Part shown: in pieces, positions 1-64,000 of the stretch | How positions within the stretch are numbered: position 1 is the first letter of the stretch | Layout: every line of letters starts with the position of its first letter | NCBI GenBank assembly: GCA_040377305.1 | Contig: JBEIPA010000001.1 | Location: 96,001 to 160,000, forward strand | Length of the DNA stretch: 64,000 nucleotides | DNA from: Flavobacteriales bacterium | Lineage (GTDB): Bacteria; Bacteroidota; Bacteroidia; Palsa-965 | Direction: 5' to 3' | Position numbers and translations under genes: made by a program | The notes under the pieces: generated by a model | Seen by the model: only the letters and a program-made list of their open reading frames with translations | What the model was told of the DNA's origin: nothing | Databases searched by the model: none

Positions 1-1
1 C

Positions 2-1948
2 TGGATTCAAAAATTCACGTATCTGATTCTTCCGCCCGCGCTTGCATTCCCTCTTTTTCCGATTGTTGATTACAAGTCCTTTCTGAGAAATCATCATCCG
101 CAAGATTCTTCGGTGATAAAAACCGGATTGACAAGAATCGCAGCAGGATTGATATTCATGATGTCGTTTCGCATTCTGTATCTCTACTTCATTCCGGGTT
201 ATGTTGAAGTACACGATGCATTAAGCGTTTTCACTTACACAATTTGTAATTACCTCTACATCCTCAACGTTTTTGGTGTGATGTGGATTGCAGTCGGGTA
301 TCTCGGAATATTGGGGTTTGACTTGCCTCCCGTTTTCAATTACGTCTTTCTGATCGACAATTTTAGAGACATCTGGAGACGCATTAATGTATACTGGCGC
401 GATTTCATGGTGAAACTCGTTTACTATCCGCTTTACTTTAACCTTAGGAAGAAAACGAAAGCCGCGATTTTAATTACGTCGCTAACAACGCTCACCATAT
501 CAGCAATGCTGCATGGATGGCAATGGTTTTGGTTGCAGGGAACATTTGTTTTGCACGCGCCGGGTATCATTTTCTGGTTCGTGATCGGACTCGTGATTTC
601 AATTAATCTCGCGATGCAAAATCCGATTGGGCAAGCACCTAAAACATTGAGTCCGGCAATTCGTGCGCTAAGGATCACAGGAATGTTTCTGTTCATGTGC
701 ATCATGTGGTCGTTATGGAATAGTTCGTCGATTGATGAATGGATCCACCTGCTCTCCTACTACACCATCGGTACACCAATGATGTGGATTATCATCACTG
801 CTATTCTTTTCGGAATTTTTCTGTTACACTTTATCATTCAACGTTTGCCGGAAAAACCTGCCGGTCACCACATTCTCAATAAGGCGTATCATCCAGCGGC
901 AATACTTACCGTTTGTGCATTGATGCTGGCTCCGCTGCTTCCCAACATCTCTGAGAAAATTCCGGGGATTACCGGAGAGTTCCTCGCCTCAGTTTCGAAA
1001 GCGCAATTGAGTGATGCCGATCAAAGTGCGGCTACGGAAAACTACTACAATCGTATGCTTGCGAGCGATGGAATGGGATCTCGGCCGTGGGAAGTACACA
1101 CACCTGGTCGTGACGCACAATCGGGACTGGATGATGCGTGTGTGCGCAGTGAAAATCTGCTCGTCCGTGAATTGATTCCGAGTAAAGTGACTGTGATCAA
1201 CGGATGGACAATTACAACGAACAGTTTTGGGATGCGTGATGATGAATATGCACTTGAGAAGCCGGAGAGCACATACCGTATTGCAATTTTGGGTGCATCA
1301 TACGAAATGGGATCTGGCGTTGCACAAGACAGCACATTCGAAGCGTTGTTGGAGAAAATGCTGAATGATTCGCTCTCACCAAAAAACATTGAAGTGTTGA
1401 ATTTTGCAGTTGGAGGCTATCACTTGCCACAACTGGTTTGGGTTGCAGAAAATAAGTTGCCGCAGTTTCAACCAGACCTTGTTCTGTGTTTTGTCCATCC
1501 TGCAGATGCCGCGCGTACAAGCGACTATATGGCCAACATGGTGAGAAATGGAATTGATCTGCATTATCCTGAATTGTACCAGATCAGAAAGGAGTCGGGT
1601 GCAGAACAGCACATGGAGCAGAAAGTGCTGGTGAATAAGTTTTATCCGTTCACCGGGCGAATCACCGAGTGGTCGCTGGGTACAATTTATGCGACAAGTA
1701 AATCCATGAACGCGGAATTTGGCGTTGTATATCTTCCTTCGCTACAAGGGGCTGATGATTCGAAGTACTATGCCGGAATTGCAACGAAGCCAACTTTGTT
1801 TTTCAATCTAAGCGGGATTTACGGAAGCAATCCATCAAACTACGAATTGCCAGGCGATCCTACTCACCCGAACGCCGAGGCCCACCACAAGATTGCAGCA
1901 GAACTCGCGCGTCAACTCGCTCCGATCATCAAAGGTCAAAACCCATAA
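2..1948 (+). CDS. MBOAT-family membrane O-acyltransferase (AlgI/DltB-like) fused to a C-terminal SGNH/GDSL domain; 5' partial
   Basis: Frame is open from base 2 (WIQKFTYLILPPALAFPLFPIVDY...). MBOAT-like motifs FNYVFLIDNFRDIWRRINVYWRDFMVKLVYYPL and AMLHG plus many TM segments. C-terminal part has TNSFGMRD, ILGASYEMG, NFAVGGY and DPTHPN (SGNH blocks I, II, V). Confidence 0.85.
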   Translation, partial: WIQKFTYLILPPALAFPLFPIVDYKSFLRNHHPQDSSVIKTGLTRIAAGLIFMMSFRILYLYFIPGYVEVHDALSVFTYTICNYLYILNVFGVMWIAVGYLGILGFDLPPVFNYVFLIDNFRDIWRRINVYWRDFMVKLVYYPLYFNLRKKTKAAILITSLTTLTISAMLHGWQWFWLQGTFVLHAPGIIFWFVIGLVISINLAMQNPIGQAPKTLSPAIRALRITGMFLFMCIMWSLWNSSSIDEWIHLLSYYTIGTPMMWIIITAILFGIFLLHFIIQRLPEKPAGHHILNKAYHPAAILTVCALMLAPLLPNISEKIPGITGEFLASVSKAQLSDADQSAATENYYNRMLASDGMGSRPWEVHTPGRDAQSGLDDACVRSENLLVRELIPSKVTVINGWTITTNSFGMRDDEYALEKPESTYRIAILGASYEMGSGVAQDSTFEALLEKMLNDSLSPKNIEVLNFAVGGYHLPQLVWVAENKLPQFQPDLVLCFVHPADAARTSDYMANMVRNGIDLHYPELYQIRKESGAEQHMEQKVLVNKFYPFTGRITEWSLGTIYATSKSMNAEFGVVYLPSLQGADDSKYYAGIATKPTLFFNLSGIYGSNPSNYELPGDPTHPNAEAHHKIAAELARQLAPIIKGQNP

Positions 1949-1984
1949 AATCCCTATCTTTCAGCAACAGGAATCAATCAATCT

Positions 1985-2230
1985 ATGTCTGCAGAAATTA
2001 AATCAGAAGTCCGAACATTTCTTGATGCAAGTCTTTCGGGCGGGGCTTCCGCTATACAAGACGACACCAAACTCATCAGCTCGCGATTGCTTGACTCCAT
2101 CCTTGCTTTGCGACTCGTGACACATCTGGAAGCAAAATTCAATATTGAGTTTGCCGCACATGAAGTAACAGCAGACAATCTGGAGTCCATTAACCGGATT
2201 TCAGAATTCGTTTCGTCCAAAATGAAATAG
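1985..2230 (+). CDS. Stand-alone acyl/peptidyl carrier protein
   Basis: 81 aa acidic protein with LLDSILALRLVTHLEAKFNIEF phosphopantetheine-Ser motif; next to an adenylation enzyme. Confidence 0.9.
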   Translation: MSAEIKSEVRTFLDASLSGGASAIQDDTKLISSRLLDSILALRLVTHLEAKFNIEFAAHEVTADNLESINRISEFVSSKMK

Positions 2231-2236
2231 TTTCCT

Positions 2237-3721
2237 TTGAGCGTAGAAAATCAATCTCACCTCAATCGAATTGCACTTGTTGATTCGCAAGGCAAGTCGA
2301 TGACGTTTGGTGCATTGAAAACTTCCCGCGAAATGTTTGCTTCGATCCTTTTCAGATTTCAGGTTGGTGGCGGTTGTCGGGTAGCCATACTTCTCGAAAA
2401 ATCTTTGGCTAGTGCAATCGCTATATATACATGCGTGGATATTTCAGCTGCTTACATTCCAGTCGATGTACATCTTCCAAAATCAAGGATTGATGATACT
2501 CTTGCTGATTGTAATCCACACGTGGTGGTTCACAACCAACCTGGTCTCTTTCCTGATAATGAATCTCACGCTTGCAGAATTCCGGGTCTGGAAGAAACTT
2601 TCATCACGGTGTTGCTCGCCCCCAACTATCGTGAAGTTGAAAGCAAGCAAGCAATGCCCAATTTTTTCACCGAATACGTTTCATATGTATTATATACTTC
2701 CGGATCAACCGGGATTCCCAAAGGTGTTGTTGTGCCGTTCGATGCCACCAAGGCGTTTGTAATGTGGGCCAGTAAAAGTTTTGACATTGTTGAAACAGAT
2801 CAAATTGCCTCCATTGCACCGTTTCACTTCGATTTATCTGTATTGGACCTCTTCGTCGCACGATACAAAAAGGCGACACTTCACTTATTCAGTCCGGAGC
2901 AAGTAAGAAATCCACGGCTGATGAGCGAGGAATTGTCCAAGCGAAAGATCAGTACGATATACGCCACACCAACTTTCTACGGTGCACTGTTAGAATTTGG
3001 AAAAATCGAGAACCAGGATTGGTCTTATCTGCGCTCTGTCCTTTTCGCTGGAGAAGTCTTTCCGGTCAAACAACTTCACGGTCTGATGTCGATCTGGAAC
3101 AATGTCAAATTTTACAATCTCTACGGTCCAACAGAAACGAATGTTTGCACCTTCACGGAAATTCATCGGGATAATGACCGTACAGAGCCGTACGCGATTG
3201 GTAAGGTATGCGCAGGACATGAAATTGAAATTACTGAGCAAGGAGAATTACTTGTTGGCGGTCTTCATGTTGCGAAAAACTATCTGAACAGATCGGAGTT
3301 GACTGCCGAGAAATTTTTTACCGTTGGTAATACTCGTTGGTTTCGCACAGGAGATAAAGTTGAAGTTGATGGAACCGGACATCTCCTCTACAAAGGTCGA
3401 CTTGACAGAATGGTAAAACGACGCGGCTATAGAATTGAGCCTGGAGAAATTGAAAGTGCGCTGCACAAACTTGATGGTGTCACTGGAGCTGTAGTCGTTG
3501 AACACCGCGAAAGTCATTCTGTATTATTGGCTGCCGTTGTCACAACCGATGGCAGCCGAAATTTTGATATTGTACAATTAAAATCCGAATTATTTCAAGT
3601 TCTACCTGACTATATGCTCCCGGATTCGGTCATTACAGTTAATGAATTTCCAAAGACCAGCTCAGGAAAAATCGATTATTTGAAGGTGCAGCAGGATGTC
3701 GTATCTTCATTACATAAATGA
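2237..3721 (+). CDS. Stand-alone amino-acid adenylation enzyme, probably L-proline--carrier protein ligase (PltF/RedM/AnaC-like)
   Basis: Core motifs YTSGSTGIPKG, APFHFDLS, NLYGPTETNVC, FRTGD, GRLDRMVKRRGYRIE and PKTSSGKID. Specificity residues read by eye: DLLYLALVCK. TTG start. Confidence 0.85.
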   Translation: MSVENQSHLNRIALVDSQGKSMTFGALKTSREMFASILFRFQVGGGCRVAILLEKSLASAIAIYTCVDISAAYIPVDVHLPKSRIDDTLADCNPHVVVHNQPGLFPDNESHACRIPGLEETFITVLLAPNYREVESKQAMPNFFTEYVSYVLYTSGSTGIPKGVVVPFDATKAFVMWASKSFDIVETDQIASIAPFHFDLSVLDLFVARYKKATLHLFSPEQVRNPRLMSEELSKRKISTIYATPTFYGALLEFGKIENQDWSYLRSVLFAGEVFPVKQLHGLMSIWNNVKFYNLYGPTETNVCTFTEIHRDNDRTEPYAIGKVCAGHEIEITEQGELLVGGLHVAKNYLNRSELTAEKFFTVGNTRWFRTGDKVEVDGTGHLLYKGRLDRMVKRRGYRIEPGEIESALHKLDGVTGAVVVEHRESHSVLLAAVVTTDGSRNFDIVQLKSELFQVLPDYMLPDSVITVNEFPKTSSGKIDYLKVQQDVVSSLHK

Positions 3722-4812
3722 ATCCTTCTGCTCTAGATATTCGTCAGGCTGCGATTGATCACTCGCTTCAATTGAACTCGCACGATTCGTTTTCAGCGAA
3801 ATGGCAGTCGGCCTCTGGACTATTTTTTGCGGGTATCACCTTACCAATTCCAGGGATGACCACGCGTTTGAGTGCGGTCGATTGTGCAAACATTCTTTTT
3901 GAGCTCGGAAGAAATTCCAAAGACGGTGGTTTCAACTTTTCGCTTGCAGCACATTTGTTCGCGGCTGTAATTCCACTAGGAGGTCACGGGACACATTCCG
4001 TTCACCACGAAGCGAGAGAACGTATTTCCAATGGAGCAATTGCCGGGAATGCGATGACAGAAAGTTCCTCCGGAAGCGATGCATTCAGGATGAAAACCAC
4101 TGCCACGCGTAACGGAAAAGATTTCATTCTCAACGGAAGCAAAGTTTATGTAACCAACGGTCCCATTGCTGACTATTTCGTTGCATACGCAATCACCGAT
4201 GCGGAGAAAGGTTTTTTCGGTGGTGTGTCGTGTTTTCTAATTGATAAACTAAAGCACAATGTAATAGCTGGTCCGCCGATTGAAAAAACAAGTTTAAAAT
4301 CATCTCCGATGTGTGAACTGTTCTTTGACAATTGTGTAATTGAAGAGAAATATCTCATTGGTAAAGAAGGTGCGGGCGCCATGATATTTCTCGAATCCAT
4401 GGATTGGGAGCGCGCTTGTATTGCAGCGATGCATGCAGGAACGATTTCGAGATTGTGTAATGAAGCCGGCGCTTTCGTAAAGACAAGAATCCGTGGTGAA
4501 AAAGCTTTGAGTGAATTTCAAGGTGTGCAATTTAAGATTGCAGACATTGCGGTGCTTGGTGAAACATCCCGACTGATGGCCAATCGCGCGGCTGAAAAAG
4601 TTGATCAGAGAAACGGAACACTTGCGGCTGCACAGGCGAAAATTCTTGCAAGCGAATCTTTGATGCAAGCTGCAACGTTAGCTGCAACAGTAATGGGCGG
4701 AAGCGGTATCACCAACAAAAATGTAGTTAACGTACTTGTCGATGCACAAGCCGCGCTGATTTACTCCGGGCCGAATGATGTGCTGAGAGAATTGATTGCA
4801 TCACAATTGTAA
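3718..4812 (+). CDS. Acyl-CoA dehydrogenase family protein, likely L-prolyl-carrier-protein dehydrogenase (PltE/RedW/AnaB-like)
   Basis: AMTESSSGSDA, LNGSKVYVTNGP, MDWERAC, FQGVQFKIAD and IYSG in place of the MCAD YEG. ATGA overlap with the adenylation gene. Confidence 0.8.
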   Translation: MNPSALDIRQAAIDHSLQLNSHDSFSAKWQSASGLFFAGITLPIPGMTTRLSAVDCANILFELGRNSKDGGFNFSLAAHLFAAVIPLGGHGTHSVHHEARERISNGAIAGNAMTESSSGSDAFRMKTTATRNGKDFILNGSKVYVTNGPIADYFVAYAITDAEKGFFGGVSCFLIDKLKHNVIAGPPIEKTSLKSSPMCELFFDNCVIEEKYLIGKEGAGAMIFLESMDWERACIAAMHAGTISRLCNEAGAFVKTRIRGEKALSEFQGVQFKIADIAVLGETSRLMANRAAEKVDQRNGTLAAAQAKILASESLMQAATLAATVMGGSGITNKNVVNVLVDAQAALIYSGPNDVLRELIASQL

Positions 4813-4813
4813 T

Positions 4814-5182
4814 ATGAAGAAGTTACTGTTTGCGCTTATCATCGTTTTTGTCTCCTGTCAGGAAGAACAGAAAGACATTACCGGACGCTGGACGGTTCTT
4901 AAACAATTTGATGGAGGAAAAGAAGTTCCTTCAACTACTCCAGCTGTAACTTTTAACGATGACGGTACTCTCGAATATGAATGGCAGCGCGAACCCAGTT
5001 TTGTGATTCCCAAAACTTATTACCGAGTTGCGAATGATTCTTTGTATTGGACGACCAAACAAATGACCAAGGATGGTGAAAAGGCAGACAGTGGTAAAAT
5101 ACGTCTCGACTGGGAAGGTGAAAACCTAATTCTGAGAAGATCAAAGGATAACTACACTATACTGAAACGAGATCTGAAATAA
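4814..5182 (+). CDS. Small lipoprotein, lipocalin-like beta-barrel
   Basis: MKKLLFALIIVFVSC lipoprotein signal, then ITGRW motif. ATG at 4814 preferred over ORF-track start 4796. Confidence 0.65.
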   Translation: MKKLLFALIIVFVSCQEEQKDITGRWTVLKQFDGGKEVPSTTPAVTFNDDGTLEYEWQREPSFVIPKTYYRVANDSLYWTTKQMTKDGEKADSGKIRLDWEGENLILRRSKDNYTILKRDLK

Positions 5183-5198
5183 ATCCTAAGTTTTGAAT

Positions 5199-6938
5199 AT
5201 GCGATTTTACATTATAATTTTTTTCGTTTCGCTTCTGTTCATTTCTTGCGGACAAGACGCGGGAAAATATCGCGCGGCTGTAAAACTTCATGACCAGTAT
5301 GGGTACATTGATGAGACCGGGGAGTTTGTGATTGATCCTGATTTTGATGAAGCATGGGTTTTTATTCATGGCTCCGCAGTAGTGAGAGCTGATGGCAAGT
5401 ATGGCTTGATTGACAAGATGGGTGATTGGATTGTTGAACCTGAATATGACTCAGTGTTTCCATTTAGTCCCGATTGTTTTATGATCATCCAAGACTCACT
5501 TTACGGATTCGTGGAACACGGGACCGGGAAGATTCTCATCGCACCTCAGTACGACATGGTGTACAACTACACGATGGATTTATGTGTCGTGCAAAAAGGG
5601 CGTGCGCTTGGTGTTGTGAATTCCAAAGGAGTACTTACGTGTAGTCCACAGTTACAGGATCTGAAAGAAATGTATGGCCCTTGCGCTATTGTTGTGCAGA
5701 GTGATACTGCAGATGAAATGCAGATGTTATTAAGCATCATCGATGGTGGAGCTGTTAAAGTTGGCTTGTTGAGTAGTGAAGGAGAATTTGTGCTGCCATG
5801 CAAGTATGATGAAATTTTTGATGATGTGGCCAATGGCTTCTACTATCCATTTCTTCGCTCAGCAGAATACACGAATGATTCTGTGATTGGTGATATTCCT
5901 GTCTTGGTAGGAACGTATGGTATTGTTGATACCAACGGACGTATTCTAAGTGAGCCTATGTTTGAAGAAATGCCAGTATATGGAGATGGAATGTTTCGGA
6001 TCAAGCTTAATGGTACGTACGGTTTTGCCGACGCTTCCGGCAAAGTTGTGATTCCGCCGCAATGGGAATTTGCAGTTGCGTTTTCTGAAGGAAAAGCAAT
6101 AGTGAGTATGAACAGCAACTCATCCATCATTGATAAAACCGGAAAAGTACTTGCAACAAATCTGGGCGATGGCACGGGAATGTATCGCTTCTTCAACAAC
6201 CGGGCGCGCTGCAGATCGAATGATGGATTGTACGGCTATATGGATCAAACCGGAAAGAGAGTGATTGCACCCACTTATGATTCAGGTGACGATTTCAGCG
6301 AAGGAGTCGCAATTGTTGGAAAAGGAAATCACTACGGGCTCATTGACACCGCCGGAAATTTTTTGATTCAACCCGAATATGAATTCATCTACAATCTAGG
6401 CAGTGGCTTGTACAAAGTGAAAGATTCGGACGGCAAAACCGGGGTACTGAATAATAAAGGTGAAGTGATCATTGCCAAAGAATACGACGACGTATTTCAT
6501 TTGCAACAGAACTACCTCATGGTGGAAAAAGGATATCTCAGCGGATGTTTCGACATCACCGGGAAGGAGATCTATCCGGCAACATCACCGTTACAACTAC
6601 TTTTTGTCGAAGGAAAAAGTCTGGTGTACAATGAAACCAAAACCGGATTGATTGACACAACCGGAAAGTACATTGTTCCGTTAGAATACGACAGCATCGG
6701 ATACTTCTACAATGGATTTACCACGGTAACCAAGAACGGAGTTTACGGTGCAATTGATTCAACCGGCAAAGTTATTATCGAAGCGAAGTACACGACGTTG
6801 CAGCCATTCGTAAACGGATTTGCGGTGTTCCGTCATAAGGGAAAATTCGGTTATGTGAATTCTAAGGGAGAAGAAATAATTTCTGCACAGTTTGATGATG
6901 CAGGGGTGATGGTGGATCCGGAGAATCAAAAATTTTAA
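5199..6938 (+). CDS. WG-repeat lipoprotein
   Basis: Lipobox LFISC; many YG(Y/F)ID..G..(V/I)I.P.(Y/F)D...FSEG.A repeats. Confidence 0.85.
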   Translation: MRFYIIIFFVSLLFISCGQDAGKYRAAVKLHDQYGYIDETGEFVIDPDFDEAWVFIHGSAVVRADGKYGLIDKMGDWIVEPEYDSVFPFSPDCFMIIQDSLYGFVEHGTGKILIAPQYDMVYNYTMDLCVVQKGRALGVVNSKGVLTCSPQLQDLKEMYGPCAIVVQSDTADEMQMLLSIIDGGAVKVGLLSSEGEFVLPCKYDEIFDDVANGFYYPFLRSAEYTNDSVIGDIPVLVGTYGIVDTNGRILSEPMFEEMPVYGDGMFRIKLNGTYGFADASGKVVIPPQWEFAVAFSEGKAIVSMNSNSSIIDKTGKVLATNLGDGTGMYRFFNNRARCRSNDGLYGYMDQTGKRVIAPTYDSGDDFSEGVAIVGKGNHYGLIDTAGNFLIQPEYEFIYNLGSGLYKVKDSDGKTGVLNNKGEVIIAKEYDDVFHLQQNYLMVEKGYLSGCFDITGKEIYPATSPLQLLFVEGKSLVYNETKTGLIDTTGKYIVPLEYDSIGYFYNGFTTVTKNGVYGAIDSTGKVIIEAKYTTLQPFVNGFAVFRHKGKFGYVNSKGEEIISAQFDDAGVMVDPENQKF

Positions 6939-6955
6939 TAAGGACAAATAAAAAG

Positions 6956-6987
6956 CCTCACCCCTACCCCTCTCCCAAAGAGAGGGA
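6956..6987. repeat. REP-like hairpin CCTCACCCCTACCCCTCTCCCAAAGAGAGGGA between convergent genes
   Basis: CCCTCTC/GAGAGGG stem at 6968-6986; resembles the widespread CCTCACCCC...CTCTCC...GAGAGGG repeat class. Confidence 0.5.
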
Positions 6988-7086
6988 ATATAATCGTGAG
7001 TTCCGCAGGATTTGAACCAGTAACCTCATCACTACACTCTCATTCAGAGAATATATTATTGAGCTGCACGGGATTCTGAATAGTCA

Positions 7087-8106
7087 CTAAGGATTTAGGG
7101 AGAGATAATGCTTTACTCTTAACTCTGCGTTCTCACGAATATTCATGTAGAACAAATTCACATCGCTAACGTGGTAGTTATTTCCGAGATGGTAGAAACC
7201 TTTCTTCAAAGAAGGATCGGTGAACGTAATCCACAACAAGCTGCCGTGAATTTTCGTACGGAGTAAATTCTTTTCCGTTTTCTGCCAATCGAAACGCACA
7301 GCACCGAAGTGCAATTTACTTTCCGCAACACCCGCATCTTGTGTCCATGTAAGCGGATTCACACAAGCTGATCCGCGATAACGTGTATAAGGACCCGTGG
7401 TATCTTGTCTCCACGCAACTGTATTCCATGTTACGAAACAACCGATCTGCGATGCACTATCGCCCACCGGAATATCTTTGTACCGATTTTTCTGTGTATC
7501 GAAACCAATGGGATACGACGCAACGAGTTGATTCAACAAAGGTTTTCCGGTGAAGAAATCGTCCATCAGTCGCGCTACATGATATGCACCTTGACTATGT
7601 CCGGCGAGAATAATTGGTCGGCCGTGATTGTAATTCGCGAGATAGTATTCGAAAGATTTTTTAATGTCGGCATACGCTGTGTCGAGTGCTCGCTCGCCTT
7701 CTACTTCACCCTTCGTGAAGCTTCTTAGAATCGCCTGACGATACCGCGGTGCATAGACTTTCGCGGAGGAATTAAACGGAGTGGCCTGATGCATAACGCA
7801 TGCGTCGCACTTTTCGTTCAACTTTTTATCGTCGAGATTTCCGTTCCATGGTCCACCCGCTAAATACACGGTTGGATGCACGTAGAACACATCGACCTGC
7901 GCTGCGAGTTGGTTTTCTTTTGTTGGGCAATCCGGCGGAATGGTATCAGCGATATCATGTCGCGTCGGCAGTGCAATCCAGAAAGATTCAGAGGAGTAGT
8001 CGGGTCGAGTGATCGGTTTGGATTTTTTTCCGAGTGAAGAGACGGAGAATGCCGGAGCGAGGATTGAGAGGGAGAGGAAGGAAAGGGAGAGGAGGAGGCG
8101 GAGCAT
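7087..8106 (-). CDS. DUF3089-family alpha/beta hydrolase, secreted
   Basis: Signal peptide; DVFYVHPT, YAPRYRQA, ILAGHSQG (GxSxG), CVNPLTW and YHVSD motifs. Confidence 0.85.
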   Translation of the reverse strand: MLRLLLSLSFLSLSILAPAFSVSSLGKKSKPITRPDYSSESFWIALPTRHDIADTIPPDCPTKENQLAAQVDVFYVHPTVYLAGGPWNGNLDDKKLNEKCDACVMHQATPFNSSAKVYAPRYRQAILRSFTKGEVEGERALDTAYADIKKSFEYYLANYNHGRPIILAGHSQGAYHVARLMDDFFTGKPLLNQLVASYPIGFDTQKNRYKDIPVGDSASQIGCFVTWNTVAWRQDTTGPYTRYRGSACVNPLTWTQDAGVAESKLHFGAVRFDWQKTEKNLLRTKIHGSLLWITFTDPSLKKGFYHLGNNYHVSDVNLFYMNIRENAELRVKHYLSLNP

Positions 8107-8164
8107 GGGTGCAAGTATAGGAATTAGACGCGGTGAAAGCCAGAAGGTTACAAAGGCTATCGGA

Positions 8165-8179
8165 GACCCTTTGGGGGTC
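8165..8179 (+). repeat. Dispersed GACCCTTTGGGGG motif (REP-like), copy 1 of 6
   Basis: GACCC-TTTGG-GGGTC mini-hairpin. Other copies at 10673-10685(-), 11496-11508(-), 12319-12331(+, lacks first G), 25993-26005(+) and 26150-26163(+). Confidence 0.7.
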
Positions 8180-8274
8180 CCAAAATCAATTATTCACAAT
8201 AGTCGAAAAGGGTATTTGATGAGCTAAATTTGCAGTTATCCGACGATTTATATTTACGAATTTCAATTTACCAG

Positions 8275-10656
8275 GTGAACGAGAATTACCTCAACGAATT
8301 AAATGACGCCCAGCGTGCGGCGGTAGAAGCGACTGAAGGCCCGGTTATGATTGTGGCCGGAGCGGGTTCAGGAAAAACGCGTGTGCTCACCTATCGCATT
8401 GCACATCTGATTAAGAAAGGTGTCGACCCGTTTAACATCCTTTCGTTGACTTTCACGAATAAAGCGGCGAGAGAAATGAAAGATCGAATCGGGAAGATCG
8501 TTTCGTTCAATGAGGCGAGAAACCTGAGCATGGGTACTTTCCACTCTGTGTTCGCGCGCATTTTACGAACTGAGGCTGAACGCTTAGGTTATCCAACCAA
8601 CTTTACGATATACGACACTGACGATTCCAAGAGTCTTATTAAGACAATTCTGAAAGAATTTAATCTTGACGAAAAAGTATACAAGCCTGCATTGGTTCTC
8701 GGTCGAATTTCATCTGCCAAAAACAATTTGATTGGTGCTGCACAGTACATGCAGAGTCCTGAGGCAATTTCGGAAGATCGTCAGAGTGGAAAACCAGAGC
8801 TAGGTAAGATTTACGATGCTTATCAGAAGCGATGTTTCAAAGCCGGGGCGATGGACTTCGATGATCTTTTGTTCAACATGAATATTCTGTTGCGCGACCA
8901 CCCGAAACGTCTGGATTTTTATCAGGATAAATTTCGATACATCTTGGTTGACGAGTATCAGGATACAAACTTTTCGCAGTATGTTATTGTAAAACAACTG
9001 GCTGCGCGCTTTCAGAACATTTGCGTAGTGGGAGACGATGCACAATCAATTTATGGATTTCGCGGCGCTAACATTCAGAATATCCTCAGTTTCGAAAGAG
9101 ATTATCCTGATCTGAAAACTTATAAGCTCGAACAGAATTACAGGAGCACTAAACACATTGTGAATGCTGCGAATTCTGTCATCGCGCAAAACAAAGAACA
9201 AATTCAAAAAGTTGTTTGGACTGCGAATGAAGAAGGTCATCGCATTAAGGTGATTTCTGCAACTTCTTCTCATCCTTCCATTCCCGCAGATAGTGTTGAG
9301 GCTAGTGAAGTTGCACGAGCAATTCTTGACATTCAAGCCAACCATCAAGCGAAGTATTCAAGCTTTGCAATCCTTTATCGTGCTAACTCGTTGAGTCGTG
9401 CAATGGAGGAGGCACTAAGAAAGAAGAACATTCCGTATAGAATTTATGGTGGACTTTCATTCTACCAACGTAAATCGGTTAAGGATCTGCTCGCCTATTT
9501 TCGACTGGCCTTGAATCCTCATGATGAAGAAGCATTTCGTCGCGTGATCAATTACCCGGCGCGTGGTATTGGAGATACAACTCTTGATAAGATTACTATT
9601 GCCTCACGTGACAATGATGTGAGCATGTGGACTGTTTGCGAGAACCTCGGTGATTTCAAACTTACTATCAGTTCAGGAACCGCTGTAAAGATCAGTGAGT
9701 TTGTGACAATGGTTCAGGGATTTCAGGTTCGCGTTTCAGGAGAATCGGCATACACATTGGGCAAACACGTAGCTACTACATCGGGTATGTTACGTGATTT
9801 GTATAATGATAAAACTCCGGAAGGTGTTTCTCATTATGAAAACGTGGAAGAATTGCTTAACGGATTGAAAGAATTTTCTGACGGTGATGGTGCGCAGGCG
9901 ATCGAACTTTTTGAGAACGATCCGGATCTCGCTCGTCTGGAAGCGAAAGAACAGTCGGGGGAAAGTGATGCCGATTTAGGCCCGCTGCGTACACTCGATC
10001 AGTACATGCAGGATATTGCGCTTCTTACGGATGCCGATAAAAAGGAAACGGAAGAAGACAAAAACAAAGTTGCGTTGATGACCATTCACGCGTCAAAAGG
10101 TTTGGAATTCCCTTATGTGTTTGTCGTTGGACTCGAAGAGAACTTATTTCCATCGGCACTTTCAATTAATTCACGTCCTGAATTAGAAGAAGAACGCAGA
10201 TTATTCTATGTAGCGTTAACGCGTGCGGAAAAGCAATGTACACTTTCGTGGGCAAAAACACGATACAAGTGGGGCAATCTGATCAGCAATGAACGTAGCA
10301 GATTCCTTGATGAAATTGACGAGCAGTATCTTGAACTTTCGGAAAATAAAATCGAACGCAAAGCAACATTCTCTGAACATCGTGCGAATGAAAATGGCGG
10401 ACAAGGTTCCGGTGGAGGGTTGATCAAAAAGAAGACACTTATTCGAGCAACTGCCATTAATTCTGCGCCTGCAGCGATAGATAATTCGCACCTGAAGAGT
10501 TTACAGATTGGGCAACGTGTCAGACATGAAAGGTTTGGTGATGGTATGGTACAGGAGTTGGAGGGAGCCTTTCCAAATGTAAAAGCGACAGTTGTTTTTG
10601 ATGGAGTTGGACAGAAGCAGTTGTTGTTGAAATTTGCGAAACTTCAGCTTCTTTAA
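8275..10656 (+). CDS. pcrA: ATP-dependent DNA helicase PcrA/UvrD
   Basis: AGAGSGKT, LTFTNKAA, VDEYQDTN, VVGDDAQSIYGFRGA, LEQNYRS, MTIHASKGLEF, EEERRLFYVALTRA and a C-terminal Tudor-like VRHERFG. GTG start at 8275 downstream of TAAATTTG (8225-8232). Confidence 0.95.
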   Translation: MNENYLNELNDAQRAAVEATEGPVMIVAGAGSGKTRVLTYRIAHLIKKGVDPFNILSLTFTNKAAREMKDRIGKIVSFNEARNLSMGTFHSVFARILRTEAERLGYPTNFTIYDTDDSKSLIKTILKEFNLDEKVYKPALVLGRISSAKNNLIGAAQYMQSPEAISEDRQSGKPELGKIYDAYQKRCFKAGAMDFDDLLFNMNILLRDHPKRLDFYQDKFRYILVDEYQDTNFSQYVIVKQLAARFQNICVVGDDAQSIYGFRGANIQNILSFERDYPDLKTYKLEQNYRSTKHIVNAANSVIAQNKEQIQKVVWTANEEGHRIKVISATSSHPSIPADSVEASEVARAILDIQANHQAKYSSFAILYRANSLSRAMEEALRKKNIPYRIYGGLSFYQRKSVKDLLAYFRLALNPHDEEAFRRVINYPARGIGDTTLDKITIASRDNDVSMWTVCENLGDFKLTISSGTAVKISEFVTMVQGFQVRVSGESAYTLGKHVATTSGMLRDLYNDKTPEGVSHYENVEELLNGLKEFSDGDGAQAIELFENDPDLARLEAKEQSGESDADLGPLRTLDQYMQDIALLTDADKKETEEDKNKVALMTIHASKGLEFPYVFVVGLEENLFPSALSINSRPELEEERRLFYVALTRAEKQCTLSWAKTRYKWGNLISNERSRFLDEIDEQYLELSENKIERKATFSEHRANENGGQGSGGGLIKKKTLIRATAINSAPAAIDNSHLKSLQIGQRVRHERFGDGMVQELEGAFPNVKATVVFDGVGQKQLLLKFAKLQLL

Positions 10657-10801
10657 GCCATGACCGTTTCTGCCCCCAAAGGGTCAATTTCGGATCACGC
10701 AACGGGTTGATTTTTAGTCACTCCACGATCTTGATCCCGAAATGCGAAGTAAAACAAAGCCCAGACACTTTATGCCTGGACCTCACTAAATCCATTCTTA
10801 C

Positions 10802-11440
10802 TTACATCGAAGCTAGCTTATCAAGATCAATTGATTTAGCAACCGACTTCACCCATTCCGTGTCCTTTTGATTATCCGCCTCAACCTGAACCCAGAAGCG
10901 ATATCCAACACCTAGCGTAATCACAGCATCACCACTCTTTTTCTTAAACTGTTCCCATCCCGCAACCTTATCATCAATTTTAACACCTTGAGACTTCTCT
11001 TCCGGAGTGTCAACACTAAACGCCCACATTGCAGTGAGCCCTGAATACATTGCATACGCCTGATTATAGTCCACGATCGTTACTTTAACTCGTTCCCCTT
11101 TATCATTTGTATAATCGGCGTTAGCCGTAGAATAACTTGAACCCGGCATATTGATCGAAGCTCCATCAGGTTCGCCCTTTTTGTAACCATCAATATCCTC
11201 AGGTAAATATTTCATAAGATCTTCGTAAGGCATCGCGAGTGTATCGCCCTTTGCTTTCCGTTCAGCAATTTTCTTTTCAGCATCGCCTTGCGCTTGTTGA
11301 CTTTCCTCCGCGTAATTCTCTAACGCTTCGAGCGGATTATTTGCCTTTTCTTCTTCTTTTACTTCATCAGCCTTTCCGCCACATGCGACGAAAAACATTG
11401 AAAGTGAAAGTGGGAGGGTAATTAAGAGGTGTTTTTTCAT
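10802..11440 (-). CDS. Hypothetical lipoprotein
   Basis: Lipobox FFVAC; 212 aa; no family recognised. Confidence 0.75.
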   Translation of the reverse strand: MKKHLLITLPLSLSMFFVACGGKADEVKEEEKANNPLEALENYAEESQQAQGDAEKKIAERKAKGDTLAMPYEDLMKYLPEDIDGYKKGEPDGASINMPGSSYSTANADYTNDKGERVKVTIVDYNQAYAMYSGLTAMWAFSVDTPEEKSQGVKIDDKVAGWEQFKKKSGDAVITLGVGYRFWVQVEADNQKDTEWVKSVAKSIDLDKLASM

Positions 11441-11578
11441 GAGATTTTGTTTTTGCTAAGCTACATTGAATCTGAATATCATCAAATCACTAAGCCCCCC
11501 AAAGGGTCACAACTTAAGCTCGTAAATGACTAAATATCAGCGCACCGTGCATCTTTTGCAGCCATTATTTATCCGACA

Positions 11579-11660
11579 ACAAATACTTACAAACGTTTAC
11601 AAACGACTACAAACACTTACAAACGACTACAAACACTTACAAACGACTATAAACGTTTGT
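11579..11660 (+). repeat. 10-bp tandem repeat array (8 units, consensus AAACRHYTAC) upstream of the RAYT-like gene
   Basis: aaatacttac aaacgtttac aaacgactac aaacacttac aaacgactac aaacacttac aaacgactat aaacgtttgt read directly from 11581-11660. Confidence 0.9.
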
Positions 11661-11699
11661 TACCCGACTAATTCCAAACGCGTACTCCACTTTCGCACC

Positions 11700-12374
11700 A
11701 TGGAAATACGTGAACCACTCAAAGCCGGATGTATCTATCACATCAGCACCAAATCAAATGGGAACGATGATCTTTTTCGCGATGCGCGAGACTACTTCTA
11801 CTTTCAACGCAAAATGGATATACGTTTAACAGCGGCCTGGGAAATTATTGCATACACATTGGTGCCGAATGAAATTCACTTTGTTGTGAAGATTCTCAAG
11901 AAGAAGATAGATGGTGAAGTAGTTGACCACTCAACGCTCCTGAGTCACCTCCTAAACGGATATGTTCAGCATTACAACTACAGATACAACAGAAGCGGGA
12001 ACCTTTTAAGCAGGAGCTTTCGTCGCAAGTCAATTAAGGATGATGTGGAACTTCAACAAACGATAAGTAAAGTCCACAACCTTGCGGTGGCGAAAAAACT
12101 TGTCCATAGTAGAAGAGAATGGATTTACTCATCTTACCGAAAATTCACTGACACCAGGTTCGGTATCAAACATCTGATTCAGTTAACCTCAATATTTCAA
12201 GATATGATCACCTTCGAACGTCTTCATGACGCTTGTGAATTCTGCCTTGATCAAATAATGCCGAAACGAAAGTGGATCAAATTGCTTACCGCTCAAGAGA
12301 TTGCGTTCCGAATAAGGCACCCTTTGGGGGTTCATCGATGGGCGAGAAGAAAATATGAAGACGCCCCCTCATGA
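11700..12374 (+). CDS. RAYT / Y1 HUH transposase-like protein with substituted catalytic residues
   Basis: YHI..KSN..DDLF, IIAYTLVPNEIH (canonical AYCLMPNHFH), YNYRYNRSGNLL, SKVHN (canonical YIHxNP) and WIYSSY. ATG at 11700; the ORF-track N-terminal extension is translated repeat DNA. Confidence 0.8.
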   Translation: MEIREPLKAGCIYHISTKSNGNDDLFRDARDYFYFQRKMDIRLTAAWEIIAYTLVPNEIHFVVKILKKKIDGEVVDHSTLLSHLLNGYVQHYNYRYNRSGNLLSRSFRRKSIKDDVELQQTISKVHNLAVAKKLVHSRREWIYSSYRKFTDTRFGIKHLIQLTSIFQDMITFERLHDACEFCLDQIMPKRKWIKLLTAQEIAFRIRHPLGVHRWARRKYEDAPS

Positions 12375-12375
12375 A

Positions 12376-12400
12376 AAAGCCGCACTCATCGTGCGGCTTT
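12376..12400. terminator. Bidirectional intrinsic terminator
   Basis: AAAGCCGCAC-tcatc-GTGCGGCTTT between convergent genes. Confidence 0.75.
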
Positions 12401-12410
12401 CAATTCCTTC

Positions 12411-14255
12411 CTAATGTTCTCTCTTCTCCGGCAACGTGTACTTTCGCCCCTCATTCACCTTCTTCAAATAGATCATCAACGGTGCAAAATACTCAAGCAT
12501 TGGTGCTGCAGTTAAGTCCTGACCAGTTTTCTCTTTCAACAAAACCCGCCAATCACCTACTCCGCCTACGCTCATCATGCTACCAATAAATTTCCCGATT
12601 TCTTTATTGCCGTAGTAGTTTGTGAAACGCGGGTCTTGTTTCAAAATATCAGAAGCAATGTGATGGTGAAACTGGAACATCAACACAGATGAAAGTGCAT
12701 AGTCATAATACTGCGCAGGATCATCCATGATGTGCGTCTTTGTAGCAGCGTCACAATATTCTTCGCCGCGATCCATTGGTGGAACGATTCCTTGCTCACG
12801 CTTTACGATTTCCCACCAGCGCTTGTTGAATTCATTTGCGGGAAGTTCTTTAGCATACAATTCGTACTCGAACTCACTCATGGTACCGGCTTGCCAGTTG
12901 AGCGCCACGATGTACCGCAATGCTTCTTTCAGGAGTTGCTGTGTTGTGTCAATTTGTGTTGATGCATCGACAAGACCTAATCCCTCGAGGAAAGGTTTCT
13001 GCATTGCGGCCATACCGAACATAGTTCCAAGTGCTTCGTGATAAGCGCGATTAGCACCTTCACGCAGTATGAACGGCACACTATCGCTGCTGTATTGCAT
13101 GTAGTAATAAATGTGACCAAGTTCGTGGTGAGTCGTTTCGTACCAGCGTGAGTTTGGTAAAACGCTCATGAGTGAACGTACATCGTTATCAAGATCCATA
13201 TGCCATGCAGATGCGTGGTTGTTCTTCTTAAAGCCGGCGTTCGGACCAACAGGATACAACGATGATTTATCGTAGAATGTTTGCGGCAACGGATCGAAGC
13301 CCATGCTCACGTAGAAGCTCTCTGCTTGTTTGATGATCCAGAGTGAATCATATTTCTTCTCTTCAATAATTTTGTCGAGATCAAATCCTTCAACGCTAAC
13401 CATTTCACTCCAATCCTGTCCCCACTGATTCGGAAGCCAGTGCGCAGGAATGTAATCAGGAACGTCTTTCACCATGTACTTCTTCGCGAGTTCATAACGC
13501 GCCCATGTGTGAAGCTCACGGTACAACGGATAAATCTCATCGTTAATGCCACGTAGTGTGGTCATCATTTCATCAGCAGTCATTCCGTAATCGGCAACCT
13601 GGTAGCTGAAGTAATCATGAAAATCCAAACCTTGCACTGTACGGTTACGCAGCATCCGAAGATTCTCCAATGGCTCATGCAGATTCTGACCTACGCTCTT
13701 CGCGCAAACCCATGCATCGAGACGCTTCTGTTCGTTGTTCTCTGTATTCAGAACTTGATCAATATCATTCTTAGTAACTTCCTTTCCATTGAGCATGTAC
13801 TTGAATCCGTACATTTTTTCACTCGCTTCCGTTTCTGCCTTGATCTTCTCCTTCACAATTTCCTCTTCCGTCATCGGATTTGCTCCTGCGAAATAAAGTA
13901 TGTGCTCAAGTTGCTCGACTTGTAACGCCGAAAGCTGATCCTTCTTCGCAAGAAACTCTTTCGTCAGTTCAATATTCGCTTTGCTTCCTGTATAATCTGC
14001 AAGAGCTGTTGCAGCGACTTGCGCATTATAAGATGCCACCGTATCGCCTTCAACAATGTGAGTGAGCAATTGCCATTGCGCTTCATTGGTCGCGATGGAA
14101 AGCTCCTTATACTTTACGTTGTAATCCAACAAGAAGGAATCTACACGGGAGCCGATATTGGCATCTGAGTCTTTAACCTCAGTGGGCCCGCAATTGAACA
14201 GGAAAAATGCAGAAGCAATCGTAAGCCCCGCGAGAATAATTGGTGTCTTCTTCAT
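12411..14255 (-). CDS. M2 family metallopeptidase (ACE-like peptidyl-dipeptidase), lipoprotein
   Basis: IPAHWLPNQWGQDW, HHELGH, REGANRAYHEALG and DAATKTHI. Start MKKTPIIL..FNC at 14255 with TACATTTG promoter element at 14273-14280. Confidence 0.92.
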   Translation of the reverse strand: MKKTPIILAGLTIASAFFLFNCGPTEVKDSDANIGSRVDSFLLDYNVKYKELSIATNEAQWQLLTHIVEGDTVASYNAQVAATALADYTGSKANIELTKEFLAKKDQLSALQVEQLEHILYFAGANPMTEEEIVKEKIKAETEASEKMYGFKYMLNGKEVTKNDIDQVLNTENNEQKRLDAWVCAKSVGQNLHEPLENLRMLRNRTVQGLDFHDYFSYQVADYGMTADEMMTTLRGINDEIYPLYRELHTWARYELAKKYMVKDVPDYIPAHWLPNQWGQDWSEMVSVEGFDLDKIIEEKKYDSLWIIKQAESFYVSMGFDPLPQTFYDKSSLYPVGPNAGFKKNNHASAWHMDLDNDVRSLMSVLPNSRWYETTHHELGHIYYYMQYSSDSVPFILREGANRAYHEALGTMFGMAAMQKPFLEGLGLVDASTQIDTTQQLLKEALRYIVALNWQAGTMSEFEYELYAKELPANEFNKRWWEIVKREQGIVPPMDRGEEYCDAATKTHIMDDPAQYYDYALSSVLMFQFHHHIASDILKQDPRFTNYYGNKEIGKFIGSMMSVGGVGDWRVLLKEKTGQDLTAAPMLEYFAPLMIYLKKVNEGRKYTLPEKREH

Positions 14256-14366
14256 AGCTAAAAAATGAAGGTCAAATGTATCGAAGAATCCTGAAGAAAT
14301 GCACGAATTCTGCACTTGAATGATGAGCTGAAAATGAGCAGGATGTGCGGTAAATACTAGGTGCGA

Positions 14367-16337
14367 CTACTGTCCGCCGCGCTTGTAGTACTCTTTTGCG
14401 GCATTAGCAGCGCCCACCGAATCGCCCATCGCCTGATAGTTCGTGTACAGCATTTTCCACGGAGTCAGATCACTAGGATTCAATCGTGCTAAATGCTCAA
14501 ATGCCTCGTTCGACTTTGCATAATCACCACTCATTCCTGCGAGATTTCCGAGTTTGTTCCAGGCCTCTATTGATGTCGAATCAACTTGTCCGGCGAATTC
14601 ATAAGCGCGGATAGCATCTGCTGTGTCCTTTGCCCCGAATCGCGAATTCCCAAACTTGATGAGAATAGGTGCTGTTGTATCCGTTGCTTTCATTAGCTCC
14701 CGGTAATAAAAACCCGCACTGTCGTATTGTAAAGTCATCATGTACGCATCACCTATATTCTCATGTGATCCGGTGTATCCAGGGAATATCTGAATCGTGC
14801 GTAACGACCATTTTACCGACTCCCTATAATTCTTGCGACGATACTCAACGACACCAAGATTCACACACGACTGAATATCCATGGAATCAATCGCAAACGC
14901 GGTTGTGAATTCCGCATACGCCATGTTCAGCAGTTGGTTCCTGTTTACCTCAACCGTTTCGCTTTGTGCATTACCCATAAGCAAAACACCATAATTATAA
15001 TGGACACGGGCACTATTGGGAGCATGGTCAACATCGATTGTGAACAGTACAGATTCATACGCCCATGCACGACTTCTGTTCAATGTTAATCCGGTCCAAA
15101 TGAGAATCAATATTGCCGAAGCAGAAATTGCCTTAAGGTGAAATCCGGAAACGTCAAGACCCTTTGTCAATTTTAGTATCAGCCATGCGACGAAAATTGC
15201 AAAGCCGAGTGAAGGAACGAATGCAAGCCGATCACCCATTGTTTCTCCGATGATGAAAAATATATTGGAGGTGAGTGCAAATGCAATGAGGTAAAACAAA
15301 ATTCCGAATGACGGTACCGGATTCCTTCTGAAATTAAGAATCGCCCATGCCAATCCACCACCAAGCAATAGCAGTGCAACGATCGCCCACGCATCCGCAA
15401 AACCATTCACCGGAATTTCGTTGAACGAATAATTATAGCTCAGCGGATAGCCGATGATCATCTTCGCTATGTAACGACCCTGAATTCCAATCGCCGTACC
15501 TACTTGAGTCAACCACCCATCTGCCGCCAGCAAGGCATTGTGATGATAATCATAAGTGACTTTACTTGAAGGTGCACTTAGAATTACGGCACGATGATAT
15601 GCAAACCAGATCAAGCTTACGCCGAGCAGAATCGCGCCGGGTTTGATCAATTCCTTCACCGTCATTCCGCGAAATTGCATCAGCATCAGAAGCGCAATCG
15701 GCAACATTAGCGCAGCGCCTTCCTTCGATAACAAAGCGAGAAAGAAAAATAGTGCGGAAAAATAAAGTGACGATGTAGTGTTCTTATCCTTCCATTTCAA
15801 CAAAGCCCGAAATCCTAACACCGAAAACAACAACGACAAAATCTCGTCGGCACTCTTCAGGTTCGCTCCTACTTCTGTATGAACTGGCATCACCATCCAA
15901 ATTAACGTTGCAAGGAAAGCCAGCGTAACAGAATAGTCCTTGAACAGTTCGCGCAGGAAACGATACAACTGAACACACAAAAGGGAAAGAAGCACAACAT
16001 GTACAAAGTGATAGAATCCTGGACTGTCGGGCCTAATTTGCCACTCCGTTGCAAAGAGCAAAAGTGAAACCGGGCGAAACAATCCGGCATTGTCATCCCA
16101 GAATCCATCCCAATAAAATGTGGTGAGGATTTTACCGAATCCGCTAAATCCTTCTTTCACAAATTCGTTTGCAAACAACACCGCTCGGTCATCCAACGCA
16201 TAATCGAATCCAACAGTTTGGATGTACAATAGAAACGCAAAAGCCCCGAGCAGATAACCGATCTTGCGATCGTCAGCCCAGAAATTTTTCTTCAATGTCG
16301 TAATCGGTCTATCAGCCTTGGCTTTCGCTTTCGCCAT
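14367..16337 (-). CDS. TMTC-like (GT-C, DUF1736-type) membrane glycosyltransferase with C-terminal TPRs
   Basis: YALDD acidic loop, FRPVSLL, PVHTEV, ALLSKEGA, GYPLSYNY and DRLAFVPS; about 11 TM segments followed by TPR repeats. Confidence 0.8.
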   Translation of the reverse strand: MAKAKAKADRPITTLKKNFWADDRKIGYLLGAFAFLLYIQTVGFDYALDDRAVLFANEFVKEGFSGFGKILTTFYWDGFWDDNAGLFRPVSLLLFATEWQIRPDSPGFYHFVHVVLLSLLCVQLYRFLRELFKDYSVTLAFLATLIWMVMPVHTEVGANLKSADEILSLLFSVLGFRALLKWKDKNTTSSLYFSALFFFLALLSKEGAALMLPIALLMLMQFRGMTVKELIKPGAILLGVSLIWFAYHRAVILSAPSSKVTYDYHHNALLAADGWLTQVGTAIGIQGRYIAKMIIGYPLSYNYSFNEIPVNGFADAWAIVALLLLGGGLAWAILNFRRNPVPSFGILFYLIAFALTSNIFFIIGETMGDRLAFVPSLGFAIFVAWLILKLTKGLDVSGFHLKAISASAILILIWTGLTLNRSRAWAYESVLFTIDVDHAPNSARVHYNYGVLLMGNAQSETVEVNRNQLLNMAYAEFTTAFAIDSMDIQSCVNLGVVEYRRKNYRESVKWSLRTIQIFPGYTGSHENIGDAYMMTLQYDSAGFYYRELMKATDTTAPILIKFGNSRFGAKDTADAIRAYEFAGQVDSTSIEAWNKLGNLAGMSGDYAKSNEAFEHLARLNPSDLTPWKMLYTNYQAMGDSVGAANAAKEYYKRGGQ

Positions 16338-16756
16338 GCGTAAATATAGTCAGAATGCTGATTTTGGCATATATCGCAACAGCTCAGCTCCAAGTAGTGA
16401 TCAACGCAAAAAATTCATGGCTTATTTATTAGATTCTGCGCTATTGCAACTCTTGAATTTCAAGTGCTAACCGTTTCGGAAACTAACTTTGGCGTGATGA
16501 AAAACTGCAACTCTATGAACACTTCGAATATAGTTCGTTGCCATTGCATTCGTAATACCATTTTCTGCATTACCACTTTCCCGCCGATTCAGTAGTCTGC
16601 GGATCGCATGGAAGCATCACGCTTCTAAATCTCCGAAAGAGTCCTTTGTACCAATTGATTAACGATTTCAACTAACTGATCCGTCTTGTACGAGCCTGTT
16701 CTTCCGCGTACACGTTATTGGAGGAACGATGTTCTACGGACACAAAACATATCCGC

Positions 16757-17965
16757 ATGCTAAACACAATTGTTCTCATCATACCCCTACTCCTGCTGAT
16801 TGTATTCATCGAATGGTACAGCAGTTATCGCCATGATCGCAAAACATACACCCATGGAAATTTTGCAATGAACATCACCATTGGTGCTATGGATCAGGTC
16901 GCGTCCTTATTCTATTTTACTTCTCTCTACTTCACATTAGAATTCATCTACTCGCATTTCAGAATGTGGGAATTGAATGATGTTTGGTACATCTGGATAG
17001 TCGCGTACATTGTAATTGACTTTCTCTCTTACTGGTATCACCGTCTTTCTCATCGCGTAAATATTCTTTGGGCCGGGCATGTTACACACCATTCGTCGGA
17101 GCATTTCAATTTCTCGAATGGATTCCGCACCTCCTTCTTTCAGGGAATCTATCGCATTCTGTTCTGGAGTGTTTTGCCGCTATTCGGATTTTCTCCTGTG
17201 ATGTTGATTATCATTCTGAAAGTTTCAGGGCTTTACGATTTTCTGTTACACACAGAGTACATACCAAAACTTGGCTTTCTTGAAAAGTTTTTGATCACAC
17301 CATCTCAGCATCGCGTCCACCACGGACGAAATGAAATTTACATTGATAAAAACTACGGATCAACACTCAACATCTGGGACAAAATGTTCGGCACTTTTCA
17401 GGAAGAAACGGAGAAAGTCGAATACGGAATCACAGGCGAATACAAAGACAACAATCCTTTCATGGCAATTGGGTACTATTATAATTACTTGTGGAAAGCT
17501 ATGAAGACGCAAAATACACTCTGGAATAAGATTCGTCTATTGTTCATTCCGCCCGATCAAACTCCACAGCCGGATTTGAACGTGAAACGACTATGGCCGG
17601 TAACTCCAGACTTGATCACACGACGACTGAAGAACTACGCGTACACCCAAATTCTTCTCACGGTTCCCGCACTGATTGTGATGTTGCTCTACAAAGACTT
17701 CATACCAATCTGGGAATTTGTTTTGTACGCTGCAATAGGCATCAGCTCAGTATCTGTAAGCGCTATGATTCTAAACGATAACGTTGGAAGCATTTTCCAC
17801 AAAGCAGAAATGTGGCGCTTGTGGATTTCACTTTTTTGTGTGATAATTCTCTTCGCGAAAAGCGAGCAATTCTATCTACTTGGCATTGCCTTTCTGTTAA
17901 TGATGTCGCTGGTTCTATTCACAACGATCAAACTCAGGAAAGATCTCGTTGAGAATCGCGGCTAA
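16757..17965 (+). CDS. Sterol desaturase / alkylglycerol monooxygenase-like fatty-acid hydroxylase
   Basis: His boxes YWYHRLSH, HVTHHS, LLHTE and HRVHHG, plus DKNYG; extra C-terminal TM region as in AGMO. Confidence 0.88.
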   Translation: MLNTIVLIIPLLLLIVFIEWYSSYRHDRKTYTHGNFAMNITIGAMDQVASLFYFTSLYFTLEFIYSHFRMWELNDVWYIWIVAYIVIDFLSYWYHRLSHRVNILWAGHVTHHSSEHFNFSNGFRTSFFQGIYRILFWSVLPLFGFSPVMLIIILKVSGLYDFLLHTEYIPKLGFLEKFLITPSQHRVHHGRNEIYIDKNYGSTLNIWDKMFGTFQEETEKVEYGITGEYKDNNPFMAIGYYYNYLWKAMKTQNTLWNKIRLLFIPPDQTPQPDLNVKRLWPVTPDLITRRLKNYAYTQILLTVPALIVMLLYKDFIPIWEFVLYAAIGISSVSVSAMILNDNVGSIFHKAEMWRLWISLFCVIILFAKSEQFYLLGIAFLLMMSLVLFTTIKLRKDLVENRG

Positions 17966-18007
17966 AAAAATAATCCCTCCTGTGGAATTCTTCGGACTAA
18001 TAACACG

Positions 18008-18040
18008 AAGACACCAAGAAGATTAACTCCTTGGTGTCTT
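18008..18040. repeat. Inverted repeat / possible terminator between convergent genes
   Basis: AAGACACCAAG (18008-18018) pairs with CTTGGTGTCTT (18030-18040). Confidence 0.55.
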
Positions 18041-18070
18041 GATGAACTTAGTGGTAAAAATAATCTCAGA

Positions 18071-19045
18071 CTACCAGCCGAGTATCCACGCAAAAATCAA
18101 CGGTGCGCATATCGTAGCATCACTCTCCACAATAAATTTCGGAGTGTTGATGTCAAGTTTACCCCATGTAATTTTTTCATTCGGAACAGCTCCCGAATAG
18201 GAACCGTATGAAGTTGTTGAATCAGAAATCTGACAGAAGTAAGACCAGAACGGAACATCATGCCATTCCAAATCCTGATACATCATTGGTACCACACAGA
18301 TTGGAAAATCTCCAGCGATACCACCACCAATCTGGAAGAAGCCTACGCCTTTACCCGACGAATTCTTGCGGTACCAATCGCTCAGCCATACCATGTAGTC
18401 AATACCACTTTTCATGGTGGTTGATTTCAAGTCATTCTTGATACAATATGATGCGAAGATGTTGCCCATTGTAGAATCTTCCCATCCCGGAACGATGATT
18501 GGCAGATTTTTTTCAGCAGCTGCAATCATCCAAGAATTTTTAGGATCGATTTCGTAATACTGTTCAAGTACTCCGCTCTTAATCATCTTATACATGAACT
18601 CGTGCGGGAAATAACGCTCGCCCTTTGTATCAGCATCCTTCCACAATGCGTAAATGTGCTTCTGTAAACGGCGGAATGCTTCTTCTTCAGGAATGCATGT
18701 ATCAGTAACACGATTCATTCCCTTCTCAAGAAGATCCCATTCGTCCTGCGGAGTGAGATCGCGATAATTCGGAATGCGACGATAATGCGAATGCGCAACA
18801 AGATTCATCAAGTCTTCTTCAAGGTTTGCCCCTGTGCAGGAAATGATTGCAATTTTATCCTGGCGAATCATTTCTGCCAAGGAGACCCCGAGCTCTGCAG
18901 TACTCATTGCACCGGCCAATGAAACCAACATTTTTCCTCCTTCGAGCAAATGTGTTTCATATCCTATCGCCGCATCTTTCAATGCCGCAGCATTAAAGTG
19001 ACGATAATGGTGATCGATAAACTGGGAGACTGGACCTTTATTCAT
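18071..19045 (-). CDS. Deoxyhypusine-synthase-family protein (probable homospermidine synthase)
   Basis: LAGAMSTA, ISCTGANLEED, GWEDSTMG, IGGG, GSYSGAVPNEKITWGK and SDATICAPL. TACATTTG at 19070-19077. Confidence 0.9.
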   Translation of the reverse strand: MNKGPVSQFIDHHYRHFNAAALKDAAIGYETHLLEGGKMLVSLAGAMSTAELGVSLAEMIRQDKIAIISCTGANLEEDLMNLVAHSHYRRIPNYRDLTPQDEWDLLEKGMNRVTDTCIPEEEAFRRLQKHIYALWKDADTKGERYFPHEFMYKMIKSGVLEQYYEIDPKNSWMIAAAEKNLPIIVPGWEDSTMGNIFASYCIKNDLKSTTMKSGIDYMVWLSDWYRKNSSGKGVGFFQIGGGIAGDFPICVVPMMYQDLEWHDVPFWSYFCQISDSTTSYGSYSGAVPNEKITWGKLDINTPKFIVESDATICAPLIFAWILGW

Positions 19046-19207
19046 TGCTGTGATTGTTAAAATTCAGCGCAAATGTATGTAATAAGTAGACAAGGTTTTA
19101 AGTCACTAACTATGCAAGTCAAATACCGTTCTGGCTTGCCCACTTAATTACTTCACTACTTAAGTACTTCTCACTAACTTCGCAATGCTTTATAAGTCCA
19201 CCCCCAG

Positions 19208-19411
19208 ATGAAAAAAGGCGTAGTGAAATTTTACAACCGCAAGAGCAAATTCGGCTTTATCCGCGATTCAGAAACCGGGACGGAATATTATGTTCATGGG
19301 AAAGACATTGCTGGACAAGTGGAAGAAGGCGATGTGGTAACCTTCGAGCTCAAAGAAGAAAAAAGAGGCCCCGCTGCGTGTAACGTAAATCCGGAAAAAA
19401 CCGAAGGATAA
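19208..19411 (+). CDS. Cold-shock domain protein
   Basis: GVVKFYN..KFGFI, YYVH, EGDVVTFE and RGPAACNV. Confidence 0.92.
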   Translation: MKKGVVKFYNRKSKFGFIRDSETGTEYYVHGKDIAGQVEEGDVVTFELKEEKRGPAACNVNPEKTEG

Positions 19412-19631
19412 TACAAAACGAAGCATTCCACTTTCCAGATTTTTTGTTGACAAAATATTCACCGTTCTGAACGCGTTACCCAAAACGCCGTTTCTGTAAC
19501 GATTTGTTTTTCAGCCGATTATTTGAATCACCCCCAAAGTATTCCCTAAGTTCTTTAGCCAAATACACCGGACGTAACCTCGGTTTAACGATAACATAAA
19601 ATTCCCATTCCGCTCCGGTATATTTTTGCCA

Positions 19632-19639
19632 TACATTTG
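19632..19639 (+). promoter_or_regulatory. Bacteroidota -7 promoter element (TAnnTTTG) upstream of the lamin-tail/TonB/nuclease locus
   Basis: TACATTTG about 165 nt before the ATG at 19805. The same element precedes CDSs at 8225, 16484, 29947, 34463 and 36935 (+) and 14273, 19070, 36819, 48300 and 50134 (-). Confidence 0.55.
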
Positions 19640-19804
19640 CAACCTGTTCTGAAGTGAACACCCTCAGGAATTGCTTTCTGCAATTGTCCGCAACCGCTTC
19701 AGCACGCATAGTACCCTATAAGGTATATCGTGTTTTAAGTTTGGTTAATAAATACAAATTCATAATAAACCGCTAGCTGTAAAAGGCTGAATCAATTTTT
19801 CGTC

Positions 19805-20731
19805 ATGAAAAAAATTCTACTCACTATTGCTGTTGCTGCTTCTGCACTAACAATGAATGCACAAACTTTCTGTACAGAGCTTTTCTTCTCTGAATATGTT
19901 GAAGGTTCATCTCACAACAAAGCACTGGAAGTGTACAATCCAACCAATGCACCTGTGAATCTTGCGAACTACCGAGTGATACGTTACAGTAATGGATCCG
20001 CAGTTCCGGTTGACAGTTTCGATCTTACCGGTACAATTGCGGCTCATGATGTTTGGGTAGTAACTAACGGACAAGCTACTCCGGATGCGCAGGGCGCTTT
20101 CTGCGATTCTACGTTGAGGTCAATGGCAGATCAGTTGGGACCTGCACCATATGTTGCCGGTACTGCAGTAATGTTTATGAATGGTGATGACGCTCTCGGG
20201 CTTGCACGCATTTCTCCTTACGCGATTGTCGACATCTTCGGTAAAATCGGTGAAGATCCGGGCACGAGTTGGTCGGATGTGTTTCCATATACTGATGCAC
20301 AAGGTGCATGGTGGACACGTGATCATGCATTACAACGCAAACCTTCTGTTACCGGTGGAGTAACTGTAAACCCAACGGCATTTAACGTTACAGCTGAATA
20401 TGACTCACTTCCGGAAGATACCTGGACGAATCTGGGGATTCACAACTGTGTTTGTAACAACGTTGGCATTACAGAAAATAATGCGGGCGATAAAATGTCT
20501 GTTTATCCGAATCCATCAAACGGTGAATTCGTTATCAACACCACTGAAAATATTTCACACATTGAAGTGATCAATGCACTGGGTCAAGTTGTTGTTGTAG
20601 AAGAATTTACTTCTGCCGATCAGCAAACAACCAAGCGTGTTGACCTTACTGGCATGCCGGGCGGCATATACATGGTTCAGGTACAACTTGAAAACGGAGT
20701 TGTGCTTACTTCTAAGATCACTAAACGCTGA
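19805..20731 (+). CDS. Lamin-tail-domain protein with T9SS C-terminal sorting domain
   Basis: Signal peptide ending NA-Q; LFFSEYVEGSSHNKALEVYNPT and FMNGDDA (ExeM-like LTD); VYPNPSNG...GIYMVQV...KITK CTD. Confidence 0.85.
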   Translation: MKKILLTIAVAASALTMNAQTFCTELFFSEYVEGSSHNKALEVYNPTNAPVNLANYRVIRYSNGSAVPVDSFDLTGTIAAHDVWVVTNGQATPDAQGAFCDSTLRSMADQLGPAPYVAGTAVMFMNGDDALGLARISPYAIVDIFGKIGEDPGTSWSDVFPYTDAQGAWWTRDHALQRKPSVTGGVTVNPTAFNVTAEYDSLPEDTWTNLGIHNCVCNNVGITENNAGDKMSVYPNPSNGEFVINTTENISHIEVINALGQVVVVEEFTSADQQTTKRVDLTGMPGGIYMVQVQLENGVVLTSKITKR

Positions 20732-20756
20732 TTTTTGTACCTGCAGATGTATATTC

Positions 20757-20787
20757 AAAATGCTGACTTTATCGTCAGCATTTTTTT
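20757..20787 (+). terminator. Intra-operon hairpin/terminator
   Basis: AAAATGCTGAC-tttatc-GTCAGCATTTTTTT. Confidence 0.7.
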
Positions 20788-20796
20788 CTGATCACA

Positions 20797-23724
20797 ATGA
20801 AAAACATCATATCATCCGCTTTATTTGTTCTGTTCGCATTCACACTGAATGCGCAGTCAACCGTTTCCGGAAAAGTAACTGACGAGAATACCGGCGAGGC
20901 ACTTGTCGGCGCAATCGTGGTTGCAGATTCGAGCAATAACGTTTCTGTTACTGACATCGATGGCAACTACAAACTCAAACTGAACGACGGAGCACATGCT
21001 TTGCAGGTTCGATACACTGGTTATACGCATACGGCTGTAACCGTGAATGTGTCCAGCAAAGACATGAACGTTGATTTGCCTGTAAAAAGCAACACACTGA
21101 AGGAGGTTCAGATTGTTGCAGACATCGTTATCGACCGTAAAACGCCTGTAGCGGTGAGCAATATCGGGGAACAGAAAATCCGCGAAGAAGCAGCAGGTCG
21201 TGACGTAACCATGTTGCTTAACTCAACTCCTGGTGCGTATGCAACAGAGCAAGGTGGTGGCGCAGGTGATTCCCGTGTTAATGTTCGTGGAGCTGATCAA
21301 CGTAACGTGGGCGTTATGGTTGATGGTGTGCCAATGAACGACATGGAGAACGGACAAGTATATTGGAGCAACTGGTCGGGTTTGATGGACGTAACCCGCA
21401 CAATGCAGGTGCAACGTGGACTTGGTGCATCAAAGCTTGCCATTCCATCTGTGGGTGGTACAATCAACATTCTCACTCGAGGAATAGATCAAAAGAGAAG
21501 TTTCGTTTTCAAATCTGAAATCGGAAACAACAGCCTGCAGAAATATTACGTAGGATTCAATTCCGGCGAATTCGGAAATGGCTGGGGAATTACATTCGCG
21601 GGTTCCCGCCGTACTGCACAAGGCTGGGTTGATCAAACCTGGGATGATCAGTGGGCATATTTCGCGAAAGTTGAAAAGAGAATGGGCAATCACCTCTTCT
21701 CTGTTGGAATGAATGGAGCGCCGCAGTCTCATGGTCAGCGTTTCGATAGAATGCCGGTTGCAGTAATTGATCGCAAATACGCGGAGAGTATTGGTGCCAA
21801 CGTAGATTCTGTTTACGCCCTGAATGGTTACACGACATTATATCAAGGTGATCGTGGCCGGCAGTTCAATCCAAACTGGGGTTACATCGATTATACAGAT
21901 GGTCAAACGGGTAGATTGAATCAGAGTTCCAACTTCTATAATAAACCACTTGCAAATCTTTCCTGGTTCTGGAACCCCAATGAAAAATTCTCTCTTTCAA
22001 CAGTATTGTATTTCTCGCGCGGATATGGCGGAGGAACCAATTTCAATTCCGCGCCGAACCGCGACACAGCAACCGGTCAGTTGAATCTGAATCAGGTGTA
22101 CTCGCTGAATACAACAACCTTCGATGCGCTGTATAGCACAACGGAACACAAATCAACGCGCGCACTTCTCGCCTCGATGAACAATCATATTTGGTTCGGC
22201 GGAATTACAACGGCTCGTCTAAGCGTGAGTGAGAATCTGTCGATGACATTTGGTCTTGATGCCCGCCATTACAAAGGATCGCACTACCGTATGGTTTACG
22301 ATTTAGTCGGCGGAGATTATTTCATTGATAATGCAAATAAGAATCAGCCGAACGGAATAGGGAATCTTCAGTACTCGATGAAGCAACGTGGAGATACAAT
22401 TGGATACTTCAACGATTCCTATGTCGATTGGCAAGGCCTGTTTTATCAAGCCGAATATTCCGAAGGACCGTGGAGCACCTTCCTTACTCTGACAGGTTCG
22501 TTGTCAACTTATCAGCGTGTTGACCATTTCAAAAAACGCGACATCACTTTGGAAGATGGATCGGTTGTGCCAATGGTTGTTGGATACAATGAAGTGTATT
22601 ACACCAATGGAACAGAATCGGCACTTGCAATGAATAATGCAGTTCTCACTTCTTACGGGGACACACTCGTAATTGATAATCCTTCCGGACCGAACGATAC
22701 GATTGTTGGGGCAACCGCGTACGCCTGGAATTCTGACGCGGCATCAACAGCAAGAACAGTGAAGAAAACAATTCCGGGCTTCACGATCAAGACGGGTGCG
22801 AATTACAACCTCACGGAACATTACAACGTATTTGTGAATGTTGGCTTCATGAGCCTTGCACCACGATTCAATCAGGTGTTTGACAACAACAACCGCGTTT
22901 ATCCTGGTGAGGATGATACGTTAATGTCGATCGGTGATGTACATATTCGTTCTATGCCCAGCCGTCAGCAGAAAATTTACTCTGCAGAAATCGGTTTTGG
23001 TGCGCGCTATTCTTCATTTGCTGCGAACCTGAATTTGTACTATACCAATTGGATGAACAAAGCTCCATACAGCACACCTACCACAAGTATTGCAGGTGAT
23101 CCGTACACATATGATCTTACCGGATTGAACACCATTCTGATGGGCGTTGAGTTTGACGCAACCTGGAAACCACTCAAGCAATTGCAGATTGAAGGTTTGT
23201 TTTCAATCGGGAACTGGAAATACAATTCGGCAGGACGTGTGTATTTGTACGATGCAAACTACGTACTTGACGATTCTATCGATTATAGTGCGAAGGGCGT
23301 TCACCTTGGCGATGCTGCTCAAACACAGTTTGGTGGATCTGTTCGCTACGAGCCAATTGAAGGTCTTTACTTTCGTGCGCGATACACCTACTTCGCGAAT
23401 TACTATGCAAGCTTTGATCCGATCATCCTGATTCCATTGTACAACTCGCAAGGAAATCTCGTTGGCGATAATCGCGACCACGATTCATGGAAGCTGCCTT
23501 CATATGGCTTGATTGATCTTTTCGCAGGGTATGAATACAGAGACTTTGTTGTAGGAGAAAAAGACAAACAGATCAAAGTCGCATTCAACTTCGGAATTAC
23601 AAATCTTCTTGACACCAAATACATTTCTGATGCTCAGAACGGTGGTCAATTCGACGTAAACAGCTCACTTGTTTACATGGGATTAGGCCGCAGATGGGTT
23701 GCAGGTCTCAGATTCAGTTTCTAA
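20797..23724 (+). CDS. TonB-dependent outer-membrane receptor
   Basis: N-terminal CarboxypepD_reg-like domain (VSGKVTD..TGEALVGA), plug (RVNVRG, VMVDGVPMND, VQRGLGAS, GGTINILT) and C-terminal aromatic barrel signature LRFSF. Confidence 0.93.
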   Translation: MKNIISSALFVLFAFTLNAQSTVSGKVTDENTGEALVGAIVVADSSNNVSVTDIDGNYKLKLNDGAHALQVRYTGYTHTAVTVNVSSKDMNVDLPVKSNTLKEVQIVADIVIDRKTPVAVSNIGEQKIREEAAGRDVTMLLNSTPGAYATEQGGGAGDSRVNVRGADQRNVGVMVDGVPMNDMENGQVYWSNWSGLMDVTRTMQVQRGLGASKLAIPSVGGTINILTRGIDQKRSFVFKSEIGNNSLQKYYVGFNSGEFGNGWGITFAGSRRTAQGWVDQTWDDQWAYFAKVEKRMGNHLFSVGMNGAPQSHGQRFDRMPVAVIDRKYAESIGANVDSVYALNGYTTLYQGDRGRQFNPNWGYIDYTDGQTGRLNQSSNFYNKPLANLSWFWNPNEKFSLSTVLYFSRGYGGGTNFNSAPNRDTATGQLNLNQVYSLNTTTFDALYSTTEHKSTRALLASMNNHIWFGGITTARLSVSENLSMTFGLDARHYKGSHYRMVYDLVGGDYFIDNANKNQPNGIGNLQYSMKQRGDTIGYFNDSYVDWQGLFYQAEYSEGPWSTFLTLTGSLSTYQRVDHFKKRDITLEDGSVVPMVVGYNEVYYTNGTESALAMNNAVLTSYGDTLVIDNPSGPNDTIVGATAYAWNSDAASTARTVKKTIPGFTIKTGANYNLTEHYNVFVNVGFMSLAPRFNQVFDNNNRVYPGEDDTLMSIGDVHIRSMPSRQQKIYSAEIGFGARYSSFAANLNLYYTNWMNKAPYSTPTTSIAGDPYTYDLTGLNTILMGVEFDATWKPLKQLQIEGLFSIGNWKYNSAGRVYLYDANYVLDDSIDYSAKGVHLGDAAQTQFGGSVRYEPIEGLYFRARYTYFANYYASFDPIILIPLYNSQGNLVGDNRDHDSWKLPSYGLIDLFAGYEYRDFVVGEKDKQIKVAFNFGITNLLDTKYISDAQNGGQFDVNSSLVYMGLGRRWVAGLRFSF

Positions 23725-23782
23725 CTTAAACGTCTAATGAAACCGCTTGCGGTTCACGAATACAAAATCGAATACTAAAAAA

Positions 23783-25975
23783 ATGAGTAAAAAATTCATC
23801 ACAGCAATTTGCATGGCATTCACAGTTGCGGTTGCAGCTCAAACTACATTGCCAACATCGTGGAGTTTTGCCACCTCCGTTTATCCCAATGGTTGGACTG
23901 CAGTAGGAACAGGATTCTACACCGGGTCGGGTAATACGCCGCCAGCTTGTCGTTTCGACAACACGGCTGACTATCTTGAAATCTGGTTTGCATCTTCAGC
24001 AGGACCGGTAACGTATTACATCAGCGGGAACAGTTTCTCCGGCGGAACATTTGAAGTACAGGAATCGCCGAACGGAACTGCCTGGACTACGATGCGCACG
24101 TTCACTACGAATATGCCCTCGGCCTACACACAGTTTACGGATAATCCACTTGCCACCACACGTTACGTGCGTTTCTTCTATACCGTAAAACAATCTGGCA
24201 ACGTAGGAGTAGACGATGTTACGATTGCAGCGGCAGCGGCAACGCCGGCTCAGGAAATTGATGTGTTTTACAACACCACTGCACTCATCAGCGGAGGCAC
24301 AATCTGGATGGGTTCCCCGGTTAGCACAACTACTCCATTCGTAGTTGATGTAGAGAATAACGGAACAGTGAACACATTAAATATTGCTTCAGCAGTTCTG
24401 TCTGGAACTAACGCTGCTGATTTCAATGTCACTGCTTTCCCTTCGACCATCGCCGCAAACGGAAACGGACAAATCACTATTGACTTCACTCCATCATCAA
24501 CGGGAACTCGTGTTGCAACTTTAACGATCAACAGTGATGATGCTGATGAGCCTGCATTTGTTGTAAACCTCAATGGTGCGGGTGGAAACTTCGCAACAGA
24601 GCCAGCTTCACCGGCAACTAATATGACTTTCACGAACATCAAGTCGTATCGCTTTCAGATGAATTTTACTGCAGCCTCTGGTTCACCGGATGGATACGTT
24701 GTTCTTCGTCGGGATGATGCCGCAGTAACTGACATTCCTGTTGATGGACAATCATACTTGACTGGAGATATGGTCGGCAACAGTAAAGTTGCTTATGTAG
24801 GAACTGCAACTTCAATATGGGCAAATTACGTTGGCGCATCACAGGATTATTTCTTCGCTGTATTTCCTTACAATGGTCCCGGTGCATTCAGAAATTACCT
24901 CACAGCAAACGCTCTTAGTGGTAACGTAATGTCAGCTGGTTCAATGTTGCCTGGTGGTTACTACAGCAGCGTCAACACATCAGCATCAACTTTCGTAGCT
25001 GATCTAACTGCAGTTACAAATCCACACACAGATAAATTCTACAGCAACTACGGCCCGTACATGATTTCATTGTTTTGGGCACGAGACACCACAGCAGGTC
25101 AGCGAGCAGTAACCTGCGTATACTCTGGTGAAAATCAAATCTACAGTGAGCCTTGGGCTTGGACTATTTTCAGCCGGGAACACACATTCTGTCACAGCTG
25201 GATGCCAACCTACCCTTCATCAACCGGTCCAGAATACAGCGACTACTTCAACCTGTACCCTGCCAACCAGAACGATGCAAACGCTGTCCGTAGTAACTAT
25301 CCTTTGGGAGAAGTTGTAACGACAACATACACCTATCTCGGTTGCAAATACGGACAAGACGCAAATGGTCGCACCGTTTTCGAACCACGTGATGAACAGA
25401 AAGGTGATGCTGCGAGATCCATGTTCTATATGGCTACCTGTTACAACACACAATCCACTAACTGGGGATTACCGAATCCGATTTCAACGAGTATCATGTA
25501 CGGTCAGGATCAAAATCTTCTGAAAGCATGGCATTTTCAGGATTTACCGGACGCACGCGAAATTGCAAAGAACGATTTCCTCGATTCATTGCAAGGCAAC
25601 AGAAATCCGTTCATCGATAGCGTGAACTATGCATGTTATATCGACTTCAACGATATGTCGAAAATCAATGGTCCAATGGTTCCCTGTGCGAACTCTTCAA
25701 TCGGAATTCTTGAAAGCGGATCTTCAGCAGTTGCGATGAACCTCGCACCAAATCCAGGCAACGGTCTGTGTTCACTTACATATAAGACTGATCGCAACGA
25801 GCAGATTCAGATCAACGTGACTGATGTGCTCGGGAAAGTGGTTTACACCCAAACGACACAAGTGACATTGGGATTGAATGCTGTAATGTTGGATTTAGCG
25901 TTCTTGCCTGCGGGGTCGTATTTGGTGCAGGTTAAGGGTGCGTCTGTTTTAACGGACAAACTGATAATTAAGTAA
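23783..25975 (+). CDS. Secreted endonuclease I-family nuclease with Ig-like domains and T9SS CTD
   Basis: SREHTFCHSW, SDYFNLYP, NAVRSNYP, FEPRDEQKGDAARSMFYM and QGNRNPFID; ASH/Ig-like segment; LAPNPG...GSYLVQV...KLIIK. ATG at 23783. Confidence 0.9.
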   Translation: MSKKFITAICMAFTVAVAAQTTLPTSWSFATSVYPNGWTAVGTGFYTGSGNTPPACRFDNTADYLEIWFASSAGPVTYYISGNSFSGGTFEVQESPNGTAWTTMRTFTTNMPSAYTQFTDNPLATTRYVRFFYTVKQSGNVGVDDVTIAAAAATPAQEIDVFYNTTALISGGTIWMGSPVSTTTPFVVDVENNGTVNTLNIASAVLSGTNAADFNVTAFPSTIAANGNGQITIDFTPSSTGTRVATLTINSDDADEPAFVVNLNGAGGNFATEPASPATNMTFTNIKSYRFQMNFTAASGSPDGYVVLRRDDAAVTDIPVDGQSYLTGDMVGNSKVAYVGTATSIWANYVGASQDYFFAVFPYNGPGAFRNYLTANALSGNVMSAGSMLPGGYYSSVNTSASTFVADLTAVTNPHTDKFYSNYGPYMISLFWARDTTAGQRAVTCVYSGENQIYSEPWAWTIFSREHTFCHSWMPTYPSSTGPEYSDYFNLYPANQNDANAVRSNYPLGEVVTTTYTYLGCKYGQDANGRTVFEPRDEQKGDAARSMFYMATCYNTQSTNWGLPNPISTSIMYGQDQNLLKAWHFQDLPDAREIAKNDFLDSLQGNRNPFIDSVNYACYIDFNDMSKINGPMVPCANSSIGILESGSSAVAMNLAPNPGNGLCSLTYKTDRNEQIQINVTDVLGKVVYTQTTQVTLGLNAVMLDLAFLPAGSYLVQVKGASVLTDKLIIK

Positions 25976-25992
25976 TTACGAGGTCATAAAGG

Positions 25993-26036
25993 GACCCTTT
26001 GGGGGCGATTAGCCTTCAGAGGGTCTTTTCTTTTTT
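25993..26036 (+). terminator. Intrinsic terminator built on a GACCCTTTGGGGG copy
   Basis: GACCCTTTGGGGGC-gatta-GCCTTCAGAGGGTC followed by TTTTCTTTTTT. Confidence 0.7.
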
Positions 26037-26440
26037 GGTCCGTTATGTTGTCAAAACGAACCTAAACAGAATCCGAAACGTGTAGATAATTTGCTCTACC
26101 TTGCTTCGGTAAATACTCTGATAATCAATATATTGAGTCATCCGATTTGGACCCTTTGGGGGTACATTCTGAATGCGATGGCCCACTTTTCACCGCCCCA
26201 TTCCATTCTTTTACCCCGTTCAAATTCCCCACTTCTGTTAAACTTTCCTTCTCATCCTTTGTCCATAACTAAAACCATTTCCGCTACAGCCCGTATGAAT
26301 ACAGGGTTTCAGCAATTAACACTTCTGTAACCAATTGTTATCAAGACGAATATGTGAACTCTTAAAATTTGCATTTCTAAAATAAGTAGTTATTTTAGCG
26401 CGACATTAAATAAAAATGGACAGTAGTAGTTTACGACGAT

Positions 26441-27640
26441 TTGAAGCTGAACAGACATATCCTTCTGACCGCCCTGCTTTTTTTGGGCTTCACCCTTAGT
26501 GCATTCGCATTCACAGGCACTGCATCCGTAATCATTTTCGAGAGCGATACCGCAGATCCAAAACTTACCATCACTTCCGATACAACCGATCTGGTTGCAT
26601 CTGTTTCTGTTACAAAGCGCGACTCCGGCGAAACTGATCCTCCGGCTAAAACCACGCCTCCTAGCGACTCTACTGCAGAAGATGATGAAGATGTTTTCGC
26701 CAGTGAATTCTACGGCGATTTCGACACCACTGCAGTACATTCTGAGAAATTCGACGTGCTCAGCTTCAACGACTCGGTTCTTATCGTTCTGAATGGTGAA
26801 GGACTTGGAGAATATGTTCACCCGGTGCCGGGACCAAAAACTTCTGCATTCGCATTTAGAAAATACCGTTACCATCTTGGTGTCGACGTGAATCTCGAGA
26901 CTGGCGATTCAGTTGTTTCGTGTTTTGCTGGGAAAGTTCGCATTGCTCAATACAGCAAAACTTACGGCAACCTCGTTGTTGTTCGTCATCCGAATGGTAT
27001 TGAAACGTACTATGCACACTTGTCAAAGCTTTATGTGAATCCAGGACAAGAGGTGGCGGCTGGTGAATGTGTCGGACTCGGCGGTAACACAGGACACTCG
27101 CATGGATCTCACTTGCATTTCGAAACGCGATTCAAAGGACAGCCGTTTGATCCATCAATGATCATTGACTTTGATAACCAGTGTTTGCGTGGCGATACTT
27201 ACTATTTGTCGAAATCGAACTTCAAATACATGGCCGAAGTTCACAAGGTGAAGCATTACTCAAAGAAGAAAAAGAAGACGTGGTACACTTACTACAATGC
27301 AGGTGGACCTGAATACGCAACTGCTGCTGCGAAAGAGAACATGAATAGTGTTCCTGATCCGATTCCTGCAAACGGTATTACCCCGCCTATTCCAACAAAC
27401 GATCCGATTGATCCCAACGCTCCTAAGCCGGAAGTGAAATCTCAAGAAGTGAAGGTTGAACCTAAACCGAAGACCGAGGTTAAACCGAAGTCAACGTCGA
27501 GCTACGTGACCGTGAAGAAGGGCGATACACTTGGTGCTATTGCCGCTCGTAACGGAACAACTGTTGCCAAGCTTTGCAAGCTGAACAACATCAAGTCAAC
27601 ATCTGTTCTGCAGATCGGACAGAAGATTAAGATCAAGTAA
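26441..27640 (+). CDS. M23 metallopeptidase with C-terminal LysM
   Basis: HLGVD, YAHL and HLHFE; Pro/Lys linker; VKKGDTLGAIA...LQIGQKIKI. TTG start. Confidence 0.92.
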   Translation: MKLNRHILLTALLFLGFTLSAFAFTGTASVIIFESDTADPKLTITSDTTDLVASVSVTKRDSGETDPPAKTTPPSDSTAEDDEDVFASEFYGDFDTTAVHSEKFDVLSFNDSVLIVLNGEGLGEYVHPVPGPKTSAFAFRKYRYHLGVDVNLETGDSVVSCFAGKVRIAQYSKTYGNLVVVRHPNGIETYYAHLSKLYVNPGQEVAAGECVGLGGNTGHSHGSHLHFETRFKGQPFDPSMIIDFDNQCLRGDTYYLSKSNFKYMAEVHKVKHYSKKKKKTWYTYYNAGGPEYATAAAKENMNSVPDPIPANGITPPIPTNDPIDPNAPKPEVKSQEVKVEPKPKTEVKPKSTSSYVTVKKGDTLGAIAARNGTTVAKLCKLNNIKSTSVLQIGQKIKIK

Positions 27641-27795
27641 TTTCCTCTCGTTTCTTTTAACTGTGCGATTGCAGGTACGCAGTGAGTGATCACGTGCTGG
27701 CTATGCGCATTCGTTTCGTTTGGATAGCAGGTCTATGAAGTACCTCTACGTCATCCTATCATCCTATTATCCCATCATTGCACCATCAACAAGCA

Positions 27796-29907
27796 TTACT
27801 CCAGTCCTGTTTCTTTCCAGATAAACTGACACTTCACGAGGTTATAGTAACCGAACTTATCATCCTTCTCCAGTCGTAATTCATGGGAGGAAATAAATTC
27901 AATCTTATCGTACACGCACGGCAACAGTTGATTTCCTTTCGCATCAAGCAATCCCCAGCCTGTATCAGTTTTTACCTGCATGTATCCATCAATGCATTCT
28001 GATGCCTCCTCGTATCGCGGTGTAATAAATTCTTTTCCTTTCGCATCGATGTAACCAATGAGTCCGTCTTTACGCACGCGTGCCACGCCGTCTGAGAAGG
28101 ACCAGGCATACTCGTATGTGTACGGAACTTTCAATTTCATTTTATCATCAACAAATCCCCACTTCTCTTTCTTTTTCGCCGGAAATAATCCATCGCGGAA
28201 AGCACCAAGATCCTCATACTCACGAGGAACAATAATTTTTCCCGTAGTGTCGATCATTCCGAATTTGTCTTTCAGCAAAACTTTCGCGCGACCATTAACG
28301 AACGGACTTTCTCCCAACATCGTTCGGTTGTAGTCGTACTTCAATTCCACTGCGATCTTTCCGTTGCGACGAACGTAACCGCACATATTTCCTTGCACCA
28401 CAAGTGCCATCCCTTCGCTGAACGGGCCGATGTAATTGTACTCGCATGGAATGAGAACTTGACCGGTGTATGAAATCAATCCGTACATACCATCTTTCTC
28501 TACACGCGCCGATCCCTGATCAAACGGTTCCGCCCATTCATACTGTGGCGCAATTACGAGTCTTCCTTCCCGATCAACATATCCGTACATGGATGAGTCT
28601 TTCACATAAGCAAGTCCTTCCGAAAAATCACCGACCGCCTCATACTTACAGGACACGACCTCATTGCCCATCATATCAATAAATCCTTGCTTGTCGCCCC
28701 GAACAACGCGCGCACGGGTTTGCCTGAATTCTCCGATTCCATCGTACACAGGCTTCACTACAAAGTTTCCGGCTTTGTCTGTGATTCCCGTTTTACCATT
28801 GGAAACAACTTGTGCTAATCCGCGATGAAACTTTTCGCCTTCATCAAACTGAAAACCGATTGCAACACTTCCGTTCTTGTTGATGTATCCGCATTTGTCA
28901 TCCATTCCGGCTGCAGCAACTCCTTCTGAAAATTGATCCACCCATTCATACTTGCATTCGATCAGAATTTTTCCGGTGCTATCTGCGAACCCCCATTTTC
29001 CGTTTTCTCGAACACGATAAAACTTAGTCATCGACAGTCTTAGATCTTCGCTGATCGTTTCGCGGAAGGGAAACTCAGGATACGTAATCCAGAATTGCGC
29101 AATAGTAGTCGAACTTCCATCGGCCGTGTAGAGTGCGTACAAACTTTTCCATGCATCCGGAACATTTCTGTTTTGTGGATACGTATTTATAAATGTGTGA
29201 TACTCTTCCACAGAATAATTAGGCACCGACATTTTATACACCGCATCCTCTGCTGTTCCGTGATAAGGACTGTCCGGAAAATCTGCAATGAAGCTAACGT
29301 ATGACTGGAGTGATGAGTCTGCAGTTTTTGTCTCAAACAAACGACGATCGTAAGCAACTTGTGCTGCGGGAATCTGTTCTGCTTCCGGATACAATGAAAT
29401 GAATTCACTGAATGCCTCGTACGAATTTGCTTTCTCTGCTGCTGCAAATGCCAATGTATTCCTGTTTTTCACCGCGAGTGAAATCATCGGTGAACCGCAG
29501 AATTCATCAATATAAGTGTTGTATGCCGCAACGGTATTCTTTTGTTCCGCTTCGAAGTAGCCGAGTGTATCAATTCGTTTTTCCAGGCGTACAATTACCG
29601 AATCATTCACACCCAATTTCTGCAATCGGATTTTCTCCTTTGCACTCGAAGTTGCATACGACCATCGCGAAGAAAGAACCTGTTGGTGTGCACGTGTCAC
29701 ATTGTAAAATGGATTCTTGTCATTCGCATAAATCGTCGCGAGTCCGAAATGCGCTCCGGCGGGATGTCGTTTTTCCGCTTTGATAAAAAGTTCCTGCGCT
29801 TTGAAGTAATCGTAAATGCGCAAAGCCCCAAATCCTTTCTCCAGTCGCTGTGCCGACAGGATAAAAGGAGACAAGAACAAGACAAGTATGAGCGCGCGCT
29901 TCAACAT
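27796..29907 (-). CDS. Secreted WG-repeat protein with N-terminal helical repeats
   Basis: Signal peptide; Y..FI..YP.S helical repeats; many KWGF/YGY.D..G...FSEG repeats. Confidence 0.85.
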   Translation of the reverse strand: MLKRALILVLFLSPFILSAQRLEKGFGALRIYDYFKAQELFIKAEKRHPAGAHFGLATIYANDKNPFYNVTRAHQQVLSSRWSYATSSAKEKIRLQKLGVNDSVIVRLEKRIDTLGYFEAEQKNTVAAYNTYIDEFCGSPMISLAVKNRNTLAFAAAEKANSYEAFSEFISLYPEAEQIPAAQVAYDRRLFETKTADSSLQSYVSFIADFPDSPYHGTAEDAVYKMSVPNYSVEEYHTFINTYPQNRNVPDAWKSLYALYTADGSSTTIAQFWITYPEFPFRETISEDLRLSMTKFYRVRENGKWGFADSTGKILIECKYEWVDQFSEGVAAAGMDDKCGYINKNGSVAIGFQFDEGEKFHRGLAQVVSNGKTGITDKAGNFVVKPVYDGIGEFRQTRARVVRGDKQGFIDMMGNEVVSCKYEAVGDFSEGLAYVKDSSMYGYVDREGRLVIAPQYEWAEPFDQGSARVEKDGMYGLISYTGQVLIPCEYNYIGPFSEGMALVVQGNMCGYVRRNGKIAVELKYDYNRTMLGESPFVNGRAKVLLKDKFGMIDTTGKIIVPREYEDLGAFRDGLFPAKKKEKWGFVDDKMKLKVPYTYEYAWSFSDGVARVRKDGLIGYIDAKGKEFITPRYEEASECIDGYMQVKTDTGWGLLDAKGNQLLPCVYDKIEFISSHELRLEKDDKFGYYNLVKCQFIWKETGLE

Positions 29908-29962
29908 TTAATGTGGCTTAAAAATACGGATTCACTTGCCGTGACTTACCTTTGAAGCCGAT

Positions 29963-30157
29963 ATGAAATTCACAGGTGGACAAATCGCATTCTTGGTATT
30001 CTTCGTCGTCGTGTTTGTCGCCGCCCAGATTTACTCCTACCGAAAGGACAAGTCATCCAACAATAAGCACTATTCCGGGTCCTGGAAAGTCCTGATTGCC
30101 CTTGCCGCGTTCCTCGCAGCCCTCTATTTCATCATTAGTTACGTGCAAAAGCACTGA
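29963..30157 (+). CDS. Small two-TM membrane protein
   Basis: 64 aa with two hydrophobic segments around YSYRKD...HY; TACCTTTG at 29947-29954. Confidence 0.75.
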   Translation: MKFTGGQIAFLVFFVVVFVAAQIYSYRKDKSSNNKHYSGSWKVLIALAAFLAALYFIISYVQKH

Positions 30158-30310
30158 TAATCAGGGCGCTGACTTTTCGTCGACTAATTCCTACTTTTTA
30201 CCGACGAAACCATTTTTTAACCTGTTATTTCTTGACATAGGCATGGAATTAGAGTAAATTCGCAGTAGATAACACACACAGTTTCTACCCCTTTATAGAA
30301 ACGTATTAAG

Positions 30311-31102
30311 ATGAAGAAATTACTTTTTTTATTGTCATTCATTGTTCCGGTCCTGGCCATCGCAGAAAATGGTACGTTGGTACTGGAGGGCAAATACCAA
30401 AACAAGAATGTGTACGTGCAGAATTCTTTCGCTGACAACGGCGTTGGTTACTGCGCTTACGAAGTTCGTGTAAATGGGGCGCCCAGCACTGATGAGGTCA
30501 ATTCTTCTGCATTTGAAATCGATCTACGTAATTACGATTTGCAGGAAGGTGACGCAGTGAACATTCAGATTTTTCACAAAGACGGATGCGCACCTAAAGT
30601 TCTGAATCCGGAAGTTTTAAAACCACGTCCTACATTCAGCACTGTAAAAATTGAGTGTTCAAATGCCGGATTGCTTACATGGACAACCACTGGTGAAACT
30701 TCTTCTATTGCTTACATTGTTGAGCAATTCCGTTGGAACAAGTGGGTGTACGTTGGAGAAGTTCAGGGAATCGGAACACCTTCTGAGCACACCTATAATT
30801 TTCAGACTACTTTCCATTCGGGCGAAAATCGATTCCGTGTGAAACAAGTTGGTTTCGCAAAAGAAGTGAAGTACACACCGGAAGTGAAACACACGCCAAC
30901 GAACACATCATCACTTACGTTCACACAATCAAACGATTCAAAGAAAATTACACTCTCAGGTCCATCCATGTATGAAATGTACGATGCTTACGGCAACGTA
31001 GTACTCAAAGGATTCGGATCAGAGCTCGACATTAGCGGATTTGAAAAGGGAGTTTATTTCCTGTGCTTCGACAACAAGATCGAACAAGTAAACCGCAAGT
31101 AA
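30311..31102 (+). CDS. Secreted hypothetical protein with probable T9SS-like C-terminus
   Basis: Signal peptide; Ig-like LTWTT..E..Y.VE segment; ends YDAYGNVV...LDISGFEKGVYFL. Confidence 0.7.
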   Translation: MKKLLFLLSFIVPVLAIAENGTLVLEGKYQNKNVYVQNSFADNGVGYCAYEVRVNGAPSTDEVNSSAFEIDLRNYDLQEGDAVNIQIFHKDGCAPKVLNPEVLKPRPTFSTVKIECSNAGLLTWTTTGETSSIAYIVEQFRWNKWVYVGEVQGIGTPSEHTYNFQTTFHSGENRFRVKQVGFAKEVKYTPEVKHTPTNTSSLTFTQSNDSKKITLSGPSMYEMYDAYGNVVLKGFGSELDISGFEKGVYFLCFDNKIEQVNRK

Positions 31103-31124
31103 TTGCCCAGGTTTTTTAAGTGTT

Positions 31125-31156
31125 AATCCCGGAGAGTAATCTTCGGGATTTTTTTT
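31125..31156 (+). terminator. Intrinsic terminator
   Basis: AATCCCGGAGA-gtaa-TCTTCGGGATT followed by a T run. Confidence 0.75.
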
Positions 31157-31341
31157 ACCACATAGTATCATAGGAGGACTGCCTGTTTGCTAAAGGTGAA
31201 TCAACAAGTTGATTCAGAACATAGATCACAAGAGAAGATCGCATCGCGATCAATTCTATGCGAACTACTGCATTCTCTAGTCTTACCATAGCCCCTTATC
31301 GGCAAGCTTAGCAAACAATGATTAAGAAGCACACTATGACC

Positions 31342-31983
31342 CTATGTGGTTAAAATCGCTTCAATCTCAGCGAACATCATCGCAGTGGCGCCCCACAAAG
31401 TCTCCTCTCCCAGAACATAACACGGCGCATCTATGAACGTGTTCACACCGATGGGAATTCTTCTGCGAGTCTTCAGTTGTTCGTCAAGAAACGTACTAAG
31501 CGGTACTTCCAGAATAATATCCACTTCACGATCATCAGGCACGTATTGCGGCTGCTCATTCATCCACGCCACAAATGGATGCACGAGAAAATTACTCGGC
31601 GGAATATACAGCGGTGTCAATTCACCAATCACGTCCTGCACAGAAACACTCACGCCGACTTCTTCGATCGTCTCGCGAATTGCAGTGTGAACGGGTTTCT
31701 CATCCTGCTCCTTCTTTCCTCCAGGCAATGCAAGTTGTCCGCTATGAATGCCATCATACGAAGGTCGCTTGATGATCATGGTATGCACCATTCCATCAAC
31801 CGGATAAAGCAACATCATCACTGCACTCGTTTTGTAATCGGGATGCTTGTCGAGATAAGCCTGCAATGGTAATCTCGCTCGCGAACTCATCGCATCCTGG
31901 GAAGTACTTCCCGGCAACGGCAATTTCAATCGTGCTTGTAAGGCTTCACGAAATTCAATTGGTGACGTGAGTAGATTTTTCAC
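31342..31983 (-). CDS. Nudix hydrolase, CoA pyrophosphatase type
   Basis: SAVMMLL, HSGQLALPGGK, AIRETIEEVG and LWGATAM. GTG start. Confidence 0.92.
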   Translation of the reverse strand: MKNLLTSPIEFREALQARLKLPLPGSTSQDAMSSRARLPLQAYLDKHPDYKTSAVMMLLYPVDGMVHTMIIKRPSYDGIHSGQLALPGGKKEQDEKPVHTAIRETIEEVGVSVSVQDVIGELTPLYIPPSNFLVHPFVAWMNEQPQYVPDDREVDIILEVPLSTFLDEQLKTRRRIPIGVNTFIDAPCYVLGEETLWGATAMMFAEIEAILTT

Positions 31984-32060
31984 ACCACGAAGCTAAGGAG
32001 ATCTGTATAGACTTTTCCTGGCGTTTTGTCTCCCAATAGCTATCGGGATTGGCGGTAAAA

Positions 32061-33032
32061 TTATTGCTGTGGAATTACCCGCACTTTATCACCGGCTCGC
32101 AACCGCATATAACCAGTCCAACCGTTATATGTTTGTATCTGTTTCGCAGAACGTCCATACTGTTGTGCAATCTTCGTGATGTTATCTCCACGTAAGCACG
32201 TATGAAATTCCACTCCCTGCGGACGAACAGCAAATCCCTGACGCGTTCTCACCAAATCAATTTTCTCCGCAATCAATTTCCGCGTTTGCAGATCGATAAT
32301 GTATGCCGGATTAATTGCCACACCCCTGAACCGCAACTCAAAATGCAGATGTGTTCCGGTAGAATGACCGGTATTGCCTCCAAGGCCAATGAGCTGACCC
32401 GAGTTCACGATATCGCCCGGCTTCACTTTTATTTTCCAGAGATGTGCGTATACCGTTTCGAGACCATTGTAGTGACGAATGATCACAATGTTTCCGTATC
32501 CACCCGATTTCCCGGCGAAACGAACCATGCCCATGAACGCAGAACAAACCGAATCGCCACGCACAAGATCCACATCAATGCCGCGATGAAAAGCTGAATC
32601 TCTCCAGCCAAATCCTGAAGTCAACACACCGTTGAACGGAAACACAAACGGACCGCTAATCGCCGAAGCAAGATCGAGCGTGACCACCGTATCCGCTTTG
32701 TACAGCGAATCCGAATAGGGAAATAACATGCGTGTGTTCCAGTTGCCGTAATATCTGTTCGCCGGATAAAATGCGAATCCGCTTTCAAACTGATTCTTCG
32801 GATAGCTTGCACGCAATGAATCAATTTGATTGTTGATCATCACAAACAGCAATGAATCGTGTACATCCGCATCGAACAAAGAATCGATCATGAGCACCAG
32901 TTCCGGCTCACTCATTTCCTCGATGGAAGCTGCAATGCGTTGTTGCGCGGGCGTCAATGAGTCGCCGTTGGAAGCGCAAAGTCGTCCAAAGCTTGCCAGC
33001 AGCAACGCCACGAATGCAAAACGAAAATTCAT
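32061..33032 (-). CDS. M23 metallopeptidase with LysM
   Basis: HRGID, YAHL and HLHFE; C-terminal RGDNITKIA LysM-like segment. Confidence 0.9.
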   Translation of the reverse strand: MNFRFAFVALLLASFGRLCASNGDSLTPAQQRIAASIEEMSEPELVLMIDSLFDADVHDSLLFVMINNQIDSLRASYPKNQFESGFAFYPANRYYGNWNTRMLFPYSDSLYKADTVVTLDLASAISGPFVFPFNGVLTSGFGWRDSAFHRGIDVDLVRGDSVCSAFMGMVRFAGKSGGYGNIVIIRHYNGLETVYAHLWKIKVKPGDIVNSGQLIGLGGNTGHSTGTHLHFELRFRGVAINPAYIIDLQTRKLIAEKIDLVRTRQGFAVRPQGVEFHTCLRGDNITKIAQQYGRSAKQIQTYNGWTGYMRLRAGDKVRVIPQQ

Positions 33033-33088
33033 ATTCCTCAGCGTATTTTTTTTGACTGCCTACTGCCCGACCGCCTACTTCCCAACTG

Positions 33089-34315
33089 TTATTGACATCC
33101 CGCCAACTTCTTCTCCTCTGCGACTCCCGGATAATTCATCGCCGCGGCCTTGTCAAAATCAGCACAGCACTCTTTTTTCTTGTTCAGCTTGTAGTTTGCT
33201 TTGGCACGGAAGAAGTAATCTTCTCCGGTTGCTCCGTTAGCAATTGCAGTCGTAAAATTATCTGCAGCTTCCTGCCATTTCTCCTGATCAAAACGAATAC
33301 GACCGAGTCCGCGGGATGCTACTGCATTCTTCGGTTCGAGCTCCAGCACTTTCTTGTAATCGAGTTCGGCAAGCATGAATTTAGATTTGCCCTGCACGTA
33401 GTAAGAATTCGCTCGCGACAATAAAGTCGGAACATCATCTTTCTTCAAAGCGAGTGCCTTCGTGTAATCTTTCGTTGCTGACGGATAATTTTTCTGTTTC
33501 GTAAAAAGATCTCCGCGCATTCTGAAAATTTCGGAATCTTTCGTTTTGTAGACATCGACAATGACGGTGTAATCTGCAATTGCTTCGACCAGTTTATTCT
33601 GTTGCGAAAAACAACTGGCACGTGCACGATACACACTTTCATCCGCGGCTTTCAACGTAATTGCTTTCGACAAATCGGCCACTGCGGGATCCAATTTCTT
33701 CTGATCGAGTTCAAGCTTGCCTCGCTCAGCGTAAGCTTTCCCAAGATTAGCATCGAGAGTAATTGCTTTATTAAAATCCGCAAGCGCTTCAACATCCTTC
33801 TTCATCTTGCGATACAATACACCACGCTCGTAAAACGTGTTCGCATTCTTCGAATCGAGCGCAATTGCTTTTGAGTAGTCGTTAAGAGCCAGCTGATCCT
33901 GATTCGTCTTTCCATACAGCTTCGCACGATTCACGTAGCTATCAACGAAATTCGGATTCAAGGTAATCGCACTCGAATAATCGGTAATGGCGAGATTGTC
34001 GTTGCCCATTTTCTCGTGACACTTTGCGCGGTAATAAAATCCAGGTGCGAAATTCGCATTCAGTTTCACACCTTGATTGAGATCGGCAAGCGCGAGATCA
34101 TTCTTGCCCAACTCCATCTGGCAACGACCCCGATCAACAAAAGCCTCGAAGTAAGTCGCATCGGTTTTGATCGCAATGTCAAACTGCGCAATCGCCTCCA
34201 CGTACTTCTTCTCATTCATGAGCTTCACGCCTTTTTCGTGATAGACATAGGCAGGTTGAGCGAATACGATTGTTGAAATAAAAATCCCGAGAAGTAGAAG
34301 GCAAGTTCGACGCAT
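33089..34315 (-). CDS. Secreted TPR-repeat protein
   Basis: Signal peptide; about 10 A..D(Y/F)..AI.L.P TPR units. Confidence 0.9.
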   Translation of the reverse strand: MRRTCLLLLGIFISTIVFAQPAYVYHEKGVKLMNEKKYVEAIAQFDIAIKTDATYFEAFVDRGRCQMELGKNDLALADLNQGVKLNANFAPGFYYRAKCHEKMGNDNLAITDYSSAITLNPNFVDSYVNRAKLYGKTNQDQLALNDYSKAIALDSKNANTFYERGVLYRKMKKDVEALADFNKAITLDANLGKAYAERGKLELDQKKLDPAVADLSKAITLKAADESVYRARASCFSQQNKLVEAIADYTVIVDVYKTKDSEIFRMRGDLFTKQKNYPSATKDYTKALALKKDDVPTLLSRANSYYVQGKSKFMLAELDYKKVLELEPKNAVASRGLGRIRFDQEKWQEAADNFTTAIANGATGEDYFFRAKANYKLNKKKECCADFDKAAAMNYPGVAEEKKLAGCQ

Positions 34316-34490
34316 TATGAATCCAATATTTGGCTGTGATTCTTAAAGATAATTAAGGATTTGCGATAATCTGCGAATCTGCGGCAGAAAAAGGGTGTTA
34401 AGCGAGAAAACCAAAATTTTTAGTTAGCCAAAAATATACTTGACACCGCTACTAACCCCGATTACCTTTGCCGCAACTAAAACGCTAACT

Positions 34491-35519
34491 ATGAGAATTC
34501 TTAAAGGACTAGGCATTGTAGTCGGATTACTACTTGCTATTTATCTCATCCTCGCCATTTTCGGCCCAGCGAAAATGCATGTTGAACGCTCGATCATGAT
34601 TAATCAGAAGTCTGACGTCGTGTTCAATGAAATCAACACGCTCAAGCAGTGGCAAAACTGGTCGTATTGGGACAACATTGATCCGAATATGCAATCAACT
34701 TACGAAGGACCAGAATCGGGTGTTGGTGCAAAACACAGTTGGACAAGCACGAACGATAGCGTTGGAAATGGTTCACTCGTGATCAAAACTTCTATGCCAA
34801 ACACATTGGTAGAGTGCGATCTTTCATTCGAAGGAATGGGAACGAGCACTAGTGGCTGGGCTTTAAAAGACACTGCAGGCGGAACATGGGTAACAGCATA
34901 CATGGATGGTGAAACTCCGTTCCTGTTTCGTCCGATGATGTTGTTCATGGACATGGAAGAAATCCTTGGAAAAGATTTTGATGCTACACTCGCAGGTTTG
35001 AAAGCACATACGGAAGGTTTGGAATCTCCAACGATGATGGCTGAATATGTAATGCAAGAAGCCACGACTCCGGCGATGAAACTGTTGACGATTGCCGATA
35101 GCGCAATGTCTGTGGAAGCTCTTGGCGAGAAACTCGGTGGACTCTACGGAGAAATTATGGGTGAAATGGAAAAACAAAAATTGACGCAGGCAGGTCCGGT
35201 AATTGCGATCTATGACAAAGTAGAATACGGAGCAGATGGTTCCATGAAGTTTTGGTTCAAGGCAGGAATTCCAGTTGCGAAGTCAGGAAAGAATGCAGGA
35301 CGAATTATGTATTGGGAGAACACCGCAGGAAATGCTGTGAAGTGTGACTATTACGGCGACTACTCGAACACCGGTGCCTGTCACGATGCAATCAACAAAT
35401 ACATCACCGATAAAGGAAAAACGATAAACGGATCAGTTTGGGAAGTATATGTAACTGACCCAGGTGCTGAGCCCGACACGGCGAAATGGCTTACGGAAAT
35501 CTACTATCCGGTGCAATAG
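34491..35519 (+). CDS. SRPBCC domain plus GyrI-like small-molecule-binding domain protein
   Basis: N-terminal TM; VERSIMI, WQNWSYW and GKDFDATLAGLK; C-terminal WEVYVTDP...WLTEIYYPV. TACCTTTG at 34463 supports start 34491. Confidence 0.85.
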   Translation: MRILKGLGIVVGLLLAIYLILAIFGPAKMHVERSIMINQKSDVVFNEINTLKQWQNWSYWDNIDPNMQSTYEGPESGVGAKHSWTSTNDSVGNGSLVIKTSMPNTLVECDLSFEGMGTSTSGWALKDTAGGTWVTAYMDGETPFLFRPMMLFMDMEEILGKDFDATLAGLKAHTEGLESPTMMAEYVMQEATTPAMKLLTIADSAMSVEALGEKLGGLYGEIMGEMEKQKLTQAGPVIAIYDKVEYGADGSMKFWFKAGIPVAKSGKNAGRIMYWENTAGNAVKCDYYGDYSNTGACHDAINKYITDKGKTINGSVWEVYVTDPGAEPDTAKWLTEIYYPVQ

Positions 35520-35636
35520 TCAATGCGGAGCCGGTGCTCGGCACGACAATTTCACTGAAATACAGCCATTTACGGCATGAAATTTGGTTTTATATCGGTA
35601 ATAAGTTAGATTTACCTAAGCAAAACTCACACACAC

Positions 35637-36008
35637 ATGACACGTATTTTCGTCCTCTTCGCATTTATCCTGACTGCAACATTTGCACAGGCACAATCAT
35701 CACCAGTTGCTGAGAATCCAACTGAGCGCGCACATTCGCAAGCGCTTGGATTACAGAAACAAGTTGGTTTATCTGATGAGCAACTCGTGAAAGCGGAAGC
35801 AATCTTTCTTGCACGTCACACCGAGGTTGAAGCGATCAAGAACGACGCAAGCAAAACTCAGGAAGAAAAAGACAATGCAATAACACTTGTGCGCACCGAG
35901 AAAGAAAAGGAAATACAGGCATTGCTTACTCCTGATCAGTTGATCAAGTATAACGAAATTAAAACTACTCGTCAGAACCGCAAGAAAGCTGCGAGTGGCC
36001 AACAATAG
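35637..36008 (+). CDS. Secreted helical protein (Spy/CpxP/DUF4890-like)
   Basis: Signal peptide; LSDEQ and LLTPDQ (LTxxQ) motifs. Confidence 0.7.
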   Translation: MTRIFVLFAFILTATFAQAQSSPVAENPTERAHSQALGLQKQVGLSDEQLVKAEAIFLARHTEVEAIKNDASKTQEEKDNAITLVRTEKEKEIQALLTPDQLIKYNEIKTTRQNRKKAASGQQ

Positions 36009-36030
36009 AAATTTAGAAAAACACACATTG

Positions 36031-36065
36031 AAAATCCTTCAAAGAAATTTGAGGGATTTTTTCTT
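36031..36065. terminator. Bidirectional intrinsic terminator
   Basis: AAAATCCTTCAAA-gaaa-TTTGAGGGATTTT between convergent genes. Confidence 0.75.
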
Positions 36066-36812
36066 TTACTTCGATACGCCCTGCTGAAACTTTTCCGACT
36101 GCTCGATTGCGTCCATCAGGTCTCCAAGTATTTCATCTGAATCCTTCGTGAGATCAATGTCCATCACGTCCTTGAAACGAATGGAAAGATTCACACCTTG
36201 CTTCTTCATTTTGAGGCCGCTCTTGTCGAACGCACGACGGAATCCATCAATGACTACGGGCACAACAATCGGATTGTATTTTTTCAGAATCAGAATCACA
36301 CCACGTCGTCCTTTAGCGAAAGGTTTCGTTGTTCCTTGCGGAAAGTTGATTACCCAGCCATCGCTTAATGCAATACCGATGTTGGAAATATCGTCCATGC
36401 GAACTTTCCGTTTCACATCTTCTTTGCCTTGCTTCCACGTGCGTTGAATGCTAACCGATCCGACGTAAGCAAAAATACGCGGAAGAATTCCCTTCTTCAT
36501 CGTCTCTTCTGCTGCAACAAAATAACTGTTGATGCGGGGATTCTTCAGGTAGCTTTTGTCATCAATCGTATTGTATTGCCCGTTCTTCGCGGCGCAAAAC
36601 ACGTGAAGAAATGCGATCACATCCGCGAAGTAGGTCTGGTGATTGGAAACGAACAGCACATTTCTGTCTGGCAGATTCTTCAGTACCTCCGCACCTTCGA
36701 TCGTGATTTTGTTCTGTTTCGCATATCTCTTCCACGTCACCCGTCCGATATTCCGGATCAGGGATCGCTTTATCCAATTCAAATGTCCAAACGGGTCACG
36801 ACTTTCTGACAT
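36066..36812 (-). CDS. Lysophospholipid (PlsC-like) acyltransferase
   Basis: VSNHQTYFAD (HxxxxD) and INFPQGT. Start MSESRDPFG at 36812 with TATCTTTG at 36819-36826; the ORF-track extension overlaps the opposite gene. Confidence 0.88.
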   Translation of the reverse strand: MSESRDPFGHLNWIKRSLIRNIGRVTWKRYAKQNKITIEGAEVLKNLPDRNVLFVSNHQTYFADVIAFLHVFCAAKNGQYNTIDDKSYLKNPRINSYFVAAEETMKKGILPRIFAYVGSVSIQRTWKQGKEDVKRKVRMDDISNIGIALSDGWVINFPQGTTKPFAKGRRGVILILKKYNPIVVPVVIDGFRRAFDKSGLKMKKQGVNLSIRFKDVMDIDLTKDSDEILGDLMDAIEQSEKFQQGVSK

Positions 36813-36945
36813 ATTCTCCAAAGATACGGAGAGATCGGAGTCGGGAGTTATTCCCAAGTGTAAACAGTCTTGACTACCTGGCGATCGAACACTTTTCCTG
36901 ATACATCCGGGTCTCTCATCTCCCGTCCCACCCTTATCTTTGAGC

Positions 36946-38430
36946 GTGCAGAAAATCATCCTTCGATCCGTCGCTATCCTTGCAATCCTCACAGGTGCAA
37001 TTGCATTACTCGTTTGGTATTGGACAATGAAGCGTGACATGCCTGCACAAGCTCGTGTGATTCCGGCTGATGCAATGGCTGTTCTTACATTCAACATTCG
37101 CGAAATCGCTGCAGATCGTTCGGGAGATGAACATTTATTTCCCGACATAATGGATAAGGCGATGATCGGAAATGAGATTGAATCGTTCTCGCGCGCAATC
37201 GATGGCAACGGAGGACAAACGGGTGTTGCTACGATGTCGGACATTCTCATGTTTGTTTATCAAACGGGCAACGAAGGTTATTTCGGAGTGGCAGTTGAAC
37301 TTGAAGACAGCGCGATGTTTGGTAATCTGATGCGCATTCACTTTGCCAAAGAATACAACATCGTTCCATTATCGATGGGCGGAATTCCGTTGATGCAATT
37401 CGATACAACTGCGGCCGTGTTCGGTTGGACAAACGATGTAGCGCTTTTGCTCTACCCGCTCGGAAATCATGGCATCCCGCAGGTCACCGCGCAGTGCACA
37501 AAGCTCCTCAAACAGCAAAAAGAAAATTCCGTTCTCGCGAATGAAAAATTCCAGGAGATGGAAAAGCAAACGTTTGCCTTAGGATTGTGGGTGCAAACAA
37601 AATCGCTGCTCACGTTCACGGACGGCGGTTCTTTAATCGAAGCAATTACGCATGACGTGGAAACGTATAATTACCTCGCGAATTTCGAAGACGGTGAGAT
37701 TCTCATTCGCTCCGAATGGCATCTTGCCGATGAGGCGAAACGTGATATGATCAGAGAATTCGAATTTCCGTGCGACACGTCTCTCATCACCTCATTTCTG
37801 CGGGGACGTTTCGATGTGAAATCCGATTCACTTGCAGGAGGCTCATTCGCTGATGCGGCGTTCGATAAACTTCCGATTGCAGAAGAAGATTATCCTGAAC
37901 TTTTTTCTTCGATGACCGGTGATTTTATTTCTGTTGGACACAGTAAGATTGCCGGCGACGAATTCGAAACACACTGTTTCCTGTTGTCTGATCCGGCCAA
38001 AGCAAAAGCATTCATCACTTCACGCATGCAACGCGATTCGATTCCGCTGACAACATCAGGTTGGAAATACAACGTTGCTCTTGTCCAGGAGTGGAGAATG
38101 ATCATGGACAACAACATGCTCACGCTCACAAATCATCCGGGTGTTGACGGAAGACCACATGCTATGACTGCGAATCTTGCAGGCTATATGGCGTGGTTCA
38201 ACTTTCAGAAAATGCTGGCAGAAGCCGACGGTGGTATCTATGCATTTATTCCGCTTATCAATACGGGTGCGCCATTGCTTTCAGAACATGTTACAACGTG
38301 TAGCAGCACATTACCGGTTCAGTTCGGCAATGTTCGTCACTCAGAAATTGTTTTCCGTTTCAGGAACAGAGAAGTGAACGGACTTGTGCAGACCGAGGAG
38401 TTGGTGAGGAAGATTTACTTCGGGAAATAG
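36946..38430 (+). CDS. Membrane-anchored hypothetical protein (DUF4836-like)
   Basis: N-terminal TM then VIPADAMAV motif; GTG start just after TATCTTTG (36935-36942). Confidence 0.65.
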   Translation: MQKIILRSVAILAILTGAIALLVWYWTMKRDMPAQARVIPADAMAVLTFNIREIAADRSGDEHLFPDIMDKAMIGNEIESFSRAIDGNGGQTGVATMSDILMFVYQTGNEGYFGVAVELEDSAMFGNLMRIHFAKEYNIVPLSMGGIPLMQFDTTAAVFGWTNDVALLLYPLGNHGIPQVTAQCTKLLKQQKENSVLANEKFQEMEKQTFALGLWVQTKSLLTFTDGGSLIEAITHDVETYNYLANFEDGEILIRSEWHLADEAKRDMIREFEFPCDTSLITSFLRGRFDVKSDSLAGGSFADAAFDKLPIAEEDYPELFSSMTGDFISVGHSKIAGDEFETHCFLLSDPAKAKAFITSRMQRDSIPLTTSGWKYNVALVQEWRMIMDNNMLTLTNHPGVDGRPHAMTANLAGYMAWFNFQKMLAEADGGIYAFIPLINTGAPLLSEHVTTCSSTLPVQFGNVRHSEIVFRFRNREVNGLVQTEELVRKIYFGK

Positions 38431-38450
38431 CGGATGCTCACATGTCAACC

Positions 38451-38587
38451 CTCGGTACGCCTATATTTTTTCTCAAGTTGCTCCGCAATAATTTTAGGCT
38501 ACTCGGTCTGACAAGGTGAATAGTTGTCAGACCGAGTAAACCTGAAAAACTGCAGAGCAGCGTGAACGATTTTACCGTTGTACCGAG
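38451..38587. repeat. Nested inverted-repeat (REP doublet-like) element
   Basis: Outer CTCGGTAC (38451-38458) / GTACCGAG (38580-38587); inner perfect 15-bp TACTCGGTCTGACAA (38500-38514) / TTGTCAGACCGAGTA (38524-38538). Confidence 0.75.
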
Positions 38588-38596
38588 AGATGAAAA

Positions 38597-39040
38597 CTAT
38601 TCTCCAAGCGATTCCAAATTCGCCACAAACTTATGCGGCTTCCCAGCCAGCTTCGCGAAAAAAGTAGCTTCTGCTTTTTTGATTGCTGTTGAAGCACTTG
38701 TCAGTTTCTTCTTGCCGGTAATGGTAATCTGAAGAATCACCGCGCGACCATCGTTGCGATTTTCTTTTCTCGCAATGAGTTTTGCTTCCTCGAGTGTGCG
38801 AATAACTTTCGAAGTCATCATTACATCCGTGCCGGCAGTTCTTGCGAGCAAAGTTTGTGATGGTTGTTTACCACTCGCTTCAAGCTGCTTCACCGCGTCG
38901 AGCAAGAGAAACTGGACGTGCGTTATTCCAGTTGTTTTAAGATGGTCGCGAACATGTCGCTGCCATGCATTACCGGCTTTCCACAGGAGAAATCCTGCAC
39001 CGGAAAAGGAGCGCTTGGTTTTTTTGGGGCTAGAGGACAT
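38597..39040 (-). CDS. MarR-family transcriptional regulator
   Basis: GITHVQFLLL, DVMMTSKVIRTLE and DGRAVILQIT..G. Confidence 0.9.
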   Translation of the reverse strand: MSSSPKKTKRSFSGAGFLLWKAGNAWQRHVRDHLKTTGITHVQFLLLDAVKQLEASGKQPSQTLLARTAGTDVMMTSKVIRTLEEAKLIARKENRNDGRAVILQITITGKKKLTSASTAIKKAEATFFAKLAGKPHKFVANLESLGE

Positions 39041-39070
39041 CTGTTGGGGGTTGGGGGTTGCTTGTCCATA

Positions 39071-39694
39071 TTAATTTCGGTCTTCGTTACTAAATCCAAT
39101 TGTAACACCGGCACGAAAACCAATTCTCTCCAGTGTACCATCTTCAGGCAAACGGTAAATAAAACTTGCGCCAATTTGAGGTGCAATATAAATCGGAAAT
39201 TTCAGATTCGACATGAGTCGGCAACGAATCATCATTGTGCCAACCATGCGACCGTGTTCAAATCCTGTTGCACGATCTCTCCAATAATCAAAGCCAAGTG
39301 GATTCAGTGAAACGTGCATTCGCATCTTTCCATCGGTGGCATAATAACCAACACCTTCCGGAATTGCACACAAGAGCACCCCCAGATTGTTTGCCCATGG
39401 AATTGCGTTAAATACCGGGCGAGATTGTTGTTCCTGAAGTAGTTTGTAACCACCAACTAAACCTGCAGTTCCGTGAAAATAAAATCCTCCGTCTAATGCA
39501 GGTCCGATACCGATCTGATAATTCAATGTGAAGCGTTCACCCAATCCAATGTGAAAGATGCCGCCGAATTGTTGTTGAGCACGGGAGCCAAGCTGGTAGT
39601 GTTCAGCATAGATACCACCTTCAAACCACTCCTGGGCTGAAGCACGATAACTGAGAAAAGACAAAAGCAGGAATAGGGTTAAACGCGCTTTCAT
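39071..39694 (-). CDS. Hypothetical outer-membrane/secreted protein
   Basis: Signal peptide ending ASA-Q; Gly/aromatic beta-strand pattern. Confidence 0.65.
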   Translation of the reverse strand: MKARLTLFLLLSFLSYRASAQEWFEGGIYAEHYQLGSRAQQQFGGIFHIGLGERFTLNYQIGIGPALDGGFYFHGTAGLVGGYKLLQEQQSRPVFNAIPWANNLGVLLCAIPEGVGYYATDGKMRMHVSLNPLGFDYWRDRATGFEHGRMVGTMMIRCRLMSNLKFPIYIAPQIGASFIYRLPEDGTLERIGFRAGVTIGFSNEDRN

Positions 39695-39726
39695 TGTTGG
39701 GTGCAAGTTAGTGAGACTTAGGACAA

Positions 39727-40362
39727 TTACGCGCCTAAAACTTCAGAAAGCGTGCCAGTATGGAGCTCATGTCCACCCTCGAACCGTACGTGTTTGTAAG
39801 TGGTGAAAAGCGTTTCAATAGTGGTAAGATTCCTTTTCTCACTAGCCTCGTCAACGTACTTATCGTGAGATGCAGTAACCACCGTCAAGGCTTTGCATCG
39901 GGCCTTGCTTTCTGCTGGTAAGTCGGGCGGAAAGAAGCCACACCAGAGAATCAGATGGTCGATTTGAGTCATCCCGAATGCAGCCCATCGCGAAACAGTT
40001 GCAGCGCCCTGCGAAAAACCAAGCACCGTAATTTTGACATCTGGCGGACAACGTAACAGTACGTCTGCAGCACATTGATCAAGCCATTGAATGTAATCCG
40101 ATATATCATCAAGGCGATCTTCTTTCGTCATCCACGAGGCAACAACTTTGTCGTAACCACCGCGGTGATAGAAACGATGCAAACCTTCGGGAGCAACAAA
40201 CAATCTGGAGGCACTACTCAGGGAAGAGAATCCTTCGAGAAATTCATTTGCAAGTTGTGCATAACCGTGACACACAAAAACGACTTCGCGCACGTGTGTG
40301 CCAGGATCTGCCGAGAGAAAATATCGTGCTGTTTTGGGAACGGTGAGTTTCTGTACAATCAT
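39727..40362 (-). CDS. Phospholipase/carboxylesterase (alpha/beta hydrolase)
   Basis: HGYAQ, APEG, GFSQG and FEGGH. Confidence 0.88.
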   Translation of the reverse strand: MIVQKLTVPKTARYFLSADPGTHVREVVFVCHGYAQLANEFLEGFSSLSSASRLFVAPEGLHRFYHRGGYDKVVASWMTKEDRLDDISDYIQWLDQCAADVLLRCPPDVKITVLGFSQGAATVSRWAAFGMTQIDHLILWCGFFPPDLPAESKARCKALTVVTASHDKYVDEASEKRNLTTIETLFTTYKHVRFEGGHELHTGTLSEVLGA

Positions 40363-40475
40363 CTACTTTCCTTTTGATCCGGCTGGAAGCTCCGAATATG
40401 TTTCGATCAATTTAGGAATATTTCAATGAAGTATTCTCCAGGACGAATTTGCTATAAAGGTTGCCTCTCCGATTT

Positions 40476-42377
40476 CTAATTACCTGAAAAATTCATCGGC
40501 AGTTCAATTATAAATTCGGCACCACCATTCTTCTCACTCTTAATACTGATGCATCCGCCCAAACTTTCGACCTGTGTCTTGACCATAAATAGCCCAATTC
40601 CCTTTCCTTCAATTGTCGGGTGAAATCTTTTATAAAGTCCAAAAACATCCTTGCCGTACTTGTTCAGGTCAATCCCTATTCCACTGTCCTTGAATGTAAT
40701 TTTCAATTTGCCCGATTCCATTTCACTTTTTATCCGAATAACGGGCGTATCATTTGGCTTTCTGAATTTAATACTATTCAATATAATATTATAGAAAATA
40801 CTGTGCATATAACTTTTGATACTTATCGTTCTATCAATAAGAGAAAAGTCTGTCTCGATTTGCACTTGTTCCTTTTGTATAAGATTCTGAATACTCGATC
40901 TGATTCCGTTAACAAGCTCCTCCAGATTAACCTCTGAGCGGCTTTCCGTGACGTCAAATCTTAAGTGCAGAATATCATTGATGTCCTTCACAACTTCGTC
41001 CAGTTGTTGAACTGCTGCGAAAAGGTATTCCTGAATTTCTATCCGATCCTGACCGGAAACATTCCCTTTCAAAACATTATTAATGCCCAGGATACTGGCA
41101 ATCGGCGCTCGCAGGCTGTGTGAAACGATGTGCGCGAACTGTTCAAGGTTTTTGCTATGCTGAATTAAGTCGCTGGTAAGCTTAAAGCGCTCCTGTTCTG
41201 CCTGTTTGCGTAGCGTAACATCACGAATCATCATCGATGTTCTTTCCTGCCCATAGGCATCTGTAAACACTGCAGAAGTTACTTCACCCGGAAATTTACT
41301 GCCGTCTTTGCGGATAAAATTCAGTTCCCCCTTTGAACTACCCGTACGTCTTCTTTCTTCAATGAACATTTCCAGATGTGGATCAGAAGCGTCCACCAAC
41401 CCCGCTCGCCCGGCCGCACAAATTTCCTGTTCCGACATTTGAAAAATGTAACACGCAGCAGGATTGGCTGAAATTATTTCCCCATTGGGAGAAGTAAGAA
41501 GGATGCCATCCATACTATTCTCGAAGAATGCACGATACTTTACTTCACTTTCACGGATTAGCTGTTCAGATACTTGCTGTTCAGTAATGTCAATATGCAT
41601 GACAACAATTCCGGAATCGCGGCTTTCATCTTCTCGTGTGACAATCACCTTAAACCATTTCGTACTATTCTGCAGGTAGTACTGATGAATGCCAGAGTAA
41701 CTCTCTAATTCTCCCGATAGTATTTTCGACAACGCAGTTTCCAGTTTTTGCCCATCACCTGAAATGTTGCTGTAGCACAGTTTTATAATATCATGATAAG
41801 TACACCCAATGCCGTAGTTCAGTCGTTCAAATGAATTTGTATTGAAAAAATCCTTCCACAACTTATTTACATCACAAATGACTCCTCCTTTATCCAGCAA
41901 GACAATATGTGCCGGTAGATGTTGAAGTAGATCGGCATATTTTCTTTCGGAGTTCTTTAGTGTCACCGCCGCTTCCTTCCGCTCATTCTCAAGTTTGGCA
42001 TATCTGAGAGCACTGAGAAAAGCCAAAGGCAAACGCTGGGGTCTGTCTTTCAGAATATAATCACTCGCTCCGTTCTTCATAACCTCTGCTGCAAATTCTT
42101 CTGTAACAGTACCGGTTACAAGGATGAAAGGAATTTCCAACTCCGATTCCTTCAGAATATCTAATGCCTGCAGGGAATTAAATGAAGGGCAGAGATGATC
42201 ACTGATAATTATTTCCGGGGCAAATTCCTTCAAAGCATCAATATATGCAGTACGCGAATTCACAACTTTAATGTCCAGGTTAACCTTCGCTTCTTCCAAT
42301 AGCTGGTCAATTAATTTAGCATCTGCCGGTAGTCCTTCCAGGTGCAGCACTCTTACAGGGTTGTTACTTGGTATCAT
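40476..42377 (-). CDS. Cytoplasmic hybrid histidine kinase (REC-PAS-PAS-HisKA-HATPase)
   Basis: IIISD and GASDYILKD receiver; two PAS domains; FAHIVSHSLRAP, NSIKF, DSGIG and GKGIGL. Confidence 0.9.
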   Translation of the reverse strand: MIPSNNPVRVLHLEGLPADAKLIDQLLEEAKVNLDIKVVNSRTAYIDALKEFAPEIIISDHLCPSFNSLQALDILKESELEIPFILVTGTVTEEFAAEVMKNGASDYILKDRPQRLPLAFLSALRYAKLENERKEAAVTLKNSERKYADLLQHLPAHIVLLDKGGVICDVNKLWKDFFNTNSFERLNYGIGCTYHDIIKLCYSNISGDGQKLETALSKILSGELESYSGIHQYYLQNSTKWFKVIVTREDESRDSGIVVMHIDITEQQVSEQLIRESEVKYRAFFENSMDGILLTSPNGEIISANPAACYIFQMSEQEICAAGRAGLVDASDPHLEMFIEERRRTGSSKGELNFIRKDGSKFPGEVTSAVFTDAYGQERTSMMIRDVTLRKQAEQERFKLTSDLIQHSKNLEQFAHIVSHSLRAPIASILGINNVLKGNVSGQDRIEIQEYLFAAVQQLDEVVKDINDILHLRFDVTESRSEVNLEELVNGIRSSIQNLIQKEQVQIETDFSLIDRTISIKSYMHSIFYNIILNSIKFRKPNDTPVIRIKSEMESGKLKITFKDSGIGIDLNKYGKDVFGLYKRFHPTIEGKGIGLFMVKTQVESLGGCISIKSEKNGGAEFIIELPMNFSGN

Positions 42378-42459
42378 GATTGGGGGTGATAATACTATTG
42401 TGTGGTATGAGCACAGCAATCTGGGTTGATTGAGAAATTAGAAAGCGAATTTGTGATAA

Positions 42460-42885
42460 TCATAGTGAATCGGACTTGGATAGATTGGATTGAGACTGTA
42501 TGATCTTCAATGTGTCAATTACCTTTTCAAGATCATGTGACTTATCGAAAAAGAAATCTGCCCCAAAACCAATACACGACTTACGGTAATGCTCGTTGGC
42601 AAAATTTGTAAATACGATCAATATGATTTCAGGATATTGCTTCCGAAGTTGGATAAGAAAACTAATGCCATTAGATTTTGGTGAATCACCCTCAAGATGA
42701 ATGTCCAGAATAACAATCCTTGGCTTGGTTTCAGCTATCACAACATTGGCCGAGGAAACGTTTGGAGCGCACGCCACACATTCCACACCGACCAAAACAC
42801 CCAAAACGCTCTTCAACCGCTCAGTAATGAGTGCCGAATCATCAACAAGCACAATTTTTATTGGGCATATCCCTTCCTTCTCCAT
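42460..42885 (-). CDS. Single-domain response regulator
   Basis: VLVDDS, ILDIHL, FTN and FFDKS. Confidence 0.88.
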   Translation of the reverse strand: MEKEGICPIKIVLVDDSALITERLKSVLGVLVGVECVACAPNVSSANVVIAETKPRIVILDIHLEGDSPKSNGISFLIQLRKQYPEIILIVFTNFANEHYRKSCIGFGADFFFDKSHDLEKVIDTLKIIQSQSNLSKSDSL

Positions 42886-42980
42886 ATCCTCTGTTTCGGG
42901 TGCAAAGGACTGAATGAAGGCATCCGTTTCAGATAGGTTGGATCATGAAACTCTTGTAGTGGTTTGTACTACAAAACGGA

Positions 42981-43598
42981 TCAAACTAACTTGTTGTCCA
43001 GGGCATATCGCGTAATTTCGGCGTTATTGCCGAGGTTTAGTTTCTCCAGTATTCGGGCGCGGTAGGTGCTAATGGTGTTTACACTCAACACGATTTCGTC
43101 GGCAATCTCCGACACCGTTTTACCTGAAGCGATAAGCTGGAGTACCTGCAACTCTCGATCTGACAGGGCGTCATAGTCCTGCTTTTCTCCATAAGTATCA
43201 GCTAATTGTTCGGCTACTGAATCTGAAATATACTTACGTCCGGATAAAACTTTGTGTATAGCCGCAAGGAGTTCCTTTGTGGCGCTTTGTTTACTAAGAA
43301 AGCCAGAGGCTCCAGCCTTGAGTGTCCTGATCGCATATTGTTCTTCAGGGTGCATGCTCAACATGAGTATGGGCGCTTTTATCCCATTCGCCCTTATTTG
43401 TTTGAGCGCTTCCATTCCATTTATTCCTGGCATGGAAATATCAAGCAAAATGATATCCCAAATCTGCCTTCGGACTTCAACAAGCGCCTCATTGCCATTG
43501 GTGACTTCCGTAATGTCTGCCACAGAAAATTCTTCGCGCAATATTTGCACCAAACCTTTTCTGACTATTGCATGATCGTCTGCAATTAGAATTTTCAT
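42981..43598 (-). CDS. NarL/LuxR-family response regulator
   Basis: IADDH, LLDISMP, GFLSK and LSDRELQVL..IASG...TISTYRARI HTH. Confidence 0.93.
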   Translation of the reverse strand: MKILIADDHAIVRKGLVQILREEFSVADITEVTNGNEALVEVRRQIWDIILLDISMPGINGMEALKQIRANGIKAPILMLSMHPEEQYAIRTLKAGASGFLSKQSATKELLAAIHKVLSGRKYISDSVAEQLADTYGEKQDYDALSDRELQVLQLIASGKTVSEIADEIVLSVNTISTYRARILEKLNLGNNAEITRYALDNKLV

Positions 43599-45913
43599 AA
43601 GTGCTGATTGTCTTTTCCTTGTAATGGTATTTCCAACGCAATCGTAACTCCACGTTGTTCTTCATTCTTGATAATTAAATTCCCGTGCAACATTAACGCG
43701 CGTTCTTTCATACCAACCAACCCCAGGGATTTTTTGTTCTTAGCTTCTTCAAGATTCAAACCAACACCGTTGTCCTTTACAATCAGTGATAAGACTCCGT
43801 TTTTTTCTTCAAGAGCAGTTTCAACAAGTGTTGCCTGACTATGCCTTGCGACGTTGGTAAGTGCTTCCTGATAAACCCTGAATATGTTAGTGACAATATT
43901 TATATCGAAGTCGCTGTCTTCTACTTCAGTCTTGAATCGCGATCTGATACCCGTTCGCTTTTCGAATTCCTGAGTTTGCCATTCGAGGGCGGCAATCAAT
44001 CCCAGATCGTCCAATATCCCGGGACGAAGTTCGGATGCAATTCGTCGTACACTTTGTATTGTGTCATCTATTAGCAAAATCATGTTTGATAGTCTTTCCT
44101 GAACCATAACCTCACTTTGATTCTTGCTTTTTAGAATCCAGGATGTGTCCATCTTTAAGCCTGTCAATTGCTGACCCAATTCGTCATGGATTTCACGTGC
44201 AATGCGGGTTCTCTCCTCTTCTCGAACACGCTGCAAATGTCCAGTGAGTTCCTTCAACTGATCATACGATGCTTTCAACTCCTCTTCTGCCTTCAGTTTT
44301 TCGGTAATATCATTTAGCATCACCAAAGAAGCACGTGTTCCATTATAATCTATCAAGTGACCCGTAATATCGAGAAACATCACTTCGCCACTCTTCTTCT
44401 TATGCCGCCATACTTTTTTGTGAACTCTACCGTACTGCTCCTCTGTCGTGATCACTTCCTCAAGTGCTGCGACATCCTCCAGGGGGCGGATGTCCTTAAT
44501 CGTTAAGTTCAAAAATTCATCTCTTGTATAACCATACTTTAACAAAACTTCTTCATTGCAATCAATTATCTGCGTCGTTTTAAAATTCCAAATAAACATC
44601 GGTGACGGATTATTCTCGAAGAGATTTTTATAATCCTTTTCACTTTGAATAATCTTGAGTTGCGCCTGTTTGCGTTCAGTTAGATCCTGACAAGTACCCA
44701 ATGCTCGTACGGGATTTCCAAGCGGATCATAAAAAATCTTCCACCGCTCCTCTACATACTTTATAGCGCCAGACGGACTCACAGCCCGATGTTCGACAAC
44801 ATGCAAGAAATGTGATCCGATTGATTCCTTAAACGCATGATCAACCATCTCACGATCCAACGGGTGAACATAGTCGAGAAAATTAGGATGTGAATGCTTA
44901 AAGTCCACGGGATCGATCTCAAAAATTTTGTAGGTCTCCAACGACCACGTCACTTCCATGGTTGAAAGGTTAGTTTCCCAACTACCAACCTTCGCTAAAG
45001 CTTGCGCTTCAATCAGTCTCGCTTCACTGACTTGCAACATCCTGGTTTTTTCTTCAACCAGTTTGTTCAGCTTCAAAGGCTGCCTTGCAAGATACCAGGC
45101 AAAGATGCCGCCCACCAGTGAGAGAAGAAACCCAAGAATAGAAATGGCTAAGACTCCTAAAAATGCTTTTTTGTTTTTCGACATTACATGCAACTTCCAC
45201 TCACCATCTGGGATTTCAATTACAACTGACTGACCAGATTCAAACGATCTCGATTCAGGTAAAAAGTATTCTTCCTTTAATGTGGTTGGATTAACTTTTG
45301 ACAATTGATACACGAATTCATTGCCCGGGAGCGTATCAATACCTGCGGCCTTCAAAAGTGTGGATATCTTAATAAGAACCGCAGCGAAGCCCTGAAACTC
45401 ATTGTTAATGAAAATAGGGAGTCGACCAACGACCGCAACTCCTCCCTGCTTCAATTCGAATGGACCTGCAAAATAAAGCGACTTCATATCTATCGCCTTG
45501 TACGCCTCCTGGTTACGCAAGGAATCTTCAAGGATATTATAACCAATAGCTGCTTCATTTCCCTGTAACGGATAGACATTGGTTATTTCCCCTCCCTGGG
45601 TTAATTCAAGTGCATCGATAAATTTGTTCGATTGCAAAATGCGCTTCGCAATGGAGTCGAAATTTTTGGGAACTCCATATTCCTCCACAACAAACTTCAA
45701 TGTTTGCACTGCAGCAAGATCGTAGCTCAATGCAGTTTGCAACCTATCCTTTACCGAATTTATCTCCCGAAGAATCTGATTGTGCTTTTCCTCTTTGACG
45801 ATCAAGTACCGCTGATAGGATAGAAACTGAGTTAAGCCCGCGATTAATAAAAAAACGATCAGTCCCGTTAAGCGAGGAGTTTTGCTGCTTGAAGTAGTAG
45901 TGTTCGCTTTCAT
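43595..45913 (-). CDS. CHASE-PAS-PAS sensor histidine kinase (HisKA_3 type)
   Basis: TM-CHASE (AGPFELKQGG)-TM; two PAS domains; ERTRIAREIHDELGQ, QEALTNVARH, DNGVG and GLVGMKER. Confidence 0.92.
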   Translation of the reverse strand: MKANTTTSSSKTPRLTGLIVFLLIAGLTQFLSYQRYLIVKEEKHNQILREINSVKDRLQTALSYDLAAVQTLKFVVEEYGVPKNFDSIAKRILQSNKFIDALELTQGGEITNVYPLQGNEAAIGYNILEDSLRNQEAYKAIDMKSLYFAGPFELKQGGVAVVGRLPIFINNEFQGFAAVLIKISTLLKAAGIDTLPGNEFVYQLSKVNPTTLKEEYFLPESRSFESGQSVVIEIPDGEWKLHVMSKNKKAFLGVLAISILGFLLSLVGGIFAWYLARQPLKLNKLVEEKTRMLQVSEARLIEAQALAKVGSWETNLSTMEVTWSLETYKIFEIDPVDFKHSHPNFLDYVHPLDREMVDHAFKESIGSHFLHVVEHRAVSPSGAIKYVEERWKIFYDPLGNPVRALGTCQDLTERKQAQLKIIQSEKDYKNLFENNPSPMFIWNFKTTQIIDCNEEVLLKYGYTRDEFLNLTIKDIRPLEDVAALEEVITTEEQYGRVHKKVWRHKKKSGEVMFLDITGHLIDYNGTRASLVMLNDITEKLKAEEELKASYDQLKELTGHLQRVREEERTRIAREIHDELGQQLTGLKMDTSWILKSKNQSEVMVQERLSNMILLIDDTIQSVRRIASELRPGILDDLGLIAALEWQTQEFEKRTGIRSRFKTEVEDSDFDINIVTNIFRVYQEALTNVARHSQATLVETALEEKNGVLSLIVKDNGVGLNLEEAKNKKSLGLVGMKERALMLHGNLIIKNEEQRGVTIALEIPLQGKDNQHL

Positions 45914-46102
45914 TTTGTATGAATAACGTTTACCGTGCTATCAGCGGCGTACTGACTAAGCTGCGAACCTCTGCTCCAATGCCAACATGTAACTTAAGAA
46001 AGGTATGCGTTTTATGCCCTATTTCCTAAGCTAAACAATTAATATGCCTCTGATGGACCCGATCTGCATGCTATATCGATACCACATTACCTCGCATAAA
46101 TA

Positions 46103-47314
46103 CTACTTCTTTTCTCCTTTTGATTTCGCGCTACTATCGGCCGACTCCTCCTCATCTGTTTCAATGAAGTGCGCGCCGAGTATTTCCAATACAGGCTTCA
46201 CATTATAAATGCCGCGATTGAATTTGTTGCACAACATGACGATCGTAACATCTTCTGTAACGCCGCGATAAAATGCACTCGTGTAACCATGCCACCAACC
46301 ATTGTGGAAGACGGCGCGGGCTTTATCGGGGAAATCAACGGTGCGCCAACCGTAACCGTAGTTCCAGGATTTCTTTCCAACGAGCTCTTCACTGTAGCCA
46401 GTGTACGCAAGGTTCTGCATTTCCAGGCTCAGAACAATTCCGCGTCGTAATGCGCGATCCCACTTGAACATATCGCCGACGCTTGCATAAACTCCTTTGT
46501 CGCCCGCAACACCATCGAGAAAATCATGATCCCAGCGATTCCAGCTTTTGTAGTAGCCTCGCGCCATGTGGGGATGCGAAGAAGTATCGCCTGCTACCCA
46601 GGTATGATTCATTTCGAGCGGATCGAAATAATTTACTTTCATGAATTCGTGGAAAGACATTTCAGAAACTTTCTCCACGATAGCTGCGAGAAGAATATAC
46701 CCTGTGTTGCTGTAATCGTATTTTTCGTCGGGCTTGTGAATGGATTTTACCTTTAGACGAGTGAAGAGTGCAACCACGCTGTCGTTGGTGTAATAGTCGG
46801 GCGGATCAACTCCTCTGTCTCGATAATACTTGTCGCAGATATTCGTGTACTTGTCCATTCCGCCCCGGTGACACAGTAATTCGTGCACGGTCAGGTTTGA
46901 ATACGGAAGCTCCGGAAAAAATTTGCGAACGGAATCCTGGAGGCTCAACTCGCCACGTTGTACAAGCAACAAAACCGCGGCAGCAGTAAATTGTTTTGAA
47001 ACCGAAGCAAGCTGGAAAGACGACTCAAGTGTGAGCGAATCTCTGTTCTCGTGATTTTCCCAGCCGAATGCTTTTTCGTAGAGCACGACGCCGTTCTGTG
47101 CAACAAGAACACAGCCAGAGAAGGTTCCCTCCACAAACTTCTTCGCGAAAAATGTGTCGAGGCTCGCTTGTTTCGCGTCAGCTCCTATTTTCTTCCAATA
47201 GTATTCAGTGGAATCCGGTAATGGCGTATCGATTTTCACAACCGCGGTCGATTCACCACATCCTGAAGCCAGCAGAACAAGAAATAGAAATATGGAAATT
47301 GCAAAAGCGCGCAT
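46103..47314 (-). CDS. Serine hydrolase, beta-lactamase class C / AmpC-like lipoprotein
   Basis: Lipobox ASGC; LASVSKQF (SxxK), YSNTGY and HNGWWHG. Confidence 0.9.
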   Translation of the reverse strand: MRAFAISIFLFLVLLASGCGESTAVVKIDTPLPDSTEYYWKKIGADAKQASLDTFFAKKFVEGTFSGCVLVAQNGVVLYEKAFGWENHENRDSLTLESSFQLASVSKQFTAAAVLLLVQRGELSLQDSVRKFFPELPYSNLTVHELLCHRGGMDKYTNICDKYYRDRGVDPPDYYTNDSVVALFTRLKVKSIHKPDEKYDYSNTGYILLAAIVEKVSEMSFHEFMKVNYFDPLEMNHTWVAGDTSSHPHMARGYYKSWNRWDHDFLDGVAGDKGVYASVGDMFKWDRALRRGIVLSLEMQNLAYTGYSEELVGKKSWNYGYGWRTVDFPDKARAVFHNGWWHGYTSAFYRGVTEDVTIVMLCNKFNRGIYNVKPVLEILGAHFIETDEEESADSSAKSKGEKK

Positions 47315-47318
47315 AAAT

Positions 47319-47349
47319 AAAAATCCCCCGAAAGTTCCGGAGGATTTTT
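47319..47349 (-). terminator. Intrinsic terminator
   Basis: AAAAATCCCCCG...CGGAGGATTTTT imperfect hairpin downstream of the 47376 gene. Confidence 0.6.
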
Positions 47350-47375
47350 GACTTGTGGTGTTGATAAACCAACCT

Positions 47376-48221
47376 TTATTTCACAACCACGACTAAATAT
47401 TTTGAAACGCTCCAGAATTTCTTCTGGTCAGTGATAACCAATTTCTCTGCACGACCATCTGCACCGTCGATTCTGTATGAACCTGCAGGATGTGTAGTCA
47501 CAACTTCTGCTTCTTTCGAGCTAAGTGGCACTTCCGTAATCTTGGTGATATCAACCTGCGTGAAGTAATCGACGTTCGGCTTCTCGTTCATCTTGATGGT
47601 TTTGCCCATTCCGATTACACCACCTTCAAGGCTGATGATTCCTTGTGCTTCGAGCTCTTTCTTCGTTCCGTATGCGTAGTAAGCTGTGTTCAGCTCAATT
47701 GTCTTCGCATCAGACTCTTGTTGCAACTCCTGGTAATTCATGCTCAGGTTGCTCAGCTCAAGATTTTTCTTCTCGAGATCGTCTTTCAGTTCTGTGATTT
47801 CGGCCTCACGAGTTACCAATGTGTTGTTGAGGTTGTCGATTGTAGTCTGCATAGACGCGATCTGAAGATTTGCGTTACTCAGATTCTTTTTTGCAGATGC
47901 AAGACGCTGTTTGTTCTCAACCATCATCGCATAAATTGCTTCGATGTCGGCAGTGATTTTGTCTTTACGTGAGTTAACGTCCCCTTTTGAAGTATCAGTA
48001 GCAATCATCTTTTCCTTCTCACGGATCTCATCAAGATTAGCCTGGATGTCGTTCATCGCTCTGAAGAATGAGTCGAGTGAAGCTGCTTGTTCACTGGTAA
48101 TGCCACTGAGGCGATTAGTTTCAGCAGTCAAACTGTCCTTAACTGGATCAGTCACTGGTTTATCGTCTCCGCATGCAAACCAAAATGGTGCGATGAAGAG
48201 AATCAGAAATAGCTTTTTCAT
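47376..48221 (-). CDS. Coiled-coil lipoprotein (Cbp1-family adhesin-like)
   Basis: MKKLFLILFIAPFWFAC lipobox; long coiled coil; LNTAYYAYGTKKEL...TTHPAGSY...FWSVSKYLVV C-terminal domain. Confidence 0.7.
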   Translation of the reverse strand: MKKLFLILFIAPFWFACGDDKPVTDPVKDSLTAETNRLSGITSEQAASLDSFFRAMNDIQANLDEIREKEKMIATDTSKGDVNSRKDKITADIEAIYAMMVENKQRLASAKKNLSNANLQIASMQTTIDNLNNTLVTREAEITELKDDLEKKNLELSNLSMNYQELQQESDAKTIELNTAYYAYGTKKELEAQGIISLEGGVIGMGKTIKMNEKPNVDYFTQVDITKITEVPLSSKEAEVVTTHPAGSYRIDGADGRAEKLVITDQKKFWSVSKYLVVVVK

Positions 48222-48404
48222 GGTAGATTGTTTTTTCAGTTTGGAATTCATGTAGCGCGGGGCGGTATCATGAAAGTTGTTGTTAGGTATATCTGTTGCC
48301 AAATTTACGCGGGGGCGTTTGGCAATCGGGGCAAAATTAGATGTTTGGGGTGGATTACAGGATATGTGGCGGTTATTTCAGGACATTTAACTGCATCGTT
48401 GCTC

Positions 48405-48542
48405 ACCCTGGACTAAAGTCCATGGTTATCACGGCTTTTGCTGGTTTATAGGGCATTTTGCGTTGGCGAAATTCCCGCCAACACAAAATGCCCTGCATCC
48501 ACAAAGTAAGGACGTGATAACCGTGGGCTTCAGCCCGCGGTT
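48405..48542. repeat. REPIN/MITE-like element: two inverted palindromic REP units around a central hairpin
   Basis: ACCCTGGACTAAAGTCCATGGTTATCACG (48405-48433) is an imperfect inverse of CGTGATAACCGTGGGCTTCAGCCCGCGGT (48513-48541); central AGGGCATTTTGCGTTGGCG / CGCCAACACAAAATGCCCT (48450-48494). Confidence 0.8.
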
Positions 48543-48551
48543 CGACGAGAC

Positions 48552-50129
48552 CTACGGCAACTCCGCCATCAAAACGAACAGTTTCTCGAATTTATCTCTG
48601 ATTTCGGAGAGTTCCCATTGCGTATTGTTCCCAATCATCGCAAATGCCAACCGCTTGCCGCTTTTGGTGTCTACATATCCTGAATAAGCCCGCACGCGAG
48701 ACATGGTTCCGCTTTTTGCGCGAAGATTTCCTTCTGCAGCAGTGCTATCTGCAAGTTTTCTGATTGTACCCGATTCTCCCGCAACCGGAAGTGATCGATA
48801 GAACGACTCGAAAATGATGGTGTCTTTTGCAAACGCACGTAACATGCTTACAAGTTGTTTAGTGGTGATGGAGTTGTTTCGCGACAAGCCACTTCCATCG
48901 ACCATATACAAACCTTGTATGTCGACGTTGTGTTTTCTCCAGAACTCATAAACACAAGCTGCGCCACCAAATGTGCTGCCGTATCCTTTTTGTTTGTGCG
49001 AGATTGCGCGCAGAATAGTTTCTGCATAAAAGTTTTGTGATATCTGATTCGTGTGATAAACGAGATCACGCAGTGTTGCCGACGAAGTTGAAGTGATTGT
49101 TTTTCTTCCACCTTCCGCTTCGAGTTTCAATCCGTTGAGACGAATCAAACGGATGGTCGTTGCGGAATCACCAACCTTTATTCCGCGCTCTGCGAGTTCG
49201 TTCTTCAACAGTTGCGCACACAACAAAGCCGGATCGGGAATAGAACCTCGCGCATCGAGGTGTCCGTTCACTTCTCCTTGCACAACGCGCTCGAATTGGT
49301 AAGGACCACCGGTTACATACGCATAAGACTTCGCGACAGAATTGTTTACGCATTGATTGTACAATTTCATCCCCGGAATTTTCGGAGAGTAACTCATGCT
49401 CACATGTCCGCCGGAACCATTCAATGAAATACTGAATTGATTTTCGTGAATGGACAATCCGCTTGGACCTGCGCCGTAATCGCTTTGCACATCTTCCCAG
49501 CACCAGCCACCCGGAGTCATATCGCGTTCGAATGCCTCTGCATCTCCGATGATGCAACCCGAAATAGAGTCAACCCCCAAATTCTGAATGGCAGTTGCCC
49601 AGTTGTTCACCACTTTCTCTACGCTGCTGCCGTATGTTTCCGAACCAAGTGTCGGATCTCCGTTTCCGCGTATGTAAATATTTCCTTTGAGCGTGTTTCC
49701 GTCTTTCGATCCGTCGTGCTGCAATGAAGTAGTGAAACGATAACCCGGTCCAAGAATGGAAAGTGCGGTTCCGGTTGTCACAATTTTCATGACCGAGGCA
49801 GGAACTAATCCTGTTGTAGAATTCCATTCGTACATCGCCGTGTCTGCATCAACGGGTCCGAGGTAATAACTCCACGTTCCTCCACGAAGCTGTGCTGCGG
49901 CATTGATTGAGTCTTCGATGAATGCGAGTAGTCTTCCCATTGCCGAAGTGTCTTTTTCAACGGACTCCTCTTCTTGCGTAGAGTCAGCGTTCTGAGTCAC
50001 TTTATCCTTGAGCGGAACTTTTTCTCCTCCCGTCATAAAAACAAAAATTGTCGCGAGGATTGCCAGAGATAAAATGGCAATGGCACCTACTTGTTTAACG
50101 GTGAGGGTTTTGTTGAGGATATGCTTCAC
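48552..50129 (-). CDS. dacB: D-alanyl-D-alanine carboxypeptidase/endopeptidase (PBP4, peptidase S13)
   Basis: PASVMK (SxxK), GNGDPTL, SQNFYAE (SxN), DGSGLSR and AKSGT (KS/TG). GTG start at 50129 after TATCTTTG at 50134-50141. Confidence 0.92.
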   Translation of the reverse strand: MKHILNKTLTVKQVGAIAILSLAILATIFVFMTGGEKVPLKDKVTQNADSTQEEESVEKDTSAMGRLLAFIEDSINAAAQLRGGTWSYYLGPVDADTAMYEWNSTTGLVPASVMKIVTTGTALSILGPGYRFTTSLQHDGSKDGNTLKGNIYIRGNGDPTLGSETYGSSVEKVVNNWATAIQNLGVDSISGCIIGDAEAFERDMTPGGWCWEDVQSDYGAGPSGLSIHENQFSISLNGSGGHVSMSYSPKIPGMKLYNQCVNNSVAKSYAYVTGGPYQFERVVQGEVNGHLDARGSIPDPALLCAQLLKNELAERGIKVGDSATTIRLIRLNGLKLEAEGGRKTITSTSSATLRDLVYHTNQISQNFYAETILRAISHKQKGYGSTFGGAACVYEFWRKHNVDIQGLYMVDGSGLSRNNSITTKQLVSMLRAFAKDTIIFESFYRSLPVAGESGTIRKLADSTAAEGNLRAKSGTMSRVRAYSGYVDTKSGKRLAFAMIGNNTQWELSEIRDKFEKLFVLMAELP

Positions 50130-50331
50130 GATGCAAAGATAGACGGCAGGCGACAGACGACAGACGGGAGTACCGTAGATTTGCCAACGAAACCCGGTTA
50201 GAAACATCGTTCTTTTACTCGGAAAACGTTGATTTTCACCCTTTACTCCCGTCTCCCGCCTGTCGTCTGGAGACTTTTTCGTCCCTTTGTAAAATAAACA
50301 CCCACCCCACCACGACCTTCCTACCGTAGTA

Positions 50332-50922
50332 ATGAAGGACATGGTACCCATAGCAACGACAATGGCCGCAGAGCAAAACAGGCTGCTTGAAGAAACAGTA
50401 CAGCGCGAAAGACGCCGTTTGCTCGAGTTCATACGAAAAAGAATTCCGCAGGAGGAAGATCCGGAAGACGTGCTTCAGGATGTATTCACTGAATTAACGG
50501 AAGCTTTCAGAATGGAACGGGTCATCGACCGTGTGTCGGGCTGGGTATATCGTGTTGCCAGAAACAAAATCGCAGATCTTTTCAGGAGACGGAGAACAGA
50601 GTCGTTGGAAGCACGATACGAAAAAGAATTTGGCGATGGAGAAGAAGGCTTAGGCTTAAACGACTTGTTGCCTGACCCGTCGGCAGGTCCGGAAGCTGAA
50701 TATGCACGCCGTGTTATTATGAGTGAGTTGATGCTTGCACTTGATGAATTACCGGAAGAACAGCGTTGGGTTTTCTGGGAAAATGAAATCGAAGAACGTC
50801 CTTTCCGTGAGCTCGCGGAAGAGGCTGGAGTGTCGCTCAACACATTACTTTCAAGAAAACGATATGCTGTTTTGTTTCTACGAGAACGTTTGCGCGGTCT
50901 GTATGAAGAGCTCGGCAACTAA
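50332..50922 (+). CDS. ECF-type RNA polymerase sigma factor
   Basis: EDVLQDVF and WVYRVARNKIADLFR (region 2); LPEEQR...FRELAE..GVSLNTLLSRKRYA (region 4). Confidence 0.92.
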   Translation: MKDMVPIATTMAAEQNRLLEETVQRERRRLLEFIRKRIPQEEDPEDVLQDVFTELTEAFRMERVIDRVSGWVYRVARNKIADLFRRRRTESLEARYEKEFGDGEEGLGLNDLLPDPSAGPEAEYARRVIMSELMLALDELPEEQRWVFWENEIEERPFRELAEEAGVSLNTLLSRKRYAVLFLRERLRGLYEELGN

Positions 50923-51079
50923 TAGTAAAGAGTACAGAGAAAAGAGGCGAGAGAAAAGAATGGTGCGGATGCGAAAAAGAAAACAACAGCCTCTCGCCGC
51001 TTTACTCTTCACTCTTTACCCGACCGAAAACGAGGTCGACAAACTAAAAGAAGTATAAACGAACTAAAATATACAACAC

Positions 51080-51472
51080 ATGAAATGGTTTTTGAGATGT
51101 ATAGCAGCCGTAGTGGGATTCGCTGCACTCGCATTCGCGCTCGCGTGGATAACGATGTTGCTCTGGAACTGGTTGGTTCCTGGACTGTTCGGCGGTCCTG
51201 AAATCAGGTACCTCGAAGCTGCAGGATTAATGATTCTCGGTAGACTGCTCGTGGGTGGATTCAAAAGTGGAGGTGGGCATTGCGGTCACGGTGGTAAATG
51301 GGGACATGGCGGACACGGTTACTGGAAACGTCGCTGGGAAGACAAGATGGCGAACATGACTCCGGAAGAAAAGGAGAAGTTCAAAATGGGAATGAACAAG
51401 TGCGGTGGTTGGGGACGTTGGAATGATTGTGAAACTGAGACGCCGAAGGCGGAGACGAACAATACGCAATAG
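51080..51472 (+). CDS. Small membrane protein linked to the ECF sigma factor
   Basis: MLLWNWLVPGLFG, EAAGLMILGRLL, Gly/His-rich linker and MTPEEKEKFK. Confidence 0.8.
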   Translation: MKWFLRCIAAVVGFAALAFALAWITMLLWNWLVPGLFGGPEIRYLEAAGLMILGRLLVGGFKSGGGHCGHGGKWGHGGHGYWKRRWEDKMANMTPEEKEKFKMGMNKCGGWGRWNDCETETPKAETNNTQ

Positions 51473-51512
51473 TCAATACGCAATGCGCAGTCACTAATCT
51501 GAGACTGGAATT

Positions 51513-51558
51513 AAAAGAAAAAGGTTCGAGAGTCAAATCTTCGAACCTTTTTCTTTTT
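51513..51558. terminator. Bidirectional intrinsic terminator
   Basis: AAAAGAAAAAGGTTCGA ... TCGAACCTTTTTCTTTT. Confidence 0.8.
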
Positions 51559-51567
51559 GCGCTTTGG

Positions 51568-53076
51568 CTATTGCGTATTGCTCATTGGATCGCGCTTGCG
51601 CGAAAGTGCAAACATCACAAAAGCCAACGTTATCAACGATACAAAAAACGTAAGCATGCTGCTGTTTGCTTCCGATGTTTGTTCAGGTTCAAAATCCCCG
51701 AACGGAATGATGCTTCCCTGTTTCGAGCTCTGGTGTTTTTTGTCGAGATACTGATCGAACTCTTTCGGATAATCGTAATGCGTGGTGATATCGCGACCAG
51801 TGAGCCACTGATACGTGTATAATTCATTCCAACGACGCTTACCCAGTTCCACCAGATACTCTTGTCCTTTTTCGCAGGTGTAATCCGTACTGTACGGCGG
51901 GTTCGTGAGAATATATCGTCCCTGGAATCGCACCTTATTTGCAGTTTCCTGAAATAACAAATCCTGTGGAAAATGTTCGCGATCATACGTGAGGTGCAGA
52001 CGTGTGAAGTACACGAAGCCTTCGTACGTTTTAGCTTGCGTGTGATAGTCCGTGCTTTTTAGTTCAAGCCAATCTACACCCGCATCTTTCAGATCAGTTA
52101 CAACAGGTGGATCACCAACGCACGGATCACAGAATTGATTTTGCGTTGGAGAAACATCCCAACCGTATTCGAGGAAAACGGTATTCTTTCCCTCGCGACT
52201 CCATGCTTTGTTGTAGAGATCACGATAAAATTCACCGAACTCGTTGCGAACAAACAGCGGCACTTTAAAGTCGGTTGGAATAAGCGAAGTGCGATAGTTT
52301 GTTGTTTCGATGCGTCCAACTTTGGAGTACATGTACACAACAAGATCCTGTACGCCGTTTGCGTTTGCCATTCCCAGGCGAATCGGCAACATGAATTTTG
52401 GTGAGGTGTATGTAATCTGTAGTGGCTTCAATGGCACAGCTCCAGCCGCGGTGTAATTTTCGAGATTCACTTTCGCCACGAAAAACTTCATGTTCGTTTT
52501 GATGTACGGATCGAGAACTTCTTTTGCACCGACCGGCATTTTATAACCGTTGTCAATGAGCCATTCTTCTAATCCACCAGATTCAAGTGCAGAAAGAATA
52601 AGAATATCATATTCACCAACGGTGTATTTCGCTTCCACGGTTACGCCGTAGGATTTTTCCTCCATCGGTGCCGCATTTCCATCGCTGTAACCATAAGCTG
52701 CAGATCTGGTTTTCTTAGCCCCGTAGTGTGGTTTGTATTTCGGAGGAGTGTAACATGGATTCTGATCGTAGTACTCCACCAGACGTGGTGAAGAATACAA
52801 ATCAAGTTTATCGAACAACGCGCGCTCTGCAACTTTGATATCGCCTTCCTGCAATACCACCGGAACCGGAACGACCATTGCAAAATCCTTCACGTCGCCT
52901 TCAAAATCACTCGACATGGTTACGGTTTGCTTATCACCATTCTTCGCAATGATAACCTGCGATGTTTTGTTGAATAGTTTGATGTCTGCTTTTGCAACAT
53001 AAAATCCGCAGAAGCTGTAGCCGATGTTGCTTGTGAACACTATAGCTGCGAGAGTGAGGATGAGCGTCTTTTTCAT
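51568..53076 (-). CDS. DUF2330-family protein, paralog 4 (most divergent)
   Basis: Signal peptide; FCGFYVAKAD, DFAMVVPVP, PRLVEYYD.NPC, FMLPIRLG, CDPC and FQGRY; C-terminal TM followed by RKR. Confidence 0.85.
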   Translation of the reverse strand: MKKTLILTLAAIVFTSNIGYSFCGFYVAKADIKLFNKTSQVIIAKNGDKQTVTMSSDFEGDVKDFAMVVPVPVVLQEGDIKVAERALFDKLDLYSSPRLVEYYDQNPCYTPPKYKPHYGAKKTRSAAYGYSDGNAAPMEEKSYGVTVEAKYTVGEYDILILSALESGGLEEWLIDNGYKMPVGAKEVLDPYIKTNMKFFVAKVNLENYTAAGAVPLKPLQITYTSPKFMLPIRLGMANANGVQDLVVYMYSKVGRIETTNYRTSLIPTDFKVPLFVRNEFGEFYRDLYNKAWSREGKNTVFLEYGWDVSPTQNQFCDPCVGDPPVVTDLKDAGVDWLELKSTDYHTQAKTYEGFVYFTRLHLTYDREHFPQDLLFQETANKVRFQGRYILTNPPYSTDYTCEKGQEYLVELGKRRWNELYTYQWLTGRDITTHYDYPKEFDQYLDKKHQSSKQGSIIPFGDFEPEQTSEANSSMLTFFVSLITLAFVMFALSRKRDPMSNTQ

Positions 53077-53181
53077 TCGGCGGTCGGGTTTATGATATGA
53101 TGATAGAATGATCGGATGATAGGATAGGTCGAGTCAAATATTCACTACACTCTATCATTCAATCATCCCACAATCTTATCA
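53077..53181. repeat. Octamer-repeat hairpin between DUF2330 genes
   Basis: GATATGAT GATAGAAT GATCGGAT GATAGGAT, loop, then ACTCTATC ATTCAATC ATCCCACA ATCTTATC A. Confidence 0.8.
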
Positions 53182-54681
53182 CTGATTCGGTACTGTTTCT
53201 TTTAGCTTGCGCTTACGCGAAAGAGCAAACATCACTCCTGCAAATGCAAGTACTGAAGTGAAAAATGTAATCATATTGCTTTCCGATTTCGTGGCATGCT
53301 CGGGTGTGAAGTTCTCCAAATCAACCAAGGCTCCCTGTTTCTTCGGAGCGCCGCCGGTTAGAAACTGATCGTATTCTTTCGGATAATCTGCATGCGATGT
53401 GATATCGCGACCCGTGAGCCACTGATAGGTGTACAATTCATTCCAGCGACGTTTCCCGAGATCCTTGATGTAAGTCTGTCCTTCTGCACACGACAAATCT
53501 CCGCTGGCCGGATGCGTGATGATGTAGCGGCCCTGAAACTTTTCTTTGTTCGCCGTTTCCTGAAACAACAAATCCTGCGGAAAGTGCGCACGATCATATT
53601 TCAAATGCATGCGCGTGAAGAAAACATTACCTGCATACGTTCTTGCTTGTGTGTGGTAGTCCTGAGTTGCCAGTGTAAGCCAATCTACTCCTGCTTCTTT
53701 CAGATCAGTTACCATTGGAGGATCGCCCACACACGGATCACAAAACTGGGTTTGATTCGGAGAAACTTCCCACGCGTATTCGAGGAACACGGTGTTCTTT
53801 CCTTCGCGTGTCCAGGCTTTGTCGTAGAGATCCCGATAAAATTCGCCGAATTCATTCTGCACAAACAGTGGTACTTTGAAATCGGTTGGAATGAGTGAAG
53901 TGCGATAATTGGTTGTTTCGATTCTTCCGATTTTCGAATACATGTAAATCACGAGATCCTGTACACCATTTGCGTTTGCCATCCCCAGTCGGATTGGCAA
54001 CATAAATTTTGGCGATGTGTAAGTAATTTGAAGCGGATCGAGATCAACCGAACCTTTATTGGCGAACTTCTCGAGATTCACTTTACACACAAAAAACTTC
54101 ATGTTCGTTTTGATGTACGGATCCAAAACTTCTTTTGCACCAACAGGCATTTTGTAACCGTTGGCGTTGAGCCACGTTTCAAGTCCTCCCGATTCTTTCG
54201 CCGACAAAATCAAAATGTCATACGTTCCGATCTGGTACTGCGCTTCAACCGTAACTCCGAGCGTATCTGCAGCATAACCAAAGTTCATCATCGGTGCTGC
54301 ATCGAAAGAAACTTCACTCAGAAGTACTCCTTCATTGTAATACTCAGGTTCCACGTAACAGGGAGTCTGATCGTAATAAGAAACCAATCGTGGAGATGAA
54401 TAATCTTCCAGTTTTCCGAAGATGCTTTGATTCACCGTTCGGATATCTTTCTCCTCCAGCACAACCGGAACTGGAACGACCATGGCAAAGTCTTTCACCT
54501 CTCCTTCAAAATCACTCGACATCGTAACGGTTTGCTTGTCGCCATTCTTTGCTATAATTACCTGTGAAGTCTTGTTGAACAATTTCACATCAGCTTTCGC
54601 CACGTAAAATCCGCAGAAACTGTAGCCTATGTTGCTGGTGAACACTATGGCAGCTAGAGTAAGTATGAGTACTTTCTTCAT
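53179..54681 (-). CDS. DUF2330-family protein, paralog 3
   Basis: Same motifs as the other copies; 500 aa. Confidence 0.85.
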   Translation of the reverse strand: MKKVLILTLAAIVFTSNIGYSFCGFYVAKADVKLFNKTSQVIIAKNGDKQTVTMSSDFEGEVKDFAMVVPVPVVLEEKDIRTVNQSIFGKLEDYSSPRLVSYYDQTPCYVEPEYYNEGVLLSEVSFDAAPMMNFGYAADTLGVTVEAQYQIGTYDILILSAKESGGLETWLNANGYKMPVGAKEVLDPYIKTNMKFFVCKVNLEKFANKGSVDLDPLQITYTSPKFMLPIRLGMANANGVQDLVIYMYSKIGRIETTNYRTSLIPTDFKVPLFVQNEFGEFYRDLYDKAWTREGKNTVFLEYAWEVSPNQTQFCDPCVGDPPMVTDLKEAGVDWLTLATQDYHTQARTYAGNVFFTRMHLKYDRAHFPQDLLFQETANKEKFQGRYIITHPASGDLSCAEGQTYIKDLGKRRWNELYTYQWLTGRDITSHADYPKEYDQFLTGGAPKKQGALVDLENFTPEHATKSESNMITFFTSVLAFAGVMFALSRKRKLKETVPNQ

Positions 54682-54783
54682 GACGTAAGTTTATGATAGG
54701 ATGATAGAATGATCGGATGATTGGATAGGTCGGGTGATCGTACTAACTCCATCCTATCATTCAATCATCTGATAATCCCATCA
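54682..54783. repeat. Octamer-repeat hairpin between DUF2330 genes
   Basis: GATAGGAT GATAGAAT GATCGGAT GATTGGAT, loop, then ATCCTATC ATTCAATC ATCTGATA ATCCCATC A. Confidence 0.8.
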
Positions 54784-56283
54784 TGAATTCGGCACTGTTT
54801 GTTCCTTTGATTTCCGCTTACGCGATAAAGCAAACATTACTCCGGCAAACGCAAGAACAGAAGTAAAGAAACTAATCATGTTGCTTTCCGATTTCGTTGC
54901 ATGTTCCGGTATGAATTCCTCAGGTGTCAAGAATGAACCTTGTTTCTTCGCCGCACCACCCGTTAAATACCGATCGAACTCCTTCGGATAATCGTAATGC
55001 GCAGTAATATCGCGACCAGTTAGCCACTGATAGGTATAGAGTTCATTCCAACGGCGCTTTCCAAGATCCTTGATATACGTTTGCCCTTCTGCACAAGAAA
55101 GATCTCCGCTTGCCGGATAGGTGATAATGTAACGACCCTGAAACTTTTCCTTGTTCGCTGTTTCCTGGAATAACAAATCCTGCGGGAAGTGTGCGCGATC
55201 ATACGTGAGGTGCAAACGCGTGAAGAACACATTACCTGCGTATGTTCTCGCTTGCGTGTGGTAATCCTGAGTCGCCAGTGTAAGCCAATCTACTCCGGCT
55301 TCTTTCAGATCAGTTACCATCGGTGGATCACCAACGCACGGATCGCAGAACTGTGTTTGATTCGGAGAAACTTCCCATGCGTATTCGAGAAACACGGTGT
55401 TCTTTCCTTCCCGTCCCCAAGCTTTATTGTAGAGATCGCGATAGAACACACCGAACTCATCTTTCGCAAACAGAGGCACTTTGAAATCGGTTGGGATTAA
55501 CGAGGTGCGATAATTAGTCGTCTCGATGCGACCGATCTTTGAATACATGTAGATGATCAAATCCTGAACCCCATTGGCATTCGCCATTCCAAGTCGGATC
55601 GGCAACATGAATTTCGGCGACGTGTAAGTAATTTGAAGTGGATCGAGATCAACAGAACCTTTGTTCGCAAATTTTTCAAGATTCACTTTGCAAACAAAGA
55701 ACTTCATATTGGTCTTGATGTACGGATCGAGAACTTCCTTAGCACCAACCGGCATTTTGTATCCGTTGTCGTTGAGCCACGTTTCGAGTCCGCCCGATTC
55801 CTTTGCTGACAAGATGAGAATATCGTACGTGCCGATTTGGTATTGAGCTTCAATAGTTACACCTAAACTTTGAGTTGTAGTCACATTCGCGACACTCATT
55901 CTCATCATTTCCGGAGCTGCAGCAACCATATCGTAATCGTAATCGTCCCGCTCAACGTAACAAGGTGTTTGATCGTAATACGATACCAATCGTGGAGCGG
56001 AATAATCTTCCAGTTTTCCGAAGATGCTTTGATTCACTGTGCGAATATCTTTCTCTTCAAGAACTACAGGCACGGGAACAACCATCGCGAAATCTTTTAC
56101 TTCGCCTTCGAAGTCGCTCGACATGGTTACTGTTTGCTTATCGCCATTCTTCGCGATAATCACCTGAGACGTTTTGTTGAAGAGCTTTACATCCGATTTC
56201 GCAACGTAGAAACCACAGAAGCTGTAGCCCATATTGCTGGTGAATAGGATAGCGGCGAGGGTGACGATAAGTATTTTTTTCAT
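54781..56283 (-). CDS. DUF2330-family protein, paralog 2
   Basis: Same motifs as the other copies; 500 aa. Confidence 0.85.
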   Translation of the reverse strand: MKKILIVTLAAILFTSNMGYSFCGFYVAKSDVKLFNKTSQVIIAKNGDKQTVTMSSDFEGEVKDFAMVVPVPVVLEEKDIRTVNQSIFGKLEDYSAPRLVSYYDQTPCYVERDDYDYDMVAAAPEMMRMSVANVTTTQSLGVTIEAQYQIGTYDILILSAKESGGLETWLNDNGYKMPVGAKEVLDPYIKTNMKFFVCKVNLEKFANKGSVDLDPLQITYTSPKFMLPIRLGMANANGVQDLIIYMYSKIGRIETTNYRTSLIPTDFKVPLFAKDEFGVFYRDLYNKAWGREGKNTVFLEYAWEVSPNQTQFCDPCVGDPPMVTDLKEAGVDWLTLATQDYHTQARTYAGNVFFTRLHLTYDRAHFPQDLLFQETANKEKFQGRYIITYPASGDLSCAEGQTYIKDLGKRRWNELYTYQWLTGRDITAHYDYPKEFDRYLTGGAAKKQGSFLTPEEFIPEHATKSESNMISFFTSVLAFAGVMFALSRKRKSKEQTVPNS

Positions 56284-56388
56284 GACACTGTAAGTTGATG
56301 ATGGAATGATAGAATTATTGGATGATAGGATGGAACGAAGAACAACATAAACTACATCCTATCATTTAATCATCTGAGCATCCTATCA
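56284..56388. repeat. Octamer-repeat hairpin between DUF2330 genes
   Basis: GATGGAAT GATAGAAT TATTGGAT GATAGGAT, loop, then ATCCTATC ATTTAATC ATCTGAGC ATCCTATC A. Confidence 0.8.
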
Positions 56389-57894
56389 TGTTTGTGAGGT
56401 AGTTTGAGACTTTGCCTTCCGTTTTCGCGATAACGCAAACATCACTCCTGCAAATGCAAGTACAGAAGTGAAGAACGTGATCATATTGCCTTCAGACTTT
56501 GTTGCGTGTTCCGGCACGAAAGACTCGATTGACATGAACGAACCTTGTTTGGTTTTTCCACCGGTTGATTTGATGTGCTGATCATATTCCTTCGGATAGT
56601 CGTAGTGCGCAGTAATGTCGCGACCGGTAAGCCACTGATACGTGTAAAGCTCGTTCCAACGGCGCTTACCAAGCTCCTTCACATAAGTCTGTCCCTTTTC
56701 GCACGAGAAATCTCCGCTTGCCGGATGAGTAATGATGTAACGACCCTGAAATTTTTCTTTGTTCGCTGTTTCCTGGAACAACAAATCCTGCGGGAAGTGC
56801 GCGCGATCATACGTAAGATGCATACGTGTAAAGAACACATTGCCTGCGTACGTTCTCGCTTGTGTATGATAATCCTGGCTCGCAAGTTCAAGCCAATCAA
56901 CGCCAGCTTCTTTCAGGTCAGTTACCATTGGAGGATCGCCAACGCACGGATCACAAAACTGCGTTTGATTCGGAGAAACTTCCCACGCATACTCGAGGAA
57001 TACGGTATTCTTTCCTTCGCGGCCCCAAGCTTTGTTGTACAGGTCGCGGTAGAATTCGCCAAACTCATTCTGAACAAACAACGGAACTTTAAAATCGGTT
57101 GGAATCAAAGACGTGCGATAGTTTGTTGTTTCGATACGACCGATCTTCGAATACATGTAAATGATCAAATCCTGAACTCCATTCGCATTTGCCATTCCGA
57201 GTCGAATCGGCAACATGAACTTCGGTGATGCATACGTAATCTGAAGTGGATCGAGATCAACGGAACCTTTGTTTGCGAATTTTTCCAGATTCACTTTACA
57301 CACGAAGAATTTCATGTTCGTTTTGATGTACGGATCGAGCACTTCTTTAGCGCCCACCGGCATTTTGTATCCGTTGTCGTTGAGCCACATCTCTAATCCG
57401 CCCGATTCTTTCGCTGATAAAATCAGGATGTCATAAGTTCCAATTTGGTATTGCGCTTCTACAGTTACCTGGTAGTCGTCAGCCAACTCCTTGCTTACGC
57501 TTTTCATTTCCATTCTGTCGATAGACGCTCCCGCAGCCATAGGATAGTTGTAATACTCCGGTTCTACGTAACAGGGGTTCTCATCGTAATAAGAAACGAG
57601 TCGCGGGGCTGAGTAGTCATCAAGTTTGGCGAAGATGCTCGCTTGCACAGTTCGTATGTCTTTCTCTTCGAGAACTACCGGAACAGGAACGACCATTGCA
57701 AAATCCTTCACGTCGCCCTCGAAGTCGCTCGACATGGTAACGGTTTGCTTCTCGCCATTCTTCGCGATAATAACCTGCGATGATTTATTGAAAAGTTTCA
57801 CGTCTGCTTTTGCAACATAAAATCCGCAGAAGCTATAGCCCATGTTGCTGGTGAACACAATGGCTGCGAGAGTGAGTATCAGTACTTTTTTCAT
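56386..57894 (-). CDS. DUF2330-family protein, paralog 1
   Basis: Same motifs as the other copies; 502 aa. Confidence 0.85.
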   Translation of the reverse strand: MKKVLILTLAAIVFTSNMGYSFCGFYVAKADVKLFNKSSQVIIAKNGEKQTVTMSSDFEGDVKDFAMVVPVPVVLEEKDIRTVQASIFAKLDDYSAPRLVSYYDENPCYVEPEYYNYPMAAGASIDRMEMKSVSKELADDYQVTVEAQYQIGTYDILILSAKESGGLEMWLNDNGYKMPVGAKEVLDPYIKTNMKFFVCKVNLEKFANKGSVDLDPLQITYASPKFMLPIRLGMANANGVQDLIIYMYSKIGRIETTNYRTSLIPTDFKVPLFVQNEFGEFYRDLYNKAWGREGKNTVFLEYAWEVSPNQTQFCDPCVGDPPMVTDLKEAGVDWLELASQDYHTQARTYAGNVFFTRMHLTYDRAHFPQDLLFQETANKEKFQGRYIITHPASGDFSCEKGQTYVKELGKRRWNELYTYQWLTGRDITAHYDYPKEYDQHIKSTGGKTKQGSFMSIESFVPEHATKSEGNMITFFTSVLAFAGVMFALSRKRKAKSQTTSQT

Positions 57895-58000
57895 GACCCT
57901 TTAGTTTTATGATCGAATGATTCAATGATTTGATGATCGGATTGGATACGGTACAACAGAAACTCCATCCTATCAATCTATAATCATATCATGCTAATTA
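57895..58000. repeat. Octamer-repeat hairpin (more degenerate) between the RnfD-like gene and the first DUF2330 gene
   Basis: GATCGAAT GATTCAAT GATTTGAT GATCGGAT, loop, then ATCCTATC AATCTATA ATCATATC ATGCTAAT. Confidence 0.7.
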
Positions 58001-58015
58001 TTCGTGGTATTGAGT

Positions 58016-58879
58016 TTATTTAGACCAGGAGAATTTATCTCCTTTGAAAATTTTATCGAGCACAGGAACGAGTGGTGACAAGAAGAACAATGCCCACACT
58101 GGAGGCGCAGAATACACCCACCATTTCGTTGCCATGTAGTATGCCAGAATGCCAACTCCAACAGCCCATATCAATCGTGCTTTTTGTGAAGCAGGAGTCT
58201 GAACCGGATCAGTGATCATGAAGAAGGTGAAGAGCAGCAACGAACCGTTCGTTAATTGATGCGTAAAGAAATCCATCGGCCAACCGAGGTAAAGAATGTT
58301 GCGCGCAAACATTAACCCGAGGAACGTAAGCAAGAATGCAAACGCTGTATCGAGACGTTTAACGCGCAACAGCACAACCAAACCTGTAAGGCCTACAACA
58401 AACAACAACAAACCGTCACTTCCCCACTGTCCAGGAGAAATCCATGAGTCACCTGTAAGCAGGACTGTTACACAGATTCCAAAGTTTGTTGGATTGAAAA
58501 TATGTTTGCCATTATATTTTAAAAAGAACTTGCTTCCGATGGAGAGCACTGCACACAACACGAATGTCCACACACTGTTTGCCTGCATCATCAAACAGAT
58601 ACTCATTGCACTTACGAGTGCACTCTTGAGTCCTGTCCAATCTTTCGTCTTGAACTGTATCCAAAGTGCCTGCACTGCGAGACAAGAAAGAATCACGATG
58701 TTCACCCGCATGATTGGGATCGTCCAATCCAACACGAAAATCCCGTACAACAGGAAAGACAGTTGGAACAGAATCTGATAATGGCGGGCATCACTTCGAA
58801 ACCATTCGAGAACGTTAGTTACGGGCTTAATCGCCGTTTTTAGGGCGTTTTGGGCGACGGGTAGAGATTGAGTTTCCAT
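58016..58879 (-). CDS. RnfD/NqrB-family (UnbU-like) integral membrane protein, stand-alone
   Basis: DARHYQI, SKFFL...KHIFNPTNFG, WISPGQWG and FFMITDPVQTP; about 9-10 TM segments. Start METQSL at 58879; the upstream extension is translated heptamer repeat. Confidence 0.8.
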   Translation of the reverse strand: METQSLPVAQNALKTAIKPVTNVLEWFRSDARHYQILFQLSFLLYGIFVLDWTIPIMRVNIVILSCLAVQALWIQFKTKDWTGLKSALVSAMSICLMMQANSVWTFVLCAVLSIGSKFFLKYNGKHIFNPTNFGICVTVLLTGDSWISPGQWGSDGLLLFVVGLTGLVVLLRVKRLDTAFAFLLTFLGLMFARNILYLGWPMDFFTHQLTNGSLLLFTFFMITDPVQTPASQKARLIWAVGVGILAYYMATKWWVYSAPPVWALFFLSPLVPVLDKIFKGDKFSWSK

Positions 58880-59087
58880 TGGATTAGTATTAATTCCGCA
58901 AGTAGGATGCGGGGCTTTAGCTGATTCCATAAAAGGTACAAAAAAAGATGGGAGTCGGGAGATGGGAGACGGGAGTGAAAAGCTGCAGGGCCAACGCGAT
59001 TGCATTGGAATCATTGATTTCCAAATTCATGGCGAATAATTAGATGCCGGATATGCGTCTTCCTACTCCCGTCTCCGATCTCCTAAC

Positions 59088-59555
59088 TCAATACTCGTCT
59101 GCTTTCAACACTTTCTTCACCCGTGAGCCTTCTTCATTGAAGCACTGCACATAATACACGCCGACCGGAAACCCGCGGAAGTCAACCTGGAAAAGCTGAT
59201 GCGTGTTTACGAAAAATCCATAGCTGTAGTATTCTTTTCCGAAGCGATCAAACACTTTTACGTAAACCACTCCCGGAACCTTTACCCAGATGTCCATTGT
59301 AATTAAATCGACTGGGGGATTCGGTGTGTACCAGAAATCTATCGGATCGCAAATGGTGTTGGAGTTCCAGTATGTTAATCCTGCATTGTTCGAAAAGCAA
59401 TCATTCTGATAGGTGAATCCATCGCAACCACAAACCGGTTCGTAGCGCGGATCACAATAACCCCCGTATACAACTTGTGTAGAGTCGTAACACCCTTGCG
59501 CTTTCGCAAAATGACATACGACAATCAACAATACCGCAAAAGTCCAACGGATCAT
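59088..59555 (-). CDS. Kazal-like domain protein with T9SS CTD
   Basis: Signal peptide AKA-Q; CDPRYEPVCGCDGFTYQNDC; YTPNPP...VFDRFG...GVYYVQ...KKVLK. Confidence 0.8.
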   Translation of the reverse strand: MIRWTFAVLLIVVCHFAKAQGCYDSTQVVYGGYCDPRYEPVCGCDGFTYQNDCFSNNAGLTYWNSNTICDPIDFWYTPNPPVDLITMDIWVKVPGVVYVKVFDRFGKEYYSYGFFVNTHQLFQVDFRGFPVGVYYVQCFNEEGSRVKKVLKADEY

Positions 59556-59676
59556 GGTTTAAAGATACGAAGTCATTGAGTCAGGACGAACACTTACTCA
59601 ATGAAAGTGCACACAAAAACAAACTGTACAATGTTAAAATGCATCCGATCGTTATTTGTAGTAAACCCACTGCCCT

Positions 59677-60408
59677 ATGAACCGCTACCTGTTTGTGCTG
59701 TGCGCACTCCTCTCCTGCTCTGCTGCTAAAGAAAGCCCTGCGAGAACTTTTCAGAAGAAACTCGATAAAATGTCGGTTACCGAAGTGAATGAAACCTACA
59801 CTTCTATCTGTGACCGGCTCGAAGTGAGCAGAAAATCAATGGCCGCCGAATTAAAAAAAGCGACGACTAAAGATGCCAGAACAAAAATCTACGAGCGTGC
59901 GCGACAATTGCTTATCACGACTTTATCGGATAGTATGTTCGTGTGTTGGTATGGAACGGAGTGGGACTTTAACGGAATAACAACTCAACCACGAACAGGA
60001 GAAATTGCCTGTGGATATTTCGTAACGACATTAGTCGAAGATGCGGGATTCAAAATCGGTCGTGTGGAACTTGCACAATGCGCCTCGCAATCCATGATTA
60101 ACACACTATGTCCTGCAGCCGACAGAAAAGTGATCACCGGAGGAAAAGTCGATAAAGTGAAAGAACACCTGCTCGCCAAAGATGACGGCATCTTCATTAT
60201 CGGTCTTGATTCACATACAGGTTTTGTTGTGAAGAAAGGCACGGAACTGCGCGTAGTGCATTCCAATTACACCATGGCATCGGATGGAGTGATGAGTGAA
60301 CCATTCGACAACTCCTCTGTTATTCAGAATAACGGCTATTTCGTTATCGGGGATTTTATGAACAGCGATAGCACCATGATCAAATGGCTGAATGGAACGG
60401 ACTACTAA
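59677..60408 (+). CDS. Lipoprotein with probable NlpC/P60-like (papain-fold) domain
   Basis: Lipobox LLSC; YGTEWDFNG, IACGYFVTT..EDAG and DSHTGFV...VHS. Confidence 0.6.
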   Translation: MNRYLFVLCALLSCSAAKESPARTFQKKLDKMSVTEVNETYTSICDRLEVSRKSMAAELKKATTKDARTKIYERARQLLITTLSDSMFVCWYGTEWDFNGITTQPRTGEIACGYFVTTLVEDAGFKIGRVELAQCASQSMINTLCPAADRKVITGGKVDKVKEHLLAKDDGIFIIGLDSHTGFVVKKGTELRVVHSNYTMASDGVMSEPFDNSSVIQNNGYFVIGDFMNSDSTMIKWLNGTDY

Positions 60409-60518
60409 ACGAATTGAATACGTAAGCCAGTGCAGTGATTAACTTTTCACGTGCAACCGGCTAGCGTAATAATAAATCCGTTGCGAATTCGGTGCGAAGA
60501 ATTCTGTAATTTTAGCAG

Positions 60519-61223
60519 ATGAGAAAAGTTGTTGCTCTTGCATTCTGTCTGATTGTTTTGTGGAGCTGTCGCAAAGAAGACACGACAAACGAGCGCTATC
60601 CCGTGACGCAACATTACTATCTCTATTACAATTCTTTCACGGATAGTACCACATTCAAAGCAACATTTTATCATCGCGACACTAAAACAATGCTGCCTTC
60701 CGGATATTCAATAACGGTGAATGATTCGGTGATGCCTATGTTACAGAATCCGGCTCAGCCAGTGAATCCTTCCACCGGACCGAATTATTATTACGAACGT
60801 CGTGAAGCCGGATCAAGCGGCGCCATTTTCAAATTCAGACGGCCCGACGGCTCTGTAGTACCGAATACAATTCCGGCAAACTATGTGCAGTCGATTACGT
60901 TTGATTCTATATTCACCGCAATATCAAGATCTGATACTTTATTCATTCTGGTTGTTACAGACACATTGAACACAGATGAATCAATTACAGTTTCAATTTA
61001 TCAGGACGATAACCACTTTACATATGAGACGATTGCGTGGCAGCCCGGTGATTCGGTAATTACGATATTCCCATCACAAATGTCAACCCTGTTTACAGGC
61101 CCGGCCGATATTACCATAAGTCGCAACAGTCCGGTATTGCCGCTTCAACTCTCAGACGGACTTGCCTCCGGAGATATGCGCGCCGTTGTATTTGCAACGC
61201 AAGAAGTCAGCATTGTTCAGTAG
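60519..61223 (+). CDS. Hypothetical lipoprotein
   Basis: Lipobox LWSC; beta-rich; no family recognised. Confidence 0.7.
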   Translation: MRKVVALAFCLIVLWSCRKEDTTNERYPVTQHYYLYYNSFTDSTTFKATFYHRDTKTMLPSGYSITVNDSVMPMLQNPAQPVNPSTGPNYYYERREAGSSGAIFKFRRPDGSVVPNTIPANYVQSITFDSIFTAISRSDTLFILVVTDTLNTDESITVSIYQDDNHFTYETIAWQPGDSVITIFPSQMSTLFTGPADITISRNSPVLPLQLSDGLASGDMRAVVFATQEVSIVQ

Positions 61224-61228
61224 ATCAA

Positions 61229-62245
61229 TTAAACCCGCACCCCTAACAACAGGATGTCGTCGGTTTGCTGATGACCTTTCATCCAGTCATCCATGCGGCT
61301 TTTGACAGTACGTAATTGATCAGACGGCGAAGTGCGAGAAATTTCCTCCAGCATCTTTTTCATTCTTTCCTTCTGAAATTTCTTTCCGTCGGGACCACCA
61401 AACTGATCGGGAATTCCATCGCTACTCATGTAGAACATATCGCCTGCTCCAAGTGCAATACGATGAGTTGGCGGCGGAGACTTTACGTGATCCTGCATGG
61501 AACCGACAGAACATTTCATTCCCTTTGTTTCCTGTAATGCGCCATTCGAAACGATAAGCAACGATGTCCCGGCACCAGCATAAGTCAACTCACGTGACAT
61601 GCGATCGTAAATGCACAGCCCTACTTCCATTCCATCATTCAGCTCATTGTGTGCACGCTGCTGCCCGAGCGAATCTTTCACTTCCGCATTCATTGCATCT
61701 ATAATCTGTGAAGGATCGAGGCTCCCTGTTTTCTCCAATGCATTGCGTAAAGCGTTATGTCCGATGAACGTGAGAAACGCTCCGGGAACTCCATGGCCCG
61801 TACAGTCGATTGCCGCAATCACAACTTTTCCTTTGTGCTCCTGCACGAAGTAAAAATCTCCGCCAACTATATCGCGTGGACGCAGGTAGAAAAAACTTTC
61901 AGGTAGAATTTTTTGTAAGTCATCTGCTTCCGGTTCCAGTGCCTTTTGCAATCGGCTTGCATACCGAATGCTATCGAGAATATCCTTATTCTGTTCCTCG
62001 ATTACTTTGTTCTTTTCCTGCAATTGCTTAGCAGTTTTGCTCTTCAATCGGAAGCGGCTCCATGCAAATAATCCGGCGACAATTACACCGCCGAAAATTG
62101 CGAGGAAAAAATTCCGGTGTACGGAAGGATAACACACGAACTCATGCTCTTCACCGGAGAACGCGCCGAAAACTCCGCCTTCAGCAAAAAGCGTTACAGG
62201 TAAGACAGAAAACAGAACCAGGAAATATTTGAATGATCGCAGCAT
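61229..62245 (-). CDS. Membrane-anchored SpoIIE/PP2C-type phosphatase
   Basis: DSIRYASRLQ, VGGDFY, DCTGHGVPGA, SDGIPDQFGG and QTDDILL. Alternative GTG start at 62251. Confidence 0.9.
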   Translation of the reverse strand: MLRSFKYFLVLFSVLPVTLFAEGGVFGAFSGEEHEFVCYPSVHRNFFLAIFGGVIVAGLFAWSRFRLKSKTAKQLQEKNKVIEEQNKDILDSIRYASRLQKALEPEADDLQKILPESFFYLRPRDIVGGDFYFVQEHKGKVVIAAIDCTGHGVPGAFLTFIGHNALRNALEKTGSLDPSQIIDAMNAEVKDSLGQQRAHNELNDGMEVGLCIYDRMSRELTYAGAGTSLLIVSNGALQETKGMKCSVGSMQDHVKSPPPTHRIALGAGDMFYMSSDGIPDQFGGPDGKKFQKERMKKMLEEISRTSPSDQLRTVKSRMDDWMKGHQQTDDILLLGVRV

Positions 62246-62279
62246 TTGCACGTATTTTTGAAAGCCTCAAGTTAAGTGT

Positions 62280-63437
62280 ATGCAACGGATTTCAAAAGAA
62301 CAAGCACAATCAATTCTCCTTTCGGCACAAGGTTTCTCCAAACCCAATGCATTCGGAAAAGGCATTGCAGGTGCACACGAAACTGTTCAGCATCTCGGTT
62401 ATGTTCAACTTGACACACTTGCAGTAGTAGCCCGTGCACACCACCATACGCTCTGGTCACGAAACAACTTGTACAACGAAGAAAATCTGCATCAACTTCT
62501 CCGCGAAGGAAAAGTATTCGAATACTGGAGCCATGCAGCTTCTTATTTGCCCATGGACGATTTCAGGTTTTCATTGCCGCGAAAAGCACTATACCTCTCC
62601 GGACATTCACACTGGTTTTCGAAGAATAAGAAACTGATGAAGTATGTGCTGGATCGGATTCGTGCAGAAGGTCCGTTGCAGTCGAAAGATTTTGCAAGCG
62701 ACCGGAAGCGTGGAAGTTGGTGGGACTGGAAACCAGCAAAGATTGCACTTGAGCAGTTGTTCATGGAAGGTTCTCTCATGGTCAAATGGCGGAATGGATT
62801 CCAGAAAGTGTACGATCTCACCGAACGCGTTGTTCCTTCCCATGTTGAATGCACCAAACCTTCGAACAATGAATACGCAGAATATCTTGTGCGTTTCAAC
62901 CTGCGCGCCCTGGGAGTCGCTACTCTGAAAGATTTCACACATCTGCGTCGCGGAATGCAAAGCACGGTTGCACTAGCTGTGAAGCGCATGATCGCAAGCG
63001 GCGAAATTACTGAGCTGCAAATCGAAGGCTTAAAAGAATCATGGTTCGCTTTTCCGGCAACACTGAAGGTGAAACAGAAATCACCGAAAGGAACTTTTAT
63101 CCTGAGTCCGTTCGACAACCTTGTGATACGACGCGAACGCCTGCAAAAGCTGTTCGGCTGGGAATTCAATCTTGAATGCTATTTGCCCGAACACAAGCGA
63201 AAATTCGGCTACTTCTGTCTACCGGTTTTGCACAACGGAGAATTTGCAGGCATGTTCGATCCGAAAGCAGATCGTGCAACAAACATATTTCACGTAAAGA
63301 AGCTGCATTTGAATATTAAGCCTTCTGCTGAATTCAGATCGTCCTTCCTGAAATCGCTGGAAGATTTCTCCGCATTCAACAACTGCGACCGGATTGTATT
63401 TGACAGACGTAGCGACAAGAAGTTGATTACTCCATAA
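62280..63437 (+). CDS. ycaQ: YcaQ/AlkZ-family winged-helix DNA glycosylase (crosslink repair)
   Basis: VQLDTLAVVARAH (QxD), FEYWSH, WWDWKPAK, LSPFDNLV and ECYLPEHKRKFGYF. Confidence 0.88.
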   Translation: MQRISKEQAQSILLSAQGFSKPNAFGKGIAGAHETVQHLGYVQLDTLAVVARAHHHTLWSRNNLYNEENLHQLLREGKVFEYWSHAASYLPMDDFRFSLPRKALYLSGHSHWFSKNKKLMKYVLDRIRAEGPLQSKDFASDRKRGSWWDWKPAKIALEQLFMEGSLMVKWRNGFQKVYDLTERVVPSHVECTKPSNNEYAEYLVRFNLRALGVATLKDFTHLRRGMQSTVALAVKRMIASGEITELQIEGLKESWFAFPATLKVKQKSPKGTFILSPFDNLVIRRERLQKLFGWEFNLECYLPEHKRKFGYFCLPVLHNGEFAGMFDPKADRATNIFHVKKLHLNIKPSAEFRSSFLKSLEDFSAFNNCDRIVFDRRSDKKLITP

Positions 63438-63440
63438 AAC

Positions 63441-63471
63441 AAAACGCCGCGAATTTCTTCACGGCGTTTTT
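63441..63471. terminator. Bidirectional intrinsic terminator
   Basis: AAAACGCCGCGAA / TTCACGGCGTTTT. Confidence 0.7.
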
Positions 63472-63528
63472 CATTATACGATTATTAGTTATCGCCAGTC
63501 GCAGATTGAAACCGCGCGGCAGTCCAAA

Positions 63529-63999
63529 CTATTTCTGAAGAATCACTTTCTCGTGCTGCTTCAAATCTCCTGCAGTAATTACGATTGTATATGCACCGTC
63601 TGCGAGTCCTGAAAGATCCAGTTGCGTAACCTGACTTCCGTTCGATCCGCTGTTTTCTTTCTTCGCCATTACAATACGTCCGGTTGCGTCCATCACTTCG
63701 TATGTGATTCCTTCCGAAGAAGAAGGCGTTACGATCGTGATCAGACTTGTCGTCGGATTCGGGTAAAGCTGAACAGGGAATGACGCATTGTGATCATTCA
63801 CTCCATTCACGATAAGATCTTCGAGGTTCGACTCAGACGTATTGATGTTGCGCGTTGGTGTACAACTCACTTGCCAAACCGTTTGGATACGGTAGCGACA
63901 TTGCGTTACGGTAACTGGCGGTGTCCAATCCGTATACACGAAGTTGGTTCCCGGTACAGAGTCAATCACTTCCCAGTTACCCGCGAGTGTTGAATCACG
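63529..63999 (-). CDS. C-terminal part of a T9SS-secreted protein (gene continues beyond the window)
   Basis: Frame open to the window edge; LYPNPTT...MDATGRIV...LDLSGLADGAYTI...KVILQK. Confidence 0.85.
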   Translation of the reverse strand, partial: RDSTLAGNWEVIDSVPGTNFVYTDWTPPVTVTQCRYRIQTVWQVSCTPTRNINTSESNLEDLIVNGVNDHNASFPVQLYPNPTTSLITIVTPSSSEGITYEVMDATGRIVMAKKENSGSNGSQVTQLDLSGLADGAYTIVITAGDLKQHEKVILQK

Positions 64000-64000
64000 C

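Follow-up and report, generated by a model that had tools for sequence, protein, structure and literature searches.

A widespread bacterial gene cassette linking a predicted prolyl-carrier module to a fused MBOAT-SGNH protein: a candidate Dlt-like pathway for pyrrole acylation of envelope glycans

Thiotemplated pyrrole modules consist of a stand-alone proline-type adenylation (A) enzyme, a type II carrier protein (CP) and a dehydrogenase (DH) of the acyl-CoA dehydrogenase (ACAD) type. They include PltF/PltL/PltE (with PltA), PigI/PigG/PigA, RedM/RedO/RedW, possibly Bmp4 with Bmp1/Bmp3 (and Bmp2), and AnaC/AnaD/AnaB. The known modules pass the pyrrolyl-S-carrier to a KS, C domain, thioesterase or acyltransferase, yielding a soluble secondary metabolite. 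A different use of carrier-bound acyl groups is found in the DltABCD/DltX system acting on teichoic acids in Firmicutes, in which an A enzyme loads a small carrier, an MBOAT protein moves the acyl group across the membrane and an SGNH protein places it on the envelope polymer; DltX serves as an acyl-tyrosine shuttle (PMC12148441). In the PatA/PatB, AlgI/AlgJ/AlgF and OatA-type AT3-SGNH systems the acyl group likewise crosses the membrane via an acyl-tyrosine and then passes, as an acyl-serine of the SGNH enzyme, to a glycan (PMC12148441).

Here we analyzed a four-gene cassette of a Flavobacteriales bacterium which resembles both kinds of systems. It is located at the left edge of a 64,000-nucleotide stretch of contig JBEIPA010000001.1 (hereafter the window; Table 1). 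The MBOAT-SGNH gene starts 478 nt to the left of the window (G000:C52:95522) and its full product has 808 aa. Its TAA (ending at 1948) is separated by 36 nt from the ATG of the carrier gene at 1985, the TAG of the latter (ending at 2230) by 6 nt from the TTG at 2237, and the ATGA at 3718–3721 is the overlap of the A enzyme and dehydrogenase genes. A tight operon with these gaps and this overlap had been described in the first-pass annotation, and all four ORFs were found in the sequence together with every motif quoted there, including the A-domain motifs with the code DLLYLALVCK, IYSG and MDWER. The lipoprotein gene that follows is possibly co-transcribed with the cassette. Its product had no match in Pfam or NCBIfam, nor was one found by tblastn against 14 related Bacteroidota loci; it does not belong to the conserved cassette.

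Table 1. Location of the cassette genes and of predicted functional residues in the window
Feature	Position	Strand	Basis or remark
Fused MBOAT-SGNH membrane acyltransferase	2..1948	+	ORF open at 5' end; C-terminal 648 of 808 residues inside window
Predicted MBOAT catalytic pair, Asn289 (386-388) to His331 (512-514)	386..514	+	Conservation
Tyr508-Tyr509, invariant linker pair between MBOAT and SGNH domains	1043..1048	+	Candidate acyl-shuttle tyrosine
SGNH catalytic residues: Ser593 (1298-1300, in GAS), Asn627, His782 (1865-1867, in DPTHPN)	1298..1867	+	
Type II carrier protein, 81 aa	1985..2230	+	ORF; PP-binding
Predicted phosphopantetheine site Ser38, motif LDSI	2096-2098 (codon)	+	In 81-aa carrier
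Stand-alone A enzyme, 494 aa, TTG start	2237..3721	+	ORF; AMP-binding and AMP-binding_C
Acyl-CoA-dehydrogenase-family flavoprotein, 364 aa	3718..4812	+	ORF; Acyl-CoA_dh_1 and Acyl-CoA_dh_M
Small predicted lipoprotein (MKKLLFALIIVFVSC...)	4814..5182	+	ORF; starts 2 nt past dehydrogenase stop

The carrier was recognized by the PP-binding model of Pfam (24.4 bits, cut-off 20.8), and its best NCBIfam matches were all under their cut-offs; all 33 cassette carriers compared keep Asp37 and Ser38. The A enzyme contains AMP-binding (Pfam, 4.1e-54) and AMP-binding_C domains, and its pocket code was derived from the motifs FDLSVL, TIYATP, VLFAGE and NLYGPTETNVC. The best PDB match of the pocket segment was PltF (6o6e, 81.6 bits), with the same residue at nine of nine positions (D-L-L-Y-L-A-L-V-C); the pocket of PigI reads DLFYIAWVC. 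By contrast, the DltA pocket (3e7w) reads D-L-M-T-M-C-T-V-A, with FCGE in place of the FAGE of the query, and each of two solved DltAs differs from the query at six of nine positions, the DltA Cys being replaced by Ala. The DltA models of NCBIfam scored 251–258 bits against cut-offs of 476 and 559.85, the latter being that of the equivalog model with 251.3 bits. With a profile of 30 cassette A enzymes, PltF scored 460 bits, while no other single A domain exceeded 378 bits (the 693 bits of LgrA are a sum over two domains). In total 53 A enzymes were aligned (the query, three references and 49 cassette enzymes): DLLYLALVCK was present in 23 rows and DLFYLALVCK in 13, one of which belongs to a bipyrrole-type cluster of Methylocystis. 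On sequence grounds, we predict that the enzyme acts as an L-proline--[carrier protein] ligase, in agreement with the specificity proposed in the first-pass annotation.

The dehydrogenase contains LIYSGP, with Ser instead of the Glu of YEG, and MDWER, with an alternative Glu. Among NCBIfam models, PigA (297.6 bits) and RedW (260.1 bits) scored highest, both under their equivalog cut-offs (500 and 650), and the next ACAD family reached 153 bits. The best PDB matches were the prolyl-carrier dehydrogenases Bmp3 (6cxt, 230.5 bits), PigA (5zw0, 202.9) and AnaB (4irn, 166.6), with generic ACADs at 152.5 or below; the 6CXT entry comprises Bmp3-Bmp1 (PMC8857579). The query, 31 of 33 cassette enzymes and all six natural-product references contain (Y/F)SG instead of YEG, and the Glu of WE(R/K) occurs in all 33 cassette dehydrogenases, whereas three generic ACADs encoded in the same genome show YEG or FEG and lack this Glu. 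In a quick tree the cassette and natural-product dehydrogenases were separated from generic ACADs with a support of 100, and 32 of 34 cassette dehydrogenases formed their own clade. Since the dehydrogenase and the A enzyme score below the PigA, RedW and DltA equivalog cut-offs, they are not orthologues of any characterized enzyme. Judging by its signature and its place in the tree, the dehydrogenase is a member of the wider prolyl-carrier dehydrogenase clade, where the first-pass annotation had expected it, rather than a PigA/RedW equivalog, and is predicted to act as a prolyl-S-carrier dehydrogenase.

The assignment of the first gene product as MBOAT-SGNH gained no support from Pfam, where the full 808-aa protein had no match at E<=0.01, but was upheld at the level of fold. 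Weak MBOAT_2 matches were present in nine of 40 relatives (best E 0.0074), and a PDB profile search with the family found no MBOAT. In the AF2 model (pLDDT 85.7, pTM 0.80) the MBOAT domain extends over residues ~1–500 and the SGNH domain over ~540–808, and between them lies a flexible linker of low pLDDT (507–534). Foldseek matched the N-terminal part, with a probability of 1.00, to HHAT (1.8e-7), DltB (2.5e-7; 8jem_A, TMt 0.63, and 6bug_C), PORCN, LPCAT3 and MBOAT7, and the C-terminal part to SGNH esterases of the TesA/EstL5 type (TMt 0.7–0.78). The MBOAT identity is confirmed by the modelled fold, not by sequence. The Pfam GDSL score of the query was sub-threshold (16.9 versus 23.6), and GDSL_2 was matched in 27 of 40 relatives.

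The hallmark of MBOAT proteins is an Asn or Asp about 40 residues before an intramembrane His; Asn289 and His331 are invariant both in the first alignment (40 of 40) and among 68 family members. The same 68 members all keep the Tyr508-Tyr509 pair of the low-pLDDT linker, within the family motif (G)YY(E)x(L). The acyl-tyrosine shuttle motif of DltX and PatA is FXYXXF (PMC12148441); the linker motif agrees with it in the Tyr and the last hydrophobic position (+3), but the first Phe is absent. Because this match is partial, we only infer a shuttle role for Tyr508 or Tyr509. As to the SGNH domain, Ser593 (block I) and Asn627 (block III) are present in 68 of 68 members and His782 (block V) in 67, while the triad Asp (block V), Asp779 in the query, is not conserved and is replaced by Trp in 55 of 68. 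A carbohydrate-binding module CBM_4_9 follows the SGNH domain in three of eight longer family members scanned.

The four-gene synteny, for which the first-pass annotation had proposed a search, recurs in other genomes. Of 79 related loci from about nine phyla, 45 have both an A and a DH gene in the flank of the MBOAT-SGNH gene; in 29 of the 79 the order is MBOAT-SGNH, (CP), A, DH with the A gene less than 1 kb after the MBOAT-SGNH gene. As a rule, the carrier gene is located immediately 3' of the MBOAT-SGNH gene. Among 24 other genomes of the genus, 20 carry the MBOAT-SGNH gene, the unpublished genome G012 being one of them. Of five genomes that lack the triad in the flank, four have a cassette-type A enzyme elsewhere (524–609 bits), in one case on the same contig just beyond the flank. 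Genome G045 contains no cassette-type A enzyme (best match 211 bits). The closest plasmid-borne homologues of the A enzyme and dehydrogenase are adjacent pairs inside pyrrole clusters, namely the prodigiosin locus of P. xiamenensis, bipyrrole-like loci of Thioclava and Methylocystis, and loci of Mycetohabitans, S. microflavus and Brasilonema. An FAD halogenase is encoded in 17 of the 79 loci, directly after the dehydrogenase in 10 of them and in four further same-genus loci, and the pyrrolyl-S-carrier halogenases Mpy16, PltA and Bmp2 are among the best PDB matches of this enzyme; no PltA-like halogenase follows the dehydrogenase in the locus studied here. Most loci lie in polysaccharide gene regions with many sulfotransferase genes: when 12 of them were inspected, the majority of neighbouring genes had polysaccharide functions (Wzx, GT4, GT2, Bac_transf, Wzy_C, WecG, pyruvyl transferase, sulfotransferases, PAPS synthesis). 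We found no published description of the four-gene cassette.

The region to the left of the window contains a gene cluster that is conserved in Bacteroidota: KAS III, ACP, KAS III, SDR, ArnC-like GT2, GNAT, three sulfotransferases and two unknown genes. The absence of KS and condensation domains noted in the first-pass annotation holds downstream of the cassette, where the genes encode the small lipoprotein, a WG-repeat protein, a DUF3089 protein and a UvrD-like helicase, but two KAS III genes are situated ~9 kb upstream, outside the window. These genes (KAS1 and KAS2) have their own 78-aa carrier gene between them, and their products keep the Cys-His-Asn triad and show 22–25% identity to His-less natural-product KAS-like proteins. 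Since they have a dedicated carrier and canonical triads, KAS1 and KAS2 probably supply another acyl group than the cassette does. The genome (99.99% complete) encodes one PPTase, and neither a condensation domain nor a second strong A domain was found in it, so that no NRPS explains the triad. It should be noted that no polymerase or export gene was found at this locus.

On balance, we consider it probable that the cassette encodes a Dlt-like carrier-dependent pathway in which the fused MBOAT-SGNH protein puts a proline-derived pyrrole-2-carboxyl group on an extracytoplasmic glycan. Direct observations are the gene order and overlaps, protein families and folds, the PltF-identical pocket, the signature of the dehydrogenase, and the conserved cassette with its polysaccharide neighbourhood; the chemistry we infer throughout. 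According to this scheme, the A enzyme would form Pro-AMP and Ser38 of the holo-carrier would be thioesterified with L-proline, which the dehydrogenase would convert to pyrrolyl-S-carrier by an FAD-dependent four-electron oxidation. In many relatives a PltA-like halogenase may first chlorinate or brominate the pyrrolyl-S-carrier. The carrier would dock on the cytoplasmic face of the MBOAT domain, where His331 would catalyze acyl transfer across the inner membrane to an extracytoplasmic linker tyrosine, Tyr508 or Tyr509; by way of the flexible linker the group would reach Ser593 in the SGNH domain, and this domain would esterify a glycan hydroxyl in the periplasm or at the cell surface. As acceptor, a protein is less likely than a sulfated polysaccharide or glycolipid; here it is probably a sulfated, N-acylated sugar structure formed by the products of the upstream KAS III/ACP/SDR/GT2/GNAT/sulfotransferase genes. 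The pyrrole-starter-to-glycan interpretation of the first-pass annotation is supported, every in-silico test that was proposed and run having come out in its favour, and is amended by the upstream KAS III/sulfotransferase cluster, the halogenase of relatives and the union of MBOAT and SGNH in one polypeptide with a linker Tyr-Tyr.

Several other explanations were weighed. The pathway could be the same with a dehydrogenase that stops at two electrons, like AnaB, or is absent in some loci, the exported group then being dehydroprolyl (pyrroline-carboxyl) or plain prolyl. AnaB is the third-best PDB match, the active-site signature is common to two- and four-electron enzymes, and sequence cannot distinguish the pyrrole from the AnaB-type pyrroline product; moreover, loci L065 and L066 have CP and A genes and no DH gene in the flank. 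We nevertheless regard this variant as fairly unlikely: the dehydrogenase is nearer to the pyrrole-forming Bmp3 and PigA than to AnaB, the PigA and RedW models give its top NCBIfam scores, and in many relatives it is followed by a halogenase of the aromatic-pyrrolyl-S-carrier class. It is unlikely that the triad and the MBOAT-SGNH gene are mere neighbours, with the pyrrolyl-S-carrier entering a cytoplasmic small-molecule or lipid pathway (e.g., as a KAS III starter) and the MBOAT-SGNH protein O-acetylating a glycan from acetyl-CoA as PatA/B and AlgI/J do. Against it speak the loci of Pseudomonadota, Gemmatimonadota, Ignavibacteriota and further phyla, where the cassette is conserved but no KAS III is present, as well as the separate carrier, canonical triads and low identity of KAS1 and KAS2 and the position of the carrier gene right after the MBOAT-SGNH gene in most loci. 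On the other side are the two KAS III genes of the conserved Bacteroidota cluster, a KAS III-like gene directly 5' of CP-A-DH in the Mycetohabitans and S. microflavus loci, MBOAT-SGNH genes that have no triad nearby, and the use of acyl-CoA by the non-Dlt MBOAT/SGNH systems described in PMC12148441.

Alternatively, the MBOAT-SGNH protein might be an exporter-hydrolase whose SGNH domain sets (halo)pyrrole-2-carboxylate free in the periplasm or medium, where it could act as a signal or serve as a precursor of an antibiotic. In its favour, TesA, EstL5 and similar esterases or thioesterases are the nearest SGNH structures, conservation of the triad Asp is poor, and the halogenase, methyltransferase and radical-SAM neighbours look like natural-product tailoring. 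Yet most examined loci sit inside polysaccharide clusters, in some family members a CBM_4_9 module follows the SGNH domain, and the characterized bacterial MBOAT/SGNH pairs covered by PMC12148441 are all transferases, which makes this explanation very unlikely. Ordinary Dlt-type D-alanylation in a Gram-negative bacterium, already disfavoured, is hardly credible. The scores of the DltA models, the annotation of one plasmid homologue as a D-alanine ligase and the JGI names DltB or AlgI of two family members would fit it; however, those scores are far under their cut-offs, the family profile ranks PltF ~110 bits above DltA, two thirds of the pocket positions (6/9) differ, with Ala for Cys, and Dlt systems have no dehydrogenase.

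If the preferred reading, pyrrole acylation of a glycan, is true, an uncharacterized cassette of many bacterial phyla joins antibiotic-type pyrrole chemistry to envelope glycan acylation. The likeness to thiotemplated pyrrole modules comprises the A enzyme, the carrier and a dehydrogenase with the same signature, as well as the PltA/Mpy16/Bmp2-like halogenase often found in cassette relatives; unlike in these modules, the only conserved partner here is a membrane MBOAT-SGNH protein, in a genome without an NRPS condensation domain. The known bacterial MBOAT/SGNH pairs described in PMC12148441 are separate proteins, whereas the two parts are fused in the cassette, and OatA offers a precedent for a membrane acyltransferase fused to SGNH. 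PatA/PatB, AlgI/AlgJ/AlgF and OatA-type systems use acetyl-CoA as donor and have no carrier protein, while the cassette protein adjoins a carrier-loading module. A Gram-negative lipid A glycine modification with a DltA-like A enzyme and a DltC-like carrier is carried out by AlmEFG of Vibrio cholerae, but the AlmG transferase belongs to another family and this system has no dehydrogenase, MBOAT or SGNH protein. The cassette resembles Dlt, whose DltB is among the best structural matches of its MBOAT domain, and differs from it as follows: (i) the acyl group is predicted to be proline-derived pyrrole-2-carboxyl instead of D-Ala; (ii) a flavin dehydrogenase acting on the carrier-bound substrate is added; (iii) MBOAT and SGNH are fused, with the candidate shuttle Tyr-Tyr in the linker and not on a DltX microprotein; and (iv) the cassette occurs in Gram-negative hosts, with a sulfated polysaccharide as the likely acceptor.

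The four genes of the cassette follow each other on the forward strand (see table). Inspection of the sequence showed intergenic gaps of 36 and 6 nt and an ATGA overlap, in exact agreement with the first-pass annotation, which had proposed a Dlt-like pathway attaching pyrrole-2-carbonyl groups to a surface polymer. The gene of a 122-aa lipoprotein begins 2 nt past the last cassette stop and has no counterpart in related loci. It should be mentioned that a homologue of the WG-repeat lipoprotein encoded further on was found downstream of the cassette in three of the same-genus loci examined (L105-L107).

Coordinates of the cassette and of related features (G000, the genome of the window, with its contigs C52 and C58; L numbers, loci)
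Feature	Location	Strand	Remarks
MBOAT-SGNH gene	G000:C52:95522 to 97948, ends at window 1948	+	808 aa; window opens inside the gene
Carrier ORF	window 1985-2230	+	81 aa
Adenylation (A) enzyme ORF	window 2237-3721	+	494 aa; TTG start
Dehydrogenase ORF	window 3718-4812	+	364 aa
WG-repeat lipoprotein	window 5193-6938		581 aa; 11 WG-containing beta repeats
Divergent DUF3089 protein	window 7087-8106	opposite to WG-repeat lipoprotein gene	
Four tandem paralogous genes	window 51568-57894	-	500-502 aa each; all with DUF2330
NQR2/RnfD-family gene	window 58016-59014		adjoins the DUF2330 paralogues
Conserved upstream block	L001:2466-11519 (G000:C52:86466-95519)		left of the window; bounded by ribosomal-protein operon
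78-aa carrier-like ORF	L001:3502-3738		no family match
PltA/Mpy16/Bmp2-like FAD halogenase	L075:12432-13817; L085:17118-18425; L012:19503-20792; 14 other loci		after the dehydrogenase in many relatives
KedN5-like B12 radical-SAM C-methyltransferase (Dokdonia)	L085:12402-14456		between carrier and A genes; also in L057
Orphan halogenase paralogue	G000:C58:32898-34220 (L113:8845-10227)	-	39-49% identical to cassette-linked halogenases
ACPS-family PPTase	L113:19282-19896		the only one in the genome; about 9 kb from the orphan halogenase
His-less KAS III-like protein, then ACP, A, ACAD	L093:5668-9635 (Mycetohabitans rhizoxinica); L094:5712-9719 (Streptomyces microflavus)		

The carrier scores above the Pfam PP-binding threshold, and its Asp37-Ser38 pair is invariant in all 33 cassette carriers. 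A role of this protein in ornithine-lipid synthesis was rejected: its best NCBIfam match, 'ACP_for_OlsHI', reached 58 bits against a cut-off of 130, and OlsH, described as part of a GH3-like ornithine-lipid pathway of planctomycetes, has no counterpart here.

The A enzyme matched the NCBIfam models for amino-acid adenylation (TIGR01733, 274.7 bits) and DltA (251-258 bits), all under cut-off. Because LgrA has two A domains, a whole-protein ranking of PDB matches is misleading for this enzyme, and single-domain scores were compared with a profile built from 30 cassette A enzymes. They amounted to 460 bits for PltF (6o6e, L-proline--[L-prolyl-carrier protein] ligase), 378 bits for both TycA and PigI, and 339-351 bits for DltA. 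PltF was also the top PDB match (81.6 bits) of the pocket segment alone (residues 190-310), and in the printed alignment it shares with the cassette enzyme each of the nine pocket residues that precede the A10 lysine (D-L-L-Y-L-A-L-V-C). The pocket of Serratia PigI reads D-L-F-Y-I-A-W-V-C; that of Bacillus subtilis DltA (D-L-M-T-M-C-T-V-A) differs from the cassette enzyme at six positions, one of them the FCGE cysteine that the first-pass annotation had named for DltA. The ten positions were mapped on the textbook GrsA numbering, and the column-wise comparison of the pockets is independent of this numbering.

In the 53-row alignment (the query, three A enzymes of annotated pyrrole clusters and 49 cassette enzymes) the code DLLYLALVCK was present in 23 rows and DLFYLALVCK in 13. 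The outlier DMFFVGPLCK came from a weak tblastn match at locus L039, and this A-like sequence is probably not orthologous. A literature search for the literal codes gave no match. The tree of A domains, from which seven near-identical Mesorhizobium rows had been dropped, separated cassette and natural-product enzymes; it had no outgroup and the split received 75% support, and it was set aside as evidence. Judging from the pocket identity with PltF, the enzyme is predicted to activate L-Pro as Pro-AMP and to load it on Ser38 of the carrier.

The dehydrogenase scored 297.6 bits with the PigA model of NCBIfam and 260.1 bits with the RedW model (both under the equivalog cut-offs), and the next ACAD family followed at 153. 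Its best PDB match was 6cxt (230.5 bits), which PMC8857579 describes as Bmp3 bound to the carrier Bmp1; then came PigA (5zw0, 202.9 bits) and AnaB (4irn, 166.6 bits), and generic acyl-CoA dehydrogenases reached at most 152.5 bits. Since the RedW model alone does not discriminate (a generic ACAD of the same genome scored 254 bits with it), an active-site signature and a tree were used. The catalytic Glu of the YEG motif is replaced by Ser in the query (LIYSGP), in 31 of the 33 cassette enzymes and in all six dehydrogenases of annotated pyrrole clusters, and the Glu of (M)xWE(R/K) is present in the query and in every cassette and pyrrole-cluster dehydrogenase of that comparison. The WE(R/K) Glu is missing from three generic ACADs encoded in the same genome, whose motif reads YEG or FEG. 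A quick maximum-likelihood tree (IQ-TREE) placed the cassette and natural-product enzymes apart from the generic ACADs (support 100) and united 32 of 34 cassette enzymes in one clade (support 99). Family and signature lead us to predict an FAD-dependent oxidation to pyrrole-2-carboxyl-S-carrier.

Among plasmid-borne sequences (tblastn, PLSDB), the best matches to the A enzyme and to the dehydrogenase were adjacent pairs inside pyrrole-type clusters. These were the prodigiosin locus of Pseudoalteromonas xiamenensis (PigD and RedY annotated), bipyrrole-like loci of Thioclava and Methylocystis (ACP, PigH-like aminotransferase, AMP ligase, KS, PPTase, ACAD), KAS III-like/ACP/A/ACAD loci of Mycetohabitans and S. 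microflavus, and an ACAD/A/ACP locus of Brasilonema. The KAS III-like/ACP/A/ACAD set is a different four-gene route off-loading the same predicted pyrrolyl-S-carrier.

The N-terminal two thirds of the fused MBOAT-SGNH protein were not recognised by the sequence libraries. Pfam gave nothing at E<=0.01 on the full 808 aa, with sub-threshold GDSL matches at the C-terminus, and a family profile found weak SGNH matches and no MBOAT among PDB sequences; the MBOAT assignment of the N-terminal two thirds therefore rests on fold. A word-indexed search yielded 40 relatives, nearly all without a product name (JGI labels two of them AlgI or DltB). The AlphaFold2 model built on their alignment was confident, with a pLDDT of 85.7 and a pTM of 0.80, residues 507-534 being the sole long stretch of low confidence. 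Foldseek against the PDB matched its N-terminal part to HHAT (E 1.8e-7), DltB (8jem_A, E 2.5e-7, TMt 0.63; also 6bug_C), PORCN, LPCAT3 and MBOAT7, all with probability 1.00. For the C-terminal part the matches were SGNH esterases, EstL5 and TesA among them (TMt 0.7-0.78).

In a wide alignment of 68 full-length family members, made with faster settings, Arg144, Asp183, Trp285, Arg287, Asn289, His331, Gln334, Tyr508, Tyr509, Ser593 and Asn627 are invariant, and His782 is kept in 67. Asn289 and His331 presumably represent the Asn/His hallmark of MBOATs. Ser593, Asn627 and His782 agree in position with the residues of SGNH blocks I, III and V; the Asp of block V, which the protein studied here has, is Trp in 55 of the 68. 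Tyr508 and Tyr509 lie within the flexible linker, in a motif (G)YY(E)x(L). According to PMC12148441, acyl groups are ferried between MBOAT and SGNH protein, in that direction, on a tyrosine of the FXYXXF 'acyl shuttle', which the Dlt system has in DltX and PatA-type MBOATs have at their C-terminus. By analogy and a partial motif match, the linker Tyr-Tyr is a candidate acyl-shuttle tyrosine.

To reveal the distribution of the cassette, the MBOAT-SGNH alignment was scanned against one genome per prokaryote species. At least 568 MBOAT-SGNH stretches were confirmed in these genomes, and an exhaustive profile search gave 1,868 cluster representatives at E<=1e-30, the best 150 of which were all full-length. 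Among the 79 loci kept, 45 had both an A enzyme and a dehydrogenase of the cassette type in the flank (<=10 kb), so that the conserved synteny which the first-pass annotation had suggested seeking does exist; 29 of these 45 had the order MBOAT-SGNH, (carrier), A enzyme, dehydrogenase with the A gene starting less than 1 kb after the MBOAT-SGNH gene. Part of the set was present in 11 loci and none in 23, of which 19 had a contig short on one side. Exceptions to the cassette included L065, L066 and L037; L065 and L066 had carrier and A genes with no dehydrogenase in the flank. When five genomes without the triad of carrier, A enzyme and dehydrogenase in the flank were searched, four encoded an A enzyme of the cassette type at another site (524-609 bits), which in Phaeodactylibacter xiamenensis was on the same contig, a short way past the flank; the fifth (G045) had the MBOAT-SGNH gene and no cassette-type A enzyme (best match 211 bits). 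Family members without the full triad may use plain prolyl export or another donor.

The cassette loci belong to Bacteroidota, Rhodothermota, Ignavibacteriota, Calditrichota, Gemmatimonadota, Pseudomonadota (alpha, beta and gamma), Acidobacteriota, Binatota, Chloroflexota and a deltaproteobacterial MAG. The MBOAT-SGNH gene was found in 20 of 24 other genomes of the window's genus (one of them, G012, unpublished) and was absent from all 16 genomes that represented other families of the class. The family is present in culturable strains (Mesorhizobium spp., Neolewinella aurantiaca, Pseudothauera rhizosphaerae, Phaeodactylibacter xiamenensis), and the idea is therefore directly testable.

A Pfam scan of the ORFs flanking the cassette covered 12 loci, most of which lay within polysaccharide loci (L050 and L062 had mostly unrelated neighbours), with Wzx-type flippases, GT4, GT2, initiating sugar transferases (Bac_transf), Wzy_C, WecG, UDP-sugar dehydrogenases and epimerases, pyruvyl and carbamoyl transferases, several sulfotransferases and a PAPS-synthesis gene. 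Eight longer members of the MBOAT-SGNH family were scanned as well; in three the SGNH domain was followed by a CBM_4_9 carbohydrate-binding module, and two had a second SGNH domain (P0170, P0175, P0126 and P0041 are longer members with one or both of these additions). The polysaccharide neighbourhood and these additional domains point to a glycan acceptor.

Left of the window, where the first-pass annotation had advised looking for PKS/NRPS or polysaccharide genes, we found a KAS III pair, a GT2 and three sulfotransferases. The block reads KAS III, 78-aa carrier-like ORF, KAS III, SDR, GT2, PseH-like GNAT, sulfotransferase, two paralogous proteins of about 310 aa without assignment (opposite strand) and two more sulfotransferases, and the complete gene order recurs in genomes of the same genus as well as in more distant Bacteroidota. 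The best NCBIfam match of the GT2 was the polyprenyl-phosphate sugar transferase ArnC (157 bits, under cut-off). The block probably builds a sulfated, N-acylated sugar that is the acceptor or the acceptor's neighbour.

The main rival explanation is that the two upstream KAS III enzymes consume or off-load the pyrrolyl-S-carrier, as KAS III-like proteins would beside the carrier, A and dehydrogenase genes of Mycetohabitans and S. microflavus. We consider this unlikely. Unlike those His-less proteins, to which they are 22-25% identical, both upstream enzymes have an intact Cys-His-Asn triad; the retained triad and the low identity argue that the pair makes a separate short 3-hydroxyacyl group on its own carrier. 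The own genome (99.99% complete) contains no condensation domain and no second strong A domain; it encodes one PPTase.

Another possibility is that the dehydrogenase stops at a two-electron oxidation instead of forming the pyrrole, and it may do so. The strongest contextual argument for an aromatic pyrrole as the carrier-bound intermediate is the cassette-linked flavin-dependent halogenase, present in 17 of the 79 loci. It directly follows the dehydrogenase in 10 of the 17 (L012, L014, L019, L022, L023, L026, L033, L035, L036, L076) and occupies the equivalent position in another four loci of the genus. In the PDB it matched CndH, Mpy16, PltA, CmlS, ChlB4 and Bmp2 best, each at about 143-159 bits, a subclass that acts on carrier-bound substrates and to which the three pyrrolyl-S-carrier halogenases belong. 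An SAM methyltransferase is often next after the halogenase (6 loci). In lineages with halogenase or methyltransferase genes, the exported pyrrole groups would be halogenated or methylated. No halogenase lies at the cassette locus of the window's own genome. The C58 copy of this genome, flanked by a ComM-like Mg-chelatase gene on one side and the epsilon and beta genes of ATP synthase on the other, was not counted as part of the system: it is a paralogue among housekeeping genes and has 39% identity to the cassette halogenases of the genus, which share 75-80% among themselves.

Thus, it can be proposed that the A enzyme would form Pro-AMP and load Ser38 of the carrier, and that the dehydrogenase with FAD would convert prolyl- to pyrrole-2-carboxyl-S-carrier. 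By analogy with Dlt and PatAB, the acyl group would then cross the MBOAT domain and reach, by way of His331, Tyr508 or Tyr509 of the periplasmic linker, go onward to Ser593, and finally be esterified on a glycan hydroxyl. We lean slightly towards accepting this chain as a whole, from proline loading to the glycan ester; its least secure steps are the hand-over from carrier to MBOAT and the identity of the acceptor. The broader proposal is evenly balanced in our judgement: bacteria of at least nine phyla would place pyrrole-2-carboxylate esters, halogenated or methylated in many lineages, on sulfated extracellular polysaccharides or glycolipids, using an antibiotic-type proline-to-pyrrole carrier module and a fused MBOAT-SGNH protein with a built-in tyrosine shuttle.

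Acyl groups on surface glycans, acetyl and D-alanyl among them, govern charge, phage and antibiotic susceptibility, biofilm properties and host recognition. If the proposal is true, it adds a new class of glycan modification and a second carrier-protein-fed MBOAT pathway after Dlt, and a heteroaromatic, sometimes halogenated polysaccharide ester would be chemically unprecedented in the cell envelope. Thiotemplated pyrrole synthesis, to our knowledge known so far from secondary metabolites only, would acquire a structural role. It would also follow that MBOATs other than DltB accept carrier-bound donors and that a fused MBOAT-SGNH protein can incorporate an acyl-tyrosine shuttle of its own. Our literature search, with subscription journals and supplements outside its scope, revealed no prolyl- or pyrrolyl-carrier-fed MBOAT and no pyrrole-2-carboxylate on a bacterial glycan.

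Comparison with known systems indicates that the cassette would work like Dlt, with a carrier-fed MBOAT/SGNH machinery, but is not a Dlt member, since its A enzyme falls under the DltA equivalog cut-off and departs from the DltA pocket. It holds a module of the same kind as PltF/L/E, but no protein of the cassette qualifies as equivalog of a characterised enzyme or carrier. The known bacterial MBOAT/SGNH pairs are, according to PMC12148441, separate proteins, of which Dlt alone uses a carrier, whereas the cassette version is one fused protein. Carrier-dependent MBOAT/SGNH acylation of the envelope is the known element, and the predicted natural-product-type acyl group would be the new one.

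Follow-up and report, generated by a model that had tools for sequence, protein, structure and literature searches.

Candidate p35-like protease baits in a tandem array of four DUF2330 genes beside an RnfD-like membrane protein gene

What would lead a bacterium to keep four tandem copies of a gene from an unstudied family, closely alike along most of their length and largely unrelated in one short loop? The question is raised by a 64,000 nt stretch of a Flavobacteriales genome (contig JBEIPA010000001.1), referred to here as the window. An initial annotation had described the locus as a tandem array of four DUF2330 proteins of 500–502 aa, and as old copies under constraint; both points were borne out. 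All four ORFs matched DUF2330 in Pfam (PF10092; E 1e-67 to 5e-70, 228–237 bits against a gathering cut-off of 24.7), whilst a search of NCBIfam with the four copies gave no match. Copies B, C and D were 85, 86 and 74 % identical to copy A, respectively (Table 1). Synonymous sites in the scaffold were near saturation between copies (pS 0.61–0.85) with scaffold pN at 0.015–0.15, and the longest stretch identical between window copies was 38 nt. Because dS between the four copies is saturated, dN/dS within the window cannot demonstrate positive selection. The palindromic repeat that precedes each copy is dispersed over 34 distinct loci in the genome, and promoter and terminator scans returned signals at chance level only.

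Table 1. Features of the DUF2330 array and its flank, in window positions. Loop coordinates include the Tyr that follows PC.
Feature	Position	Strand	Details
DUF2330 copy A	56386..57894	-	502 aa; signal peptide, predicted p35-like domain, helical domain, stalk, C-terminal membrane helix
DUF2330 copy B	54781..56283	-	500 aa; copy used for folding, pLDDT 86.9; residues 24-376 align with p35 2-299
DUF2330 copy C	53179..54681	-	500 aa; ORF and DUF2330 match
DUF2330 copy D	51568..53076	-	502 aa; most divergent of the four copies
Variable loop, copy A	57469..57570	-	residues 109-142, 34 aa, net charge -4
Variable loop, copy B	55861..55959	-	residues 109-141, 33 aa, net charge -4; predicted disordered; following strand aligns from p35 residue 92
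Variable loop, copy C	54256..54357	-	residues 109-142, 34 aa, net charge -6
Variable loop, copy D	52645..52752	-	residues 109-144, 36 aa, net charge +3
RnfD/NqrB-like membrane protein	58016..58879	-	287 aa from likely start; open frame extends to 59014; PF03116 E 3.8e-14
Palindromic dispersed repeat before copy A	57895..58015	.	34 distinct loci in the genome
Further copies of palindromic repeat	56285-56399, 54685-54792, 53084-53190		precede copies B, C, D

The loops themselves were as first recorded, similar in length (33–36 aa), largely unrelated in sequence and ranging from acidic to basic; the reported enrichment in Tyr, Met and Ala over the scaffold was recovered, and Ser was enriched as well. 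The description of one hypervariable loop on a fixed scaffold needs qualifying, as the stalk ahead of the C-terminal membrane helix is a second, less variable region that differs between copies. Between window copies loop pN reached 0.44–0.68. In the folded copy B, residues 114–139 had a pLDDT below 50, and the loop is thus predicted to be disordered, as the initial annotation had anticipated. It is a family-wide feature, found in single-copy genes as well. Neutral evolution with free variation in length, which would be incompatible with a bait, was not what we found: the loop measured 32–37 aa in 58 of 58 genes, on which a loop of free length was rejected, and 25–34 aa in all 78 metagenome genes that were parsed, and orthologue loops gave a pooled dN/dS of 0.19 (0.14 in the 6 closest pairs). 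On these sequence comparisons the loop is not neutral. Loop identity was 0.47–1.00 between orthologues (9 pairs) versus 0.18–0.38 between paralogues (9 pairs), a contrast that held at matched dS (6 versus 6 pairs, p 0.002). Among paralogues, loop identity was 0.28 against 0.61 for the stalk (8 pairs, p 0.008); among orthologues the values were 0.78 and 0.81, the loop being no more divergent there. Loop types also repeated across species at the matching array position, with the basic type of copy D recurring in last-position copies of relatives.

Two or more copies are common in the genus, with at least two in 12 of 23 positive genomes in a copy-number survey of the kind the initial annotation had proposed, and DUF2330 homologues outside the source organism's family were mostly single-copy in the DNA examined. 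A scan of a genome collection with narrow patterns returned 9 loci, 8 of them from close relatives; a plasmid scan returned three records, one being a broken Deinococcus copy without a partner; and viral contigs contained no relative with the patterns used. A composition scan of the genome gave no clear candidate for a second bait-like family. As to location, the proteins carry a signal peptide and a C-terminal membrane helix without a T9SS tail or lipobox, an anatomy that favours the periplasmic over the surface location among the two originally offered. Export to the surface, whether through T9SS or as a lipoprotein, was rejected, there being no sorting domain and Phe preceding the Cys.

Two points absent from the initial annotation, a p35-like fold and an RnfD-like partner gene, bear on what these proteins might do. 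In a Foldseek search of the PDB with the copy B model, the top five rows were all p35, the best at E 1.4e-3 and none at E 0.001 or better, and P35/P49 proteins took ranks 2, 3, 5, 6 and 7 in a viral structure library (E 3e-5 to 3e-3). Structural alignment to p35 (VIA) gave Z 11.2 and rmsd 5.2 over 231 of 298 residues, and p35 was the best of 48,161 structure representatives at Z 10.6, the next scoring Z 8.3. The predicted model therefore has the p35 fold by these scores, at an identity of 8–11 % and an rmsd of about 5 Å; the same beta-sandwich also matched, at Z 7–8, a protein from Legionella, ribophorin and the N-terminal domains of aminopeptidases. Sequence searches gave no corresponding relationship. 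Pfam returned no P35 family match at E up to 0.1, a 150-sequence DUF2330 profile found no PDB sequence relatives at E up to 5, a PDB search with one copy gave two chance rows at E ~0.8 and no relative, and the ESM Atlas returned DUF2330 clusters and unnamed clusters only, at 0.89–0.90. Fold likeness alone shows no function.

As to the register of the alignment, p35 is cleaved at D87 and requires Cys2 according to PMC7863939, and PMC3375223 has the p35 chain starting with Cys once Met1 is removed. When the DUF2330 model was taken from residue 140 onward, residue 144 met p35 residue 92, in a weak match (Z 3.6, rank 3) that gives alignment end points only. The variable loop is accordingly predicted, from models, to occupy the position of the p35 reactive-site loop. 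Directly after a signal-peptide-like site, Cys23 was conserved in 135 of 150 aligned homologues, with a Phe immediately ahead of it in 123 of the 150; the mature protein would start Phe-Cys. Four further conserved Cys are possible pairing partners of Cys23.

Directly upstream of the array, and outside the coordinates of the initial annotation, lies the gene for the RnfD/NqrB-like membrane protein. It lacks the FMN-attachment loop, about 75 RnfD residues are missing, and the [ST]GAT motif was present in 0 of 81 homologues. PF03116 matched no other protein of the genome, and neither the FMN loop nor the full Rnf or Nqr operon of canonical RnfD/NqrB is present. The DUF2330 gene lay next to the RnfD-like gene, or was fused with it, in 52 of 54 evaluable metagenome loci and in 19 of 20 loci from relatives, with 10 fusions among 44 chosen representatives, and each genome had one RnfD-like gene versus 1–5 DUF2330 matches. 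There was no conserved protease neighbour, and every further gene family was limited to 8 of 80 loci at most. Prediction of a complex between the two proteins scored 0.71, against 0.00 for the best of three controls; 116 of 157 solved pairs attained the mark used, as did 2 of 215 mismatched pairs. One of the three complex runs scored 0.07, and agreement of contacts between runs amounted only to at least 4 % (partner pLDDT at least 75). The predicted complex places DUF2330 against the periplasmic side of the RnfD-like protein, where RnfD carries its FMN loop.

Taken together, we lean slightly towards the view that the four proteins are periplasmic p35-like protease baits that share one membrane module and were diversified by duplication. 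The bait idea of the initial annotation gains support from a loop that is predicted to be disordered, constrained in length, conserved between orthologues, divergent between paralogues and placed by the models at the p35 site. The analogy is with p35 and not with macroglobulins or serpins, neither of which was among the top rows listed by the fold searches. The exported, membrane-anchored copies, each with its own loop at the predicted bait position, would act as interchangeable baits, and would likely take turns docking on the single RnfD-like protein. A protease entering the periplasm would cut the variable loop, upon which the p35-like domain would change shape and free its N-terminal Phe-Cys-Gly. 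The freed N-terminus could then trap the enzyme as in p35, or the change could be passed to the membrane protein. The task of the latter would be to hold the Cys in its reduced state by way of a non-covalent flavin site or, alternatively, to be the output itself by means of its ion pathway. With more copies, a broader set of proteases would be caught. A broader proposal, which we advance tentatively and consider rather more apt to fail than to hold, is that DUF2330 is a cellular relative of p35 and forms, with its RnfD-like partner, an undescribed protease-guard system across bacteria. In such a system a periplasmic suicide-substrate bait would sit on a membrane protein derived from a respiratory subunit, and this protein would keep the trap cysteine reduced or convert cleavage into a signal at the membrane. 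Lineages would extend the range of the system by placing further bait genes after a single membrane gene, each with a new loop that in some cases mimics envelope proteins.

Conservation between orthologues and divergence between paralogues fit equally well with a loop that is bound and never cut, that is, a decoy or recognition peptide imitating envelope proteins, with the binding of foreign or misrouted proteins signalled through the RnfD-like partner. Some loops have what we take to be a resemblance to other envelope motifs, namely the Bacteroidota TonB box, a pilin helix and myxobacterial TonB-type linkers. A TonB-box-like L-x-E-V or LESV occurred in 6 of 58 loops versus a shuffle mean of 0.05, for a pattern picked after the loops had been seen; one homologue had a pilin-helix-like loop and several had Gly-rich loops resembling the myxobacterial linkers. 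Most loops, however, are without such a motif, the homologue with the pilin-like loop matched no pilin family in Pfam, and a binding decoy needs neither the p35-like register nor the N-terminal Cys. We regard this explanation as unlikely.

Alternatively, the pair may be a small redox module akin to the two-subunit Nqr/Rnf-like complexes, passing electrons between the membrane and CDPC or other DUF2330 Cys, with the Met-rich loop as an oxidant sink or sensor. PMC11334425 describes a precedent, an RnfD-like subunit with no flavinylation site on which an extracytosolic partner docks. In the RnfD-like homologues, an Asp aligned to NqrB D346 in 81 of 81, and the position aligned to D397 was Asp in 71 of 81; the CDPC cysteines were conserved in 131–132 of 150 DUF2330 homologues, and Met content was 7.4 % in the loops against 2.6 % in the scaffold. 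Nevertheless, Met per loop ranged from 0 to 7, there is no NqrF domain or FMN-binding partner, and residues 313–316 are absent among the confident interface residues named by the complex model, which leaves their place in the interface uncertain without excluding it. A generic oxidant sink would also leave unexplained why loops of sister copies diverge when those of orthologues are conserved. We hold this reading improbable; a redox role may also accompany that of a bait.

A less favoured explanation, to which we assign quite a low probability, is that the loop is a weakly constrained linker, that copies are kept for dosage and that gene conversion homogenizes the scaffolds, leaving the loops to show the true age of the copies. 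Synonymous divergence was indeed patchy in 3 of 9 paralogue pairs (p <3e-4), with identical runs of up to 104 nt, a pattern of sequence that suggests gene conversion; paralogue scaffolds would then look younger than their own loops. The loop outpaced the scaffold among orthologues too (pN up to 0.35), the stalk was also fairly constant in length (mostly 26–36 aa), and duplication free of selection could be promoted by the dispersed repeat that lies ahead of every copy. Against a linker stand the low dN/dS of orthologue loops, the fall in paralogue loop identity beside a better-kept stalk, and the recurrence of loop types across species at the same array position. Finally, the possibility that assembly joined strain variants into an artificial array has a negligible chance and was rejected, since the copies are near-saturated at synonymous sites with only short identical runs, arrays of 2–6 copies sit on single contigs in other genomes, and single contigs from assembly of a sequencing run bridged 3 of 3 gene–gene junctions and both outer junctions with 0 differences at depth 15–17, even though the contig across loop A had a depth of 7, half that of its flanks, and no one contig covers the entire array. 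That run is not independent, because it may be the source sample itself; no alternative loop allele for copies A and B was seen in it. The mis-assembly about which the initial annotation had cautioned was thus not found.

Should the p35-like bait reading be correct, a mechanism would be gained for an unstudied family, of which 4,735 representatives were counted at E 0.001 or better; an RnfD-derived protein would gain a non-respiratory job, and p35 would gain a cellular relative, of which none had yet been described according to a 2011 statement in PMC3252740. In a literature search that left most subscription journals outside its scope, DUF2330 was named in no paper and bacterial p35 folds were the subject of none. 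DUF2330 is likewise unmentioned in the main texts and short supplementary texts of PMC8238504 and PMC11334425, their large gene-cluster tables lying outside that scope. The array is in itself a ready-made experiment, offering four natural loops from acidic to basic on scaffolds mutually 74–88 % identical, with one common partner.

Among known systems, alpha-2-macroglobulin (A2M) bait regions, serpin reactive loops and inter-alpha-inhibitor heavy chains all present an exposed, variable loop of low structure on a conserved scaffold. DUF2330 shares this arrangement, and ITIH1 was a weak structural match (Z 6.0), but size and predicted fold differ. The copies had no Pfam match to any of these families and no macroglobulin or serpin domain in NCBIfam, and neither of those two folds was among the matches listed for the model. 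The genome carries two separate A2M matches. Enediyne clusters presumably also pair a short RnfD-like membrane protein, of the UnbU/SgcE5 type, with an exported one; a literature search on this likeness gave no relevant paper.

With the two-subunit Nqr/Rnf-like complexes (PMC8238504 and PMC11334425) the pair shares an RnfD/NqrB-like subunit without a flavinylation site that is encoded outside an Rnf/Nqr operon and predicted to dock one extracytosolic partner. The membrane domain without the FMN Thr is present here. However, a C-terminal NqrF domain (PF00175) is part of the definition of that system (PMC8238504), whereas the RnfD-like protein lacks this cytosolic domain and ends after the membrane domain. 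Its partner, moreover, is a p35-like DUF2330 protein rather than an FMN-binding NqrC/RnfG homologue, and Pfam detected no FMN-binding domain in the 10 window proteins scanned.

The baculovirus p35/p49 caspase inhibitors, which are suicide substrates (MEROPS I50; PDB 1P35, 1I4E, 1I3S), were the best structural match, over almost the entire p35 chain (Z 10.6–11.3). In this family a free N-terminal Cys shields the thioester, and a clan CD protease that cuts the loop is trapped covalently. Specificity among p35 relatives differs according to the loop (PMC3252740), and p35 also inhibits a bacterial protease, gingipain K (PMC3375223). In DUF2330 a variable loop, predicted to be flexible, would fall where the reactive site of p35 lies, and a conserved Cys would stand at the mature N-terminus. 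It differs in having no sequence match to the p35 family and no conserved Asp motif, and in being bacterial, exported and membrane-anchored where p35 is viral and cytosolic. DUF2330 further places a Phe before the Cys, and adds four conserved Cys, a helical domain and a membrane partner that appears obligate.

The DUF2330 assignment held for all four copies in a Pfam profile search, and no other match to this family was present in the source genome (99.99% complete, 0.53% contaminated). The open reading frames, lengths and loop sequences reported in the initial annotation were reproduced. Each copy has a hydrophobic N-terminal stretch (residues 4-22) and a C-terminal membrane helix near residues 470-490 followed by basic residues, from which we infer periplasmic proteins anchored in the inner membrane. 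Five cysteines are common to all copies and conserved in 135, 147, 131, 132 and 140 of 150 aligned homologues, respectively; in this alignment the first lies directly behind a small-residue, signal-peptide-like site, so that the mature chain would begin Phe-Cys-Gly. An AlphaFold2 model of copy B (150 sequences) had a mean pLDDT of 86.9, with values below 50 over residues 114-139, a prediction that bears on the initial annotation's question of loop disorder. Foldseek against the PDB returned baculovirus p35, a protease trap with a reactive-site loop, in all of the top five rows (best E 1.4e-3, with no match at 0.001 or better). At Z 10.6, p35 also ranked first among 48,161 representatives; the runner-up reached 8.3, followed by ribophorin and aminopeptidase domains at 7-8. 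A VIA alignment joined model residues 24-376 to p35 residues 2-299 (Z 11.2, rmsd 5.2, 231 residues). In a viral library, P35/P49 proteins held five of the top seven ranks, below an uncharacterized giant-virus protein from Clandestinovirus (A0A8F8PN05; E 8e-8, 16% identity). Uncharacterized Tupanvirus and Terrestrivirus proteins matched too, and on these model comparisons giant-virus proteins may bridge DUF2330 and p35.

The loop position was probed with a separate model of residues 140-395 only, whose weak alignment to cleaved p35 (Z 3.6, 159 residues, rank 3) starts at residue 144, equivalent to p35 residue 92. Since excerpts of PMC7863939 and PMC3252740 place the p35 cut after D87, the variable loop is predicted, from this end point only, to occupy the reactive-site position. 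With slightly better than even confidence, we read the copies as periplasmic p35-like baits docked on one membrane module, added copies broadening the range of proteases caught. A protease would cleave the bait loop, the cleaved bait may trap it, and the RnfD-like partner would play a role as the membrane module. The source genome has three C25 and five C14 protease matches, families of the clan that p35 inhibits according to part of PMC3375223, so targets could include the cell's own proteases as well as foreign ones. A loop that serves as a decoy and is not cleaved is an unlikely alternative.

The source genome has a single PF03116 match, the RnfD-like gene directly upstream of the array. 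Among 20 loci from relatives, 19 have this gene ahead of DUF2330 or fused to it, and the twentieth ends at a contig edge. Of 80 metagenome loci, 54 hold at least 1.2 kb upstream (GC 0.41-0.72), and 52 of these show the same arrangement; fusions account for 10 of 44 long representatives chosen for scanning. Within the genus it is single-copy in 22/27 genomes and absent from all four that lack DUF2330, and no third conserved gene family recurred in more than 8 of the 80 loci. Complex prediction for the pair scored 0.71 (runs 0.77, 0.07 and 0.71; best of three controls 0.00), with contact agreement of at least 4% and partner pLDDT of at least 75; of 157 solved pairs, 116 attain the mark for this score, as do 2 of 215 mismatched ones. 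In the predicted interface, DUF2330 residues 254-262 and 364-379 meet the partner's conserved W146-G153, a remnant at the former FMN-loop site, and confident contacts do not include the variable loop. We regard a redox module formed by the pair as quite unlikely. The partner lacks about 75 residues that bear the FMN site in RnfD, and a [ST]GAT motif occurred in none of 81 homologues. The Asp that aligns with NqrB D346 is kept in 81/81 and the one that aligns with D397 in 71/81; in NqrB these residues act in riboflavin and sodium binding. The gene directly upstream of the RnfD-like gene, in a position kept in several relatives, encodes a small exported protein that carries a Kazal-type protease-inhibitor domain and weakly matches a T9SS tail.

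The loop is constrained. Its length is 32-37 aa in 58/58 genes from relatives and 25-34 aa in 78 genes parsed from the 80 metagenome loci. The loop pattern used could parse 85 of 149 distant representatives; 79 of these have a loop of 23-36 aa, and one of the six outliers is a misparse. Pooled over orthologue pairs, loop dN/dS, a check proposed in the initial annotation, was 0.19; the neutral loop of free length that it had set against its own reading was thus not what we found. Sister pairs were taken from the tree at scaffold distance ≤0.2, omitting one more distant between-genome pair and counting one trio once. Loop identity was 0.47-1.00 in nine between-genome pairs versus 0.18-0.38 in nine within-genome pairs (p 4e-4), and the split was complete when scaffold dS was matched at 0.39-0.95 (6 vs 6, p 0.002). 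As a variable-region control, the stalk preceding the C-terminal helix had an identity of 0.81 versus 0.78 for the loop in orthologues, and 0.61 versus 0.28 in paralogues (8 pairs per group, one truncated in each). Whether by positive selection or gene conversion, copies retain loop differences while the remainder stays alike. Patchy synonymous divergence in 3/9 paralogue pairs suggests gene conversion, weighs against simple positive selection and favours a relaxed linker with conversion among copies, a reading that we nevertheless hold to be distinctly improbable.

The search of relatives found DUF2330 in 28 of its 61 genomes (1-8 matches each); the family also occurred in 23/27 genomes of the genus and in just 3 of 300 others sampled across the phylum. 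The copy-number survey suggested at the outset gave at least two copies in 12 of the 23, a genome with two halves of one gene being scored single-copy; one unpublished genome (G012) enters only the 61-genome tally and the genus tallies for DUF2330 and the RnfD-like gene. The scaffold tree of 58 genes indicated several separate expansions inside genomes or small clades. Complementary partial copies at two contig ends (L035 and L036) indicate that the eight matches of genome G027 are probably one seven-gene array. Proteins P0064, P0121 and P0123 carry two DUF2330 domains per chain, and a Deinococcus plasmid holds a broken gene without partner.

Between copies, pN was 0.44-0.68 in the loop and 0.015-0.15 in the scaffold with synonymous sites near saturation, bearing out the view of old copies whose scaffold is under strong purifying selection. 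Mis-assembly or a strain chimera, also raised initially, can practically be dismissed, as contigs of run X1, possibly the source sample itself, bridge each gene-gene junction with 0 differences (depth 15-17) and identical runs between copies reach ≤38 bases, although no single X1 contig spans the array and that over loop A has depth 7. No alternative loop alleles for copies A and B were seen in X1. A palindromic repeat with 9-base-period arms, found at 34 distinct loci genome-wide, precedes each copy; these REP-like repeats may have seeded the duplications. An ECF sigma factor gene, together with one for a 130-aa membrane protein, faces the array, an arrangement seen genus-wide.

Coordinates of features at the DUF2330 array and of related loci
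Feature	Location	Strand
Kazal-domain gene	59088-59555	
RnfD-like gene	58016-58879	-
Repeat before A	57895-58015	
Copy A	56386-57894	-
Repeat before B	56285-56399	
Copy B	54781-56283	-
Repeat before C	54685-54792	
Copy C	53179-54681	-
TonB-box-like loop, copy C	54256-54357	
Repeat before D	53084-53190	
Copy D	51568-53076	-
ECF sigma factor and membrane protein	50332-51472	
TonB-box-like loops, other genes	G029_3, G026_1, G016_1, G021_1, G164_1	
Broken DUF2330 gene	L063:6076-7179	

Some loops recall envelope motifs. The 69-residue loop of homologue P0235 (residues 112-180) ends in a stretch that we take to resemble a type IV pilin N-terminal helix; Pfam gave no confirmation of a pilin family in this protein. 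Loops of P0225, P0229, P0255, P0257 and P0266 are Gly-rich, presumably like myxobacterial TonB-type linkers, and in some of the five a weak TonB_C match (E 0.002-0.05, below cut-off) lies later in the chain. A TonB-box-like motif (L-x-E-V or LESV), a pattern picked after the fact, occurs in 6/58 loops.

Our literature searches found no paper naming DUF2330, PF10092 or further identifiers, COG and InterPro numbers among them, and no bacterial p35 fold among the papers listed. By sequence the copies are not members of the p35 family. The bait reading is weakest in that the model is only 9% identical to p35 at an rmsd of 5 Å and that Phe stands ahead of the N-terminal Cys; in p35, Cys2 protects the thioester (excerpts of PMC7863939, PMC3252740). 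Nor does the pair belong to the Nqr/Rnf-like systems, which, as described in parts of PMC8238504 and PMC11334425, require both an NqrF domain and a partner that binds FMN. The locus ties together a variable loop at a predicted bait position, its selective pattern, a one-membrane-many-baits layout and predicted docking; the DUF2330 module likely works like p35 and is built like Nqr/Rnf-like systems.

Follow-up and report, generated by a model that had tools for sequence, protein, structure and literature searches.

An RnfD/NqrB-fold membrane protein encoded ahead of four cysteine-bearing DUF2330 paralogues: a tentative case for a P35-like periplasmic protease trap

The gene array

The window, i.e. 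the whole stretch of 64,000 nucleotides analysed from a Flavobacteriales bacterium (contig JBEIPA010000001.1), harbours at positions 51568-58879 an array of five minus-strand ORFs where, as the initial annotation had it and as ORF and profile searches bear out, one PF03116 gene comes first and four DUF2330 genes follow. The leading gene (58016..58879) encodes a membrane protein of 287 aa with the RnfD/NqrB fold and 10 predicted membrane helices. Next come DUF2330 paralogues 1 (56386..57894, 502 aa), 2 (54781..56283, 500 aa), 3 (53179..54681, 500 aa) and 4 (51568..53076, 502 aa), the last being the most divergent copy; these match PF10092 with 228-237 bits, and paralogues 2-4 share 74-86% identity with paralogue 1, which displays a signal peptide, a mature F-C-G start, a P35-like predicted beta-sandwich, a CDPC motif and a C-terminal membrane anchor. 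Towards the convergent gene, the array ends on a strong terminator-like hairpin with a T run (minus strand, approximate ends 51510..51560, A/T runs on both sides, -35 kcal/mol), obtained by folding the 95-base gap; the promoter and terminator scan of the array gave no excess over shuffles, and this hairpin is absent from the consensus scan. No RNA holder is listed at the locus. The ATCATNNN repeat present in the gaps of the array is genome-wide, with 35 arrays. An upstream Kazal/T9SS gene, suggestive at first sight, was set aside, being confined to 12 of the 13 closest loci, namely L006-L018 minus the short L008.

The host genome, 99.99% complete, contains a single PF03116 match and four DUF2330 matches. 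The absence of any other rnf/nqr subunit, claimed from the window, extends to the whole genome for the profiles searched, namely PF02508 (Rnf-Nqr), PF04205 (FMN_bind) and PF02424 (ApbE); control genomes were matched. Neither PADLOC nor PHROG matched the array proteins, and no relative was found in the viral contigs searched. Regarding the origin of the four DUF2330 copies, no identical run of at least 40 bases is shared and synonymous sites are saturated, which points to old duplications and rules out gene conversion or cassette shuffling as well as an assembly artefact.

The membrane protein and its linkage with DUF2330

With 54 bits against PF03116, the membrane protein scores far under the NCBIfam cut-offs for RnfD, RsxD or NqrB. 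As annotated, it is short, keeps HIFNP (residues 126-130) and FMITDP..TP (residues 220-229) and has no S/T-G-A-T motif, the alignments showing that the segment bearing it in RnfD, about 75 residues carrying the FMN-threonine, is deleted. The model adopts the RnfD/NqrB fold (VIA Z 23.8 to 8RBQ_D, Foldseek TM 0.71; Z 21-24 with RnfD/NqrB vs. Z 9-12 with AmtB and urea channels). In alignments, the riboflavin-contacting T162, N200, N203 and D346 of NqrB correspond to S90, H126, N129 and D224, Asn200 being replaced by His; N129 and H126 are found in 265/272 sequences and D224 in 270/272, the remainder being mostly gaps. Judging from these residues, the membrane partner probably holds a non-covalent flavin. 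The outer loop covering the cavity of RnfD is deleted, and a W-x-S-x-G-Q-W-G motif is invariant on what is predicted to be the outer face. Among the 272 sequences there is no invariant Cys, hence no invariant Cys pair of the DsbB/DsbD type, the two Cys columns reaching just 148/272 and 173/272. The quinone site of NqrB needs N-terminal helices that RnfD and most relatives of the membrane protein do not possess. In a quick tree, the membrane protein falls in a clade separate from RnfD/NqrB with a support of 100.

The co-occurrence of PF03116 with DUF2330, on which the initial annotation had made its reading depend, proved tight: the two genes are adjacent in 78 of 80 loci, all six DUF2330-bearing genomes among 401 Bacteroidota carry the PF03116 gene alongside, and the two domains are fused in 120/120 long homologues among the matches listed. 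A PF03116-type protein and DUF2330 are thus supported as one two-gene, multi-phylum unit. Across 160 loci, no conserved third gene was found, be it a biosynthetic neighbour or a gene for an inner electron donor or acceptor, any neighbours that recur doing so in just one of the two sets of loci; besides, ApbE was not found in two of the five other genomes with the pair. An underpowered coupling analysis on 243 paired sequences (effective number 98) gave high-ranked inter-protein pairs, some of them topologically implausible, with a shuffle control that breaks kinship. On a Metabacillus plasmid, a homologue overlaps a CxxC redoxin gene.

The DUF2330 proteins: cysteines, variable loop and predicted fold

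All four paralogues keep FCG, PCY, CDPC and a late Cys, in agreement with the annotation, and these five Cys are invariant across the family; a sixth occurs in three paralogues and is Ala in the last copy. With the cleavage site predicted from its motif, a Cys stands at mature position 2 in 271/272 sequences. CDPC shows no variation among the 256 sequences that cover this site, and in the model of paralogue 1 (residues 314-317; 56944..56955, minus strand) it lies in a loop without regular secondary structure. Five being an odd number, one Cys would stay unpaired if the others form disulfides. In the fused forms, Ala is kept at -1 before FCG in 117/119, so a free DUF2330 N-terminus seems to matter. 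Many polar and aromatic residues are invariant as well. Starting from a homologue, the Protein Atlas returned DUF2330 clusters only, then unnamed clusters below 0.9; OrfX2 was dismissed as a relative, its weak sequence match (E 0.03) not being reproduced by profile search. DUF2330 is unnamed in the literature searched, which yielded nothing relevant on UnbU either.

Near-identity of the paralogues does not extend to the loop following PC, where 36 of 38 columns vary. All on the minus strand, the loops are mixed in paralogue 1 (residues 109-142, 34 aa, 57469..57570), where the disordered stretch is a candidate bait, acidic with 4 Met in paralogue 2 (33 aa, 55861..55959), hydrophobic in paralogue 3 (34 aa, 54256..54357; 9 Phe/Leu/Tyr and no Lys/Arg) and basic in paralogue 4 (36 aa, 52645..52752; 6 Lys/Arg). 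Non-synonymous difference among paralogues amounts to 0.43-0.68 in the loop, whereas the core shows 0.03-0.13 and the remaining disordered linker 0.19-0.43; with synonymous sites saturated, these values do not establish positive selection. Length is held to 29-37 aa (sd 1.4, the segment that follows CDPC having an sd of 6.0) in the 326/408 DUF2330 sequences matching the pattern. Away from the loop ends, no position is conserved above about 30%, that is, there is no fixed P1 residue and no conserved Asp; Met is enriched twofold. The loop types recur in other genomes, the loop of paralogue 2 sharing 73-76% identity with those from two further sources and that of paralogue 4 having 64% identity with its counterpart in a relative that reaches 96% in the core. 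Such divergence in one length-conserved loop, with recurring types, makes it unlikely that the four partners are interchangeable: from the initial proposal of one membrane subunit serving four interchangeable partners, the pairing of the two families in one unit stands and the interchangeability is doubtful. In the host's own alpha-2-macroglobulins, one of the two baits contains a low-complexity stretch, a comparison that says little about the DUF2330 loop.

Structure comparison placed baculovirus P35 as the top match of the DUF2330 model (Z 10.9, rmsd 5.0, 219/295 residues), residues 3-357 superposing on P35 2-300 and the next unrelated match having Z 7.6. Among 48,161 chains, P35 was the only match with Z of at least 8 (Z 10.1), 219-223 residues being aligned over the two comparisons, and P35/P49 proteins made up five of the top eight viral rows (E 1.9e-4 to 2.7e-3). 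The match is distant, with rmsd about 5 Å and 8-10% identity; Foldseek against the PDB gave no row at E 0.001, a PDB sequence search none up to E 10, and PF02331 no match in the genome, its control giving none either. The same beta-sandwich class is seen in ribophorin, M1 aminopeptidase N-domains and inter-alpha-inhibitor (Z 5-7.6); no thioredoxin-like or enzyme fold was matched. A stretch at residues 92-118 of the model is disordered, and the DUF2330 loop may be the equivalent of the P35 reactive loop by position only. In P35, the flexible loop is cleaved at D87 and the protease is trapped through C2 (PMC7863939, PMC3252740). According to a 2011 paper (PMC3252740), a cellular homologue of P35 was yet to be described, and none appears in the titles or abstract openings of the papers from 2020 on that the search listed.

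A putative protease trap, its alternatives and related systems

We tentatively rank first, narrowly ahead of a plain redox relay, an undescribed P35-like trap for proteases in the periplasm, which would carry four baits and rely on a flavin-binding membrane partner for its upkeep. Signal peptidase would free Phe1-Cys2 of DUF2330; a protease would then cut the variable loop, acting as bait, and the freed N-terminal Cys would intercept the acyl-enzyme and hold the protease, as in P35. The CDPC loop could dock on the outer side of the membrane protein, in the space that FMN no longer fills, and exchange electrons with the membrane flavin, so that Cys2 would stay usable in the oxidising periplasm, the membrane partner likely controlling whether the cysteines of DUF2330 are oxidised or reduced. 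With four different loops, more kinds of protease would be captured. The P35-like fold, mature Cys2, the disordered loop of near-fixed length, its divergence among the paralogues, the kept signal-peptidase site, the odd number of Cys, the linkage of the two families and the kept flavin-pocket residues count for such a trap, and bacterial alpha-2-macroglobulin offers a precedent for an inner-membrane-anchored periplasmic trap with a disordered bait (PMC4498604). Against it, Phe precedes Cys and Cys2 could sit in a disulfide; a trap would not obviously require a membrane protein beside it, P35 having none; the sister membrane proteins have UnbV/ASPIC proteins as partners, 7/13 of them devoid of Cys; neither a third gene for electrons nor an invariant Cys in the membrane protein was found; and the P35 match is distant, with no sequence-level link found, a beta-sandwich class shared with unrelated proteins and no fixed P1. 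The fuller version, with DUF2330 a cellular relative of P35 acting as a suicide trap, its Cys armed by an RnfD-derived one-subunit flavin conduit and the four-bait array offering different protease specificities, is slightly more doubtful.

In a plain trans-membrane redox relay, which comes close to the initial proposal and is nearly as likely as the trap, electrons would pass between the membrane flavin and the CDPC dithiol, DUF2330 exchanging them with an envelope substrate (disulfides, oxidised Met or metal); the P35-like fold would be a mere scaffold and the loop would select substrates or scavenge oxidant. The kept riboflavin-pocket residues, the invariant CDPC, the redoxin gene overlapped in Metabacillus and the Met enrichment of the loop speak for it, as do two-subunit NQR/RNF-like systems that also have no flavinylated Thr and where the partner cofactor is modelled entering the membrane subunit (PMC10979944). 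However, DUF2330 is not thioredoxin-like, the loop of paralogue 4 holds only one Met, no conserved gene would provide the inner donor or acceptor, the N-terminal helices of the NqrB quinone site are missing in RnfD and most relatives, and the strict loop length, the cleavage site kept in fusions and the four loop-divergent copies are left unexplained.

Rather improbable is an envelope enzyme pair, in which DUF2330 would supply catalysis or substrate binding to an enzyme, oxidative or reductive, that uses the membrane flavin, its Cys forming mostly structural disulfides; UnbV-linked relatives may work with the flavin in the same way. The sister membrane clade goes with UnbV/ASPIC proteins, often without Cys, and in some cases with DUF1702, the trio of UnbU-type protein, UnbV and DUF1702 being part of the enediyne core cassette, and the invariant polar and aromatic residues of DUF2330 are numerous; yet no enzyme fold matches its model, no biosynthetic neighbours are conserved, and an enzyme would not be expected to carry a disordered, bait-like loop whose length is fixed. 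Least probable is a protease-gated sensor or pore, where loop cleavage would reshape DUF2330 and open or switch a channel-fold partner, giving an ion leak or signal upon foreign periplasmic proteases: it would give a bait protein a reason for a membrane partner and fits the AmtB and urea channel matches and the deleted outer loop, but RnfD/NqrB are far closer, flavin-pocket residues are kept, riboflavin plugs the centre in the NqrB structure, there is no cytoplasmic signalling domain, and PADLOC and PHROG gave no match.

Were the trap reading true, a widespread P35-fold bacterial protein with Cys and a bait-like loop would suggest a likely cellular origin for P35 and represent a new class of protease defence in the cell envelope. 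In any case, the pair uses the RnfD scaffold with no FMN segment, ApbE or other pump subunit found, which makes it a simple handle on the role of the riboflavin half of RnfD/NqrB alone and on the UnbV-linked relatives, and the locus is a good test case, with four natural variants sharing a common core and differing in the loop.

Compared with known systems, the membrane protein shares with RnfD/NqrB (PF03116) the fold, the ten helices and the riboflavin-contacting positions, and differs by the missing FMN-threonine segment and its own clade; unlike in Rnf/Na+-NQR, no PF02508, FMN_bind or ApbE is matched in the genome. Two-subunit NQR/RNF-like systems (Meheust 2021, PMC8238504; Huang 2024, PMC10979944) similarly combine an RnfD-like subunit without flavinylated Thr with one outside partner. 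Here, in contrast, the 287-aa protein matches PF03116 only, with no fused NAD-binding domain (PF00175), FMN_bind partner or ApbE, and its partner is Cys-bearing and predicted to be P35-like; the long homologues among the matches listed (120/120) carry DUF2330, not PF00175. The kinship that had been proposed with stand-alone homologues is upheld: the RnfD-like proteins beside UnbV/ASPIC genes, which we take to be UnbU-type, have the same deletion and pocket motifs and belong to the same large clade. Their partner is FG-GAP/UnbV instead, and DUF2330 occurs in none of the 18 genomes with a UnbU-type membrane protein; as Cys is entirely missing from 7/13 such partners, thiol exchange does not characterise the membrane clade as a whole.

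With baculovirus P35/P49 (PF02331; PDB 1P35, 1I4E), DUF2330 has in common nearly the whole P35 chain in the structural match, a Cys at position 2 and a flexible loop similarly far from the N-terminus, whereas it shows no sequence similarity in the searches made, is exported, often membrane-anchored and tied to a membrane partner, contains four more invariant Cys and an extra C-terminal helical part, and does not conserve the caspase-site Asp at P1. Unrelated in fold and size, and with its CxEQ thioester motif in just 1/408 DUF2330 sequences, bacterial alpha-2-macroglobulin is nonetheless alike in being periplasmic and inner-membrane-anchored, with a disordered bait of low conservation and a co-encoded partner (PMC4498604).

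Linkage and layout of the array

The RnfD/NqrB-like membrane protein (PF03116) and DUF2330 (PF10092) form one unit. Among the best 80 of at least 587 membrane-protein loci, all from Bacteroidota by title or sequence, a same-strand DUF2330 gene adjoins the membrane gene in 78 (72 downstream, 6 upstream), and in the other two the sequence stops 0 and 17 bases past the membrane gene. Across 401 Bacteroidota genomes, DUF2330 occurs in six, partly kin to one another, which are also the sole holders of a top-tier membrane-protein match (305-441 bits), the pair being adjacent every time and twice within one reading frame; the coupling of the two families supposed in the initial annotation thus holds. 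Both Pfam domains, the membrane part being N-terminal, are found in all 120 long homologues listed (615 matches overall), and a cyanobacterium and Ca. Binataceae likewise have fused forms. Among 80 metagenome loci, mostly of high GC, the two genes are fused in 16 and adjacent in 50, and DUF2330 stands alone in 14, of which 13 are truncated at the contig start; searching with a fusion protein biases towards this result. In a quick tree, 18 changes are needed to explain the fused state, at least 8 of them forced by strongly supported branches. No third gene was found common to the Bacteroidota and metagenome sets of 80 loci. Exceptions are a distant Nocardia DUF2330, which starts with C-A-C-G and lacks CDPC, and a split Deinococcus copy, neither having a partner on its record. 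As separate observations, the partial protein P0195 holds two DUF2330 units within one frame, and in a single case (G086:C196:27153-27962) a divergent ApbE-like gene lies on the opposite strand about 2 kb past a two-copy DUF2330 array.

In the window, the membrane protein gene (287 aa; 58016-58879, minus strand) is the first of five head-to-tail genes and is followed on the same strand by four DUF2330 genes of 500-502 aa each. Since the gaps are 99-121 bases long (57895-58015, 56284-56385, 54682-54780 and 53077-53178), with a strong hairpin and T run just past the last DUF2330 gene and a second one separating the membrane gene from the upstream gene, the array is likely a five-gene unit. Every one of the four gaps also contains the repeat ATCATNNN, which folds into a hairpin through an inverted arm; the genome has 35 arrays of this kind, likened to a REP-type element, some at contig ends. 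Directly 5' of the array, the gene at 59088-59555 (minus strand) encodes a secreted protein that combines a Kazal-type protease-inhibitor domain with a weak T9SS tail; it is retained in the closest relatives only. Convergent with the array are genes (50332-51472, plus strand) for an ECF sigma factor and for a small membrane protein rich in Gly and His; 16 Bacteroidota loci have ECF homologues close to the pair, and 18 metagenome loci have a different ECF sigma factor upstream. The genome, 99.99% complete, has one PF03116 match and four DUF2330 matches; ApbE, FMN_bind and the RnfA/E-NqrD/E family were not found in it, control genomes being positive, in agreement with the earlier view that no further Rnf/Nqr subunit accompanies the array.

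Fold and variable loop of DUF2330

Each DUF2330 protein of the array starts with a signal peptide up to F-C-G and ends in a membrane anchor; this anchor occurs in 77 of 78 copies from Bacteroidota vs. 0 of 67 from the metagenome set and is therefore dispensable. The five-Cys pattern initially reported is upheld: gaps apart, 272 sequences show a single substitution. The mature protein is modelled (pLDDT 88) as a beta-sandwich disordered at residues 92-118. With this model, Foldseek ranks the baculovirus caspase inhibitor P35 top, yet at E 0.006, while VIA-align superposes residues 3-357 on P35 2-300 (Z 10.9, rmsd 5.0 A, 219/295 residues), the next unrelated structure reaching Z 7.6; in a wide search of 48,161 chains, only P35 attained Z of at least 8. 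No sequence-level link between DUF2330 and P35 was found. In a viral library, a Clandestinovirus protein came top (E 7e-8) and P35/P49 took five of the top eight rows. The giant-virus proteins A0A8F8PN05 (Clandestinovirus) and A0A6N1NI77 (Tupanvirus) in BFVD fit the model at least as well as P35 does and are possible links between the two families.

The loop after the PC motif, a candidate bait, varies in 36 of 38 columns among the four paralogues, against 19-25% of core columns. Non-synonymous difference amounts to 0.43-0.68 for the loop, against 0.03-0.13 for the core and 0.19-0.43 for the second disordered segment, a linker, which the loop exceeds in all six paralogue pairs; as synonymous sites are saturated, positive selection is not called. 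Loop identity is 17-38% within the array, and loop types recur outside it (two relatives have loops 73-76% identical to that of paralogue 2, and one has a loop 64% identical to that of paralogue 4). By copy, the loops are of mixed composition, acidic and Met-containing, hydrophobic and free of Lys/Arg, and basic. Over the 326 of 408 sequences fitting the pattern, the loop spans 29-37 residues (sd 1.4) vs. 23-65 (sd 6.0) for the post-CDPC segment, and no conserved inner position was found; as inferred from serpins and P35, a strained bait loop is expected to combine fixed length with variable sequence. Ala at -1 of FCG is kept in 117 of 119 fused proteins, which suggests that the N-terminus of a fused DUF2330 still needs freeing. 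Some fusion proteins (P0257, P0262, P0269, P0350 and kin) have loops such as L-N-E-V-V-V-T-G-Y/F-G, presumably resembling the TonB-box region of SusC-type receptors.

The membrane protein and its relatives

The membrane protein is modelled (pLDDT 93) with ten helices and resembles RnfD (Z 23.8) and NqrB (Z 21) much more closely than AmtB or urea channels (Z 9-12). Since profile positions 121 to 128 stand opposite residues 135 to 211 of A. vinelandii RnfD, some 75 residues have been lost, the S/T-G-A-T flavinylation site among them, in line with the absence of this site as first noticed. S90, H126, N129 and D224 align with T162, N200, N203 and D346, the riboflavin contacts of NqrB (bioRxiv 2022.04.19.488743); for RnfD, Asn124 and Asp248 are given (PMC9588780). 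H126, N129 and D224 are almost invariant across 272 sequences, among which no invariant Cys was found. Basic residues mark the inner loops; neither W-x-S-x-G-Q-W-G, which is invariant, nor the 197-212 loop has any, and both should face outward. The NqrB quinone pocket is built with N-terminal helices that RnfD lacks (PMC12174285).

In the tree, the clade of the membrane protein is separate from RnfD/NqrB (support 100) and includes second-tier proteins from 18 of the 401 genomes. Of 16 loci fetched, 13 have the gene adjoining one of about 600 aa, FG-GAP plus UnbV/ASPIC by Pfam in the two checked, and two further loci additionally contain DUF1702. A second undescribed module is made up of the sister membrane protein and one or two adjoining UnbV/ASPIC proteins (L089-L104, from Rhodothermota-like genomes and others); AhpD-like CxxC genes adjoin it at L089, L092 and L095. 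Membrane protein, UnbV/ASPIC and DUF1702 form a trio in two Bacteroidota loci (L105 in G218, L103 in G132), similar to that of enediyne cassettes, in which UnbU/UnbL have their place. One source gives that cassette as E3, E4, E5, E and E10 only. On a Metabacillus plasmid (L086:6405-7792), a redoxin (CQAC) overlaps the same kind of membrane gene, with mer genes nearby. As the neighbours comprise DUF2330, FG-GAP/UnbV/ASPIC, DUF1702 and a CxxC redoxin, a single membrane scaffold works with various types of outside partner.

Candidate functions and comparison with known systems

The array is tentatively read as a P35-like protease trap in which a flavin-holding membrane partner would tend the DUF2330 thiols. 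P35 is cleaved at D87 within a flexible loop and holds the caspase via C2. A trap would account for the fold, Cys2 (the Cys of F-C-G), loop behaviour, retained cleavage site and four copies, and the added flavin partner for the linkage and CDPC. However, the match to P35 is distant, this fold class includes non-inhibitors, the loop has no fixed P1 residue, Cys2 is possibly in a disulfide, and 7 of 13 sister-clade partners are devoid of Cys. A plain redox relay is almost as likely as the trap, an enzyme pair is improbable, and a protease-gated pore more improbable still.

The literature search, with most subscription journals and supplements outside its coverage, returned no paper on DUF2330. 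Described NQR/RNF-like systems lack the Thr site, carry a fused NAD-binding domain and work with a flavinylated partner; the array unit shares the Thr loss but has neither of the other two features. Since the defining features of Rnf/Nqr and of NQR/RNF-like systems are missing from this unit, the P35 Asp site and the defining feature of alpha-2-macroglobulin from DUF2330, and that of DsbB/DsbD from the membrane protein, the membrane protein and DUF2330 are rated as a new kind of system with a proposed mechanism.
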